Of a DNA stretch of 46,241 nucleotides, positions 1-46,241 are shown piece after piece. Numbering within the stretch: position 1 is the stretch's first letter; every line of letters starts with the position of its first letter. Position numbers and translations under genes: made by a program. The notes under the pieces were generated by a model. That model ran no database searches and was not told where the DNA came from. It worked only from the letters and a program-made list of their open reading frames with translations. The stretch comes from Gammaproteobacteria bacterium (GTDB lineage: Bacteria; Pseudomonadota; Gammaproteobacteria; SZUA-152), in contig WFQM01000164.1 in assembly GCA_015487095.1 (NCBI GenBank), positions 1 to 46,241 on the forward strand, in the 5' to 3' direction.

Positions 1-177
1 ACTATGGCCTGCCACGGTTCGGTGCGCGCCAACCGACGCCTGAGTCTGCCGGAAATGAATGCCTTGTTACGCGATATGGAAACTACCGAGCGCAGTGGTC
101 AATGTAATCATGGCCGACCCACCTGGGTACAGATGAATATGGATCAGCTGGATAAACTGTTTATGCGCGGGCAATAA
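1..177 (+). CDS. mutL: DNA mismatch repair protein MutL, C-terminal fragment (5' end outside window)
   Basis: Frame 1 reads [58 protein letters not shown], the conserved MutL C-terminal tail (ACHGS..R, CNHGRPT). TAA stop at 175-177. Absent from the ORF track because it has no start codon in the window. Confidence 0.85.
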
Positions 178-338
178 GTGGCATTGATGAACGGGGACGT
201 ACTTGCCGAAAGGGATGTCAATATTCCTGTTGCCGGGTATAACTGGAAATATAAAGTGCTGCTGGGGAATGATGGGTTTTATGCGCGGTTATGTGGAAAA
301 TTACAATACTGAATTGAATTACTGAGAAGGGGAGAGTG

Positions 339-905
339 ATGCCAAAGGCGAGTGAATTAAAGAGAGGTAATGTCGTTGAAATTAATGGCGCACCTTATGT
401 TGTTAAAAATGTTGAATCACGCAGCCCCTCATCCCGTGGCGCGCAAACCATTTATAAAATCCGTTTTAATAATGCACAAACGGGACAAAAACTGGATGAG
501 AGTTGCAAGGCCGATGCAATGTTTACAGAACTGGAACTCATCAAACGCCAGGCACAGTTTTTGTATCAGGATGGTGACATGTTCACTTTCATGGATATTG
601 AAGACTACAGTCAGTACACCCTCGGTCAGGCAGAACTGGAAGACGAGCTGGGTTATCTGGTGGATGGGTTGGAAGGCATTTATGTACTGATTGTCGATGA
701 TCGTGTGCTGGGTATCGAGCTGCCGCAAACCATCAGTCTGGAAATTAAAGACACAGCGCCAGCATTGAAAGGTGCCACGGCGGCGGGCCGTACCAAAACA
801 GCAACGCTGGTCACCGGACTGGAAGTGCAAGTGCCGGAATATATCGAAACGGGTGAAGTGATAAAAATAAATACCGATGGTAACAAATTTATGTCGCGTG
901 CCTGA
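339..905 (+). CDS. yeiP: Elongation factor P-like protein (YeiP/EfpL)
   Basis: 188 aa starting MPKASELKRGNVVEINGAPYVV. Collinear with E. coli YeiP (MPRANEIKKG..., ELPQT..LEI..TAP..KGA, QVPEY). ATG at 339 preferred over the in-frame GTG at 336. GGGGAG Shine-Dalgarno lies upstream. Confidence 0.9.
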   Translation: MPKASELKRGNVVEINGAPYVVKNVESRSPSSRGAQTIYKIRFNNAQTGQKLDESCKADAMFTELELIKRQAQFLYQDGDMFTFMDIEDYSQYTLGQAELEDELGYLVDGLEGIYVLIVDDRVLGIELPQTISLEIKDTAPALKGATAAGRTKTATLVTGLEVQVPEYIETGEVIKINTDGNKFMSRA

Positions 906-913
906 GTGAATGC

Positions 914-979
914 AGGGTAGGTATTGCCCACACAACGGTGTTGTTTCGACGATTAATCGTGGGCATTGCTCACCCTACA
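914..979. repeat. REP-like imperfect palindrome (GGGTAGGTATTGCCCAC ... GTGGGCATTGCTCACCCTAC) enclosing a small ACAAC-GGT-GTTGT hairpin
   Basis: Inverted arms share the TGCCCAC/GTGGGCA and GTAGG/CCTAC cores. The same cores recur in the palindromes at 44072-44150. Lies in the intergenic region after yeiP and may also act as a terminator. Confidence 0.6.
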
Positions 980-997
980 GAACGATGAAAATTACTT

Positions 998-2293
998 ATG
1001 GATAATGTTTTGAATAAAATATCTGAATCTGTTGATGTAAGCGAAAACGAAAATCAGGAGCCCATGGCTACGGTGATGATTGGTGACAGCCGCATCACCC
1101 TGTTAGGTACGGCGCATGTATCACGCACCAGTGCAGAAAAAGTGAAGGAGCTGATTGAAACAGGAGACTACGATGCGGTGGCGGTAGAACTGTGTCCCAG
1201 TCGTTATAACTCCATTGTTAATCCCGATGCCTTGGCAAAAATGGATTTATTTCAGGTTGTGCGTGATGGCAAAGCCTCAATGGTCGCCGCCAGTCTTGCA
1301 CTAGGGGCTTTCCAACAAAAGGCTGCCGAGCAAATCGGTATTCAGCCGGGTGCAGAAATGCGTGAAGCCATTGAGTGTGCCAAAACGGCTAAACTACCGG
1401 TGTTGCTGGTGGACAGGGAAGTGGGTATAACGCTCAAGCGTATTTATCGTAACGTGCCCTGGTGGCGACGTATGAATTTGATTGGTGGTTTGATCTCCAG
1501 CGTAGTCTCCAGTGAAAAAGTCAGCGAAGCGGAAATCGAAAAGCTGAAAGAAGGGGATATTCTCGAATCCACCTTTGCCCAGTTTGCTGAAGAAGAAAAG
1601 GATCTGTTTCAGCCGCTCATCGGCGAGCGTGATGAATACATGGTGGCACGTCTGCAACAGGAAATCGCCAAACATCCCCACGAAAATATTCTGGTGGTGA
1701 TTGGTGCCGGTCATCTGGCAGGTATGGTAAAACGGTTTGGGACGTTTGCCATCGATGACGACAATGCTGCGCAGACCCAACAGGAACCGGTAGAAAACAG
1801 TCTGGCCCATGTCGCTGATGAAACGATTGCCCGTCTTGATGCGGTGCCTGCCGGTGCGCGCTGGTTAAAATATTTCCCGTGGTTAATTGTCGGGCTGGTG
1901 TTTTTGGGGTTCGGCATCGGTTTTTCCCGCAGCCCGGAAATGGGCTGGCAGCTGGTGATGGACTGGGTGTTGATCAACGGAGGGCTGGCGGCACTGGGCG
2001 CGCTTGTTGCGACAGCACACCCCCTGACGGTGATTGGTGCCTTTTTGGCGGCACCGCTGACATCGCTTAATCCCACTATTGGTGCAGGCATGGTGACTGC
2101 CGGTATCGAAGTTTATTTACGTCGACCCAAGGTGGGTGATTTCGGGAAATTGCGTGCGGACACCACGACTATCAAGGGCTGGTGGCGTAATCGGGTAACA
2201 CGGGTTTTACTGGTGTTTATATTTTGTACTATTGGTTCTGCGATTGGTACTTATGTGGCCGGGTTCCGTATTGTCGGGCGACTGAGTGGTTGA
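998..2293 (+). CDS. TraB/GumN-family protein with C-terminal transmembrane segments
   Basis: 431 aa. N-terminal ITLLGTAHVSRTSAEKV and later VVIGAGHLAGM motifs are typical of the TraB (pheromone shutdown-like) family. Four hydrophobic helices occupy the last ~130 aa. Confidence 0.8.
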   Translation: MDNVLNKISESVDVSENENQEPMATVMIGDSRITLLGTAHVSRTSAEKVKELIETGDYDAVAVELCPSRYNSIVNPDALAKMDLFQVVRDGKASMVAASLALGAFQQKAAEQIGIQPGAEMREAIECAKTAKLPVLLVDREVGITLKRIYRNVPWWRRMNLIGGLISSVVSSEKVSEAEIEKLKEGDILESTFAQFAEEEKDLFQPLIGERDEYMVARLQQEIAKHPHENILVVIGAGHLAGMVKRFGTFAIDDDNAAQTQQEPVENSLAHVADETIARLDAVPAGARWLKYFPWLIVGLVFLGFGIGFSRSPEMGWQLVMDWVLINGGLAALGALVATAHPLTVIGAFLAAPLTSLNPTIGAGMVTAGIEVYLRRPKVGDFGKLRADTTTIKGWWRNRVTRVLLVFIFCTIGSAIGTYVAGFRIVGRLSG

Positions 2294-2335
2294 TAGCGGT
2301 TAATGATGTGTGAAGATTATCAGATCTTGTTTTTT

Positions 2336-2344
2336 TGGTATGAT
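2336..2344 (+). promoter_or_regulatory. Possible extended -10 promoter element (TGgTATGAT) for the PLD gene
   Basis: TGGTATGAT lies 48 nt upstream of the ATG at 2392. There is no good -35. Pattern match only. Confidence 0.3.
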
Positions 2345-2391
2345 GACAAACACATATAAAAATAAATAATAACAAACCTGAGGGGTGTATC

Positions 2392-4644
2392 ATGAAAGGG
2401 ATTTTGCGTATCGCCTTGCTTTGCTTGCTGCCAGTATTGTTTCTCGGAGCTTGCCAGCATGCCAATAACGTTCGGCCACTTTTACGTGAAAGTGTTGGCC
2501 AGATTGATAATCTTGCAGTTGCCTCTGGTGCAGTCATCACTGATAACCAGCAATCCTTTGATGCCAAACTTGCCCTGATTGATCAGGCCAGACAATCCAT
2601 TGATCTGGTGTATTTTATTTTTTCCGATGACTACAGCTCCTCCGTTCTTGCGACCCGTCTGATAGCGGCAAGCAAACGTGGTGTGAAAATACGTGTATTG
2701 GTCGATTACGTCACCAACTATAGTCGGCTTGACTGGTTTTCGATGCTGGAATCGGAGGGGGGCGATAATTTGACCGTACGGTTTTATGGCCGCCCAACGC
2801 ATAACATGATCAAGGACGCTGTTTACATGACACTGGGTTGCAGTGATACCGCCCCAAGAGCTGATAAAAGTGCCTGTAGCAAAGAAAAACTGGATCAAAT
2901 TGAGCAATTGTTCAAGTCTGAAACCATCAATGGTATATCTGCTGAATCGATAAATATTTCCAACCTGAGGATGGGAGAATCCGGATTGTTCCTTTCCGGT
3001 TTGTACGGAAAAAATGCTGATGCAATGACGCTGGCTATAGAGCAGGGACAAAATGTCTCGTTAGACAAGCTGGCCGCTTCGGGCGGTTCGGCAAGTGATG
3101 GACAAATTGAAGGTCTGAAAAAATTCGGGAAAATTTATTGGAAATCCCGTAGCGGCCCTGTTTATCAGAGAGCTTACAACCGGGTGAAAACAGCCTTTGC
3201 ATTCAAATATTATGGTGATGCACTAAATCCTGTTTATGCATCATTTGCACAGTTTTTGCCGATTGAGCGAAAAAATATTAATGATGCTGCGCGTGACTGG
3301 GACTTCTTTACCGATTATACACATCATAAATTACTGCTGGTTGACCAGCAGTTTTTTATGCTGGGTGGCCGCAATGTTGAAGATTCGTATCACATGCATC
3401 CAAACGGACTGAGCGCAAAATATACATTTATGGATACTGACCTGCTGGTCAACCTTTCTGCACCAGATGCGCGGTTGCGCCACCGTTTTGACAGTTTGTG
3501 GTCTTTTATTGGTACAGCAACGCTCAACGAAGTGCGTCAGCACGCACCCAATGATTTTGTTGCCAACTGGCACTGGGCGAATATATATTGTGACAAGAGC
3601 GAAGATTTAGCCGATTGCCGTGCTGAGCGGCTGCGGCAGGTTGAACTTGATATCATTCAGCGTGTTGCACTCGAAAAAAACAGGCTGGAAAAAAACCGCC
3701 AAACGTATCAGTCAGACTATCAAAAGTCTGCTGGATTTGCGGCACGGTTCCCTGATTTTTCAATCACCGGTCAGGCCGTTGGCACATATTTTGAGAACCT
3801 TCCCTACCGCGCGACTGAAAACAACAGGCAAAGGCAGTTTGGTGCTGAAGACAACAGGGAAGCTGTCAGCAATAAAAATATACATCGCTACTGGCTGGAT
3901 AAATTTGAAGAGCAATGTGCGATTGCCGACAAGTCACCGCGCAATATTTATATTCATAATGCTTATTTTTTCCCGCCACCCAACATGCTGCTTGCATTCA
4001 AACGCCTGATAGATGGTCGGCATGACTGTCGTCATGTCACCCTGAACATTATTACAAATTCTGTTGCGACCACGGACCTTGTGCCGGTGAACATTCTTGC
4101 CAGCCACAGTATCAAGGCATTTATTGATTATTATGCTGAAAACTTTAATGAAAAACACAGCGCGACATTGCGCTATTTTGAATACAAAAAACAACCGGGT
4201 GAAGCCTTGTCGCTGCACAGTAAAGTTACCCTGTTTAATGATGCCCTGGTAATTGGTTCTGCCAATATGGATGCGCGCAGTTATTTTATGGACACCAATA
4301 ATGCACTTTCGATAAGTAATGATTCCCGCCTGATTGAACAGTATCAACACTATTTGGACGGGTTGCTCGAAAACCCGGAAACAACACAGCTTAAAAATAC
4401 GGAATTACGCAATATGACAGTTGAGTCAATTATTGCAACTGACCGTAAACTTTTACAGGCTTCATTAGAAAAATATGCTGTCCAGAACAGGATTTCGGCT
4501 GAACAGCATCAGGGTCTGGTCCGGAAAATGGATGAGTTGACCACGGCTGCCTATCAACTCACACGGGATTTGTTAAAAACAGATTCAGTAAAAGAACAAA
4601 GAAAAATAAGTGAACGGTTTTATCAGTTATTTAAAACAATTTAA
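2392..4644 (+). CDS. Phospholipase D-family (two HKD motifs) lipoprotein
   Basis: Lipobox LFLGAC at aa 16-21. HKD-1 is HHKLLLVDQQFFMLGGRN (aa 311-329). HKD-2 is HSKVTLFNDALVIGSANMD (aa 609-626), with Asn at the canonical Asp position and the Asp one residue later. About 290 aa separate the two motifs, and there is a helical C-terminal tail. Confidence 0.85.
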   Translation: MKGILRIALLCLLPVLFLGACQHANNVRPLLRESVGQIDNLAVASGAVITDNQQSFDAKLALIDQARQSIDLVYFIFSDDYSSSVLATRLIAASKRGVKIRVLVDYVTNYSRLDWFSMLESEGGDNLTVRFYGRPTHNMIKDAVYMTLGCSDTAPRADKSACSKEKLDQIEQLFKSETINGISAESINISNLRMGESGLFLSGLYGKNADAMTLAIEQGQNVSLDKLAASGGSASDGQIEGLKKFGKIYWKSRSGPVYQRAYNRVKTAFAFKYYGDALNPVYASFAQFLPIERKNINDAARDWDFFTDYTHHKLLLVDQQFFMLGGRNVEDSYHMHPNGLSAKYTFMDTDLLVNLSAPDARLRHRFDSLWSFIGTATLNEVRQHAPNDFVANWHWANIYCDKSEDLADCRAERLRQVELDIIQRVALEKNRLEKNRQTYQSDYQKSAGFAARFPDFSITGQAVGTYFENLPYRATENNRQRQFGAEDNREAVSNKNIHRYWLDKFEEQCAIADKSPRNIYIHNAYFFPPPNMLLAFKRLIDGRHDCRHVTLNIITNSVATTDLVPVNILASHSIKAFIDYYAENFNEKHSATLRYFEYKKQPGEALSLHSKVTLFNDALVIGSANMDARSYFMDTNNALSISNDSRLIEQYQHYLDGLLENPETTQLKNTELRNMTVESIIATDRKLLQASLEKYAVQNRISAEQHQGLVRKMDELTTAAYQLTRDLLKTDSVKEQRKISERFYQLFKTI

Positions 4645-4683
4645 CCACGCAGCATAAATTTTGGAGAGGCTTATGCTGCGTGG
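4645..4683. terminator. Bidirectional hairpin terminator between convergent genes
   Basis: Perfect 13-bp stem CCACGCAGCATAA / TTATGCTGCGTGG with a 13-nt loop. It starts immediately after the PLD stop and sits 12 nt from the cytochrome c stop. Confidence 0.7.
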
Positions 4684-4694
4684 TCAAAGTATGA

Positions 4695-5345
4695 TTATTT
4701 GTTATCCAGAACTGTGCGTAAATAGGCCACGACATCAGTGATTTCCTGTGCGGAAAGCTGGTCTCCCCAGGGAGGCATAATTTGTGATCGTCCCATGGTT
4801 TGGCCACCATAGGTAATGATCATGGTTTTGTAGTCATCGTTTTTGTCACTTTTAGTCAAATTGGCAGGCGGTGGGTCATACAATTTTGCTGCACGGCCTT
4901 TGCCATCAGCTTTGATACCGTGACAAAGAATACAATTGGTCTTGAAGACCACTTCGCCACGTTTTGCACCACTCGTGACTATTTGAAGATAAGCAACAAC
5001 ATCATTAATCTGTTCTTCAGAAAGCTCATGTTGCCAGGGTGGCATGAATTCTGATTTACCTACCACCGGGCCACCCCCACGGATGATCTTGAAGTAATAG
5101 TCAGATTTAGCCGGACCTATAGTGAGATTTTTTACACCATAAAGTTTAGCCGCACGGGCCATACCATCCGCTTTTTCTCCATGACACAATTTACAGTAGT
5201 TCTTGAACACGATGCCACCACGTACCGCCGGTTTAGACAATTCGGTATTTATTACAGAACGTTCTTCTGCTGACACGGGTGTAAAGAATACCACGATACT
5301 TGTTAGTAACATTATGAATGCCATCCTGGCAGGTGTCGTATTCAT
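4695..5345 (-). CDS. Di-haem c-type cytochrome (c4-like, internally duplicated)
   Basis: Two CxxCH sites (CKLCHG, CILCHG) sit in two homologous halves, each ending MPPW...DVVAYL. Signal peptide MNTTPARMAFIMLLTSIVVFFTPVSA. Start moved to 5345, where ATG overlaps the upstream stop (ATGA). Confidence 0.85.
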   Translation of the reverse strand: MNTTPARMAFIMLLTSIVVFFTPVSAEERSVINTELSKPAVRGGIVFKNYCKLCHGEKADGMARAAKLYGVKNLTIGPAKSDYYFKIIRGGGPVVGKSEFMPPWQHELSEEQINDVVAYLQIVTSGAKRGEVVFKTNCILCHGIKADGKGRAAKLYDPPPANLTKSDKNDDYKTMIITYGGQTMGRSQIMPPWGDQLSAQEITDVVAYLRTVLDNK

Positions 5346-5683
5346 TGTACGCTGACCTCCATGTACATTTCTGGATGGATAGCACATTCAACTTCAGCCA
5401 ATCCTGCTTTGTCGAATGTTACGGTCTTTGATTGGCCTTTAGGAAAAGACCCCAGGTCAAAGGTTTTTAGATCCGACAGGGAGAAAATGTTATGGAAAAA
5501 AGGGTCTTCATTTTTGAAGCGAATAGTGTCGCCCGCTTTAATTGTGATGGCTTCAATTTTTTTACCACCCAGCTGGAAACTTTTATTGTGCTGGTCTATC
5601 ACATATTCTTCGGAAAAGGCTGTGGTGGTGAATATCATTGTCAAACCGATAAACATGATATTAAATAAGTATTTCTGTTTCAT
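5342..5683 (-). CDS. Small periplasmic cupredoxin, amicyanin/MauL-like
   Basis: 113 aa with a signal peptide. Putative type-1 Cu ligands are FFHN and C-AI-H-PE-M (C-x2-H-x2-M), the same spacing as the amicyanin loop CTPHPFM. Confidence 0.75.
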   Translation of the reverse strand: MKQKYLFNIMFIGLTMIFTTTAFSEEYVIDQHNKSFQLGGKKIEAITIKAGDTIRFKNEDPFFHNIFSLSDLKTFDLGSFPKGQSKTVTFDKAGLAEVECAIHPEMYMEVSVQ

Positions 5684-5710
5684 TATAGTTTCCTCGTTGG
5701 GTTTAAGGCA

Positions 5711-6748
5711 TTATTCAACTGGCAGCATGGGATAGGTGATGGGACTGGGTTTTCCTGTGAGTGATTTCAGGAATACCACTAGGTCAGACTTTTCACTATT
5801 GCTAAGGTTAAGTTTTTTGATGTTAGGGGAAATATTCTCTTTGCTGATACCACCAACATTATAATGCTCGATCACTTCTTCCAGTGTTGTGTAAGCACCG
5901 TTGTGCATATAGGGTGCGGTTAAAGCAATATCCCGCAATGTAGGAGTCTTGAATGCGCCGATCAGTATTTTTACCTTTCGAATGGCATAACGGCCAGCGT
6001 CGGTTGCGTCTTCCAGGCCGATGTTATGAAAGCCATTGTCAGTAAAATTAAAGTTACTATGGCATTTTGCACAATTGGCTTTTCCTTCAAATAACGTAAA
6101 CCCACGTAAAGCCGATTTGCTCATGGCTTTTTTGTCACCCTTAATCCAGCGATCAAAAGGGGCATCAGTGGAAACGATGGTGCGTTCAAAACTGGAAAGG
6201 GCTTTGGCGATGGTCTTTTTGGTGATGCCTTCTCCGGGGTAAGCGGTTTCGAAGGCATCACGATAACCTTTCAGTGCGTTTAATTCATCAATCAGACCAT
6301 GTGATCGATCCTCTGATTTATGTAAGCGCTGAGCCATTTCACCCTCATCTTCAATGGGACCCAATGCCTGTTTTTCCAGGGAGCGTGCGCGGCCATCCCA
6401 AAGCTGTAAAGGTTGGTAGGCAGTATTGAGAATGGTGGGAGTAGAGCGTCTTAATATTTTCTGACCATGTCCAATAGCGGTGGGTAGACCATCAGACCAT
6501 CCCAGGCCTGGATTATGACAGGTAGCACAACTTATCCAGTTAGACCCGGAAAGACGAGGATCAAAAAATAACATTTTTCCCAGTTCGATGCGCTCTGGCG
6601 TCATACGATTGTTGTCAGGTTGTGGAATTTCACTGGGCCGCAGGTAATGGCTTAAGTCCGTAGCCAATACCGATGTGCCTATAAGGGATAAGCATAGAGC
6701 CAGAAGAACTTTTTGGCCGAACTTGTTAAATGGTGATTTAATATCCAT
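5711..6748 (-). CDS. Di-haem cytochrome c peroxidase / MauG family
   Basis: CATCHNP and CAKCHS haem sites, plus FKTPTLRDIALTAPYMHNGAYTTLEEV. Start placed at MDIKSPF (6748), which has GGAG 6 nt upstream and a signal peptide. The longer track ORF to 6895 overlaps the MCP gene and is rejected. Confidence 0.9.
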   Translation of the reverse strand: MDIKSPFNKFGQKVLLALCLSLIGTSVLATDLSHYLRPSEIPQPDNNRMTPERIELGKMLFFDPRLSGSNWISCATCHNPGLGWSDGLPTAIGHGQKILRRSTPTILNTAYQPLQLWDGRARSLEKQALGPIEDEGEMAQRLHKSEDRSHGLIDELNALKGYRDAFETAYPGEGITKKTIAKALSSFERTIVSTDAPFDRWIKGDKKAMSKSALRGFTLFEGKANCAKCHSNFNFTDNGFHNIGLEDATDAGRYAIRKVKILIGAFKTPTLRDIALTAPYMHNGAYTTLEEVIEHYNVGGISKENISPNIKKLNLSNSEKSDLVVFLKSLTGKPSPITYPMLPVE

Positions 6749-6782
6749 AGTCATCTCCACTATGTAGTTAGAATAAATTGAT

Positions 6783-8414
6783 TTAAAGAGTAAATCGATC
6801 AACAACACTGTTAAGGTTCGATGATGCTCTATCGAGATTTTGGGAAAGTTGATGAAGCTGTTCAGTTTCCTGATTGGCATCAACAGAAACATCAAATAAT
6901 GTAGAAACTGAGGAGGTAATGCCTTCTACCGCCTGAGTTTGTGATGACATAAGTTCTTCAACTTCTGTCATATAAGTGCGCATATCCTGTACACGCTCAC
7001 TGCTATTTGTGGCTTCATCAGCTAATCCGGTAAGTTTATTAATGTTGTCTTTTGCATCGGATACACTGGTTTCAAGTGCATCAACAGTCGTGCTGACGCT
7101 GGCCGATATTTCTTCGACCAGTGTGGATATTTCTGCTGTGGCATCTTCTGTGCGTTTGGCTAATTGACGGACTTCATCGGCAACCACTGCAAAGCCCCGT
7201 CCTTGGTCGCCTGCGCGTGCGGCTTCAATGGCGGCATTCAGGGCTAGCAAGTTGGTTTGCGAAGAAATGTCACGAATGGTATCGGTGATACTGGTGACCT
7301 GATCGGCTGCAATTGATAATTTACGGGTGACATCTGCGGTGTTTTCCATGTCGCTCTGGAAGCATTGGAATTTTTTTACTGTATTAAGCATTTGTTGTGC
7401 AGATTTTTTGGCAGCTGCCGATGTGATGTCAGCACCTTCCGTGGCTTGCCGTAAGCGCTCTGCTACATCATCAGTGACTGAATGTACTATTTGTGTGTCT
7501 CCTTTAATAGCTTCGATACCATCGTGAAGTTTTATCGATACCGTGCTGACTATTTCAGCGGTTTTTCCGATTTGTGAAGAATGTTTGCTGAGTAATTCTG
7601 ATCCGGAGTGAATTTCTGAAATGATCTCATGTAAATTACAAATTGTTATGGACATTGCTTTTACAGTACGCCCTATTTCATCAGTTCCTTCATCGGTAAG
7701 TTCGATATTCAAATTTCCATTGGCAAGACTGGTCATTGCATTTTCAACCATGTTTAGTGGTCGAGTGACTAGGTAGGCGGCAAAAAGACTGGTTATTATC
7801 CCAAGCAGTAAACCAATACCGACTAGCCATGTCATGATGGTGATGGCGATGTAACCTTGCTGGATCAAGATGTCTTGTTCTAAAATTAATTGGTTCCGCT
7901 CTTTTTCTACTAATTTCTGTGATAGATCATTAACCTTCTTGGCGTCACTGGTTATAGATTGCATTTTTTCTATCGCGCCGGTGTCGTTATTTTTTCTGGC
8001 CTCTTTGATGACCTGTAATTGAATGGGTCTCATGCGTTGAATTAATGCCAGAATTTCTTTTACCTCTTCACTGTTTTTCAAGGTTTCGGACAAGGTTTGG
8101 ATTTGTTCATCCAGCAGCGAAAGGGAACGAATAGCAGCCACAGCTTGTTTGCGAATTTTTTTTCGTTCCTCTGTGGCAATCACGTTGGCTAAGGCGCGCT
8201 CCATTTCCACGACGGCAACGCGGGCATTGGTTACACCATTCACTTTTTGTTGTGATACCTGGATAATATTGACCATGGACTGGTTTTGTTGATAAATAGT
8301 AAAGGAACCAAATGCGCCTATGCCTAATACCAATGCAATATACAAAGCGGAATAACCCAATATTTTTTTTCGCCAACCAACATGGGAAAGTACTTTGGTA
8401 AGAATATTTATCAT
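6783..8414 (-). CDS. Methyl-accepting chemotaxis protein (two TM, helical periplasmic sensor, HAMP, MA domain)
   Basis: Highly conserved signalling hairpin [36 protein letters not shown]1 at aa ~18-40, TM2 at ~190-215, followed by HAMP. Confidence 0.95.
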
Positions 8415-9006
8415 ATTGATGCCTACAGGTATTTTATTGATGTAATTTACTTTTCATGCTTGGTTAAAGGTTTGGGTTGTTATTGGTTTTACCGTTCGAT
8501 GCAGTATTTTCCTGTATCAATACCGGATTTTTGATGGGTTACGCACAGAAATTTTTTAGAAAAATAGAAAATATAGCTATAGAAACCAACAGGTGTACAG
8601 CGTCTGTTTTGTAAGAAACATGGCACAACTCCATGATGATTTAATCCTTATTTTTCATTTGCTTAGCGTTATTCATCCTGCGATAGGTTTTTGAGAGGGG
8701 GAGCATCTAATACCCCAATATTTGAAAACCCAGTAACCGTATGAAGACAGACAGAAAAAATAGCGGTCGTTTTGCCAATATCTTTACAAACAATAGAAAT
8801 TAAAATATGAGGAATAAAATATGCGATGATTGAATGAGTCGGTGAACGTCATTATTTAATAATTATTGATGTTTTATAGCTTGTATTTTGATTATCATGT
8901 GCAGCTTGTCGCATGCGAACTGCATAAAGATGTCTCAAAAGATAATTAAAGAGCGCAGCCACTTAAATTTTATACACAAGTATTTGTCCGGGAGTTTTTA
9001 TCAGAT

Positions 9007-10806
9007 ATGTCCGCATTCCATCGTTACACTGCCGCACCCACTGAAAACCGTAAAGACTGGGCCAATATCCGTGCCTTGATGCCCTATTTGTGGGAATACC
9101 GAGGTCGAGTACTTCTGGCACTCAGCAGTCTGATATTGGCCAAGGTGGCCAATGTAGGTGTACCACTGGTGTTGAAAGAGTTGGTGGATGAGCTGGACGT
9201 GGAAGTGGATATACTGGTCGCACTGCCTGTAGCCTTGTTGTTGGCTTATGGGGCGTTACGACTTTGTGCATCACTGTTCAATGAATTACGTGATGTGTTG
9301 TTTACTCGCGTGCGCTATCGTGCCATGCGGCGATTAACTTTGCGCACCCTCGAACATCTGCACAAGCTGTCGTTACGTTTTCATCTGGAGCGGAAAACGG
9401 GCGCTATTAGTCGTGATCTTGCGCGTGGTGCTGCCAGCCTCAGTACACTGCTTAACTATTTTACCTTCAGCATTCTGCCCATCATGGTGGAGTTTTTGTT
9501 GGTAGCGGGTATTTTGATGAGCCAATATGACGTGGTTTTCACCTTTATTATTTTTGGCAGCGTTGCGGCTTATGTGGCCTTTACTTTTGCTGTGACTAAC
9601 TGGCGCATGGAATATCGGCTAGCCATGAACCGTTACGAATCCCAGGCCAATAATGAGGCCATCGAAAGCCTGATTAATTATGAAACGGTGAAATATTTCG
9701 GTAATGAAAAGATAGAACTGACCCGTTGTGATAGTACCCTTGAAAAATGGGAGGATAATGCGGTTATCAGTCAGTCATCGATGTCTCTGTTGAATTTTGG
9801 GCAGGCTGCCATTATTGCTGTGGCGGTAACATTGATTATGTTTTTTGCCGCAGATGAAGTGCGTAACGGCGACATGAGTATCGGTGATTTTGTACTGGTG
9901 AACGCCTTCCTGTTGCAGCTATTTATTCCTCTGGGTTTTCTTGGCATTGTCTATCGGCAGATGAAACATTCATTGACGGATATGGACCAGTTGATAAAAC
10001 TGCTGGATGAAGTGCCGGAGATACAGGATCGGCCCGATGCACAATTATTGAACATCACCCGGGGTGAAGTCCACTTTGAACATGTCGCCTTTGCCTATCA
10101 GGATGACCGGCCAATTTTGCATGATATTGATTTTACCATTGCGCCGGGTAAAAAAGTGGCGGTGGTGGGTGCCAGTGGCGCAGGCAAATCAACACTGGCG
10201 CGTTTGCTGTTTCGTTTTTACGATGTAGGGCAGGGGCGGGTGCTCATTGATGGACAGGACATCCGCGGGGTGACGCAAGCCAGCCTGCGTGCTGCTATCG
10301 GCATTGTGCCGCAAGATACGGTGCTGTTTAACGAAAGTCTGCAATATAATCTTGCCTATGCACGGCCGGAAGCAACACAGGATGAAATCATCGCTGCGGT
10401 AAAACTGGCACAGCTGCATGATTTTGTGCAAAGCCTGCCGGAGGGTTATGACACGGTGGTGGGTGAACGTGGTCTGAAATTATCCGGCGGTGAAAAACAG
10501 CGGGTGGCCATCGCTCGCGCGATTCTTAAACGGCCACGTATTCTGATTTTTGATGAAGCCACATCGGCACTGGATAGCGAATCCGAGCAGGCTATTCTCA
10601 GTGCACTGAAAGTAGCTAGTGCTGATCACACAACGTTAGTCATTGCCCATCGCTTATCGACCATTATTGATGCGGATCAAATCCTGGTGATGGAGGCAGG
10701 TCGAATCGTTGAGCAGGGGGATCATAACAGCCTGTTATCACATGAAGGTGTTTATGCAAAATTATGGGCATTGCAACAACATGAGCGTTTGGGAATAAAG
10801 GCTTAG
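9007..10806 (+). CDS. ABC exporter, fused permease/ATPase, Atm1/ABCB7-like
   Basis: Six-TM N-domain. Walker A GASGAGKST, signature LSGGEKQR, Walker B ILIFDEATSALD, H-loop IAHRLST. Confidence 0.9.
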   Translation: MSAFHRYTAAPTENRKDWANIRALMPYLWEYRGRVLLALSSLILAKVANVGVPLVLKELVDELDVEVDILVALPVALLLAYGALRLCASLFNELRDVLFTRVRYRAMRRLTLRTLEHLHKLSLRFHLERKTGAISRDLARGAASLSTLLNYFTFSILPIMVEFLLVAGILMSQYDVVFTFIIFGSVAAYVAFTFAVTNWRMEYRLAMNRYESQANNEAIESLINYETVKYFGNEKIELTRCDSTLEKWEDNAVISQSSMSLLNFGQAAIIAVAVTLIMFFAADEVRNGDMSIGDFVLVNAFLLQLFIPLGFLGIVYRQMKHSLTDMDQLIKLLDEVPEIQDRPDAQLLNITRGEVHFEHVAFAYQDDRPILHDIDFTIAPGKKVAVVGASGAGKSTLARLLFRFYDVGQGRVLIDGQDIRGVTQASLRAAIGIVPQDTVLFNESLQYNLAYARPEATQDEIIAAVKLAQLHDFVQSLPEGYDTVVGERGLKLSGGEKQRVAIARAILKRPRILIFDEATSALDSESEQAILSALKVASADHTTLVIAHRLSTIIDADQILVMEAGRIVEQGDHNSLLSHEGVYAKLWALQQHERLGIKA

Positions 10807-10835
10807 GAATGGAAATTAGTTCCTGCCATACTTTG

Positions 10836-12005
10836 TCAGGTGACAGTGTGTGGCTGCCTGAGGTTCGCCGAGCTGGGCAAGCAAACGCCGCGCGCGAATA
10901 GATCCTCGGTTTGTGGCAGGTTCATGCGTGGAGCATTGTTGAACACAGACTGTTGGTGTAACGGAGTCCAAAAGGGGCGCAATAAAAAACCTTTGGCATG
11001 AGCAGCGTTTAATAATTGGTCACGCTGTTCACGATCCGGCAGCAATAGCAGATTGAGCCAATGATTGCTTCGGCAGTCTGCGGGCTCATTTTGAAATTGT
11101 ACATCGTCGAGTGTGGTAAAGGCATTGGCATAGTCTTCTGCCAGTTGACGTTTTTGTGCTAACAATTGGGGTAATTGTTCCATTTGCGCACAGCCGAGAG
11201 CAGCATTGAGGTTGGGTAAACGGTAGTTATAACCCACAGCATCGTGCTCGACGGTCCAGGCGTGGGGTTGTTTGGCCGTGGTGGTGAGATGTTTGGCGCG
11301 TTGGGCCAGCTCGGGATCACGAGTTAATACCGCACCACCACCACCACAGGTGATGATTTTATTACCATTGAAACTTAGTGCGGTTAATTGTCCCCAGCTG
11401 CCAGTGTGGCGACCATCACGCCACGACCCCAGAGATTCGGCAGCATCTTCGATGAGCATGATCTGGAAACGTGCGGCAATTTCTGCCAATTCGGCCATGC
11501 GTGCCGGATGACCGAGTACGTGTACAATCATCAAAGCACGAATAGGCCGCCCTGTGTTGAGGTTGTAACAGGTGTTGCCACGTTGTTCAGTGATATCAGT
11601 GAGATAGTCGTTCAGGCGTTGCGGGTTTATACCCAGAGTCTCTGCCTCGCAATCGACAAAGTGAGGCACAGCCCCTGAATAGACCACGGGGTTGGCGCTA
11701 CCGATGAAAGTCAGAGCAGGTAATAACACTTCATCTCCGGCAGTAACTCCAGCCAATATCAGGCAGGTGTGCAACGCAGCAGTGCCATTGATGGTGGCGA
11801 TAGCATGAGGAATGCCTGTATATGTAATGAGGCTTTGCTCGAAACGATCAACATATTGGCCCACGGAAGAAACCCAGCCACTTTCCAGACAGTCTGTCAC
11901 CAGCACTTTTTCAGCATCACCAAAATCGGGTTCATGCAGACTGATGGGACGCTGCGCAGGAAGTATCTCGCGCAGGATGTTGAGAATGGATTGGGTCAAG
12001 GGCAT
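10836..12005 (-). CDS. DegT/DnrJ/EryC1-family PLP sugar aminotransferase (LegC-like)
   Basis: PLP-lysine motif SFNGNKIITCGGGGAV and N-terminal SGWVSSVG..V..FE. The start ATG overlaps the stop of the upstream dehydratase (TGATG). Confidence 0.85.
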   Translation of the reverse strand: MPLTQSILNILREILPAQRPISLHEPDFGDAEKVLVTDCLESGWVSSVGQYVDRFEQSLITYTGIPHAIATINGTAALHTCLILAGVTAGDEVLLPALTFIGSANPVVYSGAVPHFVDCEAETLGINPQRLNDYLTDITEQRGNTCYNLNTGRPIRALMIVHVLGHPARMAELAEIAARFQIMLIEDAAESLGSWRDGRHTGSWGQLTALSFNGNKIITCGGGGAVLTRDPELAQRAKHLTTTAKQPHAWTVEHDAVGYNYRLPNLNAALGCAQMEQLPQLLAQKRQLAEDYANAFTTLDDVQFQNEPADCRSNHWLNLLLLPDREQRDQLLNAAHAKGFLLRPFWTPLHQQSVFNNAPRMNLPQTEDLFARGVCLPSSANLRQPHTVT

Positions 12006-13015
12006 CAGATGTTGTAAATACCATGTTTATAATGCGTCAGGTTGGCTGGGTCGGTGAACCATTGTGCGGTTTTAGCAAGCGCACGCTTGAAACCATCATG
12101 TTGAGCGTATTCAGGTGACCAATCCAGTAATTCCAGCGCTTTACGATTGTCTGCCCAGAGTCGTTCCACTTCGCTGTTATGTGGGCGCAGACGTTGCTCG
12201 TCTGTTTTAATGTCTATTTCGACATTCATTGCTTCGGCAATGAGTTGTACGGTGTCACCGATGCTGATCTCAAAGTTGCTGCCCAGGTTTATTTCTTCAC
12301 CCAGGACACGATCAGACTCAGCCATGGCAATGAAGCCGTTAACCGTGTCGCTCACATAACTGAAGTCACGAGTAGGGTGTACAGCGCCCAGTTTGAGCTG
12401 GCATTCACCATTGGCAATCTGGGTGATCACGGTAGGAATCACCGCGCGTGCCGACTGGCGGGGGCCGAAGGTATTGAAAGGTCTCACTATTGTTACCGGT
12501 GTTTCAAAAGCACGGTAAAACGACAGTGCAATCTGATCAGCACCAATTTTGCTGGCGGAGTAGGGCGACTGGCCTTGCAAGGGGTGTTTTTCATCAATGG
12601 GAACATATTGTGCGCTGCCATAAACCTCACTGGTAGAGGTATGGACGATTTTTTCCACACCCAGATCACGGGCTGCCTGAACGATATTGAGCGTGCCTTT
12701 GATGTTGGTGTCTATGTAAGTATCGGGAGAATGATAGGAATAGGGAATACCGATCAGGGCAGCAAGATGCAGCACCACATCGCAACCCTGCATGGCTGTG
12801 CGTACACCGTACGGGTCGCGGATGTCACCCGTAAAAACATCTAATTCCTGTTTGATTGCATCGGGTAATTCATCTAACCAGCCCCAGTGACCGAAAGAGT
12901 TGTAAAAGACAAAGGCTCGAACGTCACAGCCGAGATGGATCAGTTTTTCGGTGAGGTGCGAGCCAATAAAGCCGTCAGCACCAGTGATAAGGATTTTCCT
13001 GTTATTAAGATTCAT
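12005..13015 (-). CDS. NAD-dependent sugar-nucleotide 4,6-dehydratase (LegB-like)
   Basis: GADGFIGSH Rossmann motif, YNSFGHWGWLD, TSTSEVYG, PYSASK (YxxxK) and FNTFGPRQSARAVIPT. As I recall it, closely collinear with C. jejuni LegB (Cj1319). Confidence 0.8.
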   Translation of the reverse strand: MNLNNRKILITGADGFIGSHLTEKLIHLGCDVRAFVFYNSFGHWGWLDELPDAIKQELDVFTGDIRDPYGVRTAMQGCDVVLHLAALIGIPYSYHSPDTYIDTNIKGTLNIVQAARDLGVEKIVHTSTSEVYGSAQYVPIDEKHPLQGQSPYSASKIGADQIALSFYRAFETPVTIVRPFNTFGPRQSARAVIPTVITQIANGECQLKLGAVHPTRDFSYVSDTVNGFIAMAESDRVLGEEINLGSNFEISIGDTVQLIAEAMNVEIDIKTDEQRLRPHNSEVERLWADNRKALELLDWSPEYAQHDGFKRALAKTAQWFTDPANLTHYKHGIYNI

Positions 13016-15518
13016 TGGTCTGTGCTTGATTCAAAGATGCCAGAGTGGTTTTTGCCATTTGATTATCAGGGTCTTTATCGAGAATGTAATTCATGGTCAT
13101 GCTAACACCATCTATTGCCCCGCATTGCTCGTACAGTTTACCCAGTTTCATCATGCTATTCAGGTCGTTGGGGTTGGCAAGCACATAGTCGGTATAGACT
13201 TCAATGGCAGTATCAATATCACCAGTGGCTTGCAACAGGTCAGCATACATGGGGCTATAGGTGTTATCTGTTTCAGACAGTTTTTTTAAAACCTGTAATG
13301 CGGAGCCTGTATCCCCGGCTTTACCATGAAGTGTGAAAAGTCGCATAAAAGCTTCAGTATAAGCGGACCCTTCAGTCATTTTTTGGTATGCGTCAATAGC
13401 TTGCTCCGGCTTGCCGTCGAGTTCGGCAATGTAACCCTGTACAAGAGGGGTAAAATGCGCGGCTTGTGTTTTATCCCGATGAGTTTTCAAACTGGTCTGC
13501 ATGCGCACAAGACCGGCTTTATCTTCGACCAGAAAATATTCTTTTGCTTTACTGACCGTGCCATTCAGGTCAGTGCCTTGTTCAATACGGGAAATATATT
13601 GTCGGCCAAGTTCTTCCAGAGTGAAATCAAAGGTATTCTGAAATTCACGCAGTTTATGTTGCTGTGCATCGGGTAGCTGACGGACAGTATCACCATGTTG
13701 CTGTGCCCACTGAATGGCGCGTCCAGGCTGGCAATCATGCTGCCACTGTGCAAGCAGGCGCTTTAGATTGGGTTTTGTTTTTTCTTCTTCCAGGCGAGCC
13801 AGGGTGCGAGCACGCGCCATACGAAAAATCGTGGTGAGTTCATCGCTGGTGTCAGTCATTGCCTGATGATAGAGTCGGCAGCTTTCCTCTAAATCTTCGA
13901 CATAACGATCATCATTCAGACGAAGTATGGGCGTAAAATGGTGTATGCCAAATCGCCGGATAAATGCGGTGGTATCCGAATATTTTTTGTTAAGTTGTTC
14001 TTCTGCGTGTTCCACTTTTTCTTTATTGTGAAAGCCTGCTCCCGGTTCATCCTTGGCAAACAGCTTGCGATTGTACGTCAGCGCCTTGCCGGACAATTCC
14101 TTGATCACTTTCAGTTCTTTCAATATGCGATCCACTTCGCCCAGCACTTCTTTGTAAAGCCGGGTCCGGTTTTTGCTGTTGCTGGCAGGTACATTGTTAA
14201 CAAGGGTTTCACGAGCCGGTTTTTTCATTGGTTCAATCTGAATATCATCCACCGGAATGTGTTCTACATGCGGCAGGCGCATTGCACCGGGTGCCGGATT
14301 AATGGTTCGGCAGCCTCTGGAAATGGCATTTTGAGCAACAACATCGAGAGGGTTTGCGGATTGCGCAAAAGAATTCGTAGTATCCGCCATCATGCCATTG
14401 TTGGTTTGTACCTGTTGGTCACTGAATTGAGGCATGGAGCCCATGGCATGTTCGGCTGAGCCGCTGGCATGGGTATACCCTTGCTGGTTAAAGCAAAAAT
14501 CCACTCCGCCGAGAACAATTTGTGCGACACCGAATTCAACAGCAAGCGCAAAAGCAGTATTAGTGACGGTTGTGCCTATGGTGGGTGGTAGATTTTCTGG
14601 TTCCAGTGGAGTAGGCCATGGATAGCGAGACCCCATAAATATTTTTTGGCCTCCCCAGCTGGATAACAGATTTGGAGTCAGATGAAATTCGTTAATAAGT
14701 AGTGTGCCGTCCTGAAATGCAAGCATATCCTGGCAAACATTCAAATTGATAGGGTGAGGGTCGATGGATACGATAATATCGGGTTGAATATGGGCTGCCA
14801 GCAATGCATAGCTGATACGGGATACCGCGATAACCAGCAAATTTTCACGGTGTTTTTTCACCCAGGGCAGTAATTCATCCAGTGATGGACCACCTGCCAA
14901 CACAATCGCTGTTTTACCATTGAAAGCATTTTTCAAACACTTTGCCGGGATTTGGTTTTCCGTCAGATTTTCAATTTGACAAAGGGTAAAGCGGCGACCA
15001 TCGCGTAAATTTGCTTGTTGCCAAGTGAAATTATCAAATATTTTTTTAAATTTACGCCAAAATGCCGGGTAGGGATGGTAATGGCCATGAACGACCCCCA
15101 GCGAACGGAGAGGGATTAAGCGACCCAGAGCGGCGTATTTTTTTGCCCCCATTTCTTCGGCCTGAACCAACCAGTTTTTTTCACTGGTGACGGCTAATTC
15201 GACATACCCTCCTACCCGCTGAAGCTCAAAGTCTTCCAACAATGCCAGAATCTCGGGCAATTCGACAAAGAGATACTGGCTGCCCTTTGGAATGCCATGA
15301 GCCTTTATATATTGATACAACAAGCCGCTATCGGTACCGGCAATAATGTGAAACGTATCCTCTTCAAACAGAGAATCGCCAAAATAGGTGCGAAATACGG
15401 TGCTGGCATCGGTTTTCTGAAATACATGTCGATTAATACCAAATAAATAGTGCTCACCGAATGTATTACTGATAACGCCCCCTATACCGGTTTGTTGCGA
15501 TATGTCGATGTCGCTCAA
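13005..15518 (-). CDS. maf: Motility-associated factor (Maf) flagellin glycosyltransferase with C-terminal TPR region
   Basis: Central MAF_flag10/DUF115 (MptE-like) core AIVLAGGPSLDE...VSIDPH. The last ~170 aa form TPR-like helical repeats. TTG start with GGAG 8 nt upstream. Overlaps the legB-like start by 11 nt. Confidence 0.8.
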   Translation of the reverse strand: MSDIDISQQTGIGGVISNTFGEHYLFGINRHVFQKTDASTVFRTYFGDSLFEEDTFHIIAGTDSGLLYQYIKAHGIPKGSQYLFVELPEILALLEDFELQRVGGYVELAVTSEKNWLVQAEEMGAKKYAALGRLIPLRSLGVVHGHYHPYPAFWRKFKKIFDNFTWQQANLRDGRRFTLCQIENLTENQIPAKCLKNAFNGKTAIVLAGGPSLDELLPWVKKHRENLLVIAVSRISYALLAAHIQPDIIVSIDPHPINLNVCQDMLAFQDGTLLINEFHLTPNLLSSWGGQKIFMGSRYPWPTPLEPENLPPTIGTTVTNTAFALAVEFGVAQIVLGGVDFCFNQQGYTHASGSAEHAMGSMPQFSDQQVQTNNGMMADTTNSFAQSANPLDVVAQNAISRGCRTINPAPGAMRLPHVEHIPVDDIQIEPMKKPARETLVNNVPASNSKNRTRLYKEVLGEVDRILKELKVIKELSGKALTYNRKLFAKDEPGAGFHNKEKVEHAEEQLNKKYSDTTAFIRRFGIHHFTPILRLNDDRYVEDLEESCRLYHQAMTDTSDELTTIFRMARARTLARLEEEKTKPNLKRLLAQWQHDCQPGRAIQWAQQHGDTVRQLPDAQQHKLREFQNTFDFTLEELGRQYISRIEQGTDLNGTVSKAKEYFLVEDKAGLVRMQTSLKTHRDKTQAAHFTPLVQGYIAELDGKPEQAIDAYQKMTEGSAYTEAFMRLFTLHGKAGDTGSALQVLKKLSETDNTYSPMYADLLQATGDIDTAIEVYTDYVLANPNDLNSMMKLGKLYEQCGAIDGVSMTMNYILDKDPDNQMAKTTLASLNQAQTNES

Positions 15519-15667
15519 GAGGCGATCTCCTGTGTCGGTTTTATGGCGTTTTGATTAATTGTTGATATTTTGTGAGCAAATTGTGTGCCATTTGGAGAAG
15601 TTATTACGATGTATGCGTCGTTTTCAGTGTAGTCGCTGTTTGTGCCCGATGGATAACCTGTTTTGAT

Positions 15668-15695
15668 TAAAGCATCCTGGTGAAGGTCCGACATA
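15668..15695 (+). promoter_or_regulatory. Candidate sigma28 (FliA) promoter upstream of flagellin 1
   Basis: TAAA-N15-tCCGAcAt compared with the TAAA-N15-GCCGATAA consensus. Weak, and its position relative to the conserved block is inconsistent with the flagellin 2 candidate. Confidence 0.35.
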
Positions 15696-15811
15696 GTGCG
15701 CGGGAGCGGTAAATATTTCCGAATTGAGGAGATATATCCGCTGAATATAAAGCACCCTTTGTTCAGCTCGCATCAGTCGTGCAGCAAGGGGGATAGCATA
15801 GGAGTAGCAAA

Positions 15812-16495
15812 ATGGCTGCTAGTATTATTAATACCAATATCATGTCTTTGAATGCCCAGAAGAACCTGAACAAAAACTCCCTGAGTCTGGCAACGTCTAT
15901 CGAACGCTTGTCTTCCGGTTTGCGTGTGAACAGTGCGCGTGACGATGCTGCCGGTTTGGCTGTTGGCATCTCTCTGGAGTCAACCGTTCGCGGGCTCAGC
16001 GTGCAAATCCGCAATGCAGCAGATAATATTTCGACAGCACAAACACTGGATGGTGAAGCTGCTGTCATTACCGACGTGTTGCAACGAATGAATGAGTTAT
16101 CGGTGCAGGCTCAAGGCACAAACGGCCTTGCTCAGGTATCAAAGATTCAGGTGGAATTTGATGCGTTGAATACCTTTCAGGCCGCCTTTACAGCAGGTAC
16201 ATCTATTGCGGGTACCCTTGGGTCGGGAACGGCAAGTAATATTGGTACGGCTCTGGGCGCTCTTGCAGGCACACGCGCAGGTTACGGTGCCACCATCGCA
16301 ACATCTGAATTTACCATCCAGAACTTTGAAACAGCCCGTGAAAATAACGCAGCTGCGCGTAGTCGTATCATGGATGCAGATTTCGCAATGGAAACCGCAA
16401 ATCTGGCACGTGGACAGATTTTGGTGCAGGCCGGTACAGCGATGGTGGCTCAAGCCAATTCGATTCCGCAAAACGTATTATCTCTTTTGAGATAA
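15812..16495 (+). CDS. fliC: Flagellin, minimal D0/D1-only type (227 aa)
   Basis: N-terminal IINTNIMSLNAQKNLNKN...RLSSGLRVNSARDDAAGLA and C-terminal RSRIMDADFAMETANLARGQILVQAGTAMVAQANSIPQNVLSLLR. There is no outer-domain insert. Confidence 0.95.
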   Translation: MAASIINTNIMSLNAQKNLNKNSLSLATSIERLSSGLRVNSARDDAAGLAVGISLESTVRGLSVQIRNAADNISTAQTLDGEAAVITDVLQRMNELSVQAQGTNGLAQVSKIQVEFDALNTFQAAFTAGTSIAGTLGSGTASNIGTALGALAGTRAGYGATIATSEFTIQNFETARENNAAARSRIMDADFAMETANLARGQILVQAGTAMVAQANSIPQNVLSLLR

Positions 16496-16550
16496 AAATG
16501 AGAGTGGTAAATATCTCTGATTTGAATCAATGAGATATATCCGCTGAATG

Positions 16551-16577
16551 TAAAGTGTCCTCAAGCTTGGCCCGTAA
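16551..16577 (+). promoter_or_regulatory. Candidate sigma28 (FliA) promoter upstream of flagellin 2
   Basis: TAAA-N15-GCCcgTAA (6/8 in the -10 box), 39 nt upstream of the ATG. Confidence 0.45.
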
Positions 16578-16615
16578 TAGTTATGTCATTGGGGGACAAA
16601 TAAGGAGTTAGGAAA

Positions 16616-17308
16616 ATGGCTGCAAGTATTATCAATACCAATATCATGTCTTTAAATGCCCAGAAGAATTTGAACAAAAATTCTCTGAGTCTGGCGACCT
16701 CCATAGAGCGTCTGTCTTCCGGTTTGCGTGTGAACAGTGCGCGTGACGATGCTGCCGGTTTGGCTGTGGGTATATCTTTGGAGTCAACCGTGCGTGGGCT
16801 CAGTGTGCAAATCCGCAATGCAGCAGACAATATTTCTACCGCGCAAACATTGGACGGTGAGGCTGCCGTCATTACCGATGTGTTACAACGGATGAATGAA
16901 CTGGCCGTACAGGCACAAGGGACAAATGGATCTGCTCAGGCATCGAAGATTCAGGTCGAATATGATGCGCTGGATACCTTTCAGGCTGCCTTTACAGCAG
17001 GTACTGCTATCGCTGGCAGTCTTGGAGCGAGTGCTGCGGGTATTGAAACCGCTATTGGTACATCGCTGGGTACACTTGCCGGTACGCGTGCGGGTTACGG
17101 TGCCACCATCGCAACGTCTGAATTTACCATCCAGAATTTTGAAACAGCCCGTGAAAATAATGCGGCTGCCCGCAGTCGGATTATGGATGCGGATTTTGCA
17201 ATGGAAACCGCAAATCTGGCGCGTGGACAGATTCTGGTGCAGGCGGGCACGGCGATGGTAGCTCAGGCTAACTCGATTCCGCAAAACGTGTTGTCTCTTT
17301 TGAGGTAA
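16616..17308 (+). CDS. fliC: Flagellin, minimal D0/D1-only type (230 aa), tandem paralogue
   Basis: The first 96 aa and last 77 aa are identical in protein sequence to flagellin 1. Differences are confined to aa 97-153. Confidence 0.95.
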   Translation: MAASIINTNIMSLNAQKNLNKNSLSLATSIERLSSGLRVNSARDDAAGLAVGISLESTVRGLSVQIRNAADNISTAQTLDGEAAVITDVLQRMNELAVQAQGTNGSAQASKIQVEYDALDTFQAAFTAGTAIAGSLGASAAGIETAIGTSLGTLAGTRAGYGATIATSEFTIQNFETARENNAAARSRIMDADFAMETANLARGQILVQAGTAMVAQANSIPQNVLSLLR

Positions 17309-17334
17309 TCGATGATTGGTGGAACTCTGTAGTA

Positions 17335-17368
17335 ATAACCCGGTTATGAATAAACATGACCGGGTTAT
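17335..17368 (+). terminator. Hairpin after flagellin 2 (possible terminator/attenuator)
   Basis: Perfect 10-bp stem ATAACCCGGT / ACCGGGTTAT with a 14-nt loop. There is no U-tract, so function is uncertain. Confidence 0.35.
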
Positions 17369-17385
17369 ATGAGTAGGAGGTATGT

Positions 17386-17772
17386 ATGGATGTCTCTGAT
17401 TTAATAAAGACAGGCTCGACAGGCTCGATTACCCGTCAATCGCTCATAACTTCAGGCAATTCTTTGCCGGATGCGAGGCAGGTTCGTGTCCCTACTGAAA
17501 CCCGGCAAGACGTGACTCTGAACGTGACTCCGGTTTCACAGCCAAATACTGAAGAGCTGAACAAACTCGTTGAGCAGGTGAATATGACTTTGCAGGGGCG
17601 TTTTAGTGATTTGAAGTTTACGGTTGCGGAAGGAACGGATATTAACGTTGTGCGGATCGAAGATGCAGAAACAGGTGAATTGATCCGTCAGATTCCTTCA
17701 GAAGCAATGGTGGCTATTGCTCGCGCGTTGGGGGAGGCTCAGCAGGGTATGATGTTTGAGGAAAGGGTGTAA
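17386..17772 (+). CDS. flaG: Flagellar protein FlaG
   Basis: 128 aa with the typical FlaG C-terminal half (LKFTVAEGTDINVVRIEDAETGELIRQIPSEAMVAIARAL). Sits between fliC and fliD. Confidence 0.85.
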   Translation: MDVSDLIKTGSTGSITRQSLITSGNSLPDARQVRVPTETRQDVTLNVTPVSQPNTEELNKLVEQVNMTLQGRFSDLKFTVAEGTDINVVRIEDAETGELIRQIPSEAMVAIARALGEAQQGMMFEERV

Positions 17773-17776
17773 TACC

Positions 17777-17792
17777 TGGCATATATCATGCA
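17777..17792 (+). promoter_or_regulatory. Candidate sigma54 promoter for fliD-fliS-fliT
   Basis: TGGCATatatcATGCA has GG and GC with the canonical 12-nt offset (consensus TGGCAC-N5-TTGCA). Lies 50 nt upstream of the fliD ATG. Confidence 0.55.
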
Positions 17793-17841
17793 CCGTGCGT
17801 GTTATGCATGACTTTTTCAGCCTGAGTTGAGGTAAGCAGTA

Positions 17842-19317
17842 ATGTCTTCAGATTTTAGTTTTGGTTTTGGGACGGTCACTTCTCAGGGAGTTGGCTCGAA
17901 TCTCAATCTTTCCGGTATTGTTAATGACCTGATGAAGCTTGAGCGTATTCCGCTTGAGCGGATCATCGCACAAAAAACCAATTTTGATGCCAAGGTATCT
18001 TCACTTGGAACGATAAAAAGTTCCCTGTCATCATTTCAGTCTGCGTTGGCAGGTTTGCAGACAGGCACAAGTATACTTGCCAATAAAGCCACTTCATCCA
18101 ATACCGCTTTTGTGACTGCCACAGGGACAGCGGGCTCGATTGCCGGTAATTATTCCATCGAAGTCAGCCAGCTTGCCCAGTCACAAAAAATTGTAGCGAC
18201 AGGGCAGGCAGATGCGACAGCAGCGATTGGCGGTGGTACATCCACTGCGCTGACAATTGATTTAGGAACTATTTCTGGTGGTACTTTTGATGCCGGGACG
18301 GGAACCTACAGTGGTGCAACTTTTACCGCAGGTACGGACCCGTCTTTCGATGTTGTTATTGATAGCAGCAACAATACGCTGGAAGGCATTCGGGATGCGA
18401 TTAATACGGCCAATCAGGGTGTTACGGCAACTATCGTTAATGATGGTGACGCCACAAACCCATACCGGCTTGTATTAAGTTCCACAGATAGCGGCTCTGG
18501 TGAAAGTATACGGGTTGCGGTTTCAGGCGAAGCAGCTTTGTCCGCCTTATTAAGTCAGGACCCTGCCGGGACACAGAATTTCTCGGAAAATATTACCGCA
18601 CAGGATGCTAATTTTACGGTGGATGGTATAGCAATCACCAAATCCTCCAATACCGTTACAGATGTGGTTTCAGGTGTCACTTTGGGTTTGTCGGCGGTGA
18701 CAGCAGGGCCAGTTACTGTGTCTGTATCACAGGATACCGACAGTGCAAAAGCAGCCATTGAGACGTTTATCACCGCATATAATGATCTTCGTGAATTAAT
18801 TAATAAAGAAACGGCACCGGGTATTGGAGGAAGCACGGCTGGTGCCCTGGCAAGCGATTCAACCACTCGCCAAATGCTCAATACGATTCGTGATGTGTTG
18901 AATCAGGCACCAACAGGTATTACGGGTTCATACACATCGCTGTCCAGCATTGGTGTTGCCTTTCAACGTGACGGTACACTTGCGCTGGATGAGAGCGTTT
19001 TGGATACCGCAATACAGGCTGATAGCAATAATGTTGCAGAATTATTCTCCGCTGCCGATGGATACGCTACGAGGCTTGGCAGCGTTACGGAAGAGATGCT
19101 GGTTTTCAATGGAACGATTGATTCGCGTACGAATATCTTTAAAGACCGAATTAATGATCTGGAAGACCGACAGGTAACACTTGAGAGCAGATTGGAACGG
19201 ATAGAGGCACGCATGCGAGCGAGATTTACGGCTCTGGATGTATTGGTCGCCAGCCTCTCATCAACAAATACTGCTTTGACACAACAGCTTGATAGTTTAA
19301 ATCCCTCTTCAACATAA
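17842..19317 (+). CDS. fliD: Flagellar filament cap protein FliD (HAP2)
   Basis: 491 aa. N-terminal GSNLNLSGIVNDLMKLERIPL and C-terminal coiled coil RFTALDVLVASL. Position is syntenic. Confidence 0.95.
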   Translation: MSSDFSFGFGTVTSQGVGSNLNLSGIVNDLMKLERIPLERIIAQKTNFDAKVSSLGTIKSSLSSFQSALAGLQTGTSILANKATSSNTAFVTATGTAGSIAGNYSIEVSQLAQSQKIVATGQADATAAIGGGTSTALTIDLGTISGGTFDAGTGTYSGATFTAGTDPSFDVVIDSSNNTLEGIRDAINTANQGVTATIVNDGDATNPYRLVLSSTDSGSGESIRVAVSGEAALSALLSQDPAGTQNFSENITAQDANFTVDGIAITKSSNTVTDVVSGVTLGLSAVTAGPVTVSVSQDTDSAKAAIETFITAYNDLRELINKETAPGIGGSTAGALASDSTTRQMLNTIRDVLNQAPTGITGSYTSLSSIGVAFQRDGTLALDESVLDTAIQADSNNVAELFSAADGYATRLGSVTEEMLVFNGTIDSRTNIFKDRINDLEDRQVTLESRLERIEARMRARFTALDVLVASLSSTNTALTQQLDSLNPSST

Positions 19318-19396
19318 CGAGCAAATAAATAATTTTTGGATCGTATTGTTTTATTGATATCAGGGATATCGAGTATTTTAACACGTTGATTCTTGA

Positions 19397-19795
19397 ATGG
19401 AGCCCGGAATGGAAAGCACAAAAACGGCAGTCAATGCTTACCAGGCAGTACAAATTGATGCTGCGGTTTTGGGAGCCAGCCCTCACGAGTTAATTGCAAA
19501 ATTACTTTCCAAAGCGATTTCTTCAATTGGTGAGGCCAAGGGGTATATGCTGAATAATGATATTCCCAATAAAGCCGGACAGATTAAAATAGCCATTTCG
19601 ATTATTTCTGATGGATTGCGCGGTAGCCTGGATATGGACGCGGGTGGAGAAATTGCGGAGAATCTGGATGCGTTATATGAATATATGTTGCAGCGTTTGA
19701 TGGCGGGGCATGCGAAAAATGATCCGGCAGCACTGGATGAAGTGAACACACTTTTGCGGGAAATAAAATCAGGCTGGGATGGTATCAAGCCCTAG
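19397..19795 (+). CDS. fliS: Flagellar export chaperone FliS
   Basis: AYQAVQIDAAVLGASPHELIAKLL...ALYEYMLQRL four-helix pattern. The true start may be the ATG at 19409, which has GGAG 6 nt upstream. Confidence 0.9.
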   Translation: MEPGMESTKTAVNAYQAVQIDAAVLGASPHELIAKLLSKAISSIGEAKGYMLNNDIPNKAGQIKIAISIISDGLRGSLDMDAGGEIAENLDALYEYMLQRLMAGHAKNDPAALDEVNTLLREIKSGWDGIKP

Positions 19796-19821
19796 GCTTT
19801 GATTGACAAGCTATAAATATC

Positions 19822-20145
19822 ATGAGCGCTGCGATAAAATTTTCATCTGCTGAGCAGTTGCTGATATTCACCCGGGAAATGTTGTTGTCTGCACAGACGG
19901 GTGACTGGGAAAAACTAACCGAGTTGGAAAAAGCCCGCCTGCCGTTACTGGATAAAGTGTTTTCTCAGGGGGTTGCTGACAAGGTTGAACTTGCCCGGGA
20001 AGTGCTTTCCATTGATGAGAAAACGAAAAGTCTGGCAGAGGCAGAGATGCCGGTCATTCAAAATGAGTTACTTAAAATAAAAAATTCGGGTAAAGCCAGC
20101 GCAGCTTATCAAGCCATTCAGGGCTTCACTTCCAATAATAAATAA
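19822..20145 (+). CDS. fliT: Probable flagellar chaperone FliT
   Basis: 107-aa helical protein directly after fliS, with a GDWEKLTELEKARLPLLDKVF-type segment. The call rests mainly on position and size. Confidence 0.55.
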   Translation: MSAAIKFSSAEQLLIFTREMLLSAQTGDWEKLTELEKARLPLLDKVFSQGVADKVELAREVLSIDEKTKSLAEAEMPVIQNELLKIKNSGKASAAYQAIQGFTSNNK

Positions 20146-20214
20146 TCACCAGCTATCGGCCAGTGTTGCACAATAATTTTCCTTTTCAATTTTTTCATCG
20201 GTTGCATAAAACAA

Positions 20215-20805
20215 GTGGCTTCGATTACTCTGCGGGATATGTATAGCAAATCACACAATTCTCTGTTGGATGGCATCACTTTTAATGATTATTTGCCCAT
20301 GGATTGGGAAGTGCTGGCTGCATTGCCCAGCGAGGGTGAGCAGCATCGCCATCATCGTGCCAATGAAGAACTGCTACACAATCTGTTACTGAGGGATGAG
20401 GCGATATCTCAGGAAAGTGACGAAGCAGAAGTGGTTAGCGGTCACGAGCAATTTAAACGTCTTGAAACACGCTTGGATCTGCTGTTGAGCTTGATTACGG
20501 AAATGATGACCAACAACAGTCATTTGCCGACGCAGCATGCTGTTACCCTTGGTGCGAACGGCCTTTGTGTGCAGATTGTAGACAATGTTATTGTCAGTCT
20601 TGAAGATGGCACATTATTGAAAATCCGGCTTTATCCTGATCCGCATTTCCCCCGTCCGTTAATACTTTATGCACAGCTTGTTGATGTACAGGCGCAAAGT
20701 TTTACGGTGAATTTCTGCCCGTTGGAAGAGCGTCTACAGGATCAGCTGGACAAATATATTTTTCGCCAGCATCGTCGTGCCATTGCTTTGGCTCGTAAAA
20801 AGTGA
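20215..20805 (+). CDS. Hypothetical protein, possibly an atypical PilZ-like c-di-GMP receptor
   Basis: 196 aa with a GTG start (alternative ATG at 20239). Long helix LETRLDLLLSLITEMM followed by a beta-rich region and C-terminal IFRQHRRAIALARKK. Occupies the slot between fliS/T and fleQ. Confidence 0.45.
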   Translation: MASITLRDMYSKSHNSLLDGITFNDYLPMDWEVLAALPSEGEQHRHHRANEELLHNLLLRDEAISQESDEAEVVSGHEQFKRLETRLDLLLSLITEMMTNNSHLPTQHAVTLGANGLCVQIVDNVIVSLEDGTLLKIRLYPDPHFPRPLILYAQLVDVQAQSFTVNFCPLEERLQDQLDKYIFRQHRRAIALARKK

Positions 20806-20917
20806 AAACTCATAATTTATCGGGCGTTAGCCCTCAAGCTTTATAGGAGAAACGAAGTAACCCACCCAGCATACGGTTTTATAAAGTAATTTTTATCCGC
20901 TTATCTGTGACAATATT

Positions 20918-20945
20918 TTGACATCCCGAAAATATGGTGTATAAC
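20918..20945 (+). promoter_or_regulatory. Candidate sigma70 promoter of fleQ
   Basis: TTGACA-16 nt-TATAAC, 68 nt upstream of the fleQ ATG. Confidence 0.5.
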
Positions 20946-21012
20946 TTAGTGCGTTGCAGGGGAAACAGCCGCACTTGGTTTGTGCAAATGGCCTTAATTC
21001 TGGGAGGAAAAA

Positions 21013-22446
21013 ATGCCTGATTCAATGACTCTGTTGCTGGTCGAAGATAATGATCAACAGCGTCAGAAATTTGCTGCTATTTTGGAATTTGTTGCACAGG
21101 GAGCGGTGAATGTTACCGACAGCAGCAGAGCACTGGATTTTCTGGATGATCGAACAGAAGCAGTTTTATTGGGAAATTGTGGCTCCACAGAACGCCTTGT
21201 TGAATTATTCAGCGAGATAAAGAAAAAATCTGAAAGCACGCCCGTTGTACTCTTCCTGGCGGAAGACAGTGATCGTTCACTGGATAAAAACATGGTGCAA
21301 TCTGCCTTTGCCATGTTGAACCTTCCCTTACGTTATTCCGAGCTATCTGATTTATTGCAGCGTGCAGAGGTGTTTAACCTGGGTCGAAAGCGCGGTGGCG
21401 GTGGTGGTGTCAACCTGGATTTGTTTCGCAGTCTGGTGGGTAACAGTCGCGGAGTGATCGAAGTGCGCAAGCTGATTGAACAAGTCGCCAACTCCGAAGC
21501 CACGGTGCTGATTTTGGGTGAATCCGGTACCGGTAAAGAAGTGGTTGCACGTAATCTGCATTATCATTCTGTACGGCGTGATAAACCTTTTGTGCCCATT
21601 AACTGCGGCGCAATTCCCGGTGAATTATTGGAAAGTGAATTGTTTGGCCATGAAAAAGGGGCTTTCACTGGAGCTATCAGTGCCCGTCGAGGCCGTTTTG
21701 AAATGGCAGAAGGTGGCACTCTTTTTCTGGATGAGATTGGCGACATGCCCATGAGCATGCAGGTTAAACTGCTGCGTGTGTTGCAGGAGCGTACCTTCGA
21801 ACGTGTCGGTGGTAACAAGGAATTGAAAGCCGATGTGCGGGTCATTGCCGCCACGCACCAAAATCTGGAAGAGCTGATCAAGGATGGTAGCTTCCGCGAG
21901 GATTTGTATTATCGCCTTAACGTATTCCCTATCGATATGCCTCCGTTGCGTGAACGCATGGACGACGTACCCCTGCTGGTGAATGAATTGATTGCCCGCA
22001 TGGAGAACGAGAAACGTGGTTCGGTGCGTTTCACCCCGGCGGCAATGATAGCGCTGTGCCAGTATCGGTGGCCGGGCAATGTGCGTGAACTGTCCAACCT
22101 GCTGGAACGCATGGTGATCATGTATCCCTATGGCATTGTTGATGTTGCGGATTTACCCGAAAAATTCCGGCCAATCGGCACTGTGAGTGAAGATGCGCCC
22201 AGTATTCACTTTGAACAACATCTGATGCCCAGTGCCGATTTTCAGACATCCCGTCTGCCCCGGGAAGGCATCGACTTAAAGGAACATATCAGTTCCATGG
22301 AATGCTCTCTGATCAAGCAAGCGCTTGATGATGCGGGTGGTGTGGTGGCTCATGCCGCGAAACGACTCAAGATGCGTCGTACCACGCTGGTGGAAAAATT
22401 GCGCAAATACGGTCTGCAACGCACTGAAACCATGACGGAAATTTGA
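21013..22446 (+). CDS. fleQ: Sigma54-dependent flagellar master regulator FleQ/FlrA
   Basis: REC-like FleQ N-domain without the usual acidic pocket. AAA+ motifs GESGTGKE and ESELFGHEKGAFTGA, plus a C-terminal HTH. LFRS, ARN and E-x3-R motifs are present. Confidence 0.9.
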   Translation: MPDSMTLLLVEDNDQQRQKFAAILEFVAQGAVNVTDSSRALDFLDDRTEAVLLGNCGSTERLVELFSEIKKKSESTPVVLFLAEDSDRSLDKNMVQSAFAMLNLPLRYSELSDLLQRAEVFNLGRKRGGGGGVNLDLFRSLVGNSRGVIEVRKLIEQVANSEATVLILGESGTGKEVVARNLHYHSVRRDKPFVPINCGAIPGELLESELFGHEKGAFTGAISARRGRFEMAEGGTLFLDEIGDMPMSMQVKLLRVLQERTFERVGGNKELKADVRVIAATHQNLEELIKDGSFREDLYYRLNVFPIDMPPLRERMDDVPLLVNELIARMENEKRGSVRFTPAAMIALCQYRWPGNVRELSNLLERMVIMYPYGIVDVADLPEKFRPIGTVSEDAPSIHFEQHLMPSADFQTSRLPREGIDLKEHISSMECSLIKQALDDAGGVVAHAAKRLKMRRTTLVEKLRKYGLQRTETMTEI

Positions 22447-22502
22447 CTCATTAAACAGGCTATCACCACTAACTGATTGATAATAAAGAAGGTCATCATT
22501 TA

Positions 22503-22516
22503 GGCACGCTACTTGC
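22503..22516 (+). promoter_or_regulatory. Candidate sigma54 promoter of fleS-fleR
   Basis: aGGCACGctacTTGCt matches TGGCACG-N4-TTGC with correct GG/GC spacing. Lies 54 nt upstream of the fleS ATG. Confidence 0.65.
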
Positions 22517-22569
22517 TACTTCTGTGTTGTATCACACAGACTGTTTGAAACAGAAAGGCAAGGCGTGCC

Positions 22570-23754
22570 ATGGCAGTATCGCAACAAATTCAAAACCTGG
22601 AAAAAAGTTTCAAGGTTTTTAATCGTGTCTCCTCCCAACTGGAGACCTCATATCATCAGCTCGAAGACCGTGTTAGCCAGTTGCAGGGTGAGTTGGCGGG
22701 GCATGTTTCGGCACAGACGGTTACTGCAGATGCCTCATTGCTGCGCGCCATTTTGACGGCGTTGCCAGCCGGTGTGGTAGTGGTGGACGGTTCAGGCCAG
22801 ATCAGTGAATTTAATCCGGGTGCCACAGCTATGCTGGGTGAACTCCAGCACGGTGAAATGTGGGCAAGTGTGATTGCGCGCGTGTTTGCACCACGTTCCG
22901 ATGATGGTCACGAAATTTCATTACGTGATGGGCGGCGTGTCAGTATTGCCACTTGTCCATTGGGCGATCAACCCGGTCAGGTGTTACTGATCACCGACTT
23001 GACGGAAACGCGCGAACTACAGGATAACCTCGGTCAGCATCAACGCTTGATTGCCATGGGCGAAATGGCCGCAGGACTTGCTCATCAAATTCGTACCCCT
23101 CTGGCATCCAGTCTGTTGTTTGCCGCACAACTCAAAAATACCCGGTTGGATAATCATGCCCGCAGTCAATTGGCGGACAAAGTCACTGAGCGGTTACGTC
23201 AACTGGAATCGCTGATTTCCGACATGCTGATTTTTTCACGTACCGGGTACAGTGGGCAAGAGTGCGTTAGTGTTGCCACATTATTTGAAGAACTGGAAAA
23301 CCAGATTACTGGTCTATGCCAACAACGCGATATTCAATTAGTGGTGATGTGTGAAACGCCCACGCAGGAAATTAAAGGTAACCCGCGTATTCTTGGTAGC
23401 GCATTGCTTAATCTCGCCAACAATGCCATTCAGGCCATGGGTAAAGAAAATGGCCAGCCATCCCGGTTGACCTTGTTGGCCCGCAATGGTGTCTGCAATA
23501 CCGTTGAACTCTGCGTTATCGATAACGGCCCTGGTATTCCTGAAGACATTCAGCATGAACTTTTCAAACCTTTTTTCACGACACGGAATGATGGTACCGG
23601 CCTGGGGCTTGCGGTAGTGAAAGCGGTTGCACAGGCGCATGGTGGATGTGTGCGAATGGAATCCATACCAGCACAAGGTAGTGAATTTATTCTGCAATTA
23701 CCGATTGTGGGCACAGTGAAAAACACTACGCCAAACCCAGAGGAGGCATTATGA
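22570..23754 (+). CDS. fleS: Flagellar sensor histidine kinase FleS/FlrB (soluble, PAS-HisKA-HATPase)
   Basis: No TM segment. H-box MAAGLAHQIRTPL, N-box LLNLANNAIQA, G-boxes DNGPGI and GTGLGLAV. Confidence 0.9.
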   Translation: MAVSQQIQNLEKSFKVFNRVSSQLETSYHQLEDRVSQLQGELAGHVSAQTVTADASLLRAILTALPAGVVVVDGSGQISEFNPGATAMLGELQHGEMWASVIARVFAPRSDDGHEISLRDGRRVSIATCPLGDQPGQVLLITDLTETRELQDNLGQHQRLIAMGEMAAGLAHQIRTPLASSLLFAAQLKNTRLDNHARSQLADKVTERLRQLESLISDMLIFSRTGYSGQECVSVATLFEELENQITGLCQQRDIQLVVMCETPTQEIKGNPRILGSALLNLANNAIQAMGKENGQPSRLTLLARNGVCNTVELCVIDNGPGIPEDIQHELFKPFFTTRNDGTGLGLAVVKAVAQAHGGCVRMESIPAQGSEFILQLPIVGTVKNTTPNPEEAL

Positions 23755-25112
23755 GCCAGGCTGTTATTCTGGTTGTTGAAGATGATGCCGATTTGCGGGC
23801 AGCACTTTGCGACACCCTGGCACTAGCGGGGTATAAAGCACAAACCGCCAGTGATGGGCTTGTTGCTATGGAGATTCTCCAGTGCCAGTCAATCGATATG
23901 GTGATTACGGATATTCAGATGCCGGGCATGGATGGACATGAATTGCTCAAAAAAATCAAAACACAATGGCCGGATATTCCGGTGATGTTGATGACGGCGT
24001 ATGGTTCCATACAAATGGCTGTGGAAGCTATGCGTGAGGGTGCTGTGGATTATCTTAGCAAACCCTTTGAAGCAGAAGTGCTGGCGGCCATGGTAAATCA
24101 ATACGTTAGCGAACGTGATGCAGACATCAGCAACATGATTGCGGAAGATCCACGTAGCCGGGAACTTGTCACGCTGGCAAAACGGGTGGCAGATAGCGAT
24201 GCAACCATTATGCTGATGGGTGAAAGTGGTGTGGGTAAAGAGGTGCTGGCACATTATATTCACAATCACTCACAACGGGTAGGAAAGCCTTTTGTTGCAA
24301 TTAATTGCGCGGCAATTCCAGAAAACATGCTGGAAGCAACCTTGTTTGGTTATGAGAAAGGTGCTTTTACCGGTGCTTATAAAGCCTGTCCAGGAAAGTT
24401 TGAACTGGCCCAAGGGGGAACCTTGTTGCTGGATGAAATATCTGAAATGGATGCTGCACTTCAGGCAAAATTATTACGGGTATTGCAAGAGCGTGAAGTC
24501 GAGCGTTTGGGCGGACAAAAAACCACGACATTGGATGTGCGTGTGTTAGCAACCTCTAACCGAAATATGCGCCAGGAAGTTAAAGACGGGCGCTTTCGTG
24601 AAGACCTGTTTTATCGATTAAATGTTTTCCCTATCCAGATACCAGCATTGCGTGACAGGGCAGAAGATATTCTTCCACTGTGTAATATGCTGATCAGCAA
24701 ACATTTTAAATCAAATGCCGGAAATCTGCCGGAATTGAGCAAACCTGCGCGTGAAAAATTATTAAGCCATCAATGGCCGGGTAATGTACGGGAACTGGAT
24801 AATGTGATCCAGCGTTCGCTGATTTTGAAACAAAGTAATGTGATTGATGCAGTCGATATTCAGTTTGAAAATATCAGTGCGGGTACATCTGATGTAACAG
24901 ATGACAGTGAAGATAGTTCTCGCACTCTGGGCAGCGAAATGAAAGACCACGAATACAATAAAATTCTTGCCGCATTGCGTGCTGACAATGGTAATCGTCA
25001 ACGTGCTGCTGAAAGGCTGGGCATCAGTCAACGCACATTGCGCTACAAGCTGGCAAGAATGCGTGAAATGGGCATGTCTGTCCCCGGCCGTTATGGCATG
25101 GAAGCTGTATAG
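23751..25112 (+). CDS. fleR: Sigma54-dependent response regulator FleR/FlrC
   Basis: REC (VITDIQMPGMDG), AAA+ (GESGVGKE, GYEKGAFTGA) and Fis-type HTH (QRAAERLGISQRTLRYKL). ATGA overlap with fleS. Confidence 0.9.
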   Translation: MSQAVILVVEDDADLRAALCDTLALAGYKAQTASDGLVAMEILQCQSIDMVITDIQMPGMDGHELLKKIKTQWPDIPVMLMTAYGSIQMAVEAMREGAVDYLSKPFEAEVLAAMVNQYVSERDADISNMIAEDPRSRELVTLAKRVADSDATIMLMGESGVGKEVLAHYIHNHSQRVGKPFVAINCAAIPENMLEATLFGYEKGAFTGAYKACPGKFELAQGGTLLLDEISEMDAALQAKLLRVLQEREVERLGGQKTTTLDVRVLATSNRNMRQEVKDGRFREDLFYRLNVFPIQIPALRDRAEDILPLCNMLISKHFKSNAGNLPELSKPAREKLLSHQWPGNVRELDNVIQRSLILKQSNVIDAVDIQFENISAGTSDVTDDSEDSSRTLGSEMKDHEYNKILAALRADNGNRQRAAERLGISQRTLRYKLARMREMGMSVPGRYGMEAV

Positions 25113-25150
25113 CCCGGGTTTGTTGATCGATGTAACGAAACAGGAGAATC

Positions 25151-25474
25151 ATGATGAATGAAATCGATACCAGCCAACTGATTACCCAAATGCGTGCCAT
25201 GGCTGCTGCCGCACAGGGAAACACAGCAACACCACAAAATAATATAACAGGAAGTAATTTTGGGGACTTGTTAAGCAACAGTATTAACAAGGTCAATGAA
25301 GTCCAAAAAACATCTGGGAAACTGACTAATGCTTTTCTTTCCGGTGATTCCAGTGTCAGCCTTGCCGAAGTGATGATAGCCAAACAAAAATCCGGTATCG
25401 CTTTTGAAGCCGCACTTCAGGTCCGGAAAAAGTTATTAAGTGCTTATAAGGAAATAATGTCAATGCAGGTTTGA
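25151..25474 (+). CDS. fliE: Flagellar hook-basal body protein FliE
   Basis: 107 aa with FGDLL..SINKVNEVQ....L...F and a C-terminal AFEAALQVRKKLLSAYKEIMSMQV. AGGAG SD. Confidence 0.9.
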   Translation: MMNEIDTSQLITQMRAMAAAAQGNTATPQNNITGSNFGDLLSNSINKVNEVQKTSGKLTNAFLSGDSSVSLAEVMIAKQKSGIAFEAALQVRKKLLSAYKEIMSMQV

Positions 25475-25523
25475 TATTGTTCATCAGTCAAAAAGTAATC
25501 GGCAATAATAAAGAAGGTTCCCT

Positions 25524-27161
25524 ATGGCATTAGTCAATACTGAAGAAGTTTCTGCCGGGCTTGCAGGCATGAGTGGTCTTAATGCCTTTCGCCAAATAGG
25601 CCTGATGCTAGGGCTGGCTGCCAGCGTAGCTATCGGTGTGACTGTGGTGTTGTGGTCATGGACGCCTAATTACGGTGTGTTATATGGCGCACTGGAAGAA
25701 CAGGATGTCAGCACTGTGTTGGATGCGTTACGGCAGGGGGGTATTGAAGCAAAGCTTGATGAAGCCACAGGAGCTGTATTGGTACCCAAAAGTAATATTC
25801 ATGATGCGCGCATCAGGCTGGCTTCCATGGGATTGCCAAAGGGTGTGAGTGCCGGTTTTGATGCATTGGAAGATAAAAGCAGTTTTGGTGTTTCACAGTT
25901 TATGGAAAAGGCACGTTACCAGCGTGCGTTGGAGATTGAGCTGGCGAGAACGATTTCCAGTCTGAGTAACGTTAAAAATGCACGAGTGCATTTGGCTGTG
26001 CCACGGCAATCGGTTTTTGTGCGTAACCGAAAAAAATCCAGTGCCTCGGTGGTGATTGATTTATTCCCCGGTCGTAATCTGGAAAGTGGACAGGTATCTG
26101 CGATCACACATATGGTGTCATCCAGTATTCCTGAACTGGATGTCAGCAATGTTACCGTGGTGGATCAGCGAGGAAAGTTATTGACCTCGGGAAGCACCAA
26201 TTTACAAATTGCGCGGACGGGAGCCCAGTTTGAGTACATCAATAAATTTGAGCAGGCTTATATTGATCGTATCGAACGTTTGCTGGAGCCCATTCTGGGG
26301 TCTGAATCTGTACGAGCACAAGTGACGGCAGATATTGATTTTACCGCAAGCGAGCAAACACAGGAAAGTTTCAACCCGGATGCCCCGGCTTTACGCAGTG
26401 ACCAAACCACGCTGGAAGAATCTTCCGGTGCCATCAATGGTGGCGTACCCGGTGCGCTGACAAACCAACCTCCCGGTGCCGGAGCCATTCAGGAAAATAT
26501 CGGTGTCGACGTTGCCAAGGCGACACCCAGTAGCAGGCATCGCCGGGAAATACGTAACTATGAGCTGGATAAAACCATTAGCCATACACGATTTTCTATG
26601 GGGCGTCTGAAAAGATTGTCAGTGGCTGTGGTGGTGGACGATAAAATAACGGTAGTCGATGGTAATAGCACACGTCTGCCACGTACCCCGGAAGAGCTGT
26701 CCCGCTTGAGTAATTTGATCAAAGAAGCAGTGGGGTTCAATGTGCAACGCGGTGACACGGTGAATGTGATGAATTCATCATTCACGGTGCCTGAAGCACC
26801 AGAGCCTTTACCTGAAGTACCTATCTGGGAACAGGGGTGGGCGCTGGATATTGGCAAAAAAATCCTGGGTGCTTTATTGGTAATCATCGTTTTGTTTGGA
26901 ATATTAAAACCGATTATGCGCTCACTGGCGACACAGTCACGCGAAATGGTGCCGGTTAACAGCGCGACAGGATCAGCAGCCGTCAATAGCGTCGAGGGTA
27001 TGGCGGAGGACACCGTGACTTTAGGTGCAGCACAAGATATCCCGGCCATTCCTGCCCCCGGAAGTTACGAGCAAAATATGATTACCGCGAACAAGGCCGT
27101 TGAACAGGACCCAAAGTTGGTGGCGCAGGTCGTGAAGAACTGGGTGGCCAATGATGGCTGA
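25524..27161 (+). CDS. fliF: Flagellar MS-ring protein FliF
   Basis: 545 aa. Two TM segments flank the periplasmic ring domain (RYQRALEIELARTI, LAVPRQSVFV). Confidence 0.95.
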   Translation: MALVNTEEVSAGLAGMSGLNAFRQIGLMLGLAASVAIGVTVVLWSWTPNYGVLYGALEEQDVSTVLDALRQGGIEAKLDEATGAVLVPKSNIHDARIRLASMGLPKGVSAGFDALEDKSSFGVSQFMEKARYQRALEIELARTISSLSNVKNARVHLAVPRQSVFVRNRKKSSASVVIDLFPGRNLESGQVSAITHMVSSSIPELDVSNVTVVDQRGKLLTSGSTNLQIARTGAQFEYINKFEQAYIDRIERLLEPILGSESVRAQVTADIDFTASEQTQESFNPDAPALRSDQTTLEESSGAINGGVPGALTNQPPGAGAIQENIGVDVAKATPSSRHRREIRNYELDKTISHTRFSMGRLKRLSVAVVVDDKITVVDGNSTRLPRTPEELSRLSNLIKEAVGFNVQRGDTVNVMNSSFTVPEAPEPLPEVPIWEQGWALDIGKKILGALLVIIVLFGILKPIMRSLATQSREMVPVNSATGSAAVNSVEGMAEDTVTLGAAQDIPAIPAPGSYEQNMITANKAVEQDPKLVAQVVKNWVANDG

Positions 27162-28161
27162 AAACAGCGAAGTAAAAGGTATTGACCGTGCTGCGATTTT
27201 TTTAATGAGCCTTGGGGAAGTGGCAGCTTCGGAAGTGCTGAAGCACATGGACCCCAAAGAAGTGCAATCAGTAGGTGCCGCCATGGCGCAATTGAATAAT
27301 GTTTCGCGTGGCCAGGTGACTTCTGTGTTAAAAGATTTTTGTGCCACGGTGCAGGAAGAGACAGGGCTGGGTCTGGGTACCGATGATTATGTGCGCAGTG
27401 TACTAAAAAAGGCACTGGGTGATGATAAAGCCGAAGGCCTGATTGATCGTATTTTACAAGGCGGAAATACCAAGGGACTTGAAACACTCAAGTGGATGGA
27501 CTCACGTGCAGTGGCTGAAATTATTCGTCTCGAACATCCACAGATTATTGCCATTGTTTTGTCGTATCTGGACCCGGATCAATCGGCTGAAGTATTGGCC
27601 GTATTCCCTGATCGTGTGCGTGTTGATGTGTTAATGCGCATTTCCACGTTGGACGGTATTCAGCCTGCCGCATTAAATGAACTCAATGACATTATGGAAA
27701 AACAATTCACCGGTAAAAATAATGTGAAGTCTTCCAGTGTGGGTGGCTTGAAATCGGCTGCGAATATTCTTAATTTTATTGACAGTTCAATGGAAGGCGA
27801 GATTATGGACAGCGTCAAGGAAATTGATGCAGACCTGGGTCAGAGTATTCAGGATCTCATGTTTGTTTTTGATAACCTGAATGCTGTTGATGATCGAGAC
27901 ATTCAAACAATTCTCCGGGAGATTTCCTCCGAGTCACTGGTGTTGGCGTTGAAGGGTGCGGATGACGAACTGAAAGAGAAAATTCTGAGAAACATGTCCA
28001 AGCGCGCTGCCGAAATGCTGCGTGATGACCTTGAAGCGAAAGGGCCGGTGCGTCTGAGTGAAGTGGAAGGAGCCCAAAAAGAAATTCTTTCAGTAGCTCG
28101 CAGACTAGCTGATGCTGGCGATATTTCTTTAGGCGGTTCCGGTGGTGAAGAGTATGTATAG
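27151..28161 (+). CDS. fliG: Flagellar motor switch protein FliG
   Basis: EHPQIIAIVLSYL, MFVFDNL and RAAEMLRDDLE motifs. Overlaps the fliF end by 11 nt. Confidence 0.95.
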   Translation: MMAENSEVKGIDRAAIFLMSLGEVAASEVLKHMDPKEVQSVGAAMAQLNNVSRGQVTSVLKDFCATVQEETGLGLGTDDYVRSVLKKALGDDKAEGLIDRILQGGNTKGLETLKWMDSRAVAEIIRLEHPQIIAIVLSYLDPDQSAEVLAVFPDRVRVDVLMRISTLDGIQPAALNELNDIMEKQFTGKNNVKSSSVGGLKSAANILNFIDSSMEGEIMDSVKEIDADLGQSIQDLMFVFDNLNAVDDRDIQTILREISSESLVLALKGADDELKEKILRNMSKRAAEMLRDDLEAKGPVRLSEVEGAQKEILSVARRLADAGDISLGGSGGEEYV

Positions 28162-28832
28162 TGATGGTTAAAATCATTTGTAAACAATCAACGGATCAAT
28201 ATCAACGCTGGGATTTGCCCATGGTGGAGGATGTCTCCGGGGCTGTGGCAAATGCGAAGGATGACAAAGCACCAGGCTTGATGACAGCAGAGCAAATTGA
28301 AAGAATTCAAAACCAGGCATACAAAGAAGCTTATGAGGCCGGTTTTTCAAAGGGCCGTGAAGAAGGAATGGCAGCAGGAAAAGATGAAATTACACGTAAT
28401 GCTCAATTGCTTGATGATTTATTGCAATCATTATCGAAACCCTTTGAAAAACTGGATGAAGATATTACGCAGCAACTGGTAAGTTTATCAGTGGCTATTG
28501 CCCGGCAACTGGTTCGCCGGGAATTAAAAATTGATGCAGCGCAGATTGTGGGCGTCGTGCAAGAGGCCATTGCGGTGTTGCCAGTGGGGTCTCGTAATGT
28601 AAAAGTCTGTTTACACCCGGATGATGTACGAGTGATGCACGACACAAAGGTGGAAATGGAAATAGAGCGTAACTGGGAGTTGGTGGGTGACCCCGGTTTA
28701 TCCCGAGGTGATTGCCGGATTCTAACGGAAACATCGCGCATTGACGCGACACTTGAAAAGCGCCTGGCAGCCATTGCATCCCGGCTTTTGGGTGGTGAGC
28801 GCGAGACAGACAAAGCACTGCCCTCTGAATGA
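28161..28832 (+). CDS. fliH: Flagellar export apparatus protein FliH
   Basis: Acidic/helical N-half ([22 protein letters not shown]) and a C-terminal FliH domain. GTG at 28161 or ATG at 28164. Located between fliG and fliI. Confidence 0.85.
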
Positions 28833-30310
28833 CCGACGAGTCAAAAAATATGCAGAATCATTCATCATTTCAGTCCAGAGCAGAAAGTCTTCGTGCTAGT
28901 CATCGCAAATGGCAACAATCACTTATTGAAGCACAGGAAGGTATCGCAGCACCTCAACTCATTGTGGAAGGGCATCTTACCCGCATGGTGGGTTTGACGC
29001 TGGAAGCGGTTGGTTGTCATGCCCCAGTGGGCTCACGGTGTTTGGTGGAAGGGCCGGATGGAAAAGATATTGAAGCCGAAGTAGTGGGCTTTTCTGGCGA
29101 AAAACTATTTTTAATGCCTACAGAACGCATGCTTGGCATTGTTCCCAACGCCCGGGTGATACCGAGCAAAAAACCTTACGATGTGGCGGTGGGTAAAGAA
29201 TTACTGGGGCGTGTGCTGGATGGTGCCGGTCATCCGCTGGATGGCAAAGGCCCGTTGCAAACATCGGAGCGTGTATCCATTACCAGCCGGGTAATCAATC
29301 CCATGGCACGACACCCGATCAGTGAAAAGCTGGACGTGGGTATTCGTGCCATCAATGCGTTATTGAGCGTAGGTCGCGGTCAACGCATGGGATTGTTTGC
29401 GGGCAGCGGAGTGGGCAAAAGCGTTTTGCTGGGTATGATGACAAAATACACGGATGCCGATGTGATTGTGGTTGGGCTTATCGGTGAGCGTGGCCGTGAA
29501 GTCAAGGAATTTATTGACAACATACTGGGTGAAGAAGGTATGGCACGCGCTGTTGTGGTTGCATCGCCCGCCGATGACGTACCGGTCATGCGTTTGCACG
29601 GCGCATCACTGGCGACCCGTATTGCTGAATACTTCCGTGATCAAGGATTGAATGTTCTGTTATTAATGGATTCATTAACCCGCTATGCCCAGGCGCAACG
29701 TGAAGTGGCACTGGCTGTGGGAGAGCCGCCTGCAACAAAAGGTTACCCACCTTCAGTGTTTGCAAAAATCCCGCAACTGGTTGAACGTGCTGGAAATGGT
29801 GACACTGGTGGTGGTTCTATTACCGCGTTTTATACGGTATTGACAGAAGGTGATGATCAGCAAGACCCTATTGCGGATGCAGCCCGGGCGATTCTCGATG
29901 GACATATTGTACTGTCTCGCGAGCTGGCGGAGGCAGGACATTACCCGGCGATTGATGTGGAAGCTTCGATCAGTCGTGCAATGACGGAAATTACCAGTGC
30001 GGAACATCAGGCAGCTATTCGCCAGTTCAAGCAATGGTACTCCTTATATCGTCAACATCGAGACCTGATTAGTGTGGGGGCTTATCAACGAGGTACGGAT
30101 GCAAAGGTGGATGAAGCCGTGACAATGTATCCACAATTAACAGAGTTTTTACAGCAGAGTATCACACAGTCTGTTTCACTTGCCGACAGTATAGACAGAT
30201 TGGAAACACTGCAAAGTATTGAGGTCATGTCGCCCGCCCATGATGCAAATTTGCAGGCACCAATGGTACAACAAACATTGCCGGATAAGAGTAATTCCTA
30301 TGCAAAATAG
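28829..30310 (+). CDS. fliI: Flagellum-specific ATPase FliI
   Basis: Walker A GSGVGKS and Walker [12 protein letters not shown], in an F1-beta-like core. It has ~35-aa N- and C-terminal extensions relative to what I expect for FliI. ATGA overlap with fliH. Confidence 0.95.
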
Positions 30311-30417
30311 GCAGGATATTATCCTGGATTAATCAGTTGTCCGCTTCGAGGTAAGGCTAAGTACATTCCCGCCAATAAACCACGCCAACAAAACCCATTT
30401 CTTTGTTTTACCGCTTG

Positions 30418-30717
30418 TGACAGCGGACCTTCGACCAATGCCATTAAGTTAAGCACGCTTGGTCAAAGACCGAGACTGCCTGGAAGCCAGTTGCTTTGTC
30501 AAATCCAATGCTTGTAAACGCAGAGACGCAGAGAAAAACACTAAAACTCTGTGTTTCGGTGACTTTTGCGTGACAGACACTGTGTTTTTGTTTCCACATT
30601 TTGTAGTACACATTGACTCTCTAAACATCACTCACCATGGGTACTGGCTGCCCAATGTTTGTTTAACCGACAAAAAAAGCATTAATTTCCTAACTTAATG
30701 ACAGTGGAGCTTCGACC
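30418..30717 (+). repeat. 19-bp imperfect direct repeats bracketing a 262-bp segment that has 15-bp terminal inverted repeats
   Basis: DR1 TGACAGCGGACCTTCGACC (30418-30436) and DR2 TGACAGTGGAGCTTCGACC (30699-30717) match at 17/19. IR-L TGCCATTAAGTTAAG (30439-30453) and IR-R CCTAACTTAATGACA (30689-30703) match at 13/15 when complemented. Confidence 0.45.
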
Positions 30718-31004
30718 TTTTTTAAGTATTTTCTCTGAATTTTAAAACTGGAGTGTAAAAAGGGTTATATATATTTTAAGGATATAAATCCTGTCGCTTA
30801 TTCACATAAATAAATAAAAGTTCAGAAAAAATTATTCTGCTTCCATTCGGAAATCATGTATCAACAGTATGTTTTTAGCAAAGGTGGGGTGGGGCTAATG
30901 ACCGTATGAATGTGATGAGAACCAATAAATAATGCTGGAATGTAAAAGGAAACACTATTGTGAGATTATTTACAGGCGATCATGTTGCTGGGTGATGCTG
31001 CCTA

Positions 31005-31165
31005 TATACCCGTAGCGATTGAGATTTAGGTCGTGTGCACGCCCTGCTTACTCCATGGCCGCGTTGAAACTCCTTGCAATAGAACGACTATTACGCGTCA
31101 TTTCGCCTCGTCATGAAGAAAATATGACGCACACTTAAACCTAAATCCCAAACGCCACGGGTATA
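31005..31165. repeat. 161-bp long-stem palindromic element (MITE-like, or a structured RNA read from the minus strand)
   Basis: 27-nt arms TATACCCGTAGCGATTGAGATTTAGGT (31005-31031) and ACCTAAATCCCAAACGCCACGGGTATA (31139-31165) pair at 24/27. A further GTGTGC/GCACAC pairing and internal hairpins (GCGTCAT/ATGACGC, AATAG/CTATT) are present. TA dinucleotides sit at both ends. Confidence 0.5.
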
Positions 31166-31260
31166 AAACATTGTTTTTGAAAAAAAGCAAGAATGGACAA
31201 GCGCCAGCGATTGTGTATTTTTTAATTATGGATAGCATATGGCGAATAGGTGATAGAAAG

Positions 31261-31740
31261 TATTTAATAAAATCAGGTTTGTTGATAATCCTCTCTGCCT
31301 GAAATACTACGATTTTAAATCATATTAAATCTGGATTAATTCTAACTAATACTAGTCAGTGATATGATATTTATATTAATAATCATTAATGTTTTTATCT
31401 CTCTGTTTAAGAATATTGGCTTCAATATTAATATTTCTGGTTATTTAATAAAATGTTAAGAAATCAAAAATAATATCAACGATATCTTGTCTCATAGTAT
31501 AAGTAATAATTCCCGGGATAATATAATTATGTAATTAATTCCATAAAATTATGTCATGTATTTCCATTGTTTATAATAATGGCTATTATGATATGATTCT
31601 GCTTATTAGTTAATTGTAGTTTTAAACAACAGGTTACCTGAGGTCTCATCAATTTGATTTACCATGAATATGGGTGTTACTACTGATAAATAAAGGTGTT
31701 AATGTTTTTCGTTTATTTTTGGTAAATAAATAATAAAATA
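31261..31740. other. Extremely AT-rich ORF-free tract upstream of the second peroxidase gene
   Basis: I counted 111 G+C in these 480 nt (about 23%). The tract holds no ORF of 60 aa or more on either strand and many ATTAAT/AATATT-type short repeats. Confidence 0.7.
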
Positions 31741-31751
31741 GAGGGTGTAAA

Positions 31752-33125
31752 ATGAATGTTAAAAAAATAGTCATGTCATTTATTGTGCCGATAACCGGCC
31801 TGACTTTGTTAAGTGAAAGCTCAATTGCAAGAAATTATCATTATGACCAATTGCCTCCTCCATCTATCGATAGCAATTTTTATGACAATGGCAACCCAAC
31901 GGAAGCTAAAGTTGCATTGGGTAAATTTCTTTTTTTTGATAAAATCCTCAGTGGTAACCAAAATACTGCGTGTTCAACATGCCATCATGGTCTGACTGAT
32001 ACAGGTGATGGTCTGTCTTTGCCGGTCGGTGAGGGCGCGCGTGGTATAGGCGTGACTCGTGATACGGGTACCGGGGCTGATGCGATTCATGAACGTGTTC
32101 CACGTAATGCGCCACCACTATTTACGTTAGGCGCAATTGAAATTGATACACTGTTTCATGATGGGCGTGTCGAGATCGATGCCACACAACCCAGCGGTTT
32201 TAGTACCCCTGCAGGTGATGATTTACCTCTGATTCTTGAGAATGTGCTGGCAGCACAGGCTATGTTCCCGGTGACATCCGCAACGGAAATGGCGGGTCAG
32301 CCGGGGGAAAACCCGATTGCTGATGCTGTAGCTGCAGGAAATCTTGCCGGTGTTGGCGGAGTCTGGCCACAACTTGCTGATCGCTTACGAAACATACCGG
32401 AATATGTTTCAATGTTTAACGAGGCCTTTGGTGTTACAGCTGATCAAATCACATATGCACATGCGGCCAATGCAATATCAGCATTTGAGCGAGTTGCCTG
32501 GCGTGCTGACAACAGTCCCTTTGATCGTTTTCTCCGGGGCAATAAAAAAGCCATGAGTAAATCAGCAAGGAAAGGAATGAGGCTGTTTTATGGTAAAGCC
32601 GGTTGTTCCGGTTGCCATAGTGGTACATATCTGACCGATATGCAGTTTCACGCGATAGGGATGCCGCAGATTGGTCAGGGGAAAGGGCATGGGGAAGATG
32701 GTTATGAAGATATGGGGCGTGCCTCAGTAACCGGTGATGAGACTCAACGGTATCAATTCCGCACACCTCCTTTACGCAATGTCGCTCTGACCGGACCTTG
32801 GGGTCATTCCGGTGCTTTTGATACATTGGAAGGCATTGTGCGTCATCATCTTGACCCGGAAACATCGCTGGATAATTATGATTGCAGTACAGAGCCCCGG
32901 TTACCTTCGCGAGCAGACCTCGATATGCATGATTGTTTTGTTATGAATGATCCCGCATTGGTAATGAATATCAAGGATGCGAATGAGCTTGAAAAAGTAC
33001 ATCTTAATGAGAAGAAAATTGCTTACCTGATGGATTTTTTACATGCGCTAACAGATCCAGACAGCGTCGATATTAGAAACGATGTACCAAGAAGAGTGCC
33101 AAGCGGTTTGTCTCTTGTTGATTAA
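31752..33125 (+). CDS. Di-haem cytochrome c peroxidase-family protein (second, divergent paralogue)
   Basis: Signal peptide, CSTCHH and CSGCHS haem sites, and FRTPPLRNVALTGPWGHSGAFDTLEGIV. GAGGG SD 8 nt upstream. Confidence 0.9.
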   Translation: MNVKKIVMSFIVPITGLTLLSESSIARNYHYDQLPPPSIDSNFYDNGNPTEAKVALGKFLFFDKILSGNQNTACSTCHHGLTDTGDGLSLPVGEGARGIGVTRDTGTGADAIHERVPRNAPPLFTLGAIEIDTLFHDGRVEIDATQPSGFSTPAGDDLPLILENVLAAQAMFPVTSATEMAGQPGENPIADAVAAGNLAGVGGVWPQLADRLRNIPEYVSMFNEAFGVTADQITYAHAANAISAFERVAWRADNSPFDRFLRGNKKAMSKSARKGMRLFYGKAGCSGCHSGTYLTDMQFHAIGMPQIGQGKGHGEDGYEDMGRASVTGDETQRYQFRTPPLRNVALTGPWGHSGAFDTLEGIVRHHLDPETSLDNYDCSTEPRLPSRADLDMHDCFVMNDPALVMNIKDANELEKVHLNEKKIAYLMDFLHALTDPDSVDIRNDVPRRVPSGLSLVD

Positions 33126-33239
33126 AAACGATAATGGTTAAGAATTGGTGACGGCACTTAAGTTTTTTTCGCGGGTGTCGTCGCCAACTTAAAACCCATA
33201 TCGGATGAAAGAGGGGATACACAAAATTGAATCTTGAAT

Positions 33240-33249
33240 CCCCCCCCCC
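33240..33249. repeat. C10 homopolymer (G10 on the minus strand)
   Basis: gaatCCCCCCCCCCggc counted directly. Lies in the convergent gap between the peroxidase stop (33125) and the yciI-like stop (33264). Confidence 0.9.
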
Positions 33250-33263
33250 GGCTTCTTTGTTAT

Positions 33264-33551
33264 TCAACCAAGTAGAAACGTTAGACGTTCATCGGTTTTT
33301 GAGGGTGTGATTTCAAGAATTTCTGCACTTACCACATTTTCTGCGACAAATGGGTCGTTATTCACTCTGCTTTGAAGATCTGGCAGTGAGATGTTGTGTG
33401 CGATCACTCCGCCACCTGAATTAGGCTGAAGGCTACCCGCCAACAAAAAAATACCGTCATCAAAGCCACGTTTAATCCATTCGTTATGGCCCTCCATAAA
33501 TTGACTGGCTTGGCTTTTGTTCTCAGAAAATTTAAGAAGCACGATGAACAT
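33264..33551 (-). CDS. YciI-family protein
   Basis: 95 aa, MFIVLLKFSENK...H..W......G.F.L.G...........I......L...V..DPF, the typical YciI-like layout. Confidence 0.7.
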   Translation of the reverse strand: MFIVLLKFSENKSQASQFMEGHNEWIKRGFDDGIFLLAGSLQPNSGGGVIAHNISLPDLQSRVNNDPFVAENVVSAEILEITPSKTDERLTFLLG

Positions 33552-33712
33552 CAGTTTTTCTCCTATCTGCTTGACCTTCAGTATAAACGTATGCTGCTGA
33601 CAGCATCGTGTCAGTAGCCAACAGTTTTTTTGAATGGCATTTGCAGACCTGGGGGAAATCTAATGTCTGTCTGATAATTGCTATAGTGTCATTTCTGGCC
33701 ATCTGAAATACT

Positions 33713-34138
33713 TCAGGCCAGGATCAAGCTCAATACACCACCAATAAACATGGCAATGCCCATGGCAAGTATCATCCAGTCACCTTGCGCACCGGGTTCC
33801 AAGGTTGCTGTTTCATGTTGTTCCGGGTCATAAAATATGTCTACTTTTTTACCGACAGGATATTTGTCGTTATAGGCTTTGGTAAATTCCGGCAGAGGGT
33901 GGGTGCCCTCGGGGAATTCATATTGTTTTTGGTATTTTTTACCATCGAGCTGGTAGCTGAAAATAATTTCCGGTAACAGATCATTTTCAGCCGAAGTAGG
34001 GTTGGAGGTTTCGATAGTGCCAGTAGTACGAGGCCATTGTTTGACTTTTCGAGACTTTTGCAGAATTAGCCAGCCCCAAATGCTGATGCCGATGCCGCCA
34101 AGGGCGACGGATGCAAGGATGATTGAATAAAAGTTCAT
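33713..34138 (-). CDS. DUF3592-like membrane protein
   Basis: 141 aa. N- and C-terminal TM helices flank a beta-rich segment with WPRTTGTIE...FSYQLDGKKY...V.IFYDP. Confidence 0.65.
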   Translation of the reverse strand: MNFYSIILASVALGGIGISIWGWLILQKSRKVKQWPRTTGTIETSNPTSAENDLLPEIIFSYQLDGKKYQKQYEFPEGTHPLPEFTKAYNDKYPVGKKVDIFYDPEQHETATLEPGAQGDWMILAMGIAMFIGGVLSLILA

Positions 34139-34184
34139 GAAATTTATTATCTTTTAAAAGTGGGTAAAGTTGTACTGTTATTTT

Positions 34185-36854
34185 CTATTGGTCCAGCAAT
34201 TGGGTGATGGTTTTACGCAGGCATTCTTTATCGGTGTCTTGCAGAGAAGTTTGTTGAGTGTTAGTGATTAAAAAAATATCTTCGGCACGCTCACCAAAGG
34301 TAGCGATTTTGGCATTTTGCAGTAATACGTTGCAGTGCAGCATGCCGCTGGCAATGCGGGCGAGCAGGCCGGGGCGATCACTGGTAACAACTTCCATTTG
34401 TGTGCGCTGGTTTTTTTCATCATCACGAAAGTGAATTTTTGTCGCAATAGGGAAGTGTTTTTGCTGCCGGGTCAGGGCGATGTTTGTCTGTGATATATCG
34501 TCGGGGTGATGCAAATTTTTGTTGAGTTGTGTACAGATCTCATTTTGGCGGTGGATATCGGTAATTTGTCTTGCATTGCGGTCAAGCACCAAAAAAGTAT
34601 CCAGTGTAAAGCCATTATTTGAAGTGATGACGCGCGCATCAATAATGTTCAGGCCGAGGGCTTCAAGTGTGGCGGTAATGGTGGAAAATATATAGTTTTT
34701 ATCCCGTGTGTAAACAAAAATCGCACTGCCGCCACGATGGGTTTCACCGCGTATGAGAATCAATGGTGCATCGTTGTTGCCATGTTTAATTATGGCCTGT
34801 GTGTGCCAGGCAATTTCATCGGCGGAATGACGCAGAAAATAATCCTGTCCAAGCAGTTGCCATTGTTGGTTGATATCTGCTTTGTTCAGTGTGGTTTTTT
34901 TCAGCAGAATGAGTGCCTGTGTCTGGGTGTCGTCGGCCAGTCCCTGGTGGTCCACGGGATTGTCCAGGCCGTGTCGGAGTGCGCGTGAGGTGGCGTGGTA
35001 CAGTTCGGCCAATAATGCATCTTTCCAGGAGTTCCACAAGCTGGGGCTGGTGGCACGAATGTCGGCGACAGTGAGCAGGTAAAGGTGATCGAGGCGTTTT
35101 TGATTACCGATGTGTTGTGCAAATTCGGCGATAACATCAGGGTCGCTGATGTCTTTGCGCTGGGCAGTGACAGACATGAGCAGGTGGTTTTCCACCAGCC
35201 ATTTAATGATTTGTGTATCGTGTTCATTGATGCTGTGTTTCCGGCAGAAGATGGCAGCGTCTATTGCACCTAATTTGGAGTGGTCACCCCCACGGCCTTT
35301 GCCAATGTCGTGGAAGAAGGCGCTAAGGGTGAGTATTTCCTGTTTTTCGATACGTTTGATAATACGGGTACTTAATGGAAATTCATTGGCAAATTCCGGT
35401 ACGGTCAGGCGGCGTAAATTTCGCACGACAAACATGGTGTGTTCATCAACGGTATAAACATGGAACAGGTCATGCTGCATTTGTCCAACAATATTGCCGT
35501 AAACGGGCAGGTAGGCGGCCAGTACACCGTATCGATTCATACGCCGCAGTTCATGGGTAAGGCCAATACCCTGACGAAACAGTTCGATGAACAAGTGGTG
35601 GCAATGTGGGTCGTTGCGGAAATCCTCGTTAATCAAGTGGTGGTGCTGGTGTACCAGGCGAATGGTGCCAGCGCTGACACCACGTAATTGGGGATCGCGA
35701 GCCATGAGTACAAACAGCTCCAGCAGTGCGGAAGGTTGTTGGGTGAATACAGCATTGTGGGTAACTTCCAATTTGCCATGGCGTGACTGGAAACGCGCGT
35801 TGATGCGTATGGGGGAGACTCTTTTATCCTCACCTTTACCGTCAAAGCAAATGCTTTCCTCAAACAAATCAAGCAGCATTTCATTGAGTCGGGAGAGTTT
35901 GAGCACGGTGCGATAATAAGCTTTCATGAACTGTTCGACGGCAAGGCGATTTTTCTGGTCTTTGTAGCCGAACTGTGTGGCCAGGGTGCGCTGATGATCA
36001 AATAACAGGCGATCTTCCCGTCGTCGAGTTAATGTGTGCAATGCAAAGCGAATACGCCAGAGAAAATTTTGTGCATTGTTGAGGCTGTGAAATTCCTCCT
36101 CGGTTAAAAAGCCGTGAGCGACAAGGTCGTGCAGGGTGTTTGCGTCGAAGTGGCGTTTGGCTACCCAGCCGATGACCTGCAAATCACGCAGGCCACCGGG
36201 GTTTTCTTTGATGTTGGGCTCCAGATTGTAGGCCGTGTCGTGAAAACGGTGGTGGCGGGCGATTTGCTCGTCGCGTTTGGCGCGAAAAAACTCCAGGCCA
36301 GGCCAGATGCTGTCCGGGCCGGTGGTTTTTTTCATTTGCAGAAACAAGGCTTCCGGTCCGACCAGCAACCGTGCCTCCATGAGATTGGTGGCCACGGTAA
36401 TGTCAGCAGTGGCCTGTTCGATACAGTCTTGCACGGTGCGAGTGCTATGGCCCACTTCGAGGCCCAGATCCCACAGAAATAATAAAAAACGTTCGATATT
36501 TTCCGCGTGTTGCCGGATGGCCTCGTCGTTGGTGATGAGGATCAGCAGATCAATATCGGAAGCGGGGTGTAGCTCGCCGCGTCCGTACCCACCCACGGCG
36601 ACGAGAGCGATATTTTCATGGCTGCCGATACATTGTTGCCAGATACGCAACAGCAGTTTGTCTACCAACTCTGCTCGCTGTGCCACCAGCTCCTGCACCG
36701 GCACGTCGTTTTCAAATCGTGCCTGGAGGGCGGCGTTGGAGGATTTGAGCTGGGCGCGGAAGACGCTGAGCGGTGTGCTGGTTTGTGCCACGGCGGCATC
36801 AAATTCCTGCCAGTCGCAAACATTGGTGCAGGCGGTATTACTGCTTGAATTCAT
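34185..36854 (-). CDS. glnD: Bifunctional [protein-PII] uridylyltransferase/uridylyl-removing enzyme GlnD
   Basis: 889 aa. NTase motif VAVGGYGRGELHPASDIDLLIL, HD domain FFHDIGKGRGGDHS, and two C-terminal ACT-like segments. Confidence 0.95.
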   Translation of the reverse strand: MNSSSNTACTNVCDWQEFDAAVAQTSTPLSVFRAQLKSSNAALQARFENDVPVQELVAQRAELVDKLLLRIWQQCIGSHENIALVAVGGYGRGELHPASDIDLLILITNDEAIRQHAENIERFLLFLWDLGLEVGHSTRTVQDCIEQATADITVATNLMEARLLVGPEALFLQMKKTTGPDSIWPGLEFFRAKRDEQIARHHRFHDTAYNLEPNIKENPGGLRDLQVIGWVAKRHFDANTLHDLVAHGFLTEEEFHSLNNAQNFLWRIRFALHTLTRRREDRLLFDHQRTLATQFGYKDQKNRLAVEQFMKAYYRTVLKLSRLNEMLLDLFEESICFDGKGEDKRVSPIRINARFQSRHGKLEVTHNAVFTQQPSALLELFVLMARDPQLRGVSAGTIRLVHQHHHLINEDFRNDPHCHHLFIELFRQGIGLTHELRRMNRYGVLAAYLPVYGNIVGQMQHDLFHVYTVDEHTMFVVRNLRRLTVPEFANEFPLSTRIIKRIEKQEILTLSAFFHDIGKGRGGDHSKLGAIDAAIFCRKHSINEHDTQIIKWLVENHLLMSVTAQRKDISDPDVIAEFAQHIGNQKRLDHLYLLTVADIRATSPSLWNSWKDALLAELYHATSRALRHGLDNPVDHQGLADDTQTQALILLKKTTLNKADINQQWQLLGQDYFLRHSADEIAWHTQAIIKHGNNDAPLILIRGETHRGGSAIFVYTRDKNYIFSTITATLEALGLNIIDARVITSNNGFTLDTFLVLDRNARQITDIHRQNEICTQLNKNLHHPDDISQTNIALTRQQKHFPIATKIHFRDDEKNQRTQMEVVTSDRPGLLARIASGMLHCNVLLQNAKIATFGERAEDIFLITNTQQTSLQDTDKECLRKTITQLLDQ

Positions 36855-37255
36855 AGTGATTCCGGGTCAGATGGATAGAGCTGGATTATCGGCACATTTC
36901 GGGTATTTTGCAGTCGTAATTTTCTAACGAAACGGTTGTATCATACATTCTGTCTGCATCGATTTTTTAAATGTGACTGTAATGATGCAGAATTACGCAC
37001 ACTCCTTTTAGGGGTGTTATAAAAATGAGATTTTTGTGGGATATCCCAGGTTTTGATCCCTTTGGTTTTTAGGTGTCAATCGCAGCCCATATTGCCCATG
37101 CAGTGAGTTCAACATGTTCTGAAAAATGCTTTTCGGTTCTGTGTTTTTGGTGTTCGCAGCAAGTTTAACTGATTAATTCAATTTAGGTAAACCACCGTCT
37201 CTGGTGGTAAAGATTTTCCAGTGTTACGAATAATTGTCGTGGAAGGTACAGGGTT

Positions 37256-38239
37256 TTAACCGCCAATTTTTGACATGAACCGAACCACCTGTTGTGGCCT
37301 GTCTGTAAAGTTGTGGCGCTCCGGTTTCAGCGCAAGTGCATTATTCAGCAACGTTTTTAATTCAATGTCACTCAAACCCTGACGCAAAGTTTCCCGTAGT
37401 TCGATCATATGTTCATGTCCCAGGCACAAAAAAAGTGTGCCAGAGGCTGTCAGGCGTACACGGTTACACGTTTCGCAAAAATGTTGGGATATGGGGGTAA
37501 TAAACCCAATGCGAAGGTTACGGCCTTTCACCTGAACATAACGTGCAGGACCGCCTCCCGGCATAACACCGGGAATGAATTCAAAACTTTTTTGTAGTTG
37601 TTTTTCAACATCATGAAGATCAAGGTAATGTTCACTGCCTTTGCGACCGGCTGCACTGATTGGCATGGTTTCAATAAAACGCAGGGTGAAGTCGTGTTCG
37701 AGACAAAAATTCACCATGTCATTAAATTCATCGTCATTAATGCCTTTCATGGCCACCATGTTGATTTTGAGCGGTGCAAACCCTGCGGCTTTGGCTGCCA
37801 TTAATCCATCCAGGGTGTCTGACAGTTCGCCACCATTGATATTACGAAATCGTTCGGGTTTCAGTGTGTCCAGGCTGACATTGATACGGGTGATGCCGGC
37901 CTGTTTTAATCCTCTTGCATGGTGTGCCAACAGGCTGGCATTGGTGCTGAGTGACAGGTCTTCCAGCCCTGGCAGGCGGGAAAGGCGGGTGGACAATTCA
38001 CACAGGTCTTTGCGCACAAGCGGTTCTCCCCCGGTCAGTCGTACCCGGCGAACGCCCATTTCGGTGAATGCGCTGACCACTCGCACTATTTCATCCTGCG
38101 TGAGTTGTTGGGAAGGCGGATTGAAATCGTTGTAGCCTTTGGGTAAACAATAAAAACAACGCAGATTGCATTTATCGGTCACTGATAAACGCAGGTATTC
38201 GATTTTTCTGCCAAAAGGGTCAATCAGTTGCGGAGTCAT
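37256..38239 (-). CDS. moaA: GTP 3',8-cyclase MoaA (molybdenum cofactor biosynthesis)
   Basis: LRLSVTDKCNLRCFYCLP radical-SAM cluster, LTGGEPL, C-terminal cluster FCETCNRVRLTASGTLFLCLG, and a terminal GG. Start placed at MTPQLIDPFGRKIEYL (38239), 1 nt after the regulator's stop. Confidence 0.9.
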   Translation of the reverse strand: MTPQLIDPFGRKIEYLRLSVTDKCNLRCFYCLPKGYNDFNPPSQQLTQDEIVRVVSAFTEMGVRRVRLTGGEPLVRKDLCELSTRLSRLPGLEDLSLSTNASLLAHHARGLKQAGITRINVSLDTLKPERFRNINGGELSDTLDGLMAAKAAGFAPLKINMVAMKGINDDEFNDMVNFCLEHDFTLRFIETMPISAAGRKGSEHYLDLHDVEKQLQKSFEFIPGVMPGGGPARYVQVKGRNLRIGFITPISQHFCETCNRVRLTASGTLFLCLGHEHMIELRETLRQGLSDIELKTLLNNALALKPERHNFTDRPQQVVRFMSKIGG

Positions 38240-38240
38240 G

Positions 38241-39713
38241 TCAGTTGGCCTGGTCGGGATGTGTATCGTCTTCCTGGTCGTCATCCATGTCAGAGTGTGT
38301 TCCGTCCGGGTTGGTTAATGCAAAGTGTTTAATCATGCGGCGCAGGCGAGGTCGGGATACACCGAGAATGTCGCATGTATTGCCTTTGTGCCATTGGGTC
38401 GCTTCGAGGACACGTTGTACGTGAGCCTTTTCAATATCTTCCAGACTCCACTCACTCAGTGATTTTTGTTCACCCTGATTATCTGCCGACTCGACATCAC
38501 AAATATCACTGATGAGATCCCGGGTGATCACATTACCCGGACAAAGGGCGACAGCTTTTTCCAGGGTGTTTGCCAGCTCGCGTACATTACCTGGCCAGCT
38601 GTGGCTTTCCAGGCTGGTCATGACATCGGAGGCTATTTGGGTGACATTGCGATTCATTTGTTTATTGATGCGTGCCAGTAATGTCTGTATCAAATCGACA
38701 ATATCCTCCCGGCGTTCCCGCAATGGCGGCAGATGGATGGTTACCACACGTAACCGGTAATAGAGGTCTTCGCGGAACAGGCCTTCGCGTACCCGGTCTT
38801 CGAGGTTTACATTGGTGGCAGCAATCACCCGTGCGCTGCTTTGTTGCGGTGCTTTGGCTCCCACAGGGGTGAATTCTTTTTCCTGCAAAACCCGTAACAG
38901 TTTTGCCTGCATGGTGGGTGAGAGTTCACCTATTTCATCCAGAAAAATAGTGCCGTTATCGGCCAGGGCAAACTTGCCGGGCTGTCGGTTCACCGCTCCG
39001 GTAAAGGCTCCCTTTTCGTGACCAAACATATCGGACTCCAGCAATGTTTCTACCAATGCCGCACAGTTAATGGCGACAAAGGGGCCGTTGGCATTTTTGC
39101 CTGCCCGGTGAGTGGCATTGGCCACCAGTTCTTTGCCGGTGCCGCTTTCTCCGGTGATCAATACGGTAACCGGGCTGTCGGCTACCAGGCCGATAATTTT
39201 GAAGACTTCTTTCATGGCGCGACTGCGTGCCACCATGGTATTGGCCAGAGGTGCCAGGTCTACCTGATGCGTGTTAACGGTGGTCTGGTCACCGGGGTTC
39301 AGTACGCGTGCGGCTGCCTTGTCGAGTTCTTCAATATCAATGGGTTTGTGAATATAGTCTTCGGCACCGTGTTGCATGGCTTCAATGGTGCTGTCCATAT
39401 CATGAAAGGCGGTGATCATGATGACATGGGTTTCAGGAAAAGCTCGTTTAAATTCCGGAAGACCTTCCAGTCCGGATTTTCCCGGCATGCGAATATCGAG
39501 AATAACCAGATCGGGACATTGCTCATAAGCCGCCGCCATGCCCTGATCAACACTGTGTGCAATGCTGACATCGTAACCTTGGCTGCTTAAGTGCAGTTGT
39601 AAGGTTCTACAGCTGGCGATGTCGTCATCGACAATCAGTATGTGTTTTTTCCGGATGGGTGAAACGGTTTCCATGGTATGTAATTCACTGAGTTTTTTGA
39701 TTGCGATGTTCAT
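38241..39713 (-). CDS. Sigma54-dependent (NtrC-family) response regulator
   Basis: REC (LVILDIRMPGKSG), AAA+ (GESGTGKE, GHEKGAFTGA, GAFTGA loop) and a C-terminal HTH (GNTCDILGVSRPRLRRMIK). ATGA overlap with the kinase gene. Confidence 0.9.
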   Translation of the reverse strand: MNIAIKKLSELHTMETVSPIRKKHILIVDDDIASCRTLQLHLSSQGYDVSIAHSVDQGMAAAYEQCPDLVILDIRMPGKSGLEGLPEFKRAFPETHVIMITAFHDMDSTIEAMQHGAEDYIHKPIDIEELDKAAARVLNPGDQTTVNTHQVDLAPLANTMVARSRAMKEVFKIIGLVADSPVTVLITGESGTGKELVANATHRAGKNANGPFVAINCAALVETLLESDMFGHEKGAFTGAVNRQPGKFALADNGTIFLDEIGELSPTMQAKLLRVLQEKEFTPVGAKAPQQSSARVIAATNVNLEDRVREGLFREDLYYRLRVVTIHLPPLRERREDIVDLIQTLLARINKQMNRNVTQIASDVMTSLESHSWPGNVRELANTLEKAVALCPGNVITRDLISDICDVESADNQGEQKSLSEWSLEDIEKAHVQRVLEATQWHKGNTCDILGVSRPRLRRMIKHFALTNPDGTHSDMDDDQEDDTHPDQAN

Positions 39714-42304
39714 AACTCTACAGGTCCTATAGGTAAGATAACACGAGCACAGGCACCATTGTTTTCATCCGTGTCCAGGCTGATTTGGCCATGGTGCTGA
39801 TCCAGTATGCGCTTGACGATGGATAGACCCAGGCCGGTACCTTTGGCGCGGGTGGTGAAAAAAGGCTCGAACAATTTATCTTTTTGTGCGGGATCAATAC
39901 CATTGCCATTGTCATGAATGTCGATGCGAATAGCCGGAGTAGCATTATCCACTTCCACATGGGCGTTAATGCGAATGTTGGGAATGTGGTTAACACTATC
40001 CGCAGATTCCAGGGCATTCATGATCAGGTTGCTGAATACCTGTCGTAGCTTAGTGGCATCACCATGAATAGTTGGCAGTTGTGGTTGGTATTCGGTAATA
40101 ATTTTAGCATCGTACTTTTGTATGGTTTTTTGTGTGGTGTTGATGGCCGAATCGAGCAATTTGTTAATGTTCAACCATTCCGGGTTCAATGCATCGGGTC
40201 GTGAGAAGGCTAACAGGTCGGCGAGGATGTTTTCCATGTAGCGGACTTGATCCAGTGAAATTTGTTTCATTTCTTTGGCTTCTTCACCCCAGGATTCCTC
40301 GGCGCGTTTGCCCCAAATTTGCAAGGTCATTTTGATGGAGGAAAGCGGGTTGCGCAGGTCGTGGGCAATCATGGTGGCCATGCGTCCCATGGCTGTCAGG
40401 GTTTGGGTGCGGGCAATTTCCTGGTTTCGTTCTTCCACTTCTTTTTTCAGGAGCATGTGCTCCGTAATATCTTCCTTTATGGCTAGGAAATGTGAAATCT
40501 TACCCTGCTCATTACGAATAGGGGATATCATGGTGTCTTCCCAGTAAAGTTCCCCGTTTTTTTTGCGATTGTGAAAAACACCACGCCATTCGTTGCCTTG
40601 TTTTATTATTTCCCAAAGCTGGTGGTAGTCGATATCGCTGGTCTCTCCTGATTTCAGAATACGCGGTGTCTGACCCAGTATTTCTTTTGTACTATATCCG
40701 GTTAGCTCTGTAAAACGGGGGTTGATGTATTCAATAATACCCTGTGCATCGGTAATCATTACCGAGTTATAACTTTGCTCAACGGCGCGGGACAGTTTGC
40801 GCAATTGTTGTTCTGATTCGCGTTGTTGCGTAATATCCTGACCAATGCTGGTAAGCGTAGTGACTTCGCCAAAGCGGCCACAGGAGAGTGTGTTGGTCCA
40901 TGCGAACAAACGTGGTTCGCCGGTTTTTGCCATAATATGGCTTTCGACAGTATGCGGAGGTGCATCGCCGGTAATGATTTCTGTATAGGCGTGACGTGTG
41001 CGTTGTCTGTCTTCCGGAATGACGCAACTGTCAAACCAGTCCTGGCCGGTGATCTCTTTTTGCTGCCAGCCAGTCAGGTTGAGCAGGTAATCATTACAGA
41101 AGGTGATGCGGCCATCGGCATTGAGAGTGACTGCCGCCAGTTGCATGTTTTCCAGTGTGTCGTGGTAGCGGCGTTCAAAGTTTTTTTGTGCCTGTTCCTG
41201 TCGTCGGCGTGTTGCCGTTTGCGCAATGATTAATGATCCTGCCAATAAAAACAGTCCACCTAACATATAGGATAACAAGTGCTGGCGGAAAAATTCCTGA
41301 GATGTGGCATTGAGTGCTTTGGGTGAAACATGGGAGACAATTTTCCAGAAGCGGGGTTTGGCATTCTGTTGTCCTTCGGATACGGAGGAAATATCCCCCA
41401 TGCCGGCTTCGGCATAAAACTCCAGTACGGATACCATGGGATAGACAATAGCAAAAGTGAATAGTCCTTTTTCAGTGACAAAACTGCCTGCGTCCTGGGC
41501 TAAAATTTTTCGCCAGGCATCAGGAAAAGCCTGGGCAAAAGAATGCTCGCGTTCCAGCAGGAAAGCCCATTCATTTTCCGGGCGCGGGCCACTTAACCAG
41601 TAACCTTCATTATTAACAAGATTAAGGTGGTCGGCGATGCTGGACGCTGCCTGACGAAAACCCTGAATCAGTTTCTCACCACGAAAATTGAACATCAGCA
41701 CACCTTTTTTTTCTCCCCGGCTGTTGAACAGGGGGGTGGCAAAGCGGATGGCCGGGCGCAGGGGGTATTCAATTTCTCCTTCTTCAACATTCAGGTCAAA
41801 GGGCGACATGTAGATTCCGCCAATATCCTGGGCCAGGGCTTCCTGAAAATAATAACGATCACTTTTATTTTGTAATTCACTTTGTGCCAGGATGTTAGGG
41901 TTACCTTCGTCATAGTTGATACGGATAATTTCCATGCCATCATCGGATAAAAAGCGGATCTGGTCATAGATACCTTTTTTTTCACTGAAATAAAGGAATT
42001 CCTGGGATAGATTTAAACGCGCGTCTTCGTCTTCGGGGTTGTCCAGCAAGTCCCAAAGCTCATTGAGCTTGGCAAGAAAGGTGAGGTCGGAAATCACGGC
42101 ACGCATTTCGCTGATAAGTCCTTTTTGCGCCAGGGTGACATTTTTCTGTTCGCTGCTTTCCAGGCTGATGCGTGCCAGTTTCATCGCGGTGTAATAATGG
42201 CTTATGCCAATGCTAATCAGCAGCAGAGATAGTGGCAGAAACACCAGTAAAAAACGCCTGAGCAGCGGTGGGGGACGATCAGTATTCTGGCTCGCCGGGG
42301 TCAT
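39710..42304 (-). CDS. Membrane sensor histidine kinase (periplasmic Cache-like domain, two PAS, HisKA, HATPase)
   Basis: TM1 at aa ~15-35 and TM2 at ~345-365 flank a Cache-like sensor. Two PAS modules (ITFCNDYLLNLTGW.., IIEYINPRFTELTGY..). H-box MIAHDLRNPLSSI. N/G boxes NLIMNALES, DNGNGI, GTGLGLSI. Confidence 0.9.
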   Translation of the reverse strand: MTPASQNTDRPPPLLRRFLLVFLPLSLLLISIGISHYYTAMKLARISLESSEQKNVTLAQKGLISEMRAVISDLTFLAKLNELWDLLDNPEDEDARLNLSQEFLYFSEKKGIYDQIRFLSDDGMEIIRINYDEGNPNILAQSELQNKSDRYYFQEALAQDIGGIYMSPFDLNVEEGEIEYPLRPAIRFATPLFNSRGEKKGVLMFNFRGEKLIQGFRQAASSIADHLNLVNNEGYWLSGPRPENEWAFLLEREHSFAQAFPDAWRKILAQDAGSFVTEKGLFTFAIVYPMVSVLEFYAEAGMGDISSVSEGQQNAKPRFWKIVSHVSPKALNATSQEFFRQHLLSYMLGGLFLLAGSLIIAQTATRRRQEQAQKNFERRYHDTLENMQLAAVTLNADGRITFCNDYLLNLTGWQQKEITGQDWFDSCVIPEDRQRTRHAYTEIITGDAPPHTVESHIMAKTGEPRLFAWTNTLSCGRFGEVTTLTSIGQDITQQRESEQQLRKLSRAVEQSYNSVMITDAQGIIEYINPRFTELTGYSTKEILGQTPRILKSGETSDIDYHQLWEIIKQGNEWRGVFHNRKKNGELYWEDTMISPIRNEQGKISHFLAIKEDITEHMLLKKEVEERNQEIARTQTLTAMGRMATMIAHDLRNPLSSIKMTLQIWGKRAEESWGEEAKEMKQISLDQVRYMENILADLLAFSRPDALNPEWLNINKLLDSAINTTQKTIQKYDAKIITEYQPQLPTIHGDATKLRQVFSNLIMNALESADSVNHIPNIRINAHVEVDNATPAIRIDIHDNGNGIDPAQKDKLFEPFFTTRAKGTGLGLSIVKRILDQHHGQISLDTDENNGACARVILPIGPVEL

Positions 42305-42627
42305 CGACAGGTGTCCTTGATGTGTTTTCGGACACGGGTAAGGTAAGCCGATTCGGTTTCTTCCGGTTCGCGTGGTAATAAAAAAAGCAGTTTTGCGGCG
42401 ATAATATAGGGGCGGCGTGAATTGTCACCGGCAGGCCGTGGCGCACGTATCACCTGTTCGAGGTGAATCAGGGTACTTTGCGGGTTATCGCAATAACGGG
42501 GAAGCGAGACATGTTCGCTATAAGAACGGGCCCATGCCGAAATCAACAACATGACTAACAGTACCACTCCTGTAATGCGCAGGAAAAGCAGGTTGTCGGG
42601 TTGTTTGGCCTGTTCTGGCGTGGCCAT
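42301..42627 (-). CDS. Small membrane-anchored hypothetical protein (108 aa)
   Basis: One N-terminal TM (FLRITGVVLLVMLLISAWA) and a ~70-aa C-terminal domain with two Cys. GGAG SD. Its stop overlaps the kinase start (ATGA). Confidence 0.55.
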   Translation of the reverse strand: MATPEQAKQPDNLLFLRITGVVLLVMLLISAWARSYSEHVSLPRYCDNPQSTLIHLEQVIRAPRPAGDNSRRPYIIAAKLLFLLPREPEETESAYLTRVRKHIKDTCR

Positions 42628-42642
42628 GGTTTAATTTCTCCA

Positions 42643-44058
42643 TCAGTATCTTGGGGATAGCGGGTTTAGGGGTAAGTCAGGTAATTTTTCCTTTTCCGTG
42701 CCTGGCATTAATTGTCCGGCAATCTGCTGTGCTAGTTGCTGCCCTCGGGCAATACGGTCACGGACTGAAATACCTCCTCTATAGTTGGCTTCAATATGCA
42801 GGCCGGGTAGTGCCTGTAACTGTCGGCTAATGGCATGGTCCCTTGACAGATGGGCACCGTGATATAGGGGTAATGCCTGGGCATGGCGGTGGATGCGCAC
42901 CATTTCCGGGTTGCCTTTTATGTGTAACAGGGGAGTGAGGGCACGTAGTGCCTCATCAAGTAGACGGGAGTCATCCCAGTTTGCTGCTTTGGGGTGGCGC
43001 GCACCGCCAAGGTAGGTCGTCAGCAGCACTTTGCTCGCCGGAGCACGATCACAAAACAGGCTGCTCATCCACAGATTACCGGTGAAGGGCTGCTGCTCTT
43101 GCCGGGGTGTGAGAAAACCGGTGCCGTCCAGGGTGTGTTTCACTTGACTCCGGTCCAGCCCCATATGCAATACGGCCAGTGGCGCATACTGAATACTGTC
43201 CAGTAATGTTGCCAGTTCATCGTCAACAGAAGCAACAAGCCGCGCCGCTGCCGGGGCGGGTGTTGCCACAACGACGTGAGCGGCATTAAGACTGCGTTCG
43301 CCGTCAGAAGTCATGGCCGTTACTGACCAACTTTTTTGATGGGGTATTATTTCCTGCACCTGTCGATTGGAGAAAACCTGCACACCTGCGGTGCGAGCCA
43401 AAGTGTTTACCAGTGTGCTCATACCGCCCCGGAAAGAAAAACTGTCAACAGTGCAGGCGGTACGACGGCGCAGTATTTTATGAGTCAGCACACCGGCGGT
43501 GATGGAGCCGAAGCGACGCTCCAGTGCGGTTAAGCGGGGCAGGGTGGCTCCTGCGGAGGCCAGATCCGGATCTGCCGCCAGGGTACCGGCGATAAAAGGC
43601 TCCATGGCTTTTTCCAGCATTTCATTGCCCAGACGGCGGCGAATAAACTGACTGACTGTTTCGTCTTCGCTACCACCGGCGGGAATGAAAGGCTCCAGTA
43701 ACAATCGCAGTTTGCCACGCAGGCTCCACAGCGGAGAGGTCAGCATGCCGGTGATGTGCATGGGCAGTGCCTGTAATTTGCCACGGTGCAAGAGATAACG
43801 ACGTGCCTGGGGCAGGCGTTGGGTTTTCAGCGCATCCAGCCCGGCTTCGCTTACTAGCTGTGCGACTTCGGGACGGAAATTCATCAGCAATGATGCTGCC
43901 GGTTCAGTGAGATATCCTTCCTGCTGCTGACTTTTTATTTTACCGCCGGGGCGGTTATCGGCCTCCCATACCTGTACGGATACCCCTGCCCGGGCCAGCC
44001 ACCAGGCTGTGGAGAGTCCCGAGATACCACCACCGATAATGATGACATCGGTATTCAT
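42643..44058 (-). CDS. FAD-dependent protoporphyrinogen/coproporphyrinogen oxidase-like enzyme (HemY/CgoX family)
   Basis: N-terminal dinucleotide fold VIIIGGGISGLSTAWWLA..G..V.V.E...R.GGKI. Family-typical SxxGKLRLLLEP, ETVSQFIRRRLG and FSFRGGMSTL. C-terminal GLHIEANYRGGISVRDRIARG. Confidence 0.75.
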   Translation of the reverse strand: MNTDVIIIGGGISGLSTAWWLARAGVSVQVWEADNRPGGKIKSQQQEGYLTEPAASLLMNFRPEVAQLVSEAGLDALKTQRLPQARRYLLHRGKLQALPMHITGMLTSPLWSLRGKLRLLLEPFIPAGGSEDETVSQFIRRRLGNEMLEKAMEPFIAGTLAADPDLASAGATLPRLTALERRFGSITAGVLTHKILRRRTACTVDSFSFRGGMSTLVNTLARTAGVQVFSNRQVQEIIPHQKSWSVTAMTSDGERSLNAAHVVVATPAPAAARLVASVDDELATLLDSIQYAPLAVLHMGLDRSQVKHTLDGTGFLTPRQEQQPFTGNLWMSSLFCDRAPASKVLLTTYLGGARHPKAANWDDSRLLDEALRALTPLLHIKGNPEMVRIHRHAQALPLYHGAHLSRDHAISRQLQALPGLHIEANYRGGISVRDRIARGQQLAQQIAGQLMPGTEKEKLPDLPLNPLSPRY

Positions 44059-44071
44059 CGTTTTGGTAGCT

Positions 44072-44150
44072 GGGTGGGCATGCTTTTTTGCCCACGCGGA
44101 TGTTGGCGATATTCACAATACCCGCGTGGGCACAAAAAACGTGCCCATCC
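44072..44150. repeat. Pair of inverted REP-like hairpin units (BIME-like)
   Basis: Unit 1 GGGTGGGCATGCTTTTTTGCCCACGCGG (44072-44099) and unit 2 CCCGCGTGGGCACAAAAAACGTGCCCATCC (44121-44150) are near reverse complements. Each can fold by itself (TGGGCA../..TGCCCA). Confidence 0.7.
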
Positions 44151-44196
44151 TGCAATTGCGTCGGGTTGTATTTTTTTATTTAACATTACCTTTATC

Positions 44197-44279
44197 GTAG
44201 GTTGGGGTGAGGTACGAACCCCAACATGCTGAGGTTGAATTAACACCGCTGTTGGGGTTCGTACCTCACCCCAACCTAC
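44197..44279. repeat. Perfect 30-bp inverted repeat (second REP family)
   Basis: GTAGGTTGGGGTGAGGTACGAACCCCAACA (44197-44226) and its exact reverse complement (44250-44279) are separated by 23 nt. Each arm holds an internal GTTGGGG/CCCCAAC hairpin. Confidence 0.85.
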
Positions 44280-44283
44280 ATGT

Positions 44284-46241
44284 TTATTGTTTAACATTGT
44301 CTTTCAGTTTCTCCTTCATCTGTCCTAACAATTCCTGACCCAGCAAATCACCGGGATGCTCGCGTGCATCCACAAATTCACGAATGGTGTTGAAGCGTTT
44401 TACTGCTTCCGGGTTTTCTTTCAGTCTGGGGACTTTGTTTTTGGCGATATCAAATGCATCAAAACTGAGTTCGGTCATACCAAAACCTTTCATGCGTTGT
44501 ACCGCACGCATCATGGCGCGGTTGCGAAACCGGGTGAGGTCGCCGGAGCCGATAACTTCCAGTCCCTCGCGTCGGGCGTTAAACTCGGCCGCTTTTTTGA
44601 TACCGGCACGCACAAAATCAGGTGCGCTGGCAACACGTTTGGCGGCTTCCTGCGACCATTCCACACCGCCAGTGAAAACCTCCATGGCCTGTAATACATC
44701 CTGATCTGTCACCTGACGGGCACGACGTTTTTTGGTGACTTTTTCGGCTTCGGCCTCCAGTGCCGGCGTAACGAATAAACGGACTTCACGGGCTTTGCCT
44801 GCCAGACATTCCTTCACGGTTGCCTCGGCTTCGGCTGACCAGTCAAACTTGCGCTCCAGTTGATCTTCACTTTCCAGCCGGTCGAGCAATTTGATGTTGA
44901 CCTCAAGCCGTCCTTCGGCCCGTGCGATATCTTCGGCCACAGCCTGTACGCCTGCGGCCAAAAAAGCGGGCATGGTGGCCAGGCGCTCACGCGCCTCCTG
45001 ACTCCAGGGCAGGTTTTTACTGGCCTCATCAAAGGGTGAGTTTTCATGGCCAGGCATACCCGGTGGTCCTGCATCACCAAAACGCTTGGCGGCAAGAGCG
45101 GCCATGTGTTCGGTAGTTACCGCATGTTCGCCCAGTTCCTGCACATGGGCTTCGGCACGATTTTTCACCATCTTGCGCAGGAAGGAAGGCACACGTTGCA
45201 GGCGTTGTTCGGCCTCTGTGGTCCAGGTGATTTGGGAGGGGGTCTCTACTAATGGTTGGATCACATCTGCCCCTTGAGGCTGGTAACTGCACCAGGGGTC
45301 GGTATCCATGAGACTACCTCCCATCGCCAATGGTCGGGCACGACAGCCACCGCATAATTGCTGGTATTCGCACTGACCACATTTACCGTCAAGCTGAGGG
45401 TGTCGCAGAAGCCCGAAGGTTTTGGATTGTTCCCAGATATCCCAAAAAGCGGTTTGGCGAAGATTACCTTCACTGTCAGGAATATAGGGGCAGGCAGTAA
45501 CATCACCTTCCGGGGTGATGCGGCAATAATGAATACCTGCCAGACAGCCACCACCTTCATAACCTTCGGCCCGGGTGAGCATCGAACGGGCATCGTGCTC
45601 ATAGGCAATACGTTTGAAATGCGGTGCACAACGGGCGCGGATTAACAGTTCCTGATACTGGCTTTGCGCCTCCACCAGTTGATTCAATACCCGTTCGTAA
45701 GTAACAGGGCTGATATCCGACATGGACTCACCCCGTCCGGTGCAGATCAAAAAGAAGATGTTAAGTACCTTCGCACCACTGGCGTGAGCGAAATCAATCA
45801 TGGCGGGTATTTCACCGGCATTATTTTCAGTCACTGAAAAGTGAATCTGAAAAGGTAATTCAAAATGACGACAAGCCTCGATGCCTGCCAGGGTTTTTTC
45901 CCAGGCTCCGGTACGGCCCCGGAAACGGTCATGTTGCTCAGGGTCCAGTGAATCCACACTGATTCCCATGCCCAATGCACCCGCGAGCTTGAGGGATTGC
46001 ACCCGTTTTTCTGTGAGCATCATGCCGTTGGTGCCCACCACCATGGACAGGCCACGGCGGGTGCCGTGGTTAATCAGGCTTTCCAGGTCGGGGCGTAACA
46101 ATGGTTCGCCCCCCGTAAGCACCACCATGACCTCGGTGGTTTGTTCAGCGATTTGATCCAGTAACTGACAAACCTCTTCACGGGTTAATTCATCAGCGCT
46201 GCCATTTTGCAAAGTATCGGCATCAAGATAGCAGTGCGCAC
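44284..46241 (-). CDS. Radical-SAM/SPASM enzyme (NirJ/AhbD-like core) fused to four PCP_red-like repeats; N-terminus outside window
   Basis: In-frame codons upstream of the track's TTG read ..AHCYLDADT, the tail of a CxxxCxxC motif. Also VLTGGEPLL, and a SPASM region GGGCLAGIHYCRITPEGDVTACPYIP...CGQCEYQQLCGGCRARP...DPWC. Four W-x2-EA...P-x-F-[VL]-R...G repeats follow (nt 44515-45231), then a ~75-aa tail. Confidence 0.85.
   Translation of the reverse strand, partial: AHCYLDADTLQNGSADELTREEVCQLLDQIAEQTTEVMVVLTGGEPLLRPDLESLINHGTRRGLSMVVGTNGMMLTEKRVQSLKLAGALGMGISVDSLDPEQHDRFRGRTGAWEKTLAGIEACRHFELPFQIHFSVTENNAGEIPAMIDFAHASGAKVLNIFFLICTGRGESMSDISPVTYERVLNQLVEAQSQYQELLIRARCAPHFKRIAYEHDARSMLTRAEGYEGGGCLAGIHYCRITPEGDVTACPYIPDSEGNLRQTAFWDIWEQSKTFGLLRHPQLDGKCGQCEYQQLCGGCRARPLAMGGSLMDTDPWCSYQPQGADVIQPLVETPSQITWTTEAEQRLQRVPSFLRKMVKNRAEAHVQELGEHAVTTEHMAALAAKRFGDAGPPGMPGHENSPFDEASKNLPWSQEARERLATMPAFLAAGVQAVAEDIARAEGRLEVNIKLLDRLESEDQLERKFDWSAEAEATVKECLAGKAREVRLFVTPALEAEAEKVTKKRRARQVTDQDVLQAMEVFTGGVEWSQEAAKRVASAPDFVRAGIKKAAEFNARREGLEVIGSGDLTRFRNRAMMRAVQRMKGFGMTELSFDAFDIAKNKVPRLKENPEAVKRFNTIREFVDAREHPGDLLGQELLGQMKEKLKDNVKQ

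Follow-up and report, generated by a model that had tools for sequence, protein, structure and literature searches.

A conserved radical SAM and HemY-like gene cassette linked to a divergent bd-like oxidase in Beta- and Gammaproteobacteria

The genes for a radical SAM (rSAM) enzyme and a HemY-like flavoenzyme at one end of the window (the whole 46,241-nt stretch of gammaproteobacterial DNA analysed here) represent at this locus a conserved cassette composed of USP-PCP_red, rSAM-PCP_red and HemY-like genes. This cassette probably serves a divergent CydA-like (bd-like) oxidase partnered with c-type cytochromes, rather than bulk haem synthesis, and its most likely role is that of a dedicated late-tetrapyrrole module, which would make or tailor haem for that oxidase. 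The cassette is widespread, accessory and horizontally patchy; it is also undescribed, as a literature search found no paper on it. The features of the operon are as follows (window coordinates).

37256..38284, minus strand: MoaA (GTP 3',8-cyclase) paralogue at the operon end (TIGR02666, 370.5 bits; cut-off 284)
38241..39713, minus strand: sigma-54-dependent (NtrC-family) response regulator (TIGR01818, 419 bits, under the cut-off of that model, so the assignment is at family level only)
39710..42304, minus strand: membrane-anchored PAS sensor histidine kinase (PAS and kinase domain matches)
42301..42627, minus strand: small 108-aa protein, predicted to have a single transmembrane helix (hydrophobic stretch, residues 10-28)
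42643..44058, minus strand: putative FAD-dependent porphyrinogen oxidase of the HemY family, in a separate clade linked to the cassette (TIGR00562, PDB matches, trees)
44059..44283, no strand: REP/BIME-like spacer with two different palindrome pairs (sequence, RNA fold, genome copies)
44284..46241, minus strand: radical SAM/SPASM enzyme of AhbD/NirJ2-like type, ending in an array of PCP_red modules similar to the BchB C-terminus (profile matches)

Results

The 5' end of the rSAM gene is open, as contig C164 makes up the entire window and its end truncates the gene. About 21 residues (~21 codons) are absent from the N-terminus, including the first two cysteines of CX3CX2C, and the protein begins at the third; an orthologue with 97.5% identity has CNLACAHC, and the nine other members of the alignment all read CNLACxHC. 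In profile searches the protein matched the Radical_SAM and SPASM domains, and its core alignment covered the AhbD model end to end (positions 19-339 of 339), with 278 bits for AhbD (TIGR04545; 280.5 in the genome search) and 290 bits for NirJ2 (TIGR04055), each below a cut-off of 500 bits. Because the score lies below the AhbD equivalog cut-off, the reaction of this enzyme may differ from that of AhbD. The eight SPASM cysteines (C204, C232, C250, C287, C290, C296, C299 and C317) are spaced as CX27CX17CX36CX2CX5CX2CX17C, a spacing that is invariant in 33 orthologues and satisfies the published full AhbD motif, CX20-33CX17CX36-37CX2CX5CX2CX17-35C (PMC10452713). PCP_red (PF08369) was matched with 89.8 bits over three stretches, above the gathering threshold of 32.5, and the tails of the orthologues carry one to four such modules (three Pfam-scored in the window copy). 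An assignment as NirJ of haem d1 synthesis was rejected, since TIGR04051 gave 134 bits against a cut-off of 515 and neither NirS nor NirDLGH was found in the genome.

The HemY-like protein (471 aa) contains IIGGGISGL at residues 7-15 (GGGISG at 9-14), SLRGKLRLL at 112-120 and RGGISVRDRI at 427-436. It scored 254.9 bits against TIGR00562 (cut-off 97.85), as confirmed in a genome-wide search, and 179 bits against Pfam Amino_oxidase, and its top relatives of solved structure were Myxococcus xanthus PPO (2IVD, 200 bits), tobacco PPO2 (1SEZ, 190 bits) and Bacillus subtilis HemY (3I6D, 155 bits). By family and motifs it is thus a putative porphyrinogen oxidase. In the numbering taken from its alignment with tobacco PPO2, R87, L316 and L329 are the counterparts of Arg98, Leu356 and Leu372, which we take to be substrate-site residues together with Phe392, and are (near-)invariant in the clade formed by the cassette proteins; at the Phe392 site there is a tyrosine (Y349), as in B. 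subtilis HemY. Of the two proteins that the preliminary description had proposed to place on phylogenies, the HemY-like one was resolved: the cassette proteins form their own clade apart from 118 generic HemY representatives (FastTree 99, IQ-TREE SH-aLRT 99). The signature residues of this clade are A55, Y349, H392, L396, R433 and R435. The last two are extra arginines specific to the clade; they stand in the C-terminal FAD motif (GG-I/V-SVRDRI) at positions that G/P/N and Cys occupy in generic HemY. The nearest non-cassette HemY is a Nitrospiria protein encoded within a hemE-hemH-hemY string, an arrangement that resembles the B. subtilis hemEHY operon.

The 225-nt spacer between the two genes consists of two long palindromes with an RNA fold of -120.3 kcal/mol (z = -12.35). 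One of its 21-mers occurs in 8 copies on 8 contigs of the same genome and a 16-mer from the other palindrome unit in 15 copies on 10 contigs, so that the spacer has the marks of REP/BIME elements, namely imperfect palindromes dispersed at many intergenic sites and strong hairpins. No terminator-like or sigma-70-like site was found on the gene strand within 44059-44283, and an 80-aa ORF at 44055-44297, which has no family match in Pfam or NCBIfam, was dismissed as a by-product of the repeats. The quoted motifs, the profile scores and these dispersed palindromes confirm what had been described at first, that is, a HemY/CgoX-like oxidase beside an AhbD/NirJ-like rSAM on the same strand with REP elements between them, both enzymes belonging to named tetrapyrrole families.

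Conservation of the pair in relatives, the lack of which was to have refuted the preliminary proposal, was borne out in 80 cassette loci from Beta- and Gammaproteobacteria, covering Gallionellaceae, Sulfuricellaceae, Sedimenticolaceae, Thiothrix, Thiodiazotropha and tubeworm symbionts. The HemY-like gene lies directly downstream of the rSAM gene in 73 of the 80, and a USP-PCP_red gene, whose product matches PCP_red with 161 bits over four stretches, precedes the rSAM gene in 74. The gap between the rSAM and HemY-like genes has a median of 7 nt, and stop and start overlap in 21 of 67 loci; the spacer of the window is a lineage-specific insertion at a junction that is elsewhere tight or overlapping. 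The cultured Aestuariirhabdus litorea has the same trio plus a CydA-like gene, and a 40%-identity member lies in a single gene string with a CydA-like gene, three cytochromes c, a HemY-like gene and rSAM-PCP_red. The preliminary description had missed both the larger cassette, with USP-PCP_red upstream, a PCP_red-tailed rSAM enzyme and a downstream sigma-54 two-component system, and its genetic tie to the bd-like oxidase operon.

The genes downstream of the pair are conserved to varying degrees. The 108-aa protein gene, whose stop overlaps the kinase start and whose product has no Pfam or NCBIfam match, was found in 43 of the 80 loci, always between the HemY-like gene and the kinase, and is conserved where the cluster has its gammaproteobacterial form. 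The PAS kinase is kept downstream of the HemY-like gene in 41 loci and the sigma-54 response regulator in 39. In the seven close relatives with a contig long enough to show it, the MoaA copy always comes after the regulator, and a second MoaA of this genome (62% identity) is encoded on contig C119.

The bd-like oxidase operon lies on another contig in this assembly (C338), and its oxidase gene matches just the N-terminal part of the CydA model (positions 2-251); genes for c-type cytochromes come after it. Among 41 relatives, the cassette and the bd-like gene were both found in the same seven (7/7 carriers with the bd-like gene, 0/34 non-carriers), 14 of 15 diverse carriers have the divergent CydA-like gene, and in a class-wide sample of 150 families the bd-like gene was found in four, accompanied by the HemY-like gene in 4/4 and by the rSAM gene in 3/4, although all these co-occurrence counts include kin that are not independent and so overstate the statistical support. 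In the fourth bd-like family, the HemY-like gene is at a contig edge and no rSAM gene was seen, and the other 146 families yielded no rSAM gene and no bd-like gene. One observation weighs against service to the oxidase: in Ferrigenium straubiae the pair is located about 25-35 kb away from the CydA-like gene and not next to it. In 6/6 loci a conserved sigma-54 -24/-12 element, TGGCCTGG(T/A)TGTTGCT, precedes the bd-like gene by about 450 nt; it is the only such match in each locus and is also present on contig C338. The regulator at 38241-39713 is the likely activator of this promoter.

The genome, which is 96.8% complete, encodes HemF, HemN (630 bits), HemJ (169 bits) and one ferrochelatase (HemH) according to profile searches. 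ChdC was not found in this genome or in the 15 diverse carriers, and this genome gave no AsnC_trans_reg2 (AhbA/B, NirDLGH) domain, no second AhbC/NirJ-type rSAM and no real NirS, the Cytochrom_D1 matches being weak (<=40 bits) and of propeller type. The diverse carriers retain HemN (15/15), HemJ (12/15) and a single ferrochelatase (14/15). Because HemF, HemN, HemJ and one ferrochelatase are present and neither ChdC, an AhbA/B-type domain nor NirS was found, the pair is not the main or a hybrid haem branch of the organism, contrary to what had been proposed at first. The whole-genome hem inventory that was to decide this also indicated that, because HemJ is present, the HemY-like protein is not the only PPO; its role as sole housekeeping PPO was rejected on this ground and because just 7 of 41 relatives, including the organism itself, have an orthologue, the other 34 being without the pair. 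The context of known routes was also sought: for a CgoX of the coproporphyrin-dependent pathway, co-occurrence with ChdC and a coproporphyrin ferrochelatase was not found, although an AhbD-like enzyme could stand in for ChdC, and for the sirohaem-dependent route of AhbD, neither AhbA/B nor AhbC was found in this genome.

Discussion

As a dedicated module for the bd-like oxidase, the cassette could work in the following way. The HemY-like flavoenzyme would oxidise a porphyrinogen, most likely coproporphyrinogen III and possibly protoporphyrinogen IX, and the rSAM enzyme would convert propionate side chains to vinyl groups by oxidative decarboxylation in the manner of AhbD. The PCP_red modules of the rSAM enzyme and of the USP partner may hold or cap the tetrapyrrole, like the homologous BchB domain in protochlorophyllide reductase, and the product would then be passed on to the bd-like oxidase, whose operon would be turned on by the PAS kinase and the sigma-54 regulator. 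Two further observations run counter to this explanation. In a coproporphyrin-type route iron has to be inserted into coproporphyrin, but the carriers have just one ferrochelatase, presumably of the protoporphyrin type. In addition, HemY-type enzymes normally use O2 and radical SAM enzymes are oxygen-labile, yet the two types are found here side by side.

A product other than bulk haem b, which the preliminary description had raised as its alternative, is possible. In one such reading, to which we give a minor chance, the cassette makes a modified tetrapyrrole other than haem b as a specific cofactor of the bd-like oxidase, such as a chlorin-type haem, or a haem that is mono-vinyl or altered in some other way. 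The distinct HemY-like clade, with changes at Y349, H392 and R433/R435 that would fall within or close to the region of substrate and flavin, is consistent with this reading, as are the score of the rSAM enzyme under the AhbD equivalog cut-off, the supply of bulk haem b by HemF, HemN, HemJ and HemH, and the strict co-occurrence with the bd-like gene; the OR-C and OR-N families of bd-like oxidases have uncharacterised cofactors (bioRxiv 10.1101/2021.01.16.426971). However, conservation of both the AhbD motifs and the residues at the HemY substrate site fits ordinary chemistry equally well. We tentatively extend this idea, with similar doubt, to either a private, channelled pool of haem or a haem-type cofactor other than haem b for the oxygen-reducing site of quinol-site-less bd-like oxidases, in which the HemY clade with its two extra arginines would act on a more acidic porphyrin(ogen) and may give electrons to its rSAM partner instead of O2.

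Other readings leave the oxidase aside. It is unlikely that the pair forms a hybrid or alternative main haem branch, in which CgoX gives coproporphyrin III, a ferrochelatase gives coproheme and the AhbD-type rSAM enzyme gives haem b without oxygen. The idea is not new, since AhbD on a CgoX route has already been published for Gram-positive CPD organisms lacking the other Ahb enzymes (PMC13564367), and the AhbD/NirJ2 affinity of the rSAM enzyme with its complete SPASM motif, the hem gene string around the Nitrospiria HemY and the tyrosine shared with B. subtilis HemY all agree with it, but the protoporphyrin route is complete, ChdC was not found in this genome or the 15 carriers, no second ferrochelatase was found in this genome or in 14 of the 15, HemN and HemJ are largely retained among them, and the 34 relatives in which no cassette was detected evidently make haem regardless. 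Many bacteria keep O2-dependent and O2-independent isoenzymes side by side, and the two enzymes might likewise be redundant bulk-haem isoenzymes for different oxygen regimes, HemY as an O2-dependent PPO and the rSAM enzyme as an anaerobic decarboxylase, which would be neighbours and not sequential. HemF and HemN offer a precedent in this genome, and the PAS kinase of the operon may sense redox state or O2; even so, we consider this very unlikely, as the overlapping genes and near-universal adjacency suggest joint expression, both genes track the bd-like gene rather than hem genes, and the carriers keep HemN and HemJ. SPASM enzymes are often peptide maturases, and the rSAM enzyme does match the PqqE, MftC and sactipeptide models, so that the pair could in principle be a peptide-modifying maturase beside a generic amine oxidase or desaturase, unrelated to tetrapyrroles. 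This is highly improbable, because those matches reach at most 106 bits against 278-290 for AhbD/NirJ2, the HemY-like protein scores above the curated cut-off for PPO and retains the substrate arginine, PCP_red is present, which we take to be the tetrapyrrole-lid domain of BchB, and no conserved precursor-peptide gene was found in the cluster across the 80 loci.

The module proposed for the bd-like oxidase can also be compared with known systems. The rSAM enzyme shares with AhbD the core alignment, the CX3CX2C motif (in its orthologues) and the eight-cysteine SPASM spacing of the Methanosarcina barkeri and Desulfovibrio enzymes (PMC10452713), and AhbD of CPD organisms is likewise paired with a HemY-type oxidase (PMC13564367). 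It differs from AhbD in falling well short of the 500-bit cut-off, in its PCP_red tail, in its USP-PCP_red and bd-like oxidase company, and in its occurrence in Proteobacteria with a complete protoporphyrin route, where AhbA/B/C, ChdC and a dedicated coproporphyrin ferrochelatase were not found. The HemY-like protein has full-length homology, the FAD fold motif and the counterparts of tobacco Arg98, Leu356 and Leu372 in common with PgoX (2IVD, 1SEZ) and CgoX (3I6D), whereas its separate clade, the tyrosine at the Phe392 site, the two extra arginines and an operon shared with a radical SAM enzyme rather than hem genes, in genomes that also have HemJ, set it apart. According to Murali, Gennis and Hemp (bioRxiv 10.1101/2021.01.16.426971), two families of the cytochrome bd superfamily, OR-C and OR-N, lack the quinol site and have c-type cytochromes nearby; the linked oxidase, with its N-terminal CydA match followed by c-type cytochromes, resembles them by description, and the searched text of that preprint makes no mention of radical SAM, HemY or haem-synthesis neighbours. 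Finally, the PCP_red modules are the same ~45-residue helical module as the C-terminal domain of BchB/ChlB (PF08369), but here they occur in tandem as fusions with a radical SAM enzyme and with a tandem USP protein, and the hosts, sulfur and iron oxidisers, are not phototrophic and provide no DPOR context.

Results

The radical SAM and HemY-like genes

The window spans all of contig C164, which comes from a 348-contig MAG with a completeness of 96.8%, and hydrothermal-vent metagenomes contain DNA near-identical to the window. The genes in question are the following:

44284-46241, minus strand: rSAM, an AhbD/NirJ2-like radical SAM/SPASM enzyme; open frame of 651 codons that runs off the contig end
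42643-44058, minus strand: HemY-like, a 471-aa flavoprotein (TIGR00562, 254.9 bits, cut-off 97.85)
downstream of HemY-like, minus strand: 108-aa single-helix protein, PAS histidine kinase, sigma-54 response regulator and true MoaA
37256-38284, minus strand: the MoaA gene, last of the operon (370 bits, cut-off 284)

The preliminary description had placed a HemY-type oxidase beside an AhbD/NirJ-like radical SAM enzyme on the same strand, split by REP elements (dispersed palindromic repeats), and in this it was right: the HemY-type motifs are present in the flavoprotein, a 225-nt spacer of dispersed palindromes separates the two genes, and the closest models of the rSAM are NirJ2 (TIGR04055, 290 bits) and AhbD (TIGR04545, 278 bits), both under the 500-bit equivalog cut-offs. 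The AhbC, NirJ, PqqE and MftC models score well below these (at most 138 bits). The last 300 residues of the rSAM bear PCP_red modules, and its orthologues have CNLACxHC. Its eight SPASM cysteines (CX27CX17CX36CX2CX5CX2CX17C) are invariant in 33 sequences and reproduce the full motif by which M. barkeri AhbD binds two auxiliary clusters (PMC10452713). The HemY-like protein retains the counterparts of tobacco PPO2 Arg98, Leu356 and Leu372 in alignment; HpnE or a carotenoid desaturase was rejected as its identity (at most 75 bits vs 255 for PPO). Judged from sequence, both enzymes appear catalytically intact yet make up lineages of their own.

The pair is accessory to a complete haem pathway

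The late haem pathway was inventoried in the window's own genome and in 15 diverse genomes that carry the cassette (USP-PCP_red, rSAM-PCP_red and HemY-like), including the complete Candidatus Ferrigenium straubiae genome.

Late haem-pathway genes in the own genome and in the carriers
HemF: own genome, present (456 bits)
HemN: own genome, present (630 bits); carriers, 15/15
HemJ: own genome, present (169 bits); carriers, 12/15
Ferrochelatase: own genome, one copy (390 bits); carriers, single copy in 14/15
ChdC: own genome, not found; carriers, 0/15

The own genome yielded no second HemY, no further AhbC/NirJ-type rSAM, no AhbA/B or NirDLGH-type domain and no real cytochrome cd1, and for want of the last three the haem d1 and sirohaem routes were rejected there. 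An orthologue of HemY-like occurs in just 7 of 41 relatives, spanning three genera; four further relatives have a HemY at 31-37% identity with no adjoining rSAM. Because the protoporphyrin route is present in the own genome and in the carriers and the pair is patchy among relatives, the pair is accessory and is not the organism's haem pathway. The possible hybrid haem branch put forward in the preliminary description is not supported, with HemF, HemN, HemJ and ferrochelatase present, ChdC not found and 34 of the 41 relatives lacking an orthologue of HemY-like; nor is HemY the sole PPO of this genome, HemJ being encoded as well.

Conservation of the cassette

Relatives of the rSAM-PCP_red fusion with 60-70% identity number in the thousands and come from Gallionellaceae, Sulfuricellaceae, Nitrosomonadales, Thiothrix, Sedimenticola, Thiodiazotropha and tubeworm symbionts. 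HemY-like directly follows the rSAM in 73 of 80 genome loci, so that the pair first noticed as neighbours is co-conserved; the loci without it are mostly contig ends, and three (L106, L111 and L117) lack it inside the contig. Upstream of the rSAM, 74/80 loci have a tandem-USP protein that contains four PCP_red modules. The gap between rSAM and HemY-like has a median of 7 nt, with overlap at 21/67 junctions. In the window, the spacer forms two long palindromes (RNA fold -120 kcal/mol, z = -12.35) whose units are found again on other contigs of the genome, and a scan of its gene strand found no sigma-70-like or terminator-like site above chance. The 225-nt REP spacer is a local insertion at a junction that is normally coupled. 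An 80-aa ORF (44055-44297, minus strand) that bridges the two genes is built from REP palindromes and has no family match; it is a repeat artefact and does not merit annotation as a gene.

The gammaproteobacterial form also has a HEAT-repeat protein with CpcE/NblB-like repeats, a secreted 248-aa protein, a small membrane protein, a kinase and a sigma-54 regulator. The upstream half of the own-genome cassette lies on contig C338, of which positions 1-236 encode the first 78 codons of USP-PCP_red. C164 stops at window position 46241, 21 codons into the rSAM, and C338 is its neighbour, with about 2 kb between them unassembled; the break falls within the repeat-rich USP-PCP_red gene. The 248-aa protein (C338:387-1130, minus strand; L031:11907-12653, minus strand, in a homologous locus) carries a signal peptide; in it, HNIH comes before a Cys-x2-His-x2-Met stretch (ECDAHDFMH), and a CarboxypepD_reg-like beta-sandwich comes after. 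The stretch resembles an amicyanin-type blue-copper site, and the protein may carry electrons in the periplasm for the bd-like complex described below.

A separate HemY clade

The cassette proteins were placed in a tree with the 150 top-ranking cluster representatives of a set of 1.8 billion proteins. Together with 23 of these representatives, including a Nitrospirota protein and one of Aestuariirhabdus litorea, they form one clade apart from 118 generic HemY (FastTree 99, IQ-TREE SH-aLRT 99). Its signature is A55, Y349, H392, L396, R433 and R435; the two arginines sit in the C-terminal FAD motif, at positions that hold G/P/N and Cys in generic HemY. The signs as to a CgoX or PgoX type are mixed. 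Y349 occupies the tobacco Phe392 site, and a tyrosine there resembles B. subtilis HemY. Scores against solved structures favour PgoX. The closest outgroup is a Nitrospiria HemY in a hemE-hemH-hemY string with adjoining ccm genes, a hemEHY-like context.

Association with a bd-like oxidase

Close relatives encode, divergently upstream of the cassette, a 644-aa protein that matches the CydA model in its N-terminal part only, with c-type cytochromes after it. In this it is like the OR-C and OR-N families, which lack the quinol site and are described likewise by Murali et al. The gene for the divergent CydA-like ('cytochrome bd-like') oxidase is found in the same 7 relatives as the cassette and in 0/34 of the rest, and 14 of the 15 diverse carriers have a divergent CydA-like gene; since relatives are not independent samples, these counts and the class-wide ones below describe a pattern and not a probability. 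A class-wide sample (one genome per family, 150 families, completeness at least 90%) contained the bd-like gene in four families, all with a HemY-like gene of the cassette kind and three with the rSAM; in the fourth, HemY-like lies at the contig start. The rSAM and the bd-like gene were both missing from the remaining 146. At 40% identity, a clade member lies in a string of CydA-like, three cytochromes c, HemY-like and rSAM-PCP_red, and in the cultured A. litorea the bd-like and cytochrome c genes are divergent from genes for the secreted protein, USP-PCP_red, rSAM-PCP_red and HemY-like.

A sigma-54 -24/-12 element, TGGCCTGG(T/A)TGTTGCT, stands some 450 nt ahead of the bd-like gene at 6/6 loci and at C338:4250 (plus strand). 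It occurs at L031:15807 (plus strand) and in L038, L039 and L041-L044, as the sole pattern match per 15-21 kb locus. With this element, the bd-like gene may be controlled by the sigma-54 activator whose gene is at the end of the cassette operon. The CydA-like gene of other lineages has a small ORF ahead of it (38 aa in L130, 46 aa in L134), and one relative, G021, carries the bd-like CydA homologue twice (contigs C83 and C44; 87% and 58% identical to the query).

Discussion

Bacterial late haem synthesis proceeds by three routes and is considered essentially solved, and PCP_red is a tetrapyrrole-lid domain from a chlorophyll enzyme. Here, two enzymes of known haem routes recur as a tight pair where a complete route already exists. 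We consider it most likely that the cassette serves the bd-like oxidase as its own late-tetrapyrrole module. Families, motifs, linkage, co-occurrence and the promoter element were observed; substrates, step order, product, hand-over and regulation are inferred. The flavoprotein would oxidise a porphyrinogen, which may be coproporphyrinogen or protoporphyrinogen, the AhbD-like rSAM would decarboxylate propionates, the PCP_red modules would hold the macrocycle and the product would be handed to the bd-like oxidase. Two points weaken this model: a coproporphyrin ferrochelatase is lacking, and the flavoprotein is of a type that uses O2 but is paired with an enzyme of an oxygen-labile type.

Several rival readings appear less likely. 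That the pair is the main hybrid haem branch would be in keeping with the published finding that AhbD can serve coproporphyrin-pathway bacteria (PMC13564367), and is countered by the protoporphyrin route of the carriers. The cassette might instead make a cofactor other than haem b, a reading in favour of which are the separate HemY clade and the rSAM scores below the equivalog cut-offs. Redundant isoenzymes would agree with the joint presence of HemF and HemN in this genome; the HemN and HemJ kept by the carriers and the recurrence of the cassette with the bd-like gene speak against them. A function unrelated to tetrapyrroles would have to accommodate the TIGR00562 match, the rSAM scores highest on NirJ2 and AhbD, and the PCP_red modules.

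In our literature search, no paper was found on the rSAM with its PCP_red tail, its USP-PCP_red partner, the separate HemY clade or the cassette in Proteobacteria whose protoporphyrin route is complete, and none linking the cassette to bd-like oxidases; databases name its proteins only 'radical SAM protein' or 'protoporphyrinogen oxidase'. The carriers are sulfur and iron oxidisers that abound at vents, in sediments and groundwater and in animal symbioses, and if the link is true, it offers a direct handle on how bd-like oxidases are equipped and on their haem. The carriers A. litorea (GCA_003864255.1) and Sedimenticola hydrogenitrophicus SN1189 are in culture, so the idea is testable at the bench.

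The four genes downstream of HemY-like are packed tightly, their ends overlapping or nearly abutting. The MoaA among them has another copy in the own genome (C119:8517-9503, 62% identity), and on a Nitrospirota contig (L131:8408-9179) a HemY-like gene of the cassette clade has a molybdate transporter gene and MoeA after it; the cluster-borne MoaA and these neighbours hint at an island linked to molybdenum cofactor supply. FGE-sulfatase-like genes lie directly 3' of HemY genes on two unrelated contigs (L132:8707-10565; L047:13981-14790), of which L132 also has a CarboxypepD_reg-like gene after its HemY gene; one of the two HemY genes is placed just outside the clade of the cassette proteins. 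Elsewhere in the window, a MauG-like di-haem peroxidase (31752-33125, plus strand) stands alone after an AT-rich tract; it matches the His-Xaa-Ser system-associated family best, with 267 bits against a cut-off of 340.

Follow-up and report, generated by a model that had tools for sequence, protein, structure and literature searches.

A widely conserved, uncharacterised haem-type radical-SAM enzyme with four BchB-tail (PCP_red) modules, encoded as an accessory of "bd-like" terminal-oxidase clusters

The stretch of DNA analysed here (the window; 46,241 nucleotides of gammaproteobacterial contig WFQM01000164.1) ends inside a gene which joins a radical-SAM/SPASM core to a series of modules of the type found at the C-terminus of BchB. 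In BchB the PCP_red domain helps close the tetrapyrrole pocket, and the question raised by this locus is what such modules do on a radical-SAM enzyme. The gene product proved to be a real haem-type radical-SAM enzyme which carries four BchB-tail modules and is widely conserved yet uncharacterised, and the gene itself an accessory of "bd-like" terminal-oxidase clusters. What is new here is the gene context, namely a HemY neighbour, a Usp-PCP_red partner and the bd-like oxidase clusters, which lay outside the initial annotation.

On the minus strand, frame 1 of 44284-46239 has 651 open codons, with the stop codon at 44284-44286, while the other end leaves the window. Based on a full-length relative (P0001, 672 aa, 99% identical), the window copy is short of 21 N-terminal residues. 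Since these include the first two cysteines of the C17-x3-C21-x2-C24 motif, only the "AHC" of CxxxCxxC lies inside the window; P0001 has MPDNDLFLLAINLTRRCNLAC upstream of AHCY and thus completes the motif whose tail had been noticed at the window edge. A Pfam scan met the membership thresholds for Radical_SAM (PF04055; E 3.3e-18, 66.8 bits, cut-off 29.5), SPASM (PF13186; 26.4 bits, cut-off 21.5) and, over the whole protein, the 45-residue profile of PCP_red (PF08369; E 1.1e-25, 89.8 bits, cut-off 32.5, three stretches). The absence of a significant PCP_red match would have refuted the initial annotation, and this outcome did not arise; its placing of the SPASM region at nt 45286-45552 also agrees with the Pfam match (Table 1).

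Table 1. Features of the radical-SAM gene and of the region downstream of it
Feature	Position	Strand	Remarks
Radical-SAM/SPASM + PCP_red gene	44284 to beyond 46241	-	651 of 672 residues inside the window
Radical-SAM core (partial TIM barrel)	45790..46241	-	Pfam PF04055, aa 2-150
SPASM region	45280..45546 (approx.)	-	Pfam PF13186, aa 232-291
PCP_red module 1	45079..45231	-	aa 337-387; 54.2 bits, E 1.5e-14 (scanned alone)
PCP_red module 2	44869..45012	-	aa 410-457; 29.5 bits, E 7.9e-7 (scanned alone)
Degenerate PCP_red-like module 3	44671..44847	-	aa 465-523; 11.4 bits, E 0.34 (scanned alone)
PCP_red module 4	44512..44664	-	aa 526-576; 31.9 bits, E 1.3e-7 (scanned alone)
Conserved helical C-terminal tail + stop codon	44284..44511	-	aa 577-651
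Intergenic spacer with two palindromic insertions	44059..44283	.	inverted repeats
HemY-type FAD porphyrinogen oxidase	42643..44058	-	directly downstream; NCBIfam TIGR00562
108-aa protein, one N-terminal membrane helix	42301..42627	-	predicted transmembrane segment aa 10-34
PAS sensor histidine kinase	39710-42304	-	Pfam domains
Sigma-54-dependent response regulator	38241-39713	-	Pfam domains

The C17-x3-C21-x2-C24 motif is invariant in a 23-sequence alignment of relatives (alignment A1), as are the SPASM-region motifs C-x5-G-x4-C, C-x2-C-x5-C-x2-C and a distal C (C225, C253, C260, C271, C308, C311, C317, C320 and C338 in P0001 numbering). The SPASM-region cysteines would be enough for two auxiliary [4Fe-4S] clusters. 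The first AlphaFold2 full-length model was only of moderate quality (pLDDT 68.5, pTM 0.44), and the packing of the domains was therefore left uninterpreted. A whole-protein fold search returned generic radical-SAM cores only, with no AhbD structure among the matches; PqqE, SkfB, SuiB and anSME were identified as solved relatives by sequence and fold.

The approximately 315 residues which follow the core comprise a degenerate PCP_red module beside three significant ones, and end in a conserved helical tail. In profile-profile comparisons (hhalign), modules 1, 2 and 4 matched one another at 96.5-97.5% probability (97.5% for module 2 against module 1). Module 3 reached only about 60% against modules 1 and 2 (E about 9e-5) and was not significant against Pfam PCP_red when scanned alone. 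Its second helix is lengthened, alignment A1 shows no variation at its W, F, E and R positions, and the AlphaFold2 models have the order strand-helix-helix-strand-helix in all four modules. Modules 1, 2 and 4 are statistically secure and module 3 is probably a PCP_red module too; module scans, hhalign and models agree with the initial reading of four copies, the third one degenerate. The tail matched no Pfam family; it is among the most conserved stretches of alignment A1 (e.g. FRNxAMMRAVQRMKGFG and VPRL) and is predicted to be helical, with block-mean pLDDT values mostly of 84-93.

In Foldseek the top match of the C-terminal model was the PCP_red domain of BchB as solved by NMR (2kru; target TM-score 0.75, rmsd 1.4 Å), although E was only 0.1. 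By sequence, module 1 matched 2kru at E 8.5e-6 and aligned weakly with residues 469-516 of R. capsulatus BchB (E 0.032). The kinship of the repeats with the BchB C-terminus, first inferred from a residue pattern, is thereby supported by Pfam, by the module scans and by 2kru at the level of sequence and of fold. The window modules have their Pfam family and fold in common with the PCP_red domain of BchB/ChlB, with the stand-alone 2kru and with asr4154 (2l09). They differ from BchB in being repeated and in being carried by a radical-SAM enzyme and a Usp protein rather than by a nitrogenase-like subunit, in hosts which are non-phototrophic chemolithotrophs. A link to photosynthesis or DPOR was considered and rejected: the nitrogenase-like Oxidored_nitro catalytic domain, which together with BchN and BchL partners defines BchB/ChlB, is absent from the protein (Pfam) and from the scanned ORFs of the window, Pfam scans of these ORFs gave no photosynthesis genes, in line with the initial annotation, and the hosts belong to non-phototrophic lineages.

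Among NCBIfam models the highest scores, over the whole 320-aa core, were those of NirJ2 (TIGR04055, 290 bits) and AhbD (TIGR04545, 278 bits), neither of which reaches the equivalog cut-off of 500 bits. The AhbC, NirJ, PqqE and peptide-maturase models lie far under these at 140 bits or less (NirJ, TIGR04051, 133.8 bits against a cut-off of 515; peptide maturases, 106-111 bits or less). The proposed resemblance of the core to the NirJ/AhbD group can thus be narrowed to AhbD/NirJ2, while membership of the AhbD or NirJ equivalog was rejected since the scores are under every curated cut-off. Other PCP_red-fused relatives score 277-346 bits against the AhbD/NirJ2 models, and one of the closest unfused relatives (P0160, 533 bits) passes the NirJ2 (AhbD-type) cut-off. 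Given the sub-cut-off scores and an identity of about 34-41% to AhbD-length proteins, a changed substrate or reaction is quite possible.

Relatives are encoded in at least 284 species genomes; among the carriers in culture is Sedimenticola hydrogenitrophicus (L084). The 80 best matches come from sulfur- or iron-oxidising Gamma- and Betaproteobacteria and have an identical architecture, fusions with one to four PCP_red modules are known from several phyla, and every named member is annotated just "radical SAM protein". The survey of conservation which the initial annotation had called for thus revealed a large family. No curated family covers the fusion, and searches of open-access and bioRxiv literature returned nothing relevant on PF08369/PCP_red or AhbD fusions. 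The statement that the fusion can be assigned to no characterised enzyme therefore still holds, and the finding that would have undone it, membership of a characterised family with a known substrate, was not made.

AhbD is a radical-SAM/SPASM decarboxylase of coproheme which acts in siroheme-dependent and some coproporphyrin-dependent routes. It is the best-scoring family over the 320-aa core, and has the same radical-SAM and SPASM layout with cysteines for two auxiliary clusters, and one of the nearest unfused relatives lies above the NirJ2 cut-off; the window enzyme probably treats propionate side chains with radical chemistry of the AhbD type. It differs from AhbD in scoring well under the 500-bit cut-offs, in the 315-aa array and tail, lacking in AhbD-length relatives (about 340-370 aa), and in a gene context of bd-like oxidase and Usp-PCP_red partner rather than ahbABC. 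NirJ, which acts in haem d1 synthesis, is likewise a SPASM enzyme for tetrapyrroles, and its gene lies next to that of the respiratory enzyme which needs its product; the nir cluster is the best analogy for the logic of the gene context. Unlike that cluster, the window contains no nir genes, neither nirS nor nirDLGHFN was found in the window or the inspected loci, and the NirJ model scores only 134 bits against 515. HemN/CgdH turns propionate into vinyl groups on a metal-free porphyrinogen, a reaction which is also proposed for the window enzyme, and what it makes is then used by a HemY-type oxidase, with which the adjacent gene would be in keeping. HemN, however, belongs to another radical-SAM subfamily without a SPASM domain, and no HemN-family model was among the best 25 of 67 NCBIfam matches.

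That adjacent gene lies directly downstream and meets membership as a HemY-type FAD enzyme (TIGR00562, 254.9 bits, cut-off 97.85; Amino_oxidase, E 2.2e-52). The top solved relatives of its product are all PPOX (M. xanthus 2ivd at 4.5e-58, tobacco 1sez and B. subtilis 3i6d); it scores higher against the M. xanthus and plant enzymes than against B. subtilis CgoX, a ranking that is not decisive. A HemY-type gene adjoins the radical-SAM gene downstream in 76/85 loci, overlapping it by 14 nt in L003/L004, and two distant loci, L093 and L098, have the pair side by side as well; the HemY-like gene is absent near most non-proteobacterial clusters. In the window the two genes are separated by a spacer with inverted repeats at 44197-44226/44250-44279 (30 nt, 100% complementary) and 44084-44105/44116-44137, each insertion being present or absent among strains which are 96-99% identical. 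An 80-aa ORF at 44055-44297, considered as a small partner gene, was judged to be spurious, since it spans both insertions, which come and go among near-identical strains, and has no Pfam or NCBIfam match. Further downstream, the 108-aa ORF, also without a Pfam or NCBIfam match, follows the HemY-like gene in 48/85 loci. The PAS histidine kinase is syntenic in 46/85 and the sigma-54 response regulator in 42/85 loci, and comparable pairs adjoin the distant clusters L090 and L093; they are likely regulators of the cluster.

The small ORFs bear on the reading that the protein is a SPASM maturase which introduces a cross-link or other modification into an oxidase subunit or a small neighbouring ORF; the PCP_red modules would then see to substrate recognition, the task of RRE domains in RiPP maturases. 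Most characterised SPASM enzymes target peptides or proteins, and the solved relatives are PqqE, SkfB, SuiB and anSME; many clusters have small unannotated ORFs in their vicinity, often with a membrane helix (the 108-aa ORF in the window, and ORFs of 72-173 aa in L086, L092 and L094), and the maturation-type genes CCP_MauG and SCO1 co-occur. The small ORFs are not conserved between lineages, however, and the peptide-maturase models score far less than the 278-290 bits of AhbD/NirJ2. An RRE-like peptide-binding fold for PCP_red was examined and discarded: the only specific Foldseek matches of the C-terminal model were the PCP_red NMR structures 2kru and 2l09, with no RRE or PqqD-like fold, and the remaining ones were unspecific helical matches with E above 0.1. 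With no RRE-type Pfam match and no conserved precursor-like ORF the criteria for a RiPP maturase were not met, the adjacent HemY-type enzyme would be left unexplained, and this reading is regarded as improbable.

The association with terminal oxidases was identified from the gene order of related contigs. A tandem-Usp protein with its own PCP_red modules is encoded directly upstream in 75/85 gamma- and betaproteobacterial loci; by comparison with these contigs, its gene would here fall just past the end of the window. A CydA-like gene with cytochrome c was found in 47/85 of these loci, many of the contigs being cut short. The clusters contain a CydA-like protein with many membrane helices (at least 12 predicted), c-type cytochromes and, in the periplasm, a b cytochrome of the EB_dh type, to which a cupredoxin-like protein or the copper chaperone SCO1 is often added. 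In eight independent distant contexts the Usp partner was present in 8/8 and the CydA-like gene, 33-51% identical to the gammaproteobacterial one, in 6/8. In Nitrospinota, Dehalococcoidia and other lineages, forms with one to three modules remain associated with Usp and the oxidase. For a test in reverse, 80 metagenome loci were selected by the CydA-like gene alone. Where at least 8 kb downstream were available (n=16), a radical-SAM gene was present in 11/16 and a Usp gene in 14/16 loci, and four shorter contigs had the radical-SAM gene directly upstream of CydA. The domain architecture and its conservation, the synteny and the gene-fusion relationships are matters of observation. There were exceptions: L129, L132 and L133 keep the Usp gene with no radical-SAM gene within 10 kb, and L111 and L166 have neither. 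An oxygen-dependent substitute for the missing gene was looked for in L132 and not found; the cluster stops after the Usp-PCP_red gene.

Oxidases of the bd-like (OR-N / clade I, TO_1) type are known from Nitrospirota and other phyla. In the TO_1 complex (10.1101/2021.11.15.468770) a bd-like oxidase is joined by two c cytochromes and by a b cytochrome of the periplasm; the gene set of the clusters matches this and also fits the OR-N family of 10.1101/2021.01.16.426971. The oxidase is inferred to be of this OR-N / clade I / TO_1 type from size, helices and gene context, not from phylogeny. Neither paper (10.1101/2021.11.15.468770, 10.1101/2021.01.16.426971) mentions a radical-SAM or Usp accessory gene, and searches for "bd-like" with radical SAM, Usp or protochlorophyllide reductase in open-access and bioRxiv literature returned nothing; as far as this literature goes, the association appears not to have been described previously.

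With this context the enzyme could still be a housekeeping oxygen-independent haem b synthase, that is an AhbD orthologue which works with the HemY-like protein as CgoX in a coproporphyrin-type route, the oxidase being incidental or co-regulated. AhbD and NirJ2 are the best matches, a HemY-type enzyme adjoins, and AhbD occurs in coproporphyrin-pathway organisms without other Ahb enzymes (review, PMC13564367). The scores are, however, under the equivalog cut-offs. A HemY-family gene is adjacent; ahbABC and ferrochelatase were not found in the window or in the Pfam-annotated neighbourhoods (whole genomes were not covered), and no inspected neighbourhood contained hemE, hemH/cpfC or ahbABC. No use of the coproporphyrin pathway is known from Proteobacteria. 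The link to Usp-PCP_red and oxidase, seen across phyla and in the reverse test, is hard to square with a general pathway gene, and the housekeeping role is considered quite improbable.

The PCP_red modules are not confined to the two large proteins. A PCP_red protein of 228 aa, encoded separately in L094, shares 46% identity at its N-terminus (E 2.6e-19) with module 4 and the start of the tail, and stand-alone PCP_red proteins are encoded in L090 and L091, from which it is inferred that the PCP_red proteins of the cluster probably act together. Recurrent accessories of unknown function are Zn-ribbon-PCP_red proteins, a ParA/NUBPL-type ATPase and a family of roughly 220 aa with a faint PNPOx-like match. 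Several putative tetrapyrrole-binding modules spread across two or three cluster proteins would suit a protein which serves mainly as a haem chaperone or insertase and catalyses little or nothing, its PCP_red modules carrying several haems to the CydA-like apoprotein. There is a precedent in the HemN-like protein HemW, a haem chaperone of radical-SAM fold which serves respiratory complexes. Against such a role, all cysteines of the radical-SAM and SPASM parts, like the core motifs, stay unchanged among relatives of 62-99% identity and are kept in distant forms, which argues for retained catalysis and makes a pure chaperone highly improbable.

The reading preferred here, which is offered tentatively and falls just short of being called probable, is an AhbD-type decarboxylation of tetrapyrrole propionate side chains which supplies haem to the bd-like oxidase. 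Because the gene travels with the genes of that oxidase, the enzyme may well prepare the oxidase's haem. Both substrate and product, like the role of PCP_red and the connection with oxygen, are inferred and have not been demonstrated. As a cytoplasmic member of the AhbD (haem b synthase)/NirJ2 clade of radical-SAM/SPASM enzymes, the protein would act with the Usp-PCP_red protein and, in this proteobacterial lineage, also with the downstream HemY-type porphyrinogen oxidase. The CxxxCxxC [4Fe-4S] cluster would cleave SAM to the 5'-deoxyadenosyl radical, and this would take hydrogen from the propionate beta-carbon of a coproporphyrin-type tetrapyrrole, either coproheme, the substrate of AhbD, or coproporphyrinogen III, that of HemN/CgdH. 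The side chains would shed CO2 to become vinyl groups, the electron leaving via the two putative SPASM clusters, and a porphyrinogen ring would be oxidised by the HemY-type enzyme. The PCP_red modules may hold the tetrapyrrole, dock the Usp-PCP_red partner, or both, and the haem would be handed to the oxidase, probably at low oxygen.

Tetrapyrrole chemistry is favoured by the NirJ2/AhbD models at the top of the list, the invariant cysteines, the neighbouring HemY gene, the P0160 score above the cut-off, and the fact that PCP_red is otherwise known from the DPOR subunit BchB/ChlB; the oxidase link is favoured by synteny seen from the radical-SAM side and from the CydA-like side. Against the preferred reading stand the lack of biochemistry and of any characterised member, the missing HemY-like gene near most non-proteobacterial clusters, and the oxidase loci without a radical-SAM gene. 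Binding of tetrapyrroles by PCP_red outside DPOR is an assumption. For either substrate there is an objection: coproheme requires a coproporphyrin ferrochelatase, of which there was none in the inspected Pfam-annotated neighbourhoods, and with coproporphyrinogen III the enzyme would duplicate HemN or HemF, one of which Proteobacteria usually have. Based on its ranking towards the M. xanthus and plant PPOX, the HemY-like protein may fit the porphyrinogen route better than the coproheme route.

A further possibility is that the cassette (Usp-PCP_red, radical-SAM-PCP_red and in some cases the HemY-type oxidase) makes a new modified haem for the bd-like oxidase. Such a haem could be an iron tetrapyrrole derived from coproporphyrin, decarboxylated in part or with side chains modified in some other way. 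This possibility is consistent with the tight two-way association with one oxidase family in several phyla, in the absence of a comparable association with general haem genes, with the failure to reach the AhbD and NirJ2 equivalog cut-offs, and with the recurrent accessory proteins of unknown function. Gamma- and Betaproteobacteria normally use HemG or HemJ for protoporphyrinogen oxidation, yet the cluster brings its own HemY-type enzyme, which hints at a porphyrinogen not handled by those enzymes. A parallel exists in the nir cluster, in which the gene of NirJ, an AhbD relative that builds haem d1, adjoins nirS. The neighbours of oxidase genes can also be ordinary anaerobic haem genes, as with hemN beside those of cbb3 oxidase, so that synteny alone demands no new cofactor; chemical evidence of an unusual haem in these organisms is lacking, and the HemY-like gene is gone from most distant clusters. 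A new haem is regarded as unlikely, though it deserves to be kept in view: 10.1101/2021.11.15.468770 and 10.1101/2021.01.16.426971 contain neither a haem analysis of OR-N/TO_1 enzymes nor a purified bd-like enzyme of this type.

Should the cassette, joined in places by stand-alone PCP_red proteins, be a biosynthesis-and-delivery system for an undescribed haem derivative specific to the bd-like (OR-N / TO_1) oxidases, which is a speculative idea and seems unlikely at present, PCP_red would be a general tetrapyrrole-handling module and not a DPOR-specific appendage. PCP_red in any case gains its first context outside chlorophyll biosynthesis, where it is repeated, common to several cluster proteins and sometimes free-standing, and this suggests a general role in tetrapyrrole handling or docking. 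Several hundred database entries named "radical SAM protein" could receive a more informative annotation. The OR-N/TO_1 oxidases are presumed to reduce oxygen in Nitrospira-type nitrifiers, in manganese oxidisers and in many Proteobacteria which oxidise sulfur and iron, and bd-like oxidases are thought to be the main oxygen reducers of environmentally dominant chemolithoautotrophs (among them oxidisers of nitrite, manganese, iron and sulfur). A member of the haem-synthase clade of radical-SAM enzymes which tracks these oxidases across phyla is a concrete handle on their maturation, and the association permits a direct test of whether bd-like oxidases use an unusual haem.

The radical-SAM gene forms a single open frame of 651 codons on the minus strand, with its stop codon at 44284-44286, and is cut by the right window edge. 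The mechanically called start at 46212 was rejected as an artefact. A 99% identical protein from a metagenome contig (P0001) has 672 residues, and its N-terminus is MPDNDLFLLAINLTRRCNLACAHCY. By this comparison 21 residues are missing from the window, among them cysteines one and two of the CxxxCxxC motif.

Radical_SAM (Pfam E 3.3e-18) and SPASM (aa 232-291; 26.4 bits, cut-off 21.5) domains were identified. The top two NCBIfam models, both covering the full 320-residue core, were NirJ2 (TIGR04055, 290 bits) and AhbD (TIGR04545, 278 bits), in agreement with the initial annotation, which had likened the core to the tetrapyrrole-acting NirJ/AhbD group, though both scores fall under the curated 500-bit membership cut-offs. 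All 23 aligned relatives invariably retain the cysteines required for the SAM cluster and two SPASM clusters. The AhbC, NirJ, PqqE and peptide maturase models reached no more than 140 bits. The nearest solved proteins in PDB searches were PqqE, SkfB, BlsE, SuiB and anSME, with no AhbD structure among the matches. A protein-modifying maturase is a less well supported reading. The protein is inferred to work most like AhbD, from which it differs in architecture and gene context; that it is a plain housekeeping AhbD is likewise less well supported.

The C-terminal extension had been described as four copies of the PCP_red domain, one of them degenerate, and this description proved correct. Three stretches of the protein matched PCP_red (Pfam E 1.1e-25, 89.8 bits, cut-off 32.5). 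Scanned singly, modules 1 to 4 scored 54.2 (E 1.5e-14), 29.5 (E 7.9e-7), 11.4 (E 0.34) and 31.9 bits (E 1.3e-7), respectively. When the four module alignments were compared profile to profile, modules 1, 2 and 4 matched one another with 96.5-97.5% probability, while module 3 matched modules 1 and 2 with about 60%. AlphaFold2 predicted a strand-helix-helix-strand-helix unit repeated four times and followed by a helical tail (pLDDT 68.5 for the full-length model, 80.7 for the C-terminal half modelled alone). The top structural match of the C-terminal model was 2kru, the PCP_red domain of BchB solved by NMR, with a target TM-score of 0.75 and an rmsd of 1.4 Å but an E of only 0.1. By sequence, module 1 matched 2kru with E 8.5e-6 and aligned weakly to residues 469-516 of R. 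capsulatus BchB (E 0.032). Modules 1, 2 and 4 are secure copies and module 3 is a probable degenerate one. The window protein was also considered as a DPOR component, and this was rejected.

More than 120 clusters (90% identity) with the full architecture were found at 62-99% identity, the named members having no annotation beyond "radical SAM protein" or being mislabelled PqqE. When a single genome was scanned for each species, relatives were found in at least 284 genomes, the best 80 of which belong to sulfur- or iron-oxidising lineages of the Gammaproteobacteria (Sedimenticola, Thiodiazotropha, Thiolapillus, Thiothrix, Chromatiales, Piscirickettsiaceae) and Betaproteobacteria (Gallionella, Ferrigenium, Nitrosomonadales, Sulfuricellaceae, Casimicrobiaceae). 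Orthologues occur in the cultured Sedimenticola hydrogenitrophicus SN1189 (L084) and in a Thiolapillus brandeum MAG (L051). An extension of 289-377 residues C-terminal to the SPASM domain is present in 85/85 Gamma/Beta loci. Among the 1.84 billion cluster representatives searched, this whole family collapsed into one representative, followed by a second tier at 40-48% identity with the same core and one to four PCP_red modules (named members: Nitrospinota, Deltaproteobacteria, Dehalococcoidia, Binatia) and then by plain AhbD-length proteins at about 34-41%. Based on these tiers, and because one such unfused protein (P0160) clears the NirJ2 (AhbD-type) cut-off, the fusion is inferred from sequence to be old and variable in the copy number of its modules, and its clade neighbours true AhbD.

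Parts of the array stand separately elsewhere. A free-standing 228-aa PCP_red protein of a distant cluster (L094) shares, at its N-terminus, 46% identity (E 2.6e-19) with module 4 and the start of the tail, and in two others (L090, L091) Zn-ribbon-PCP_red proteins adjoin a ParA/NUBPL-type ATPase, a pairing which loosely recalls the DPOR ATPase with its PCP_red-bearing partner. The four-module array therefore looks like a fusion of cluster components that are separate in other loci, which argues that the PCP_red proteins of the cluster probably act together.

Neighbours were counted by tblastn in the 85 Gamma/Beta loci. A HemY-like oxidase was present in 76 and, directly upstream, a protein of tandem Usp domains and up to four PCP_red modules in 75; many-helix CydA-like proteins and membrane-anchored dihaem cytochromes c were each found in 47, a PAS histidine kinase and a secreted protein bearing a C-x2-H-x2-M motif like that of amicyanin each in 46, a sigma-54 response regulator in 42 and a HEAT-repeat protein in 40. 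The Usp-PCP_red protein is about 740 aa long, with two ATP-binding-type Usp domains and then four PCP_red modules; in distant lineages it carries zero to two. Since a contig 99% identical to the window (L001) has 268 nt more upstream, holding a frame that ends in a PCP_red domain, this partner very probably sits just past the window edge at 46241. The remaining cluster was seen in contigs 98% (L011) and 96% (L006) identical. The secreted protein of L002 contains the motif as CDAHDFMH, with upstream histidines, and probably serves the oxidase cluster by carrying electrons as a blue-copper (cupredoxin-type) protein. The SCO1 and CopD genes of distant clusters likewise point to copper.

The nearest solved relatives of the HemY-like oxidase are the PPOX of M. 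xanthus, tobacco and B. subtilis. Beyond its gene follow a 108-aa membrane-anchored ORF, the PAS histidine kinase, the sigma-54 response regulator and MoaA. Between the HemY-like gene and the radical-SAM gene, the spacer at 44059-44283 carries two palindromic insertions, which did not recur elsewhere in the window by the patterns searched. Their presence varies independently between the contigs L001, L006 and L011, which are 96-99% identical, a behaviour like that of small mobile elements of the REP/MITE type. Elsewhere the window carries a flagellar region, just ahead of which lie genes for a DegT aminotransferase, a dehydratase and an 837-aa MptE-like/TPR protein that may form a flagellin glycosylation island.

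Features of the window and of related loci
Feature	Contig	Position	Strand	Remarks
Radical-SAM-PCP_red gene	window	44284-46239	-	cut by window edge
Palindromic insertion A	window	44197-44226, 44250-44279		perfect 30-nt arms
Palindromic insertion B	window	44084-44105, 44116-44137		22-nt arms
HemY-family oxidase	window	42643-44058		directly downstream of radical-SAM gene; TIGR00562 254.9 bits (cut-off 97.85)
108-aa ORF	window	42301-42627	-	one N-terminal membrane helix; no family match; directly after HemY-like gene in 48/85 loci
moaA (molybdenum-cofactor gene)	window	37256-38284	-	after two-component pair in gammaproteobacterial clusters
Di-haem cytochrome c peroxidase/MauG family	window	5711-6895	-	far from cluster
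Di-haem cytochrome c peroxidase/MauG family	window	31752-33125	+	far from cluster
Flagellar region	window	10836-30310		FliD, FleQ, FleS/FleR-like pair, FliF, FliG, FliH, FliI
Tandem flagellin genes	window	15812-16495, 16616-17308		in flagellar region
Usp-PCP_red gene	L002	7762-9981		directly upstream of radical-SAM gene; also in L005, L006, L011, others
Secreted 246-aa protein	L002	6617-7357		labelled fn3_3/CarboxypepD_reg; homologues in L091, L093, L094
ParA/NUBPL-type P-loop ATPase and small Zn-ribbon-PCP_red protein	L090	6161-7503
ParA/NUBPL-type P-loop ATPase and small Zn-ribbon-PCP_red protein	L091	14494-16007
moaC	L090	10931-11416		after radical-SAM gene; Nitrospinota locus
220-260 aa conserved family	L088	13119-13802		beside radical-SAM and Usp genes
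220-260 aa conserved family	L091	10383-11159		beside radical-SAM and Usp genes
220-260 aa conserved family	L095	13430-14095		beside radical-SAM and Usp genes
220-260 aa conserved family	L102	around 16335-16988		beside radical-SAM and Usp genes
220-260 aa conserved family	L106	around 9795-10424		beside radical-SAM and Usp genes

Eight independent distant contexts were obtained from contigs of forms with one to three PCP_red modules. A Usp protein, usually with PCP_red, was adjacent or near in all eight, and a CydA-like gene lay within 10 kb in six. These CydA-like proteins are 33-51% identical to the gammaproteobacterial one over nearly the full length, and their genes are found together with those of c-type cytochromes and of a periplasmic b cytochrome related to EB_dh. 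Genes for SCO1, CopD, a cupredoxin-like protein, CCP_MauG and HEAT-repeat proteins recurred in several contexts, as did molybdoenzymes resembling arsenite oxidase or nitrate reductase. CCP_MauG pairs lie inside the oxidase clusters L093 and L094, and at least one such gene in L098. The 220-260 aa family, of unknown function, occurs in five independent distant clusters (members 35-37% identical, E 1e-42 to 1e-51), its sole family match being a faint PNPOx-like one; none was detected in any Gamma/Beta locus.

In the reverse direction, 80 metagenome loci were picked solely by their CydA-like gene. In 16 of them the downstream sequence extended for 8 kb or more, and of these 11 had the radical-SAM gene and 14 the Usp gene; in four shorter contigs the radical-SAM gene lay directly upstream of the CydA-like gene. 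The gene set, a bd-like oxidase plus two c cytochromes and one b cytochrome of the periplasm, matches the "TO_1" complex described for Nitrospirota (10.1101/2021.11.15.468770) and is likewise consistent with OR-N, a family within the bd superfamily (10.1101/2021.01.16.426971). Accessory genes of the radical-SAM or Usp kind go unmentioned in both papers, and in the literature searched neither this fusion nor its association with bd-like oxidases was found described.

Three independent observations (a core resembling AhbD, the presence of PCP_red modules and a HemY-type gene next door) point to a tetrapyrrole substrate, and the synteny, which holds in both directions and across phyla, suggests a function linked to the bd-like oxidase. 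On these grounds an AhbD-type radical decarboxylation of tetrapyrrole propionate side chains, the haem product of which would be supplied to the oxidase, is favoured, with confidence just short of even and with substrate and product inferred; a HemW-like chaperone is less well supported. In such haem supply the PCP_red modules would hold the tetrapyrrole or mediate docking. Two routes, differing in their substrate, are candidates. The coproheme route would require a coproporphyrin ferrochelatase, none of which was seen in the inspected neighbourhoods. On the coproporphyrinogen route the radical-SAM and HemY steps would be consecutive, with no missing enzyme; the substrate would have to be free of metal, and the reaction would be redundant with that of HemN or HemF. 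HemG or HemJ, not HemY, is normal in Proteobacteria. As the cluster nevertheless has its own HemY-type gene, this enzyme may oxidise a porphyrinogen distinct from protoporphyrinogen, so that a new haem derivative stays possible, and there is a realistic, if minor, chance that the cluster points to a new cofactor pathway.
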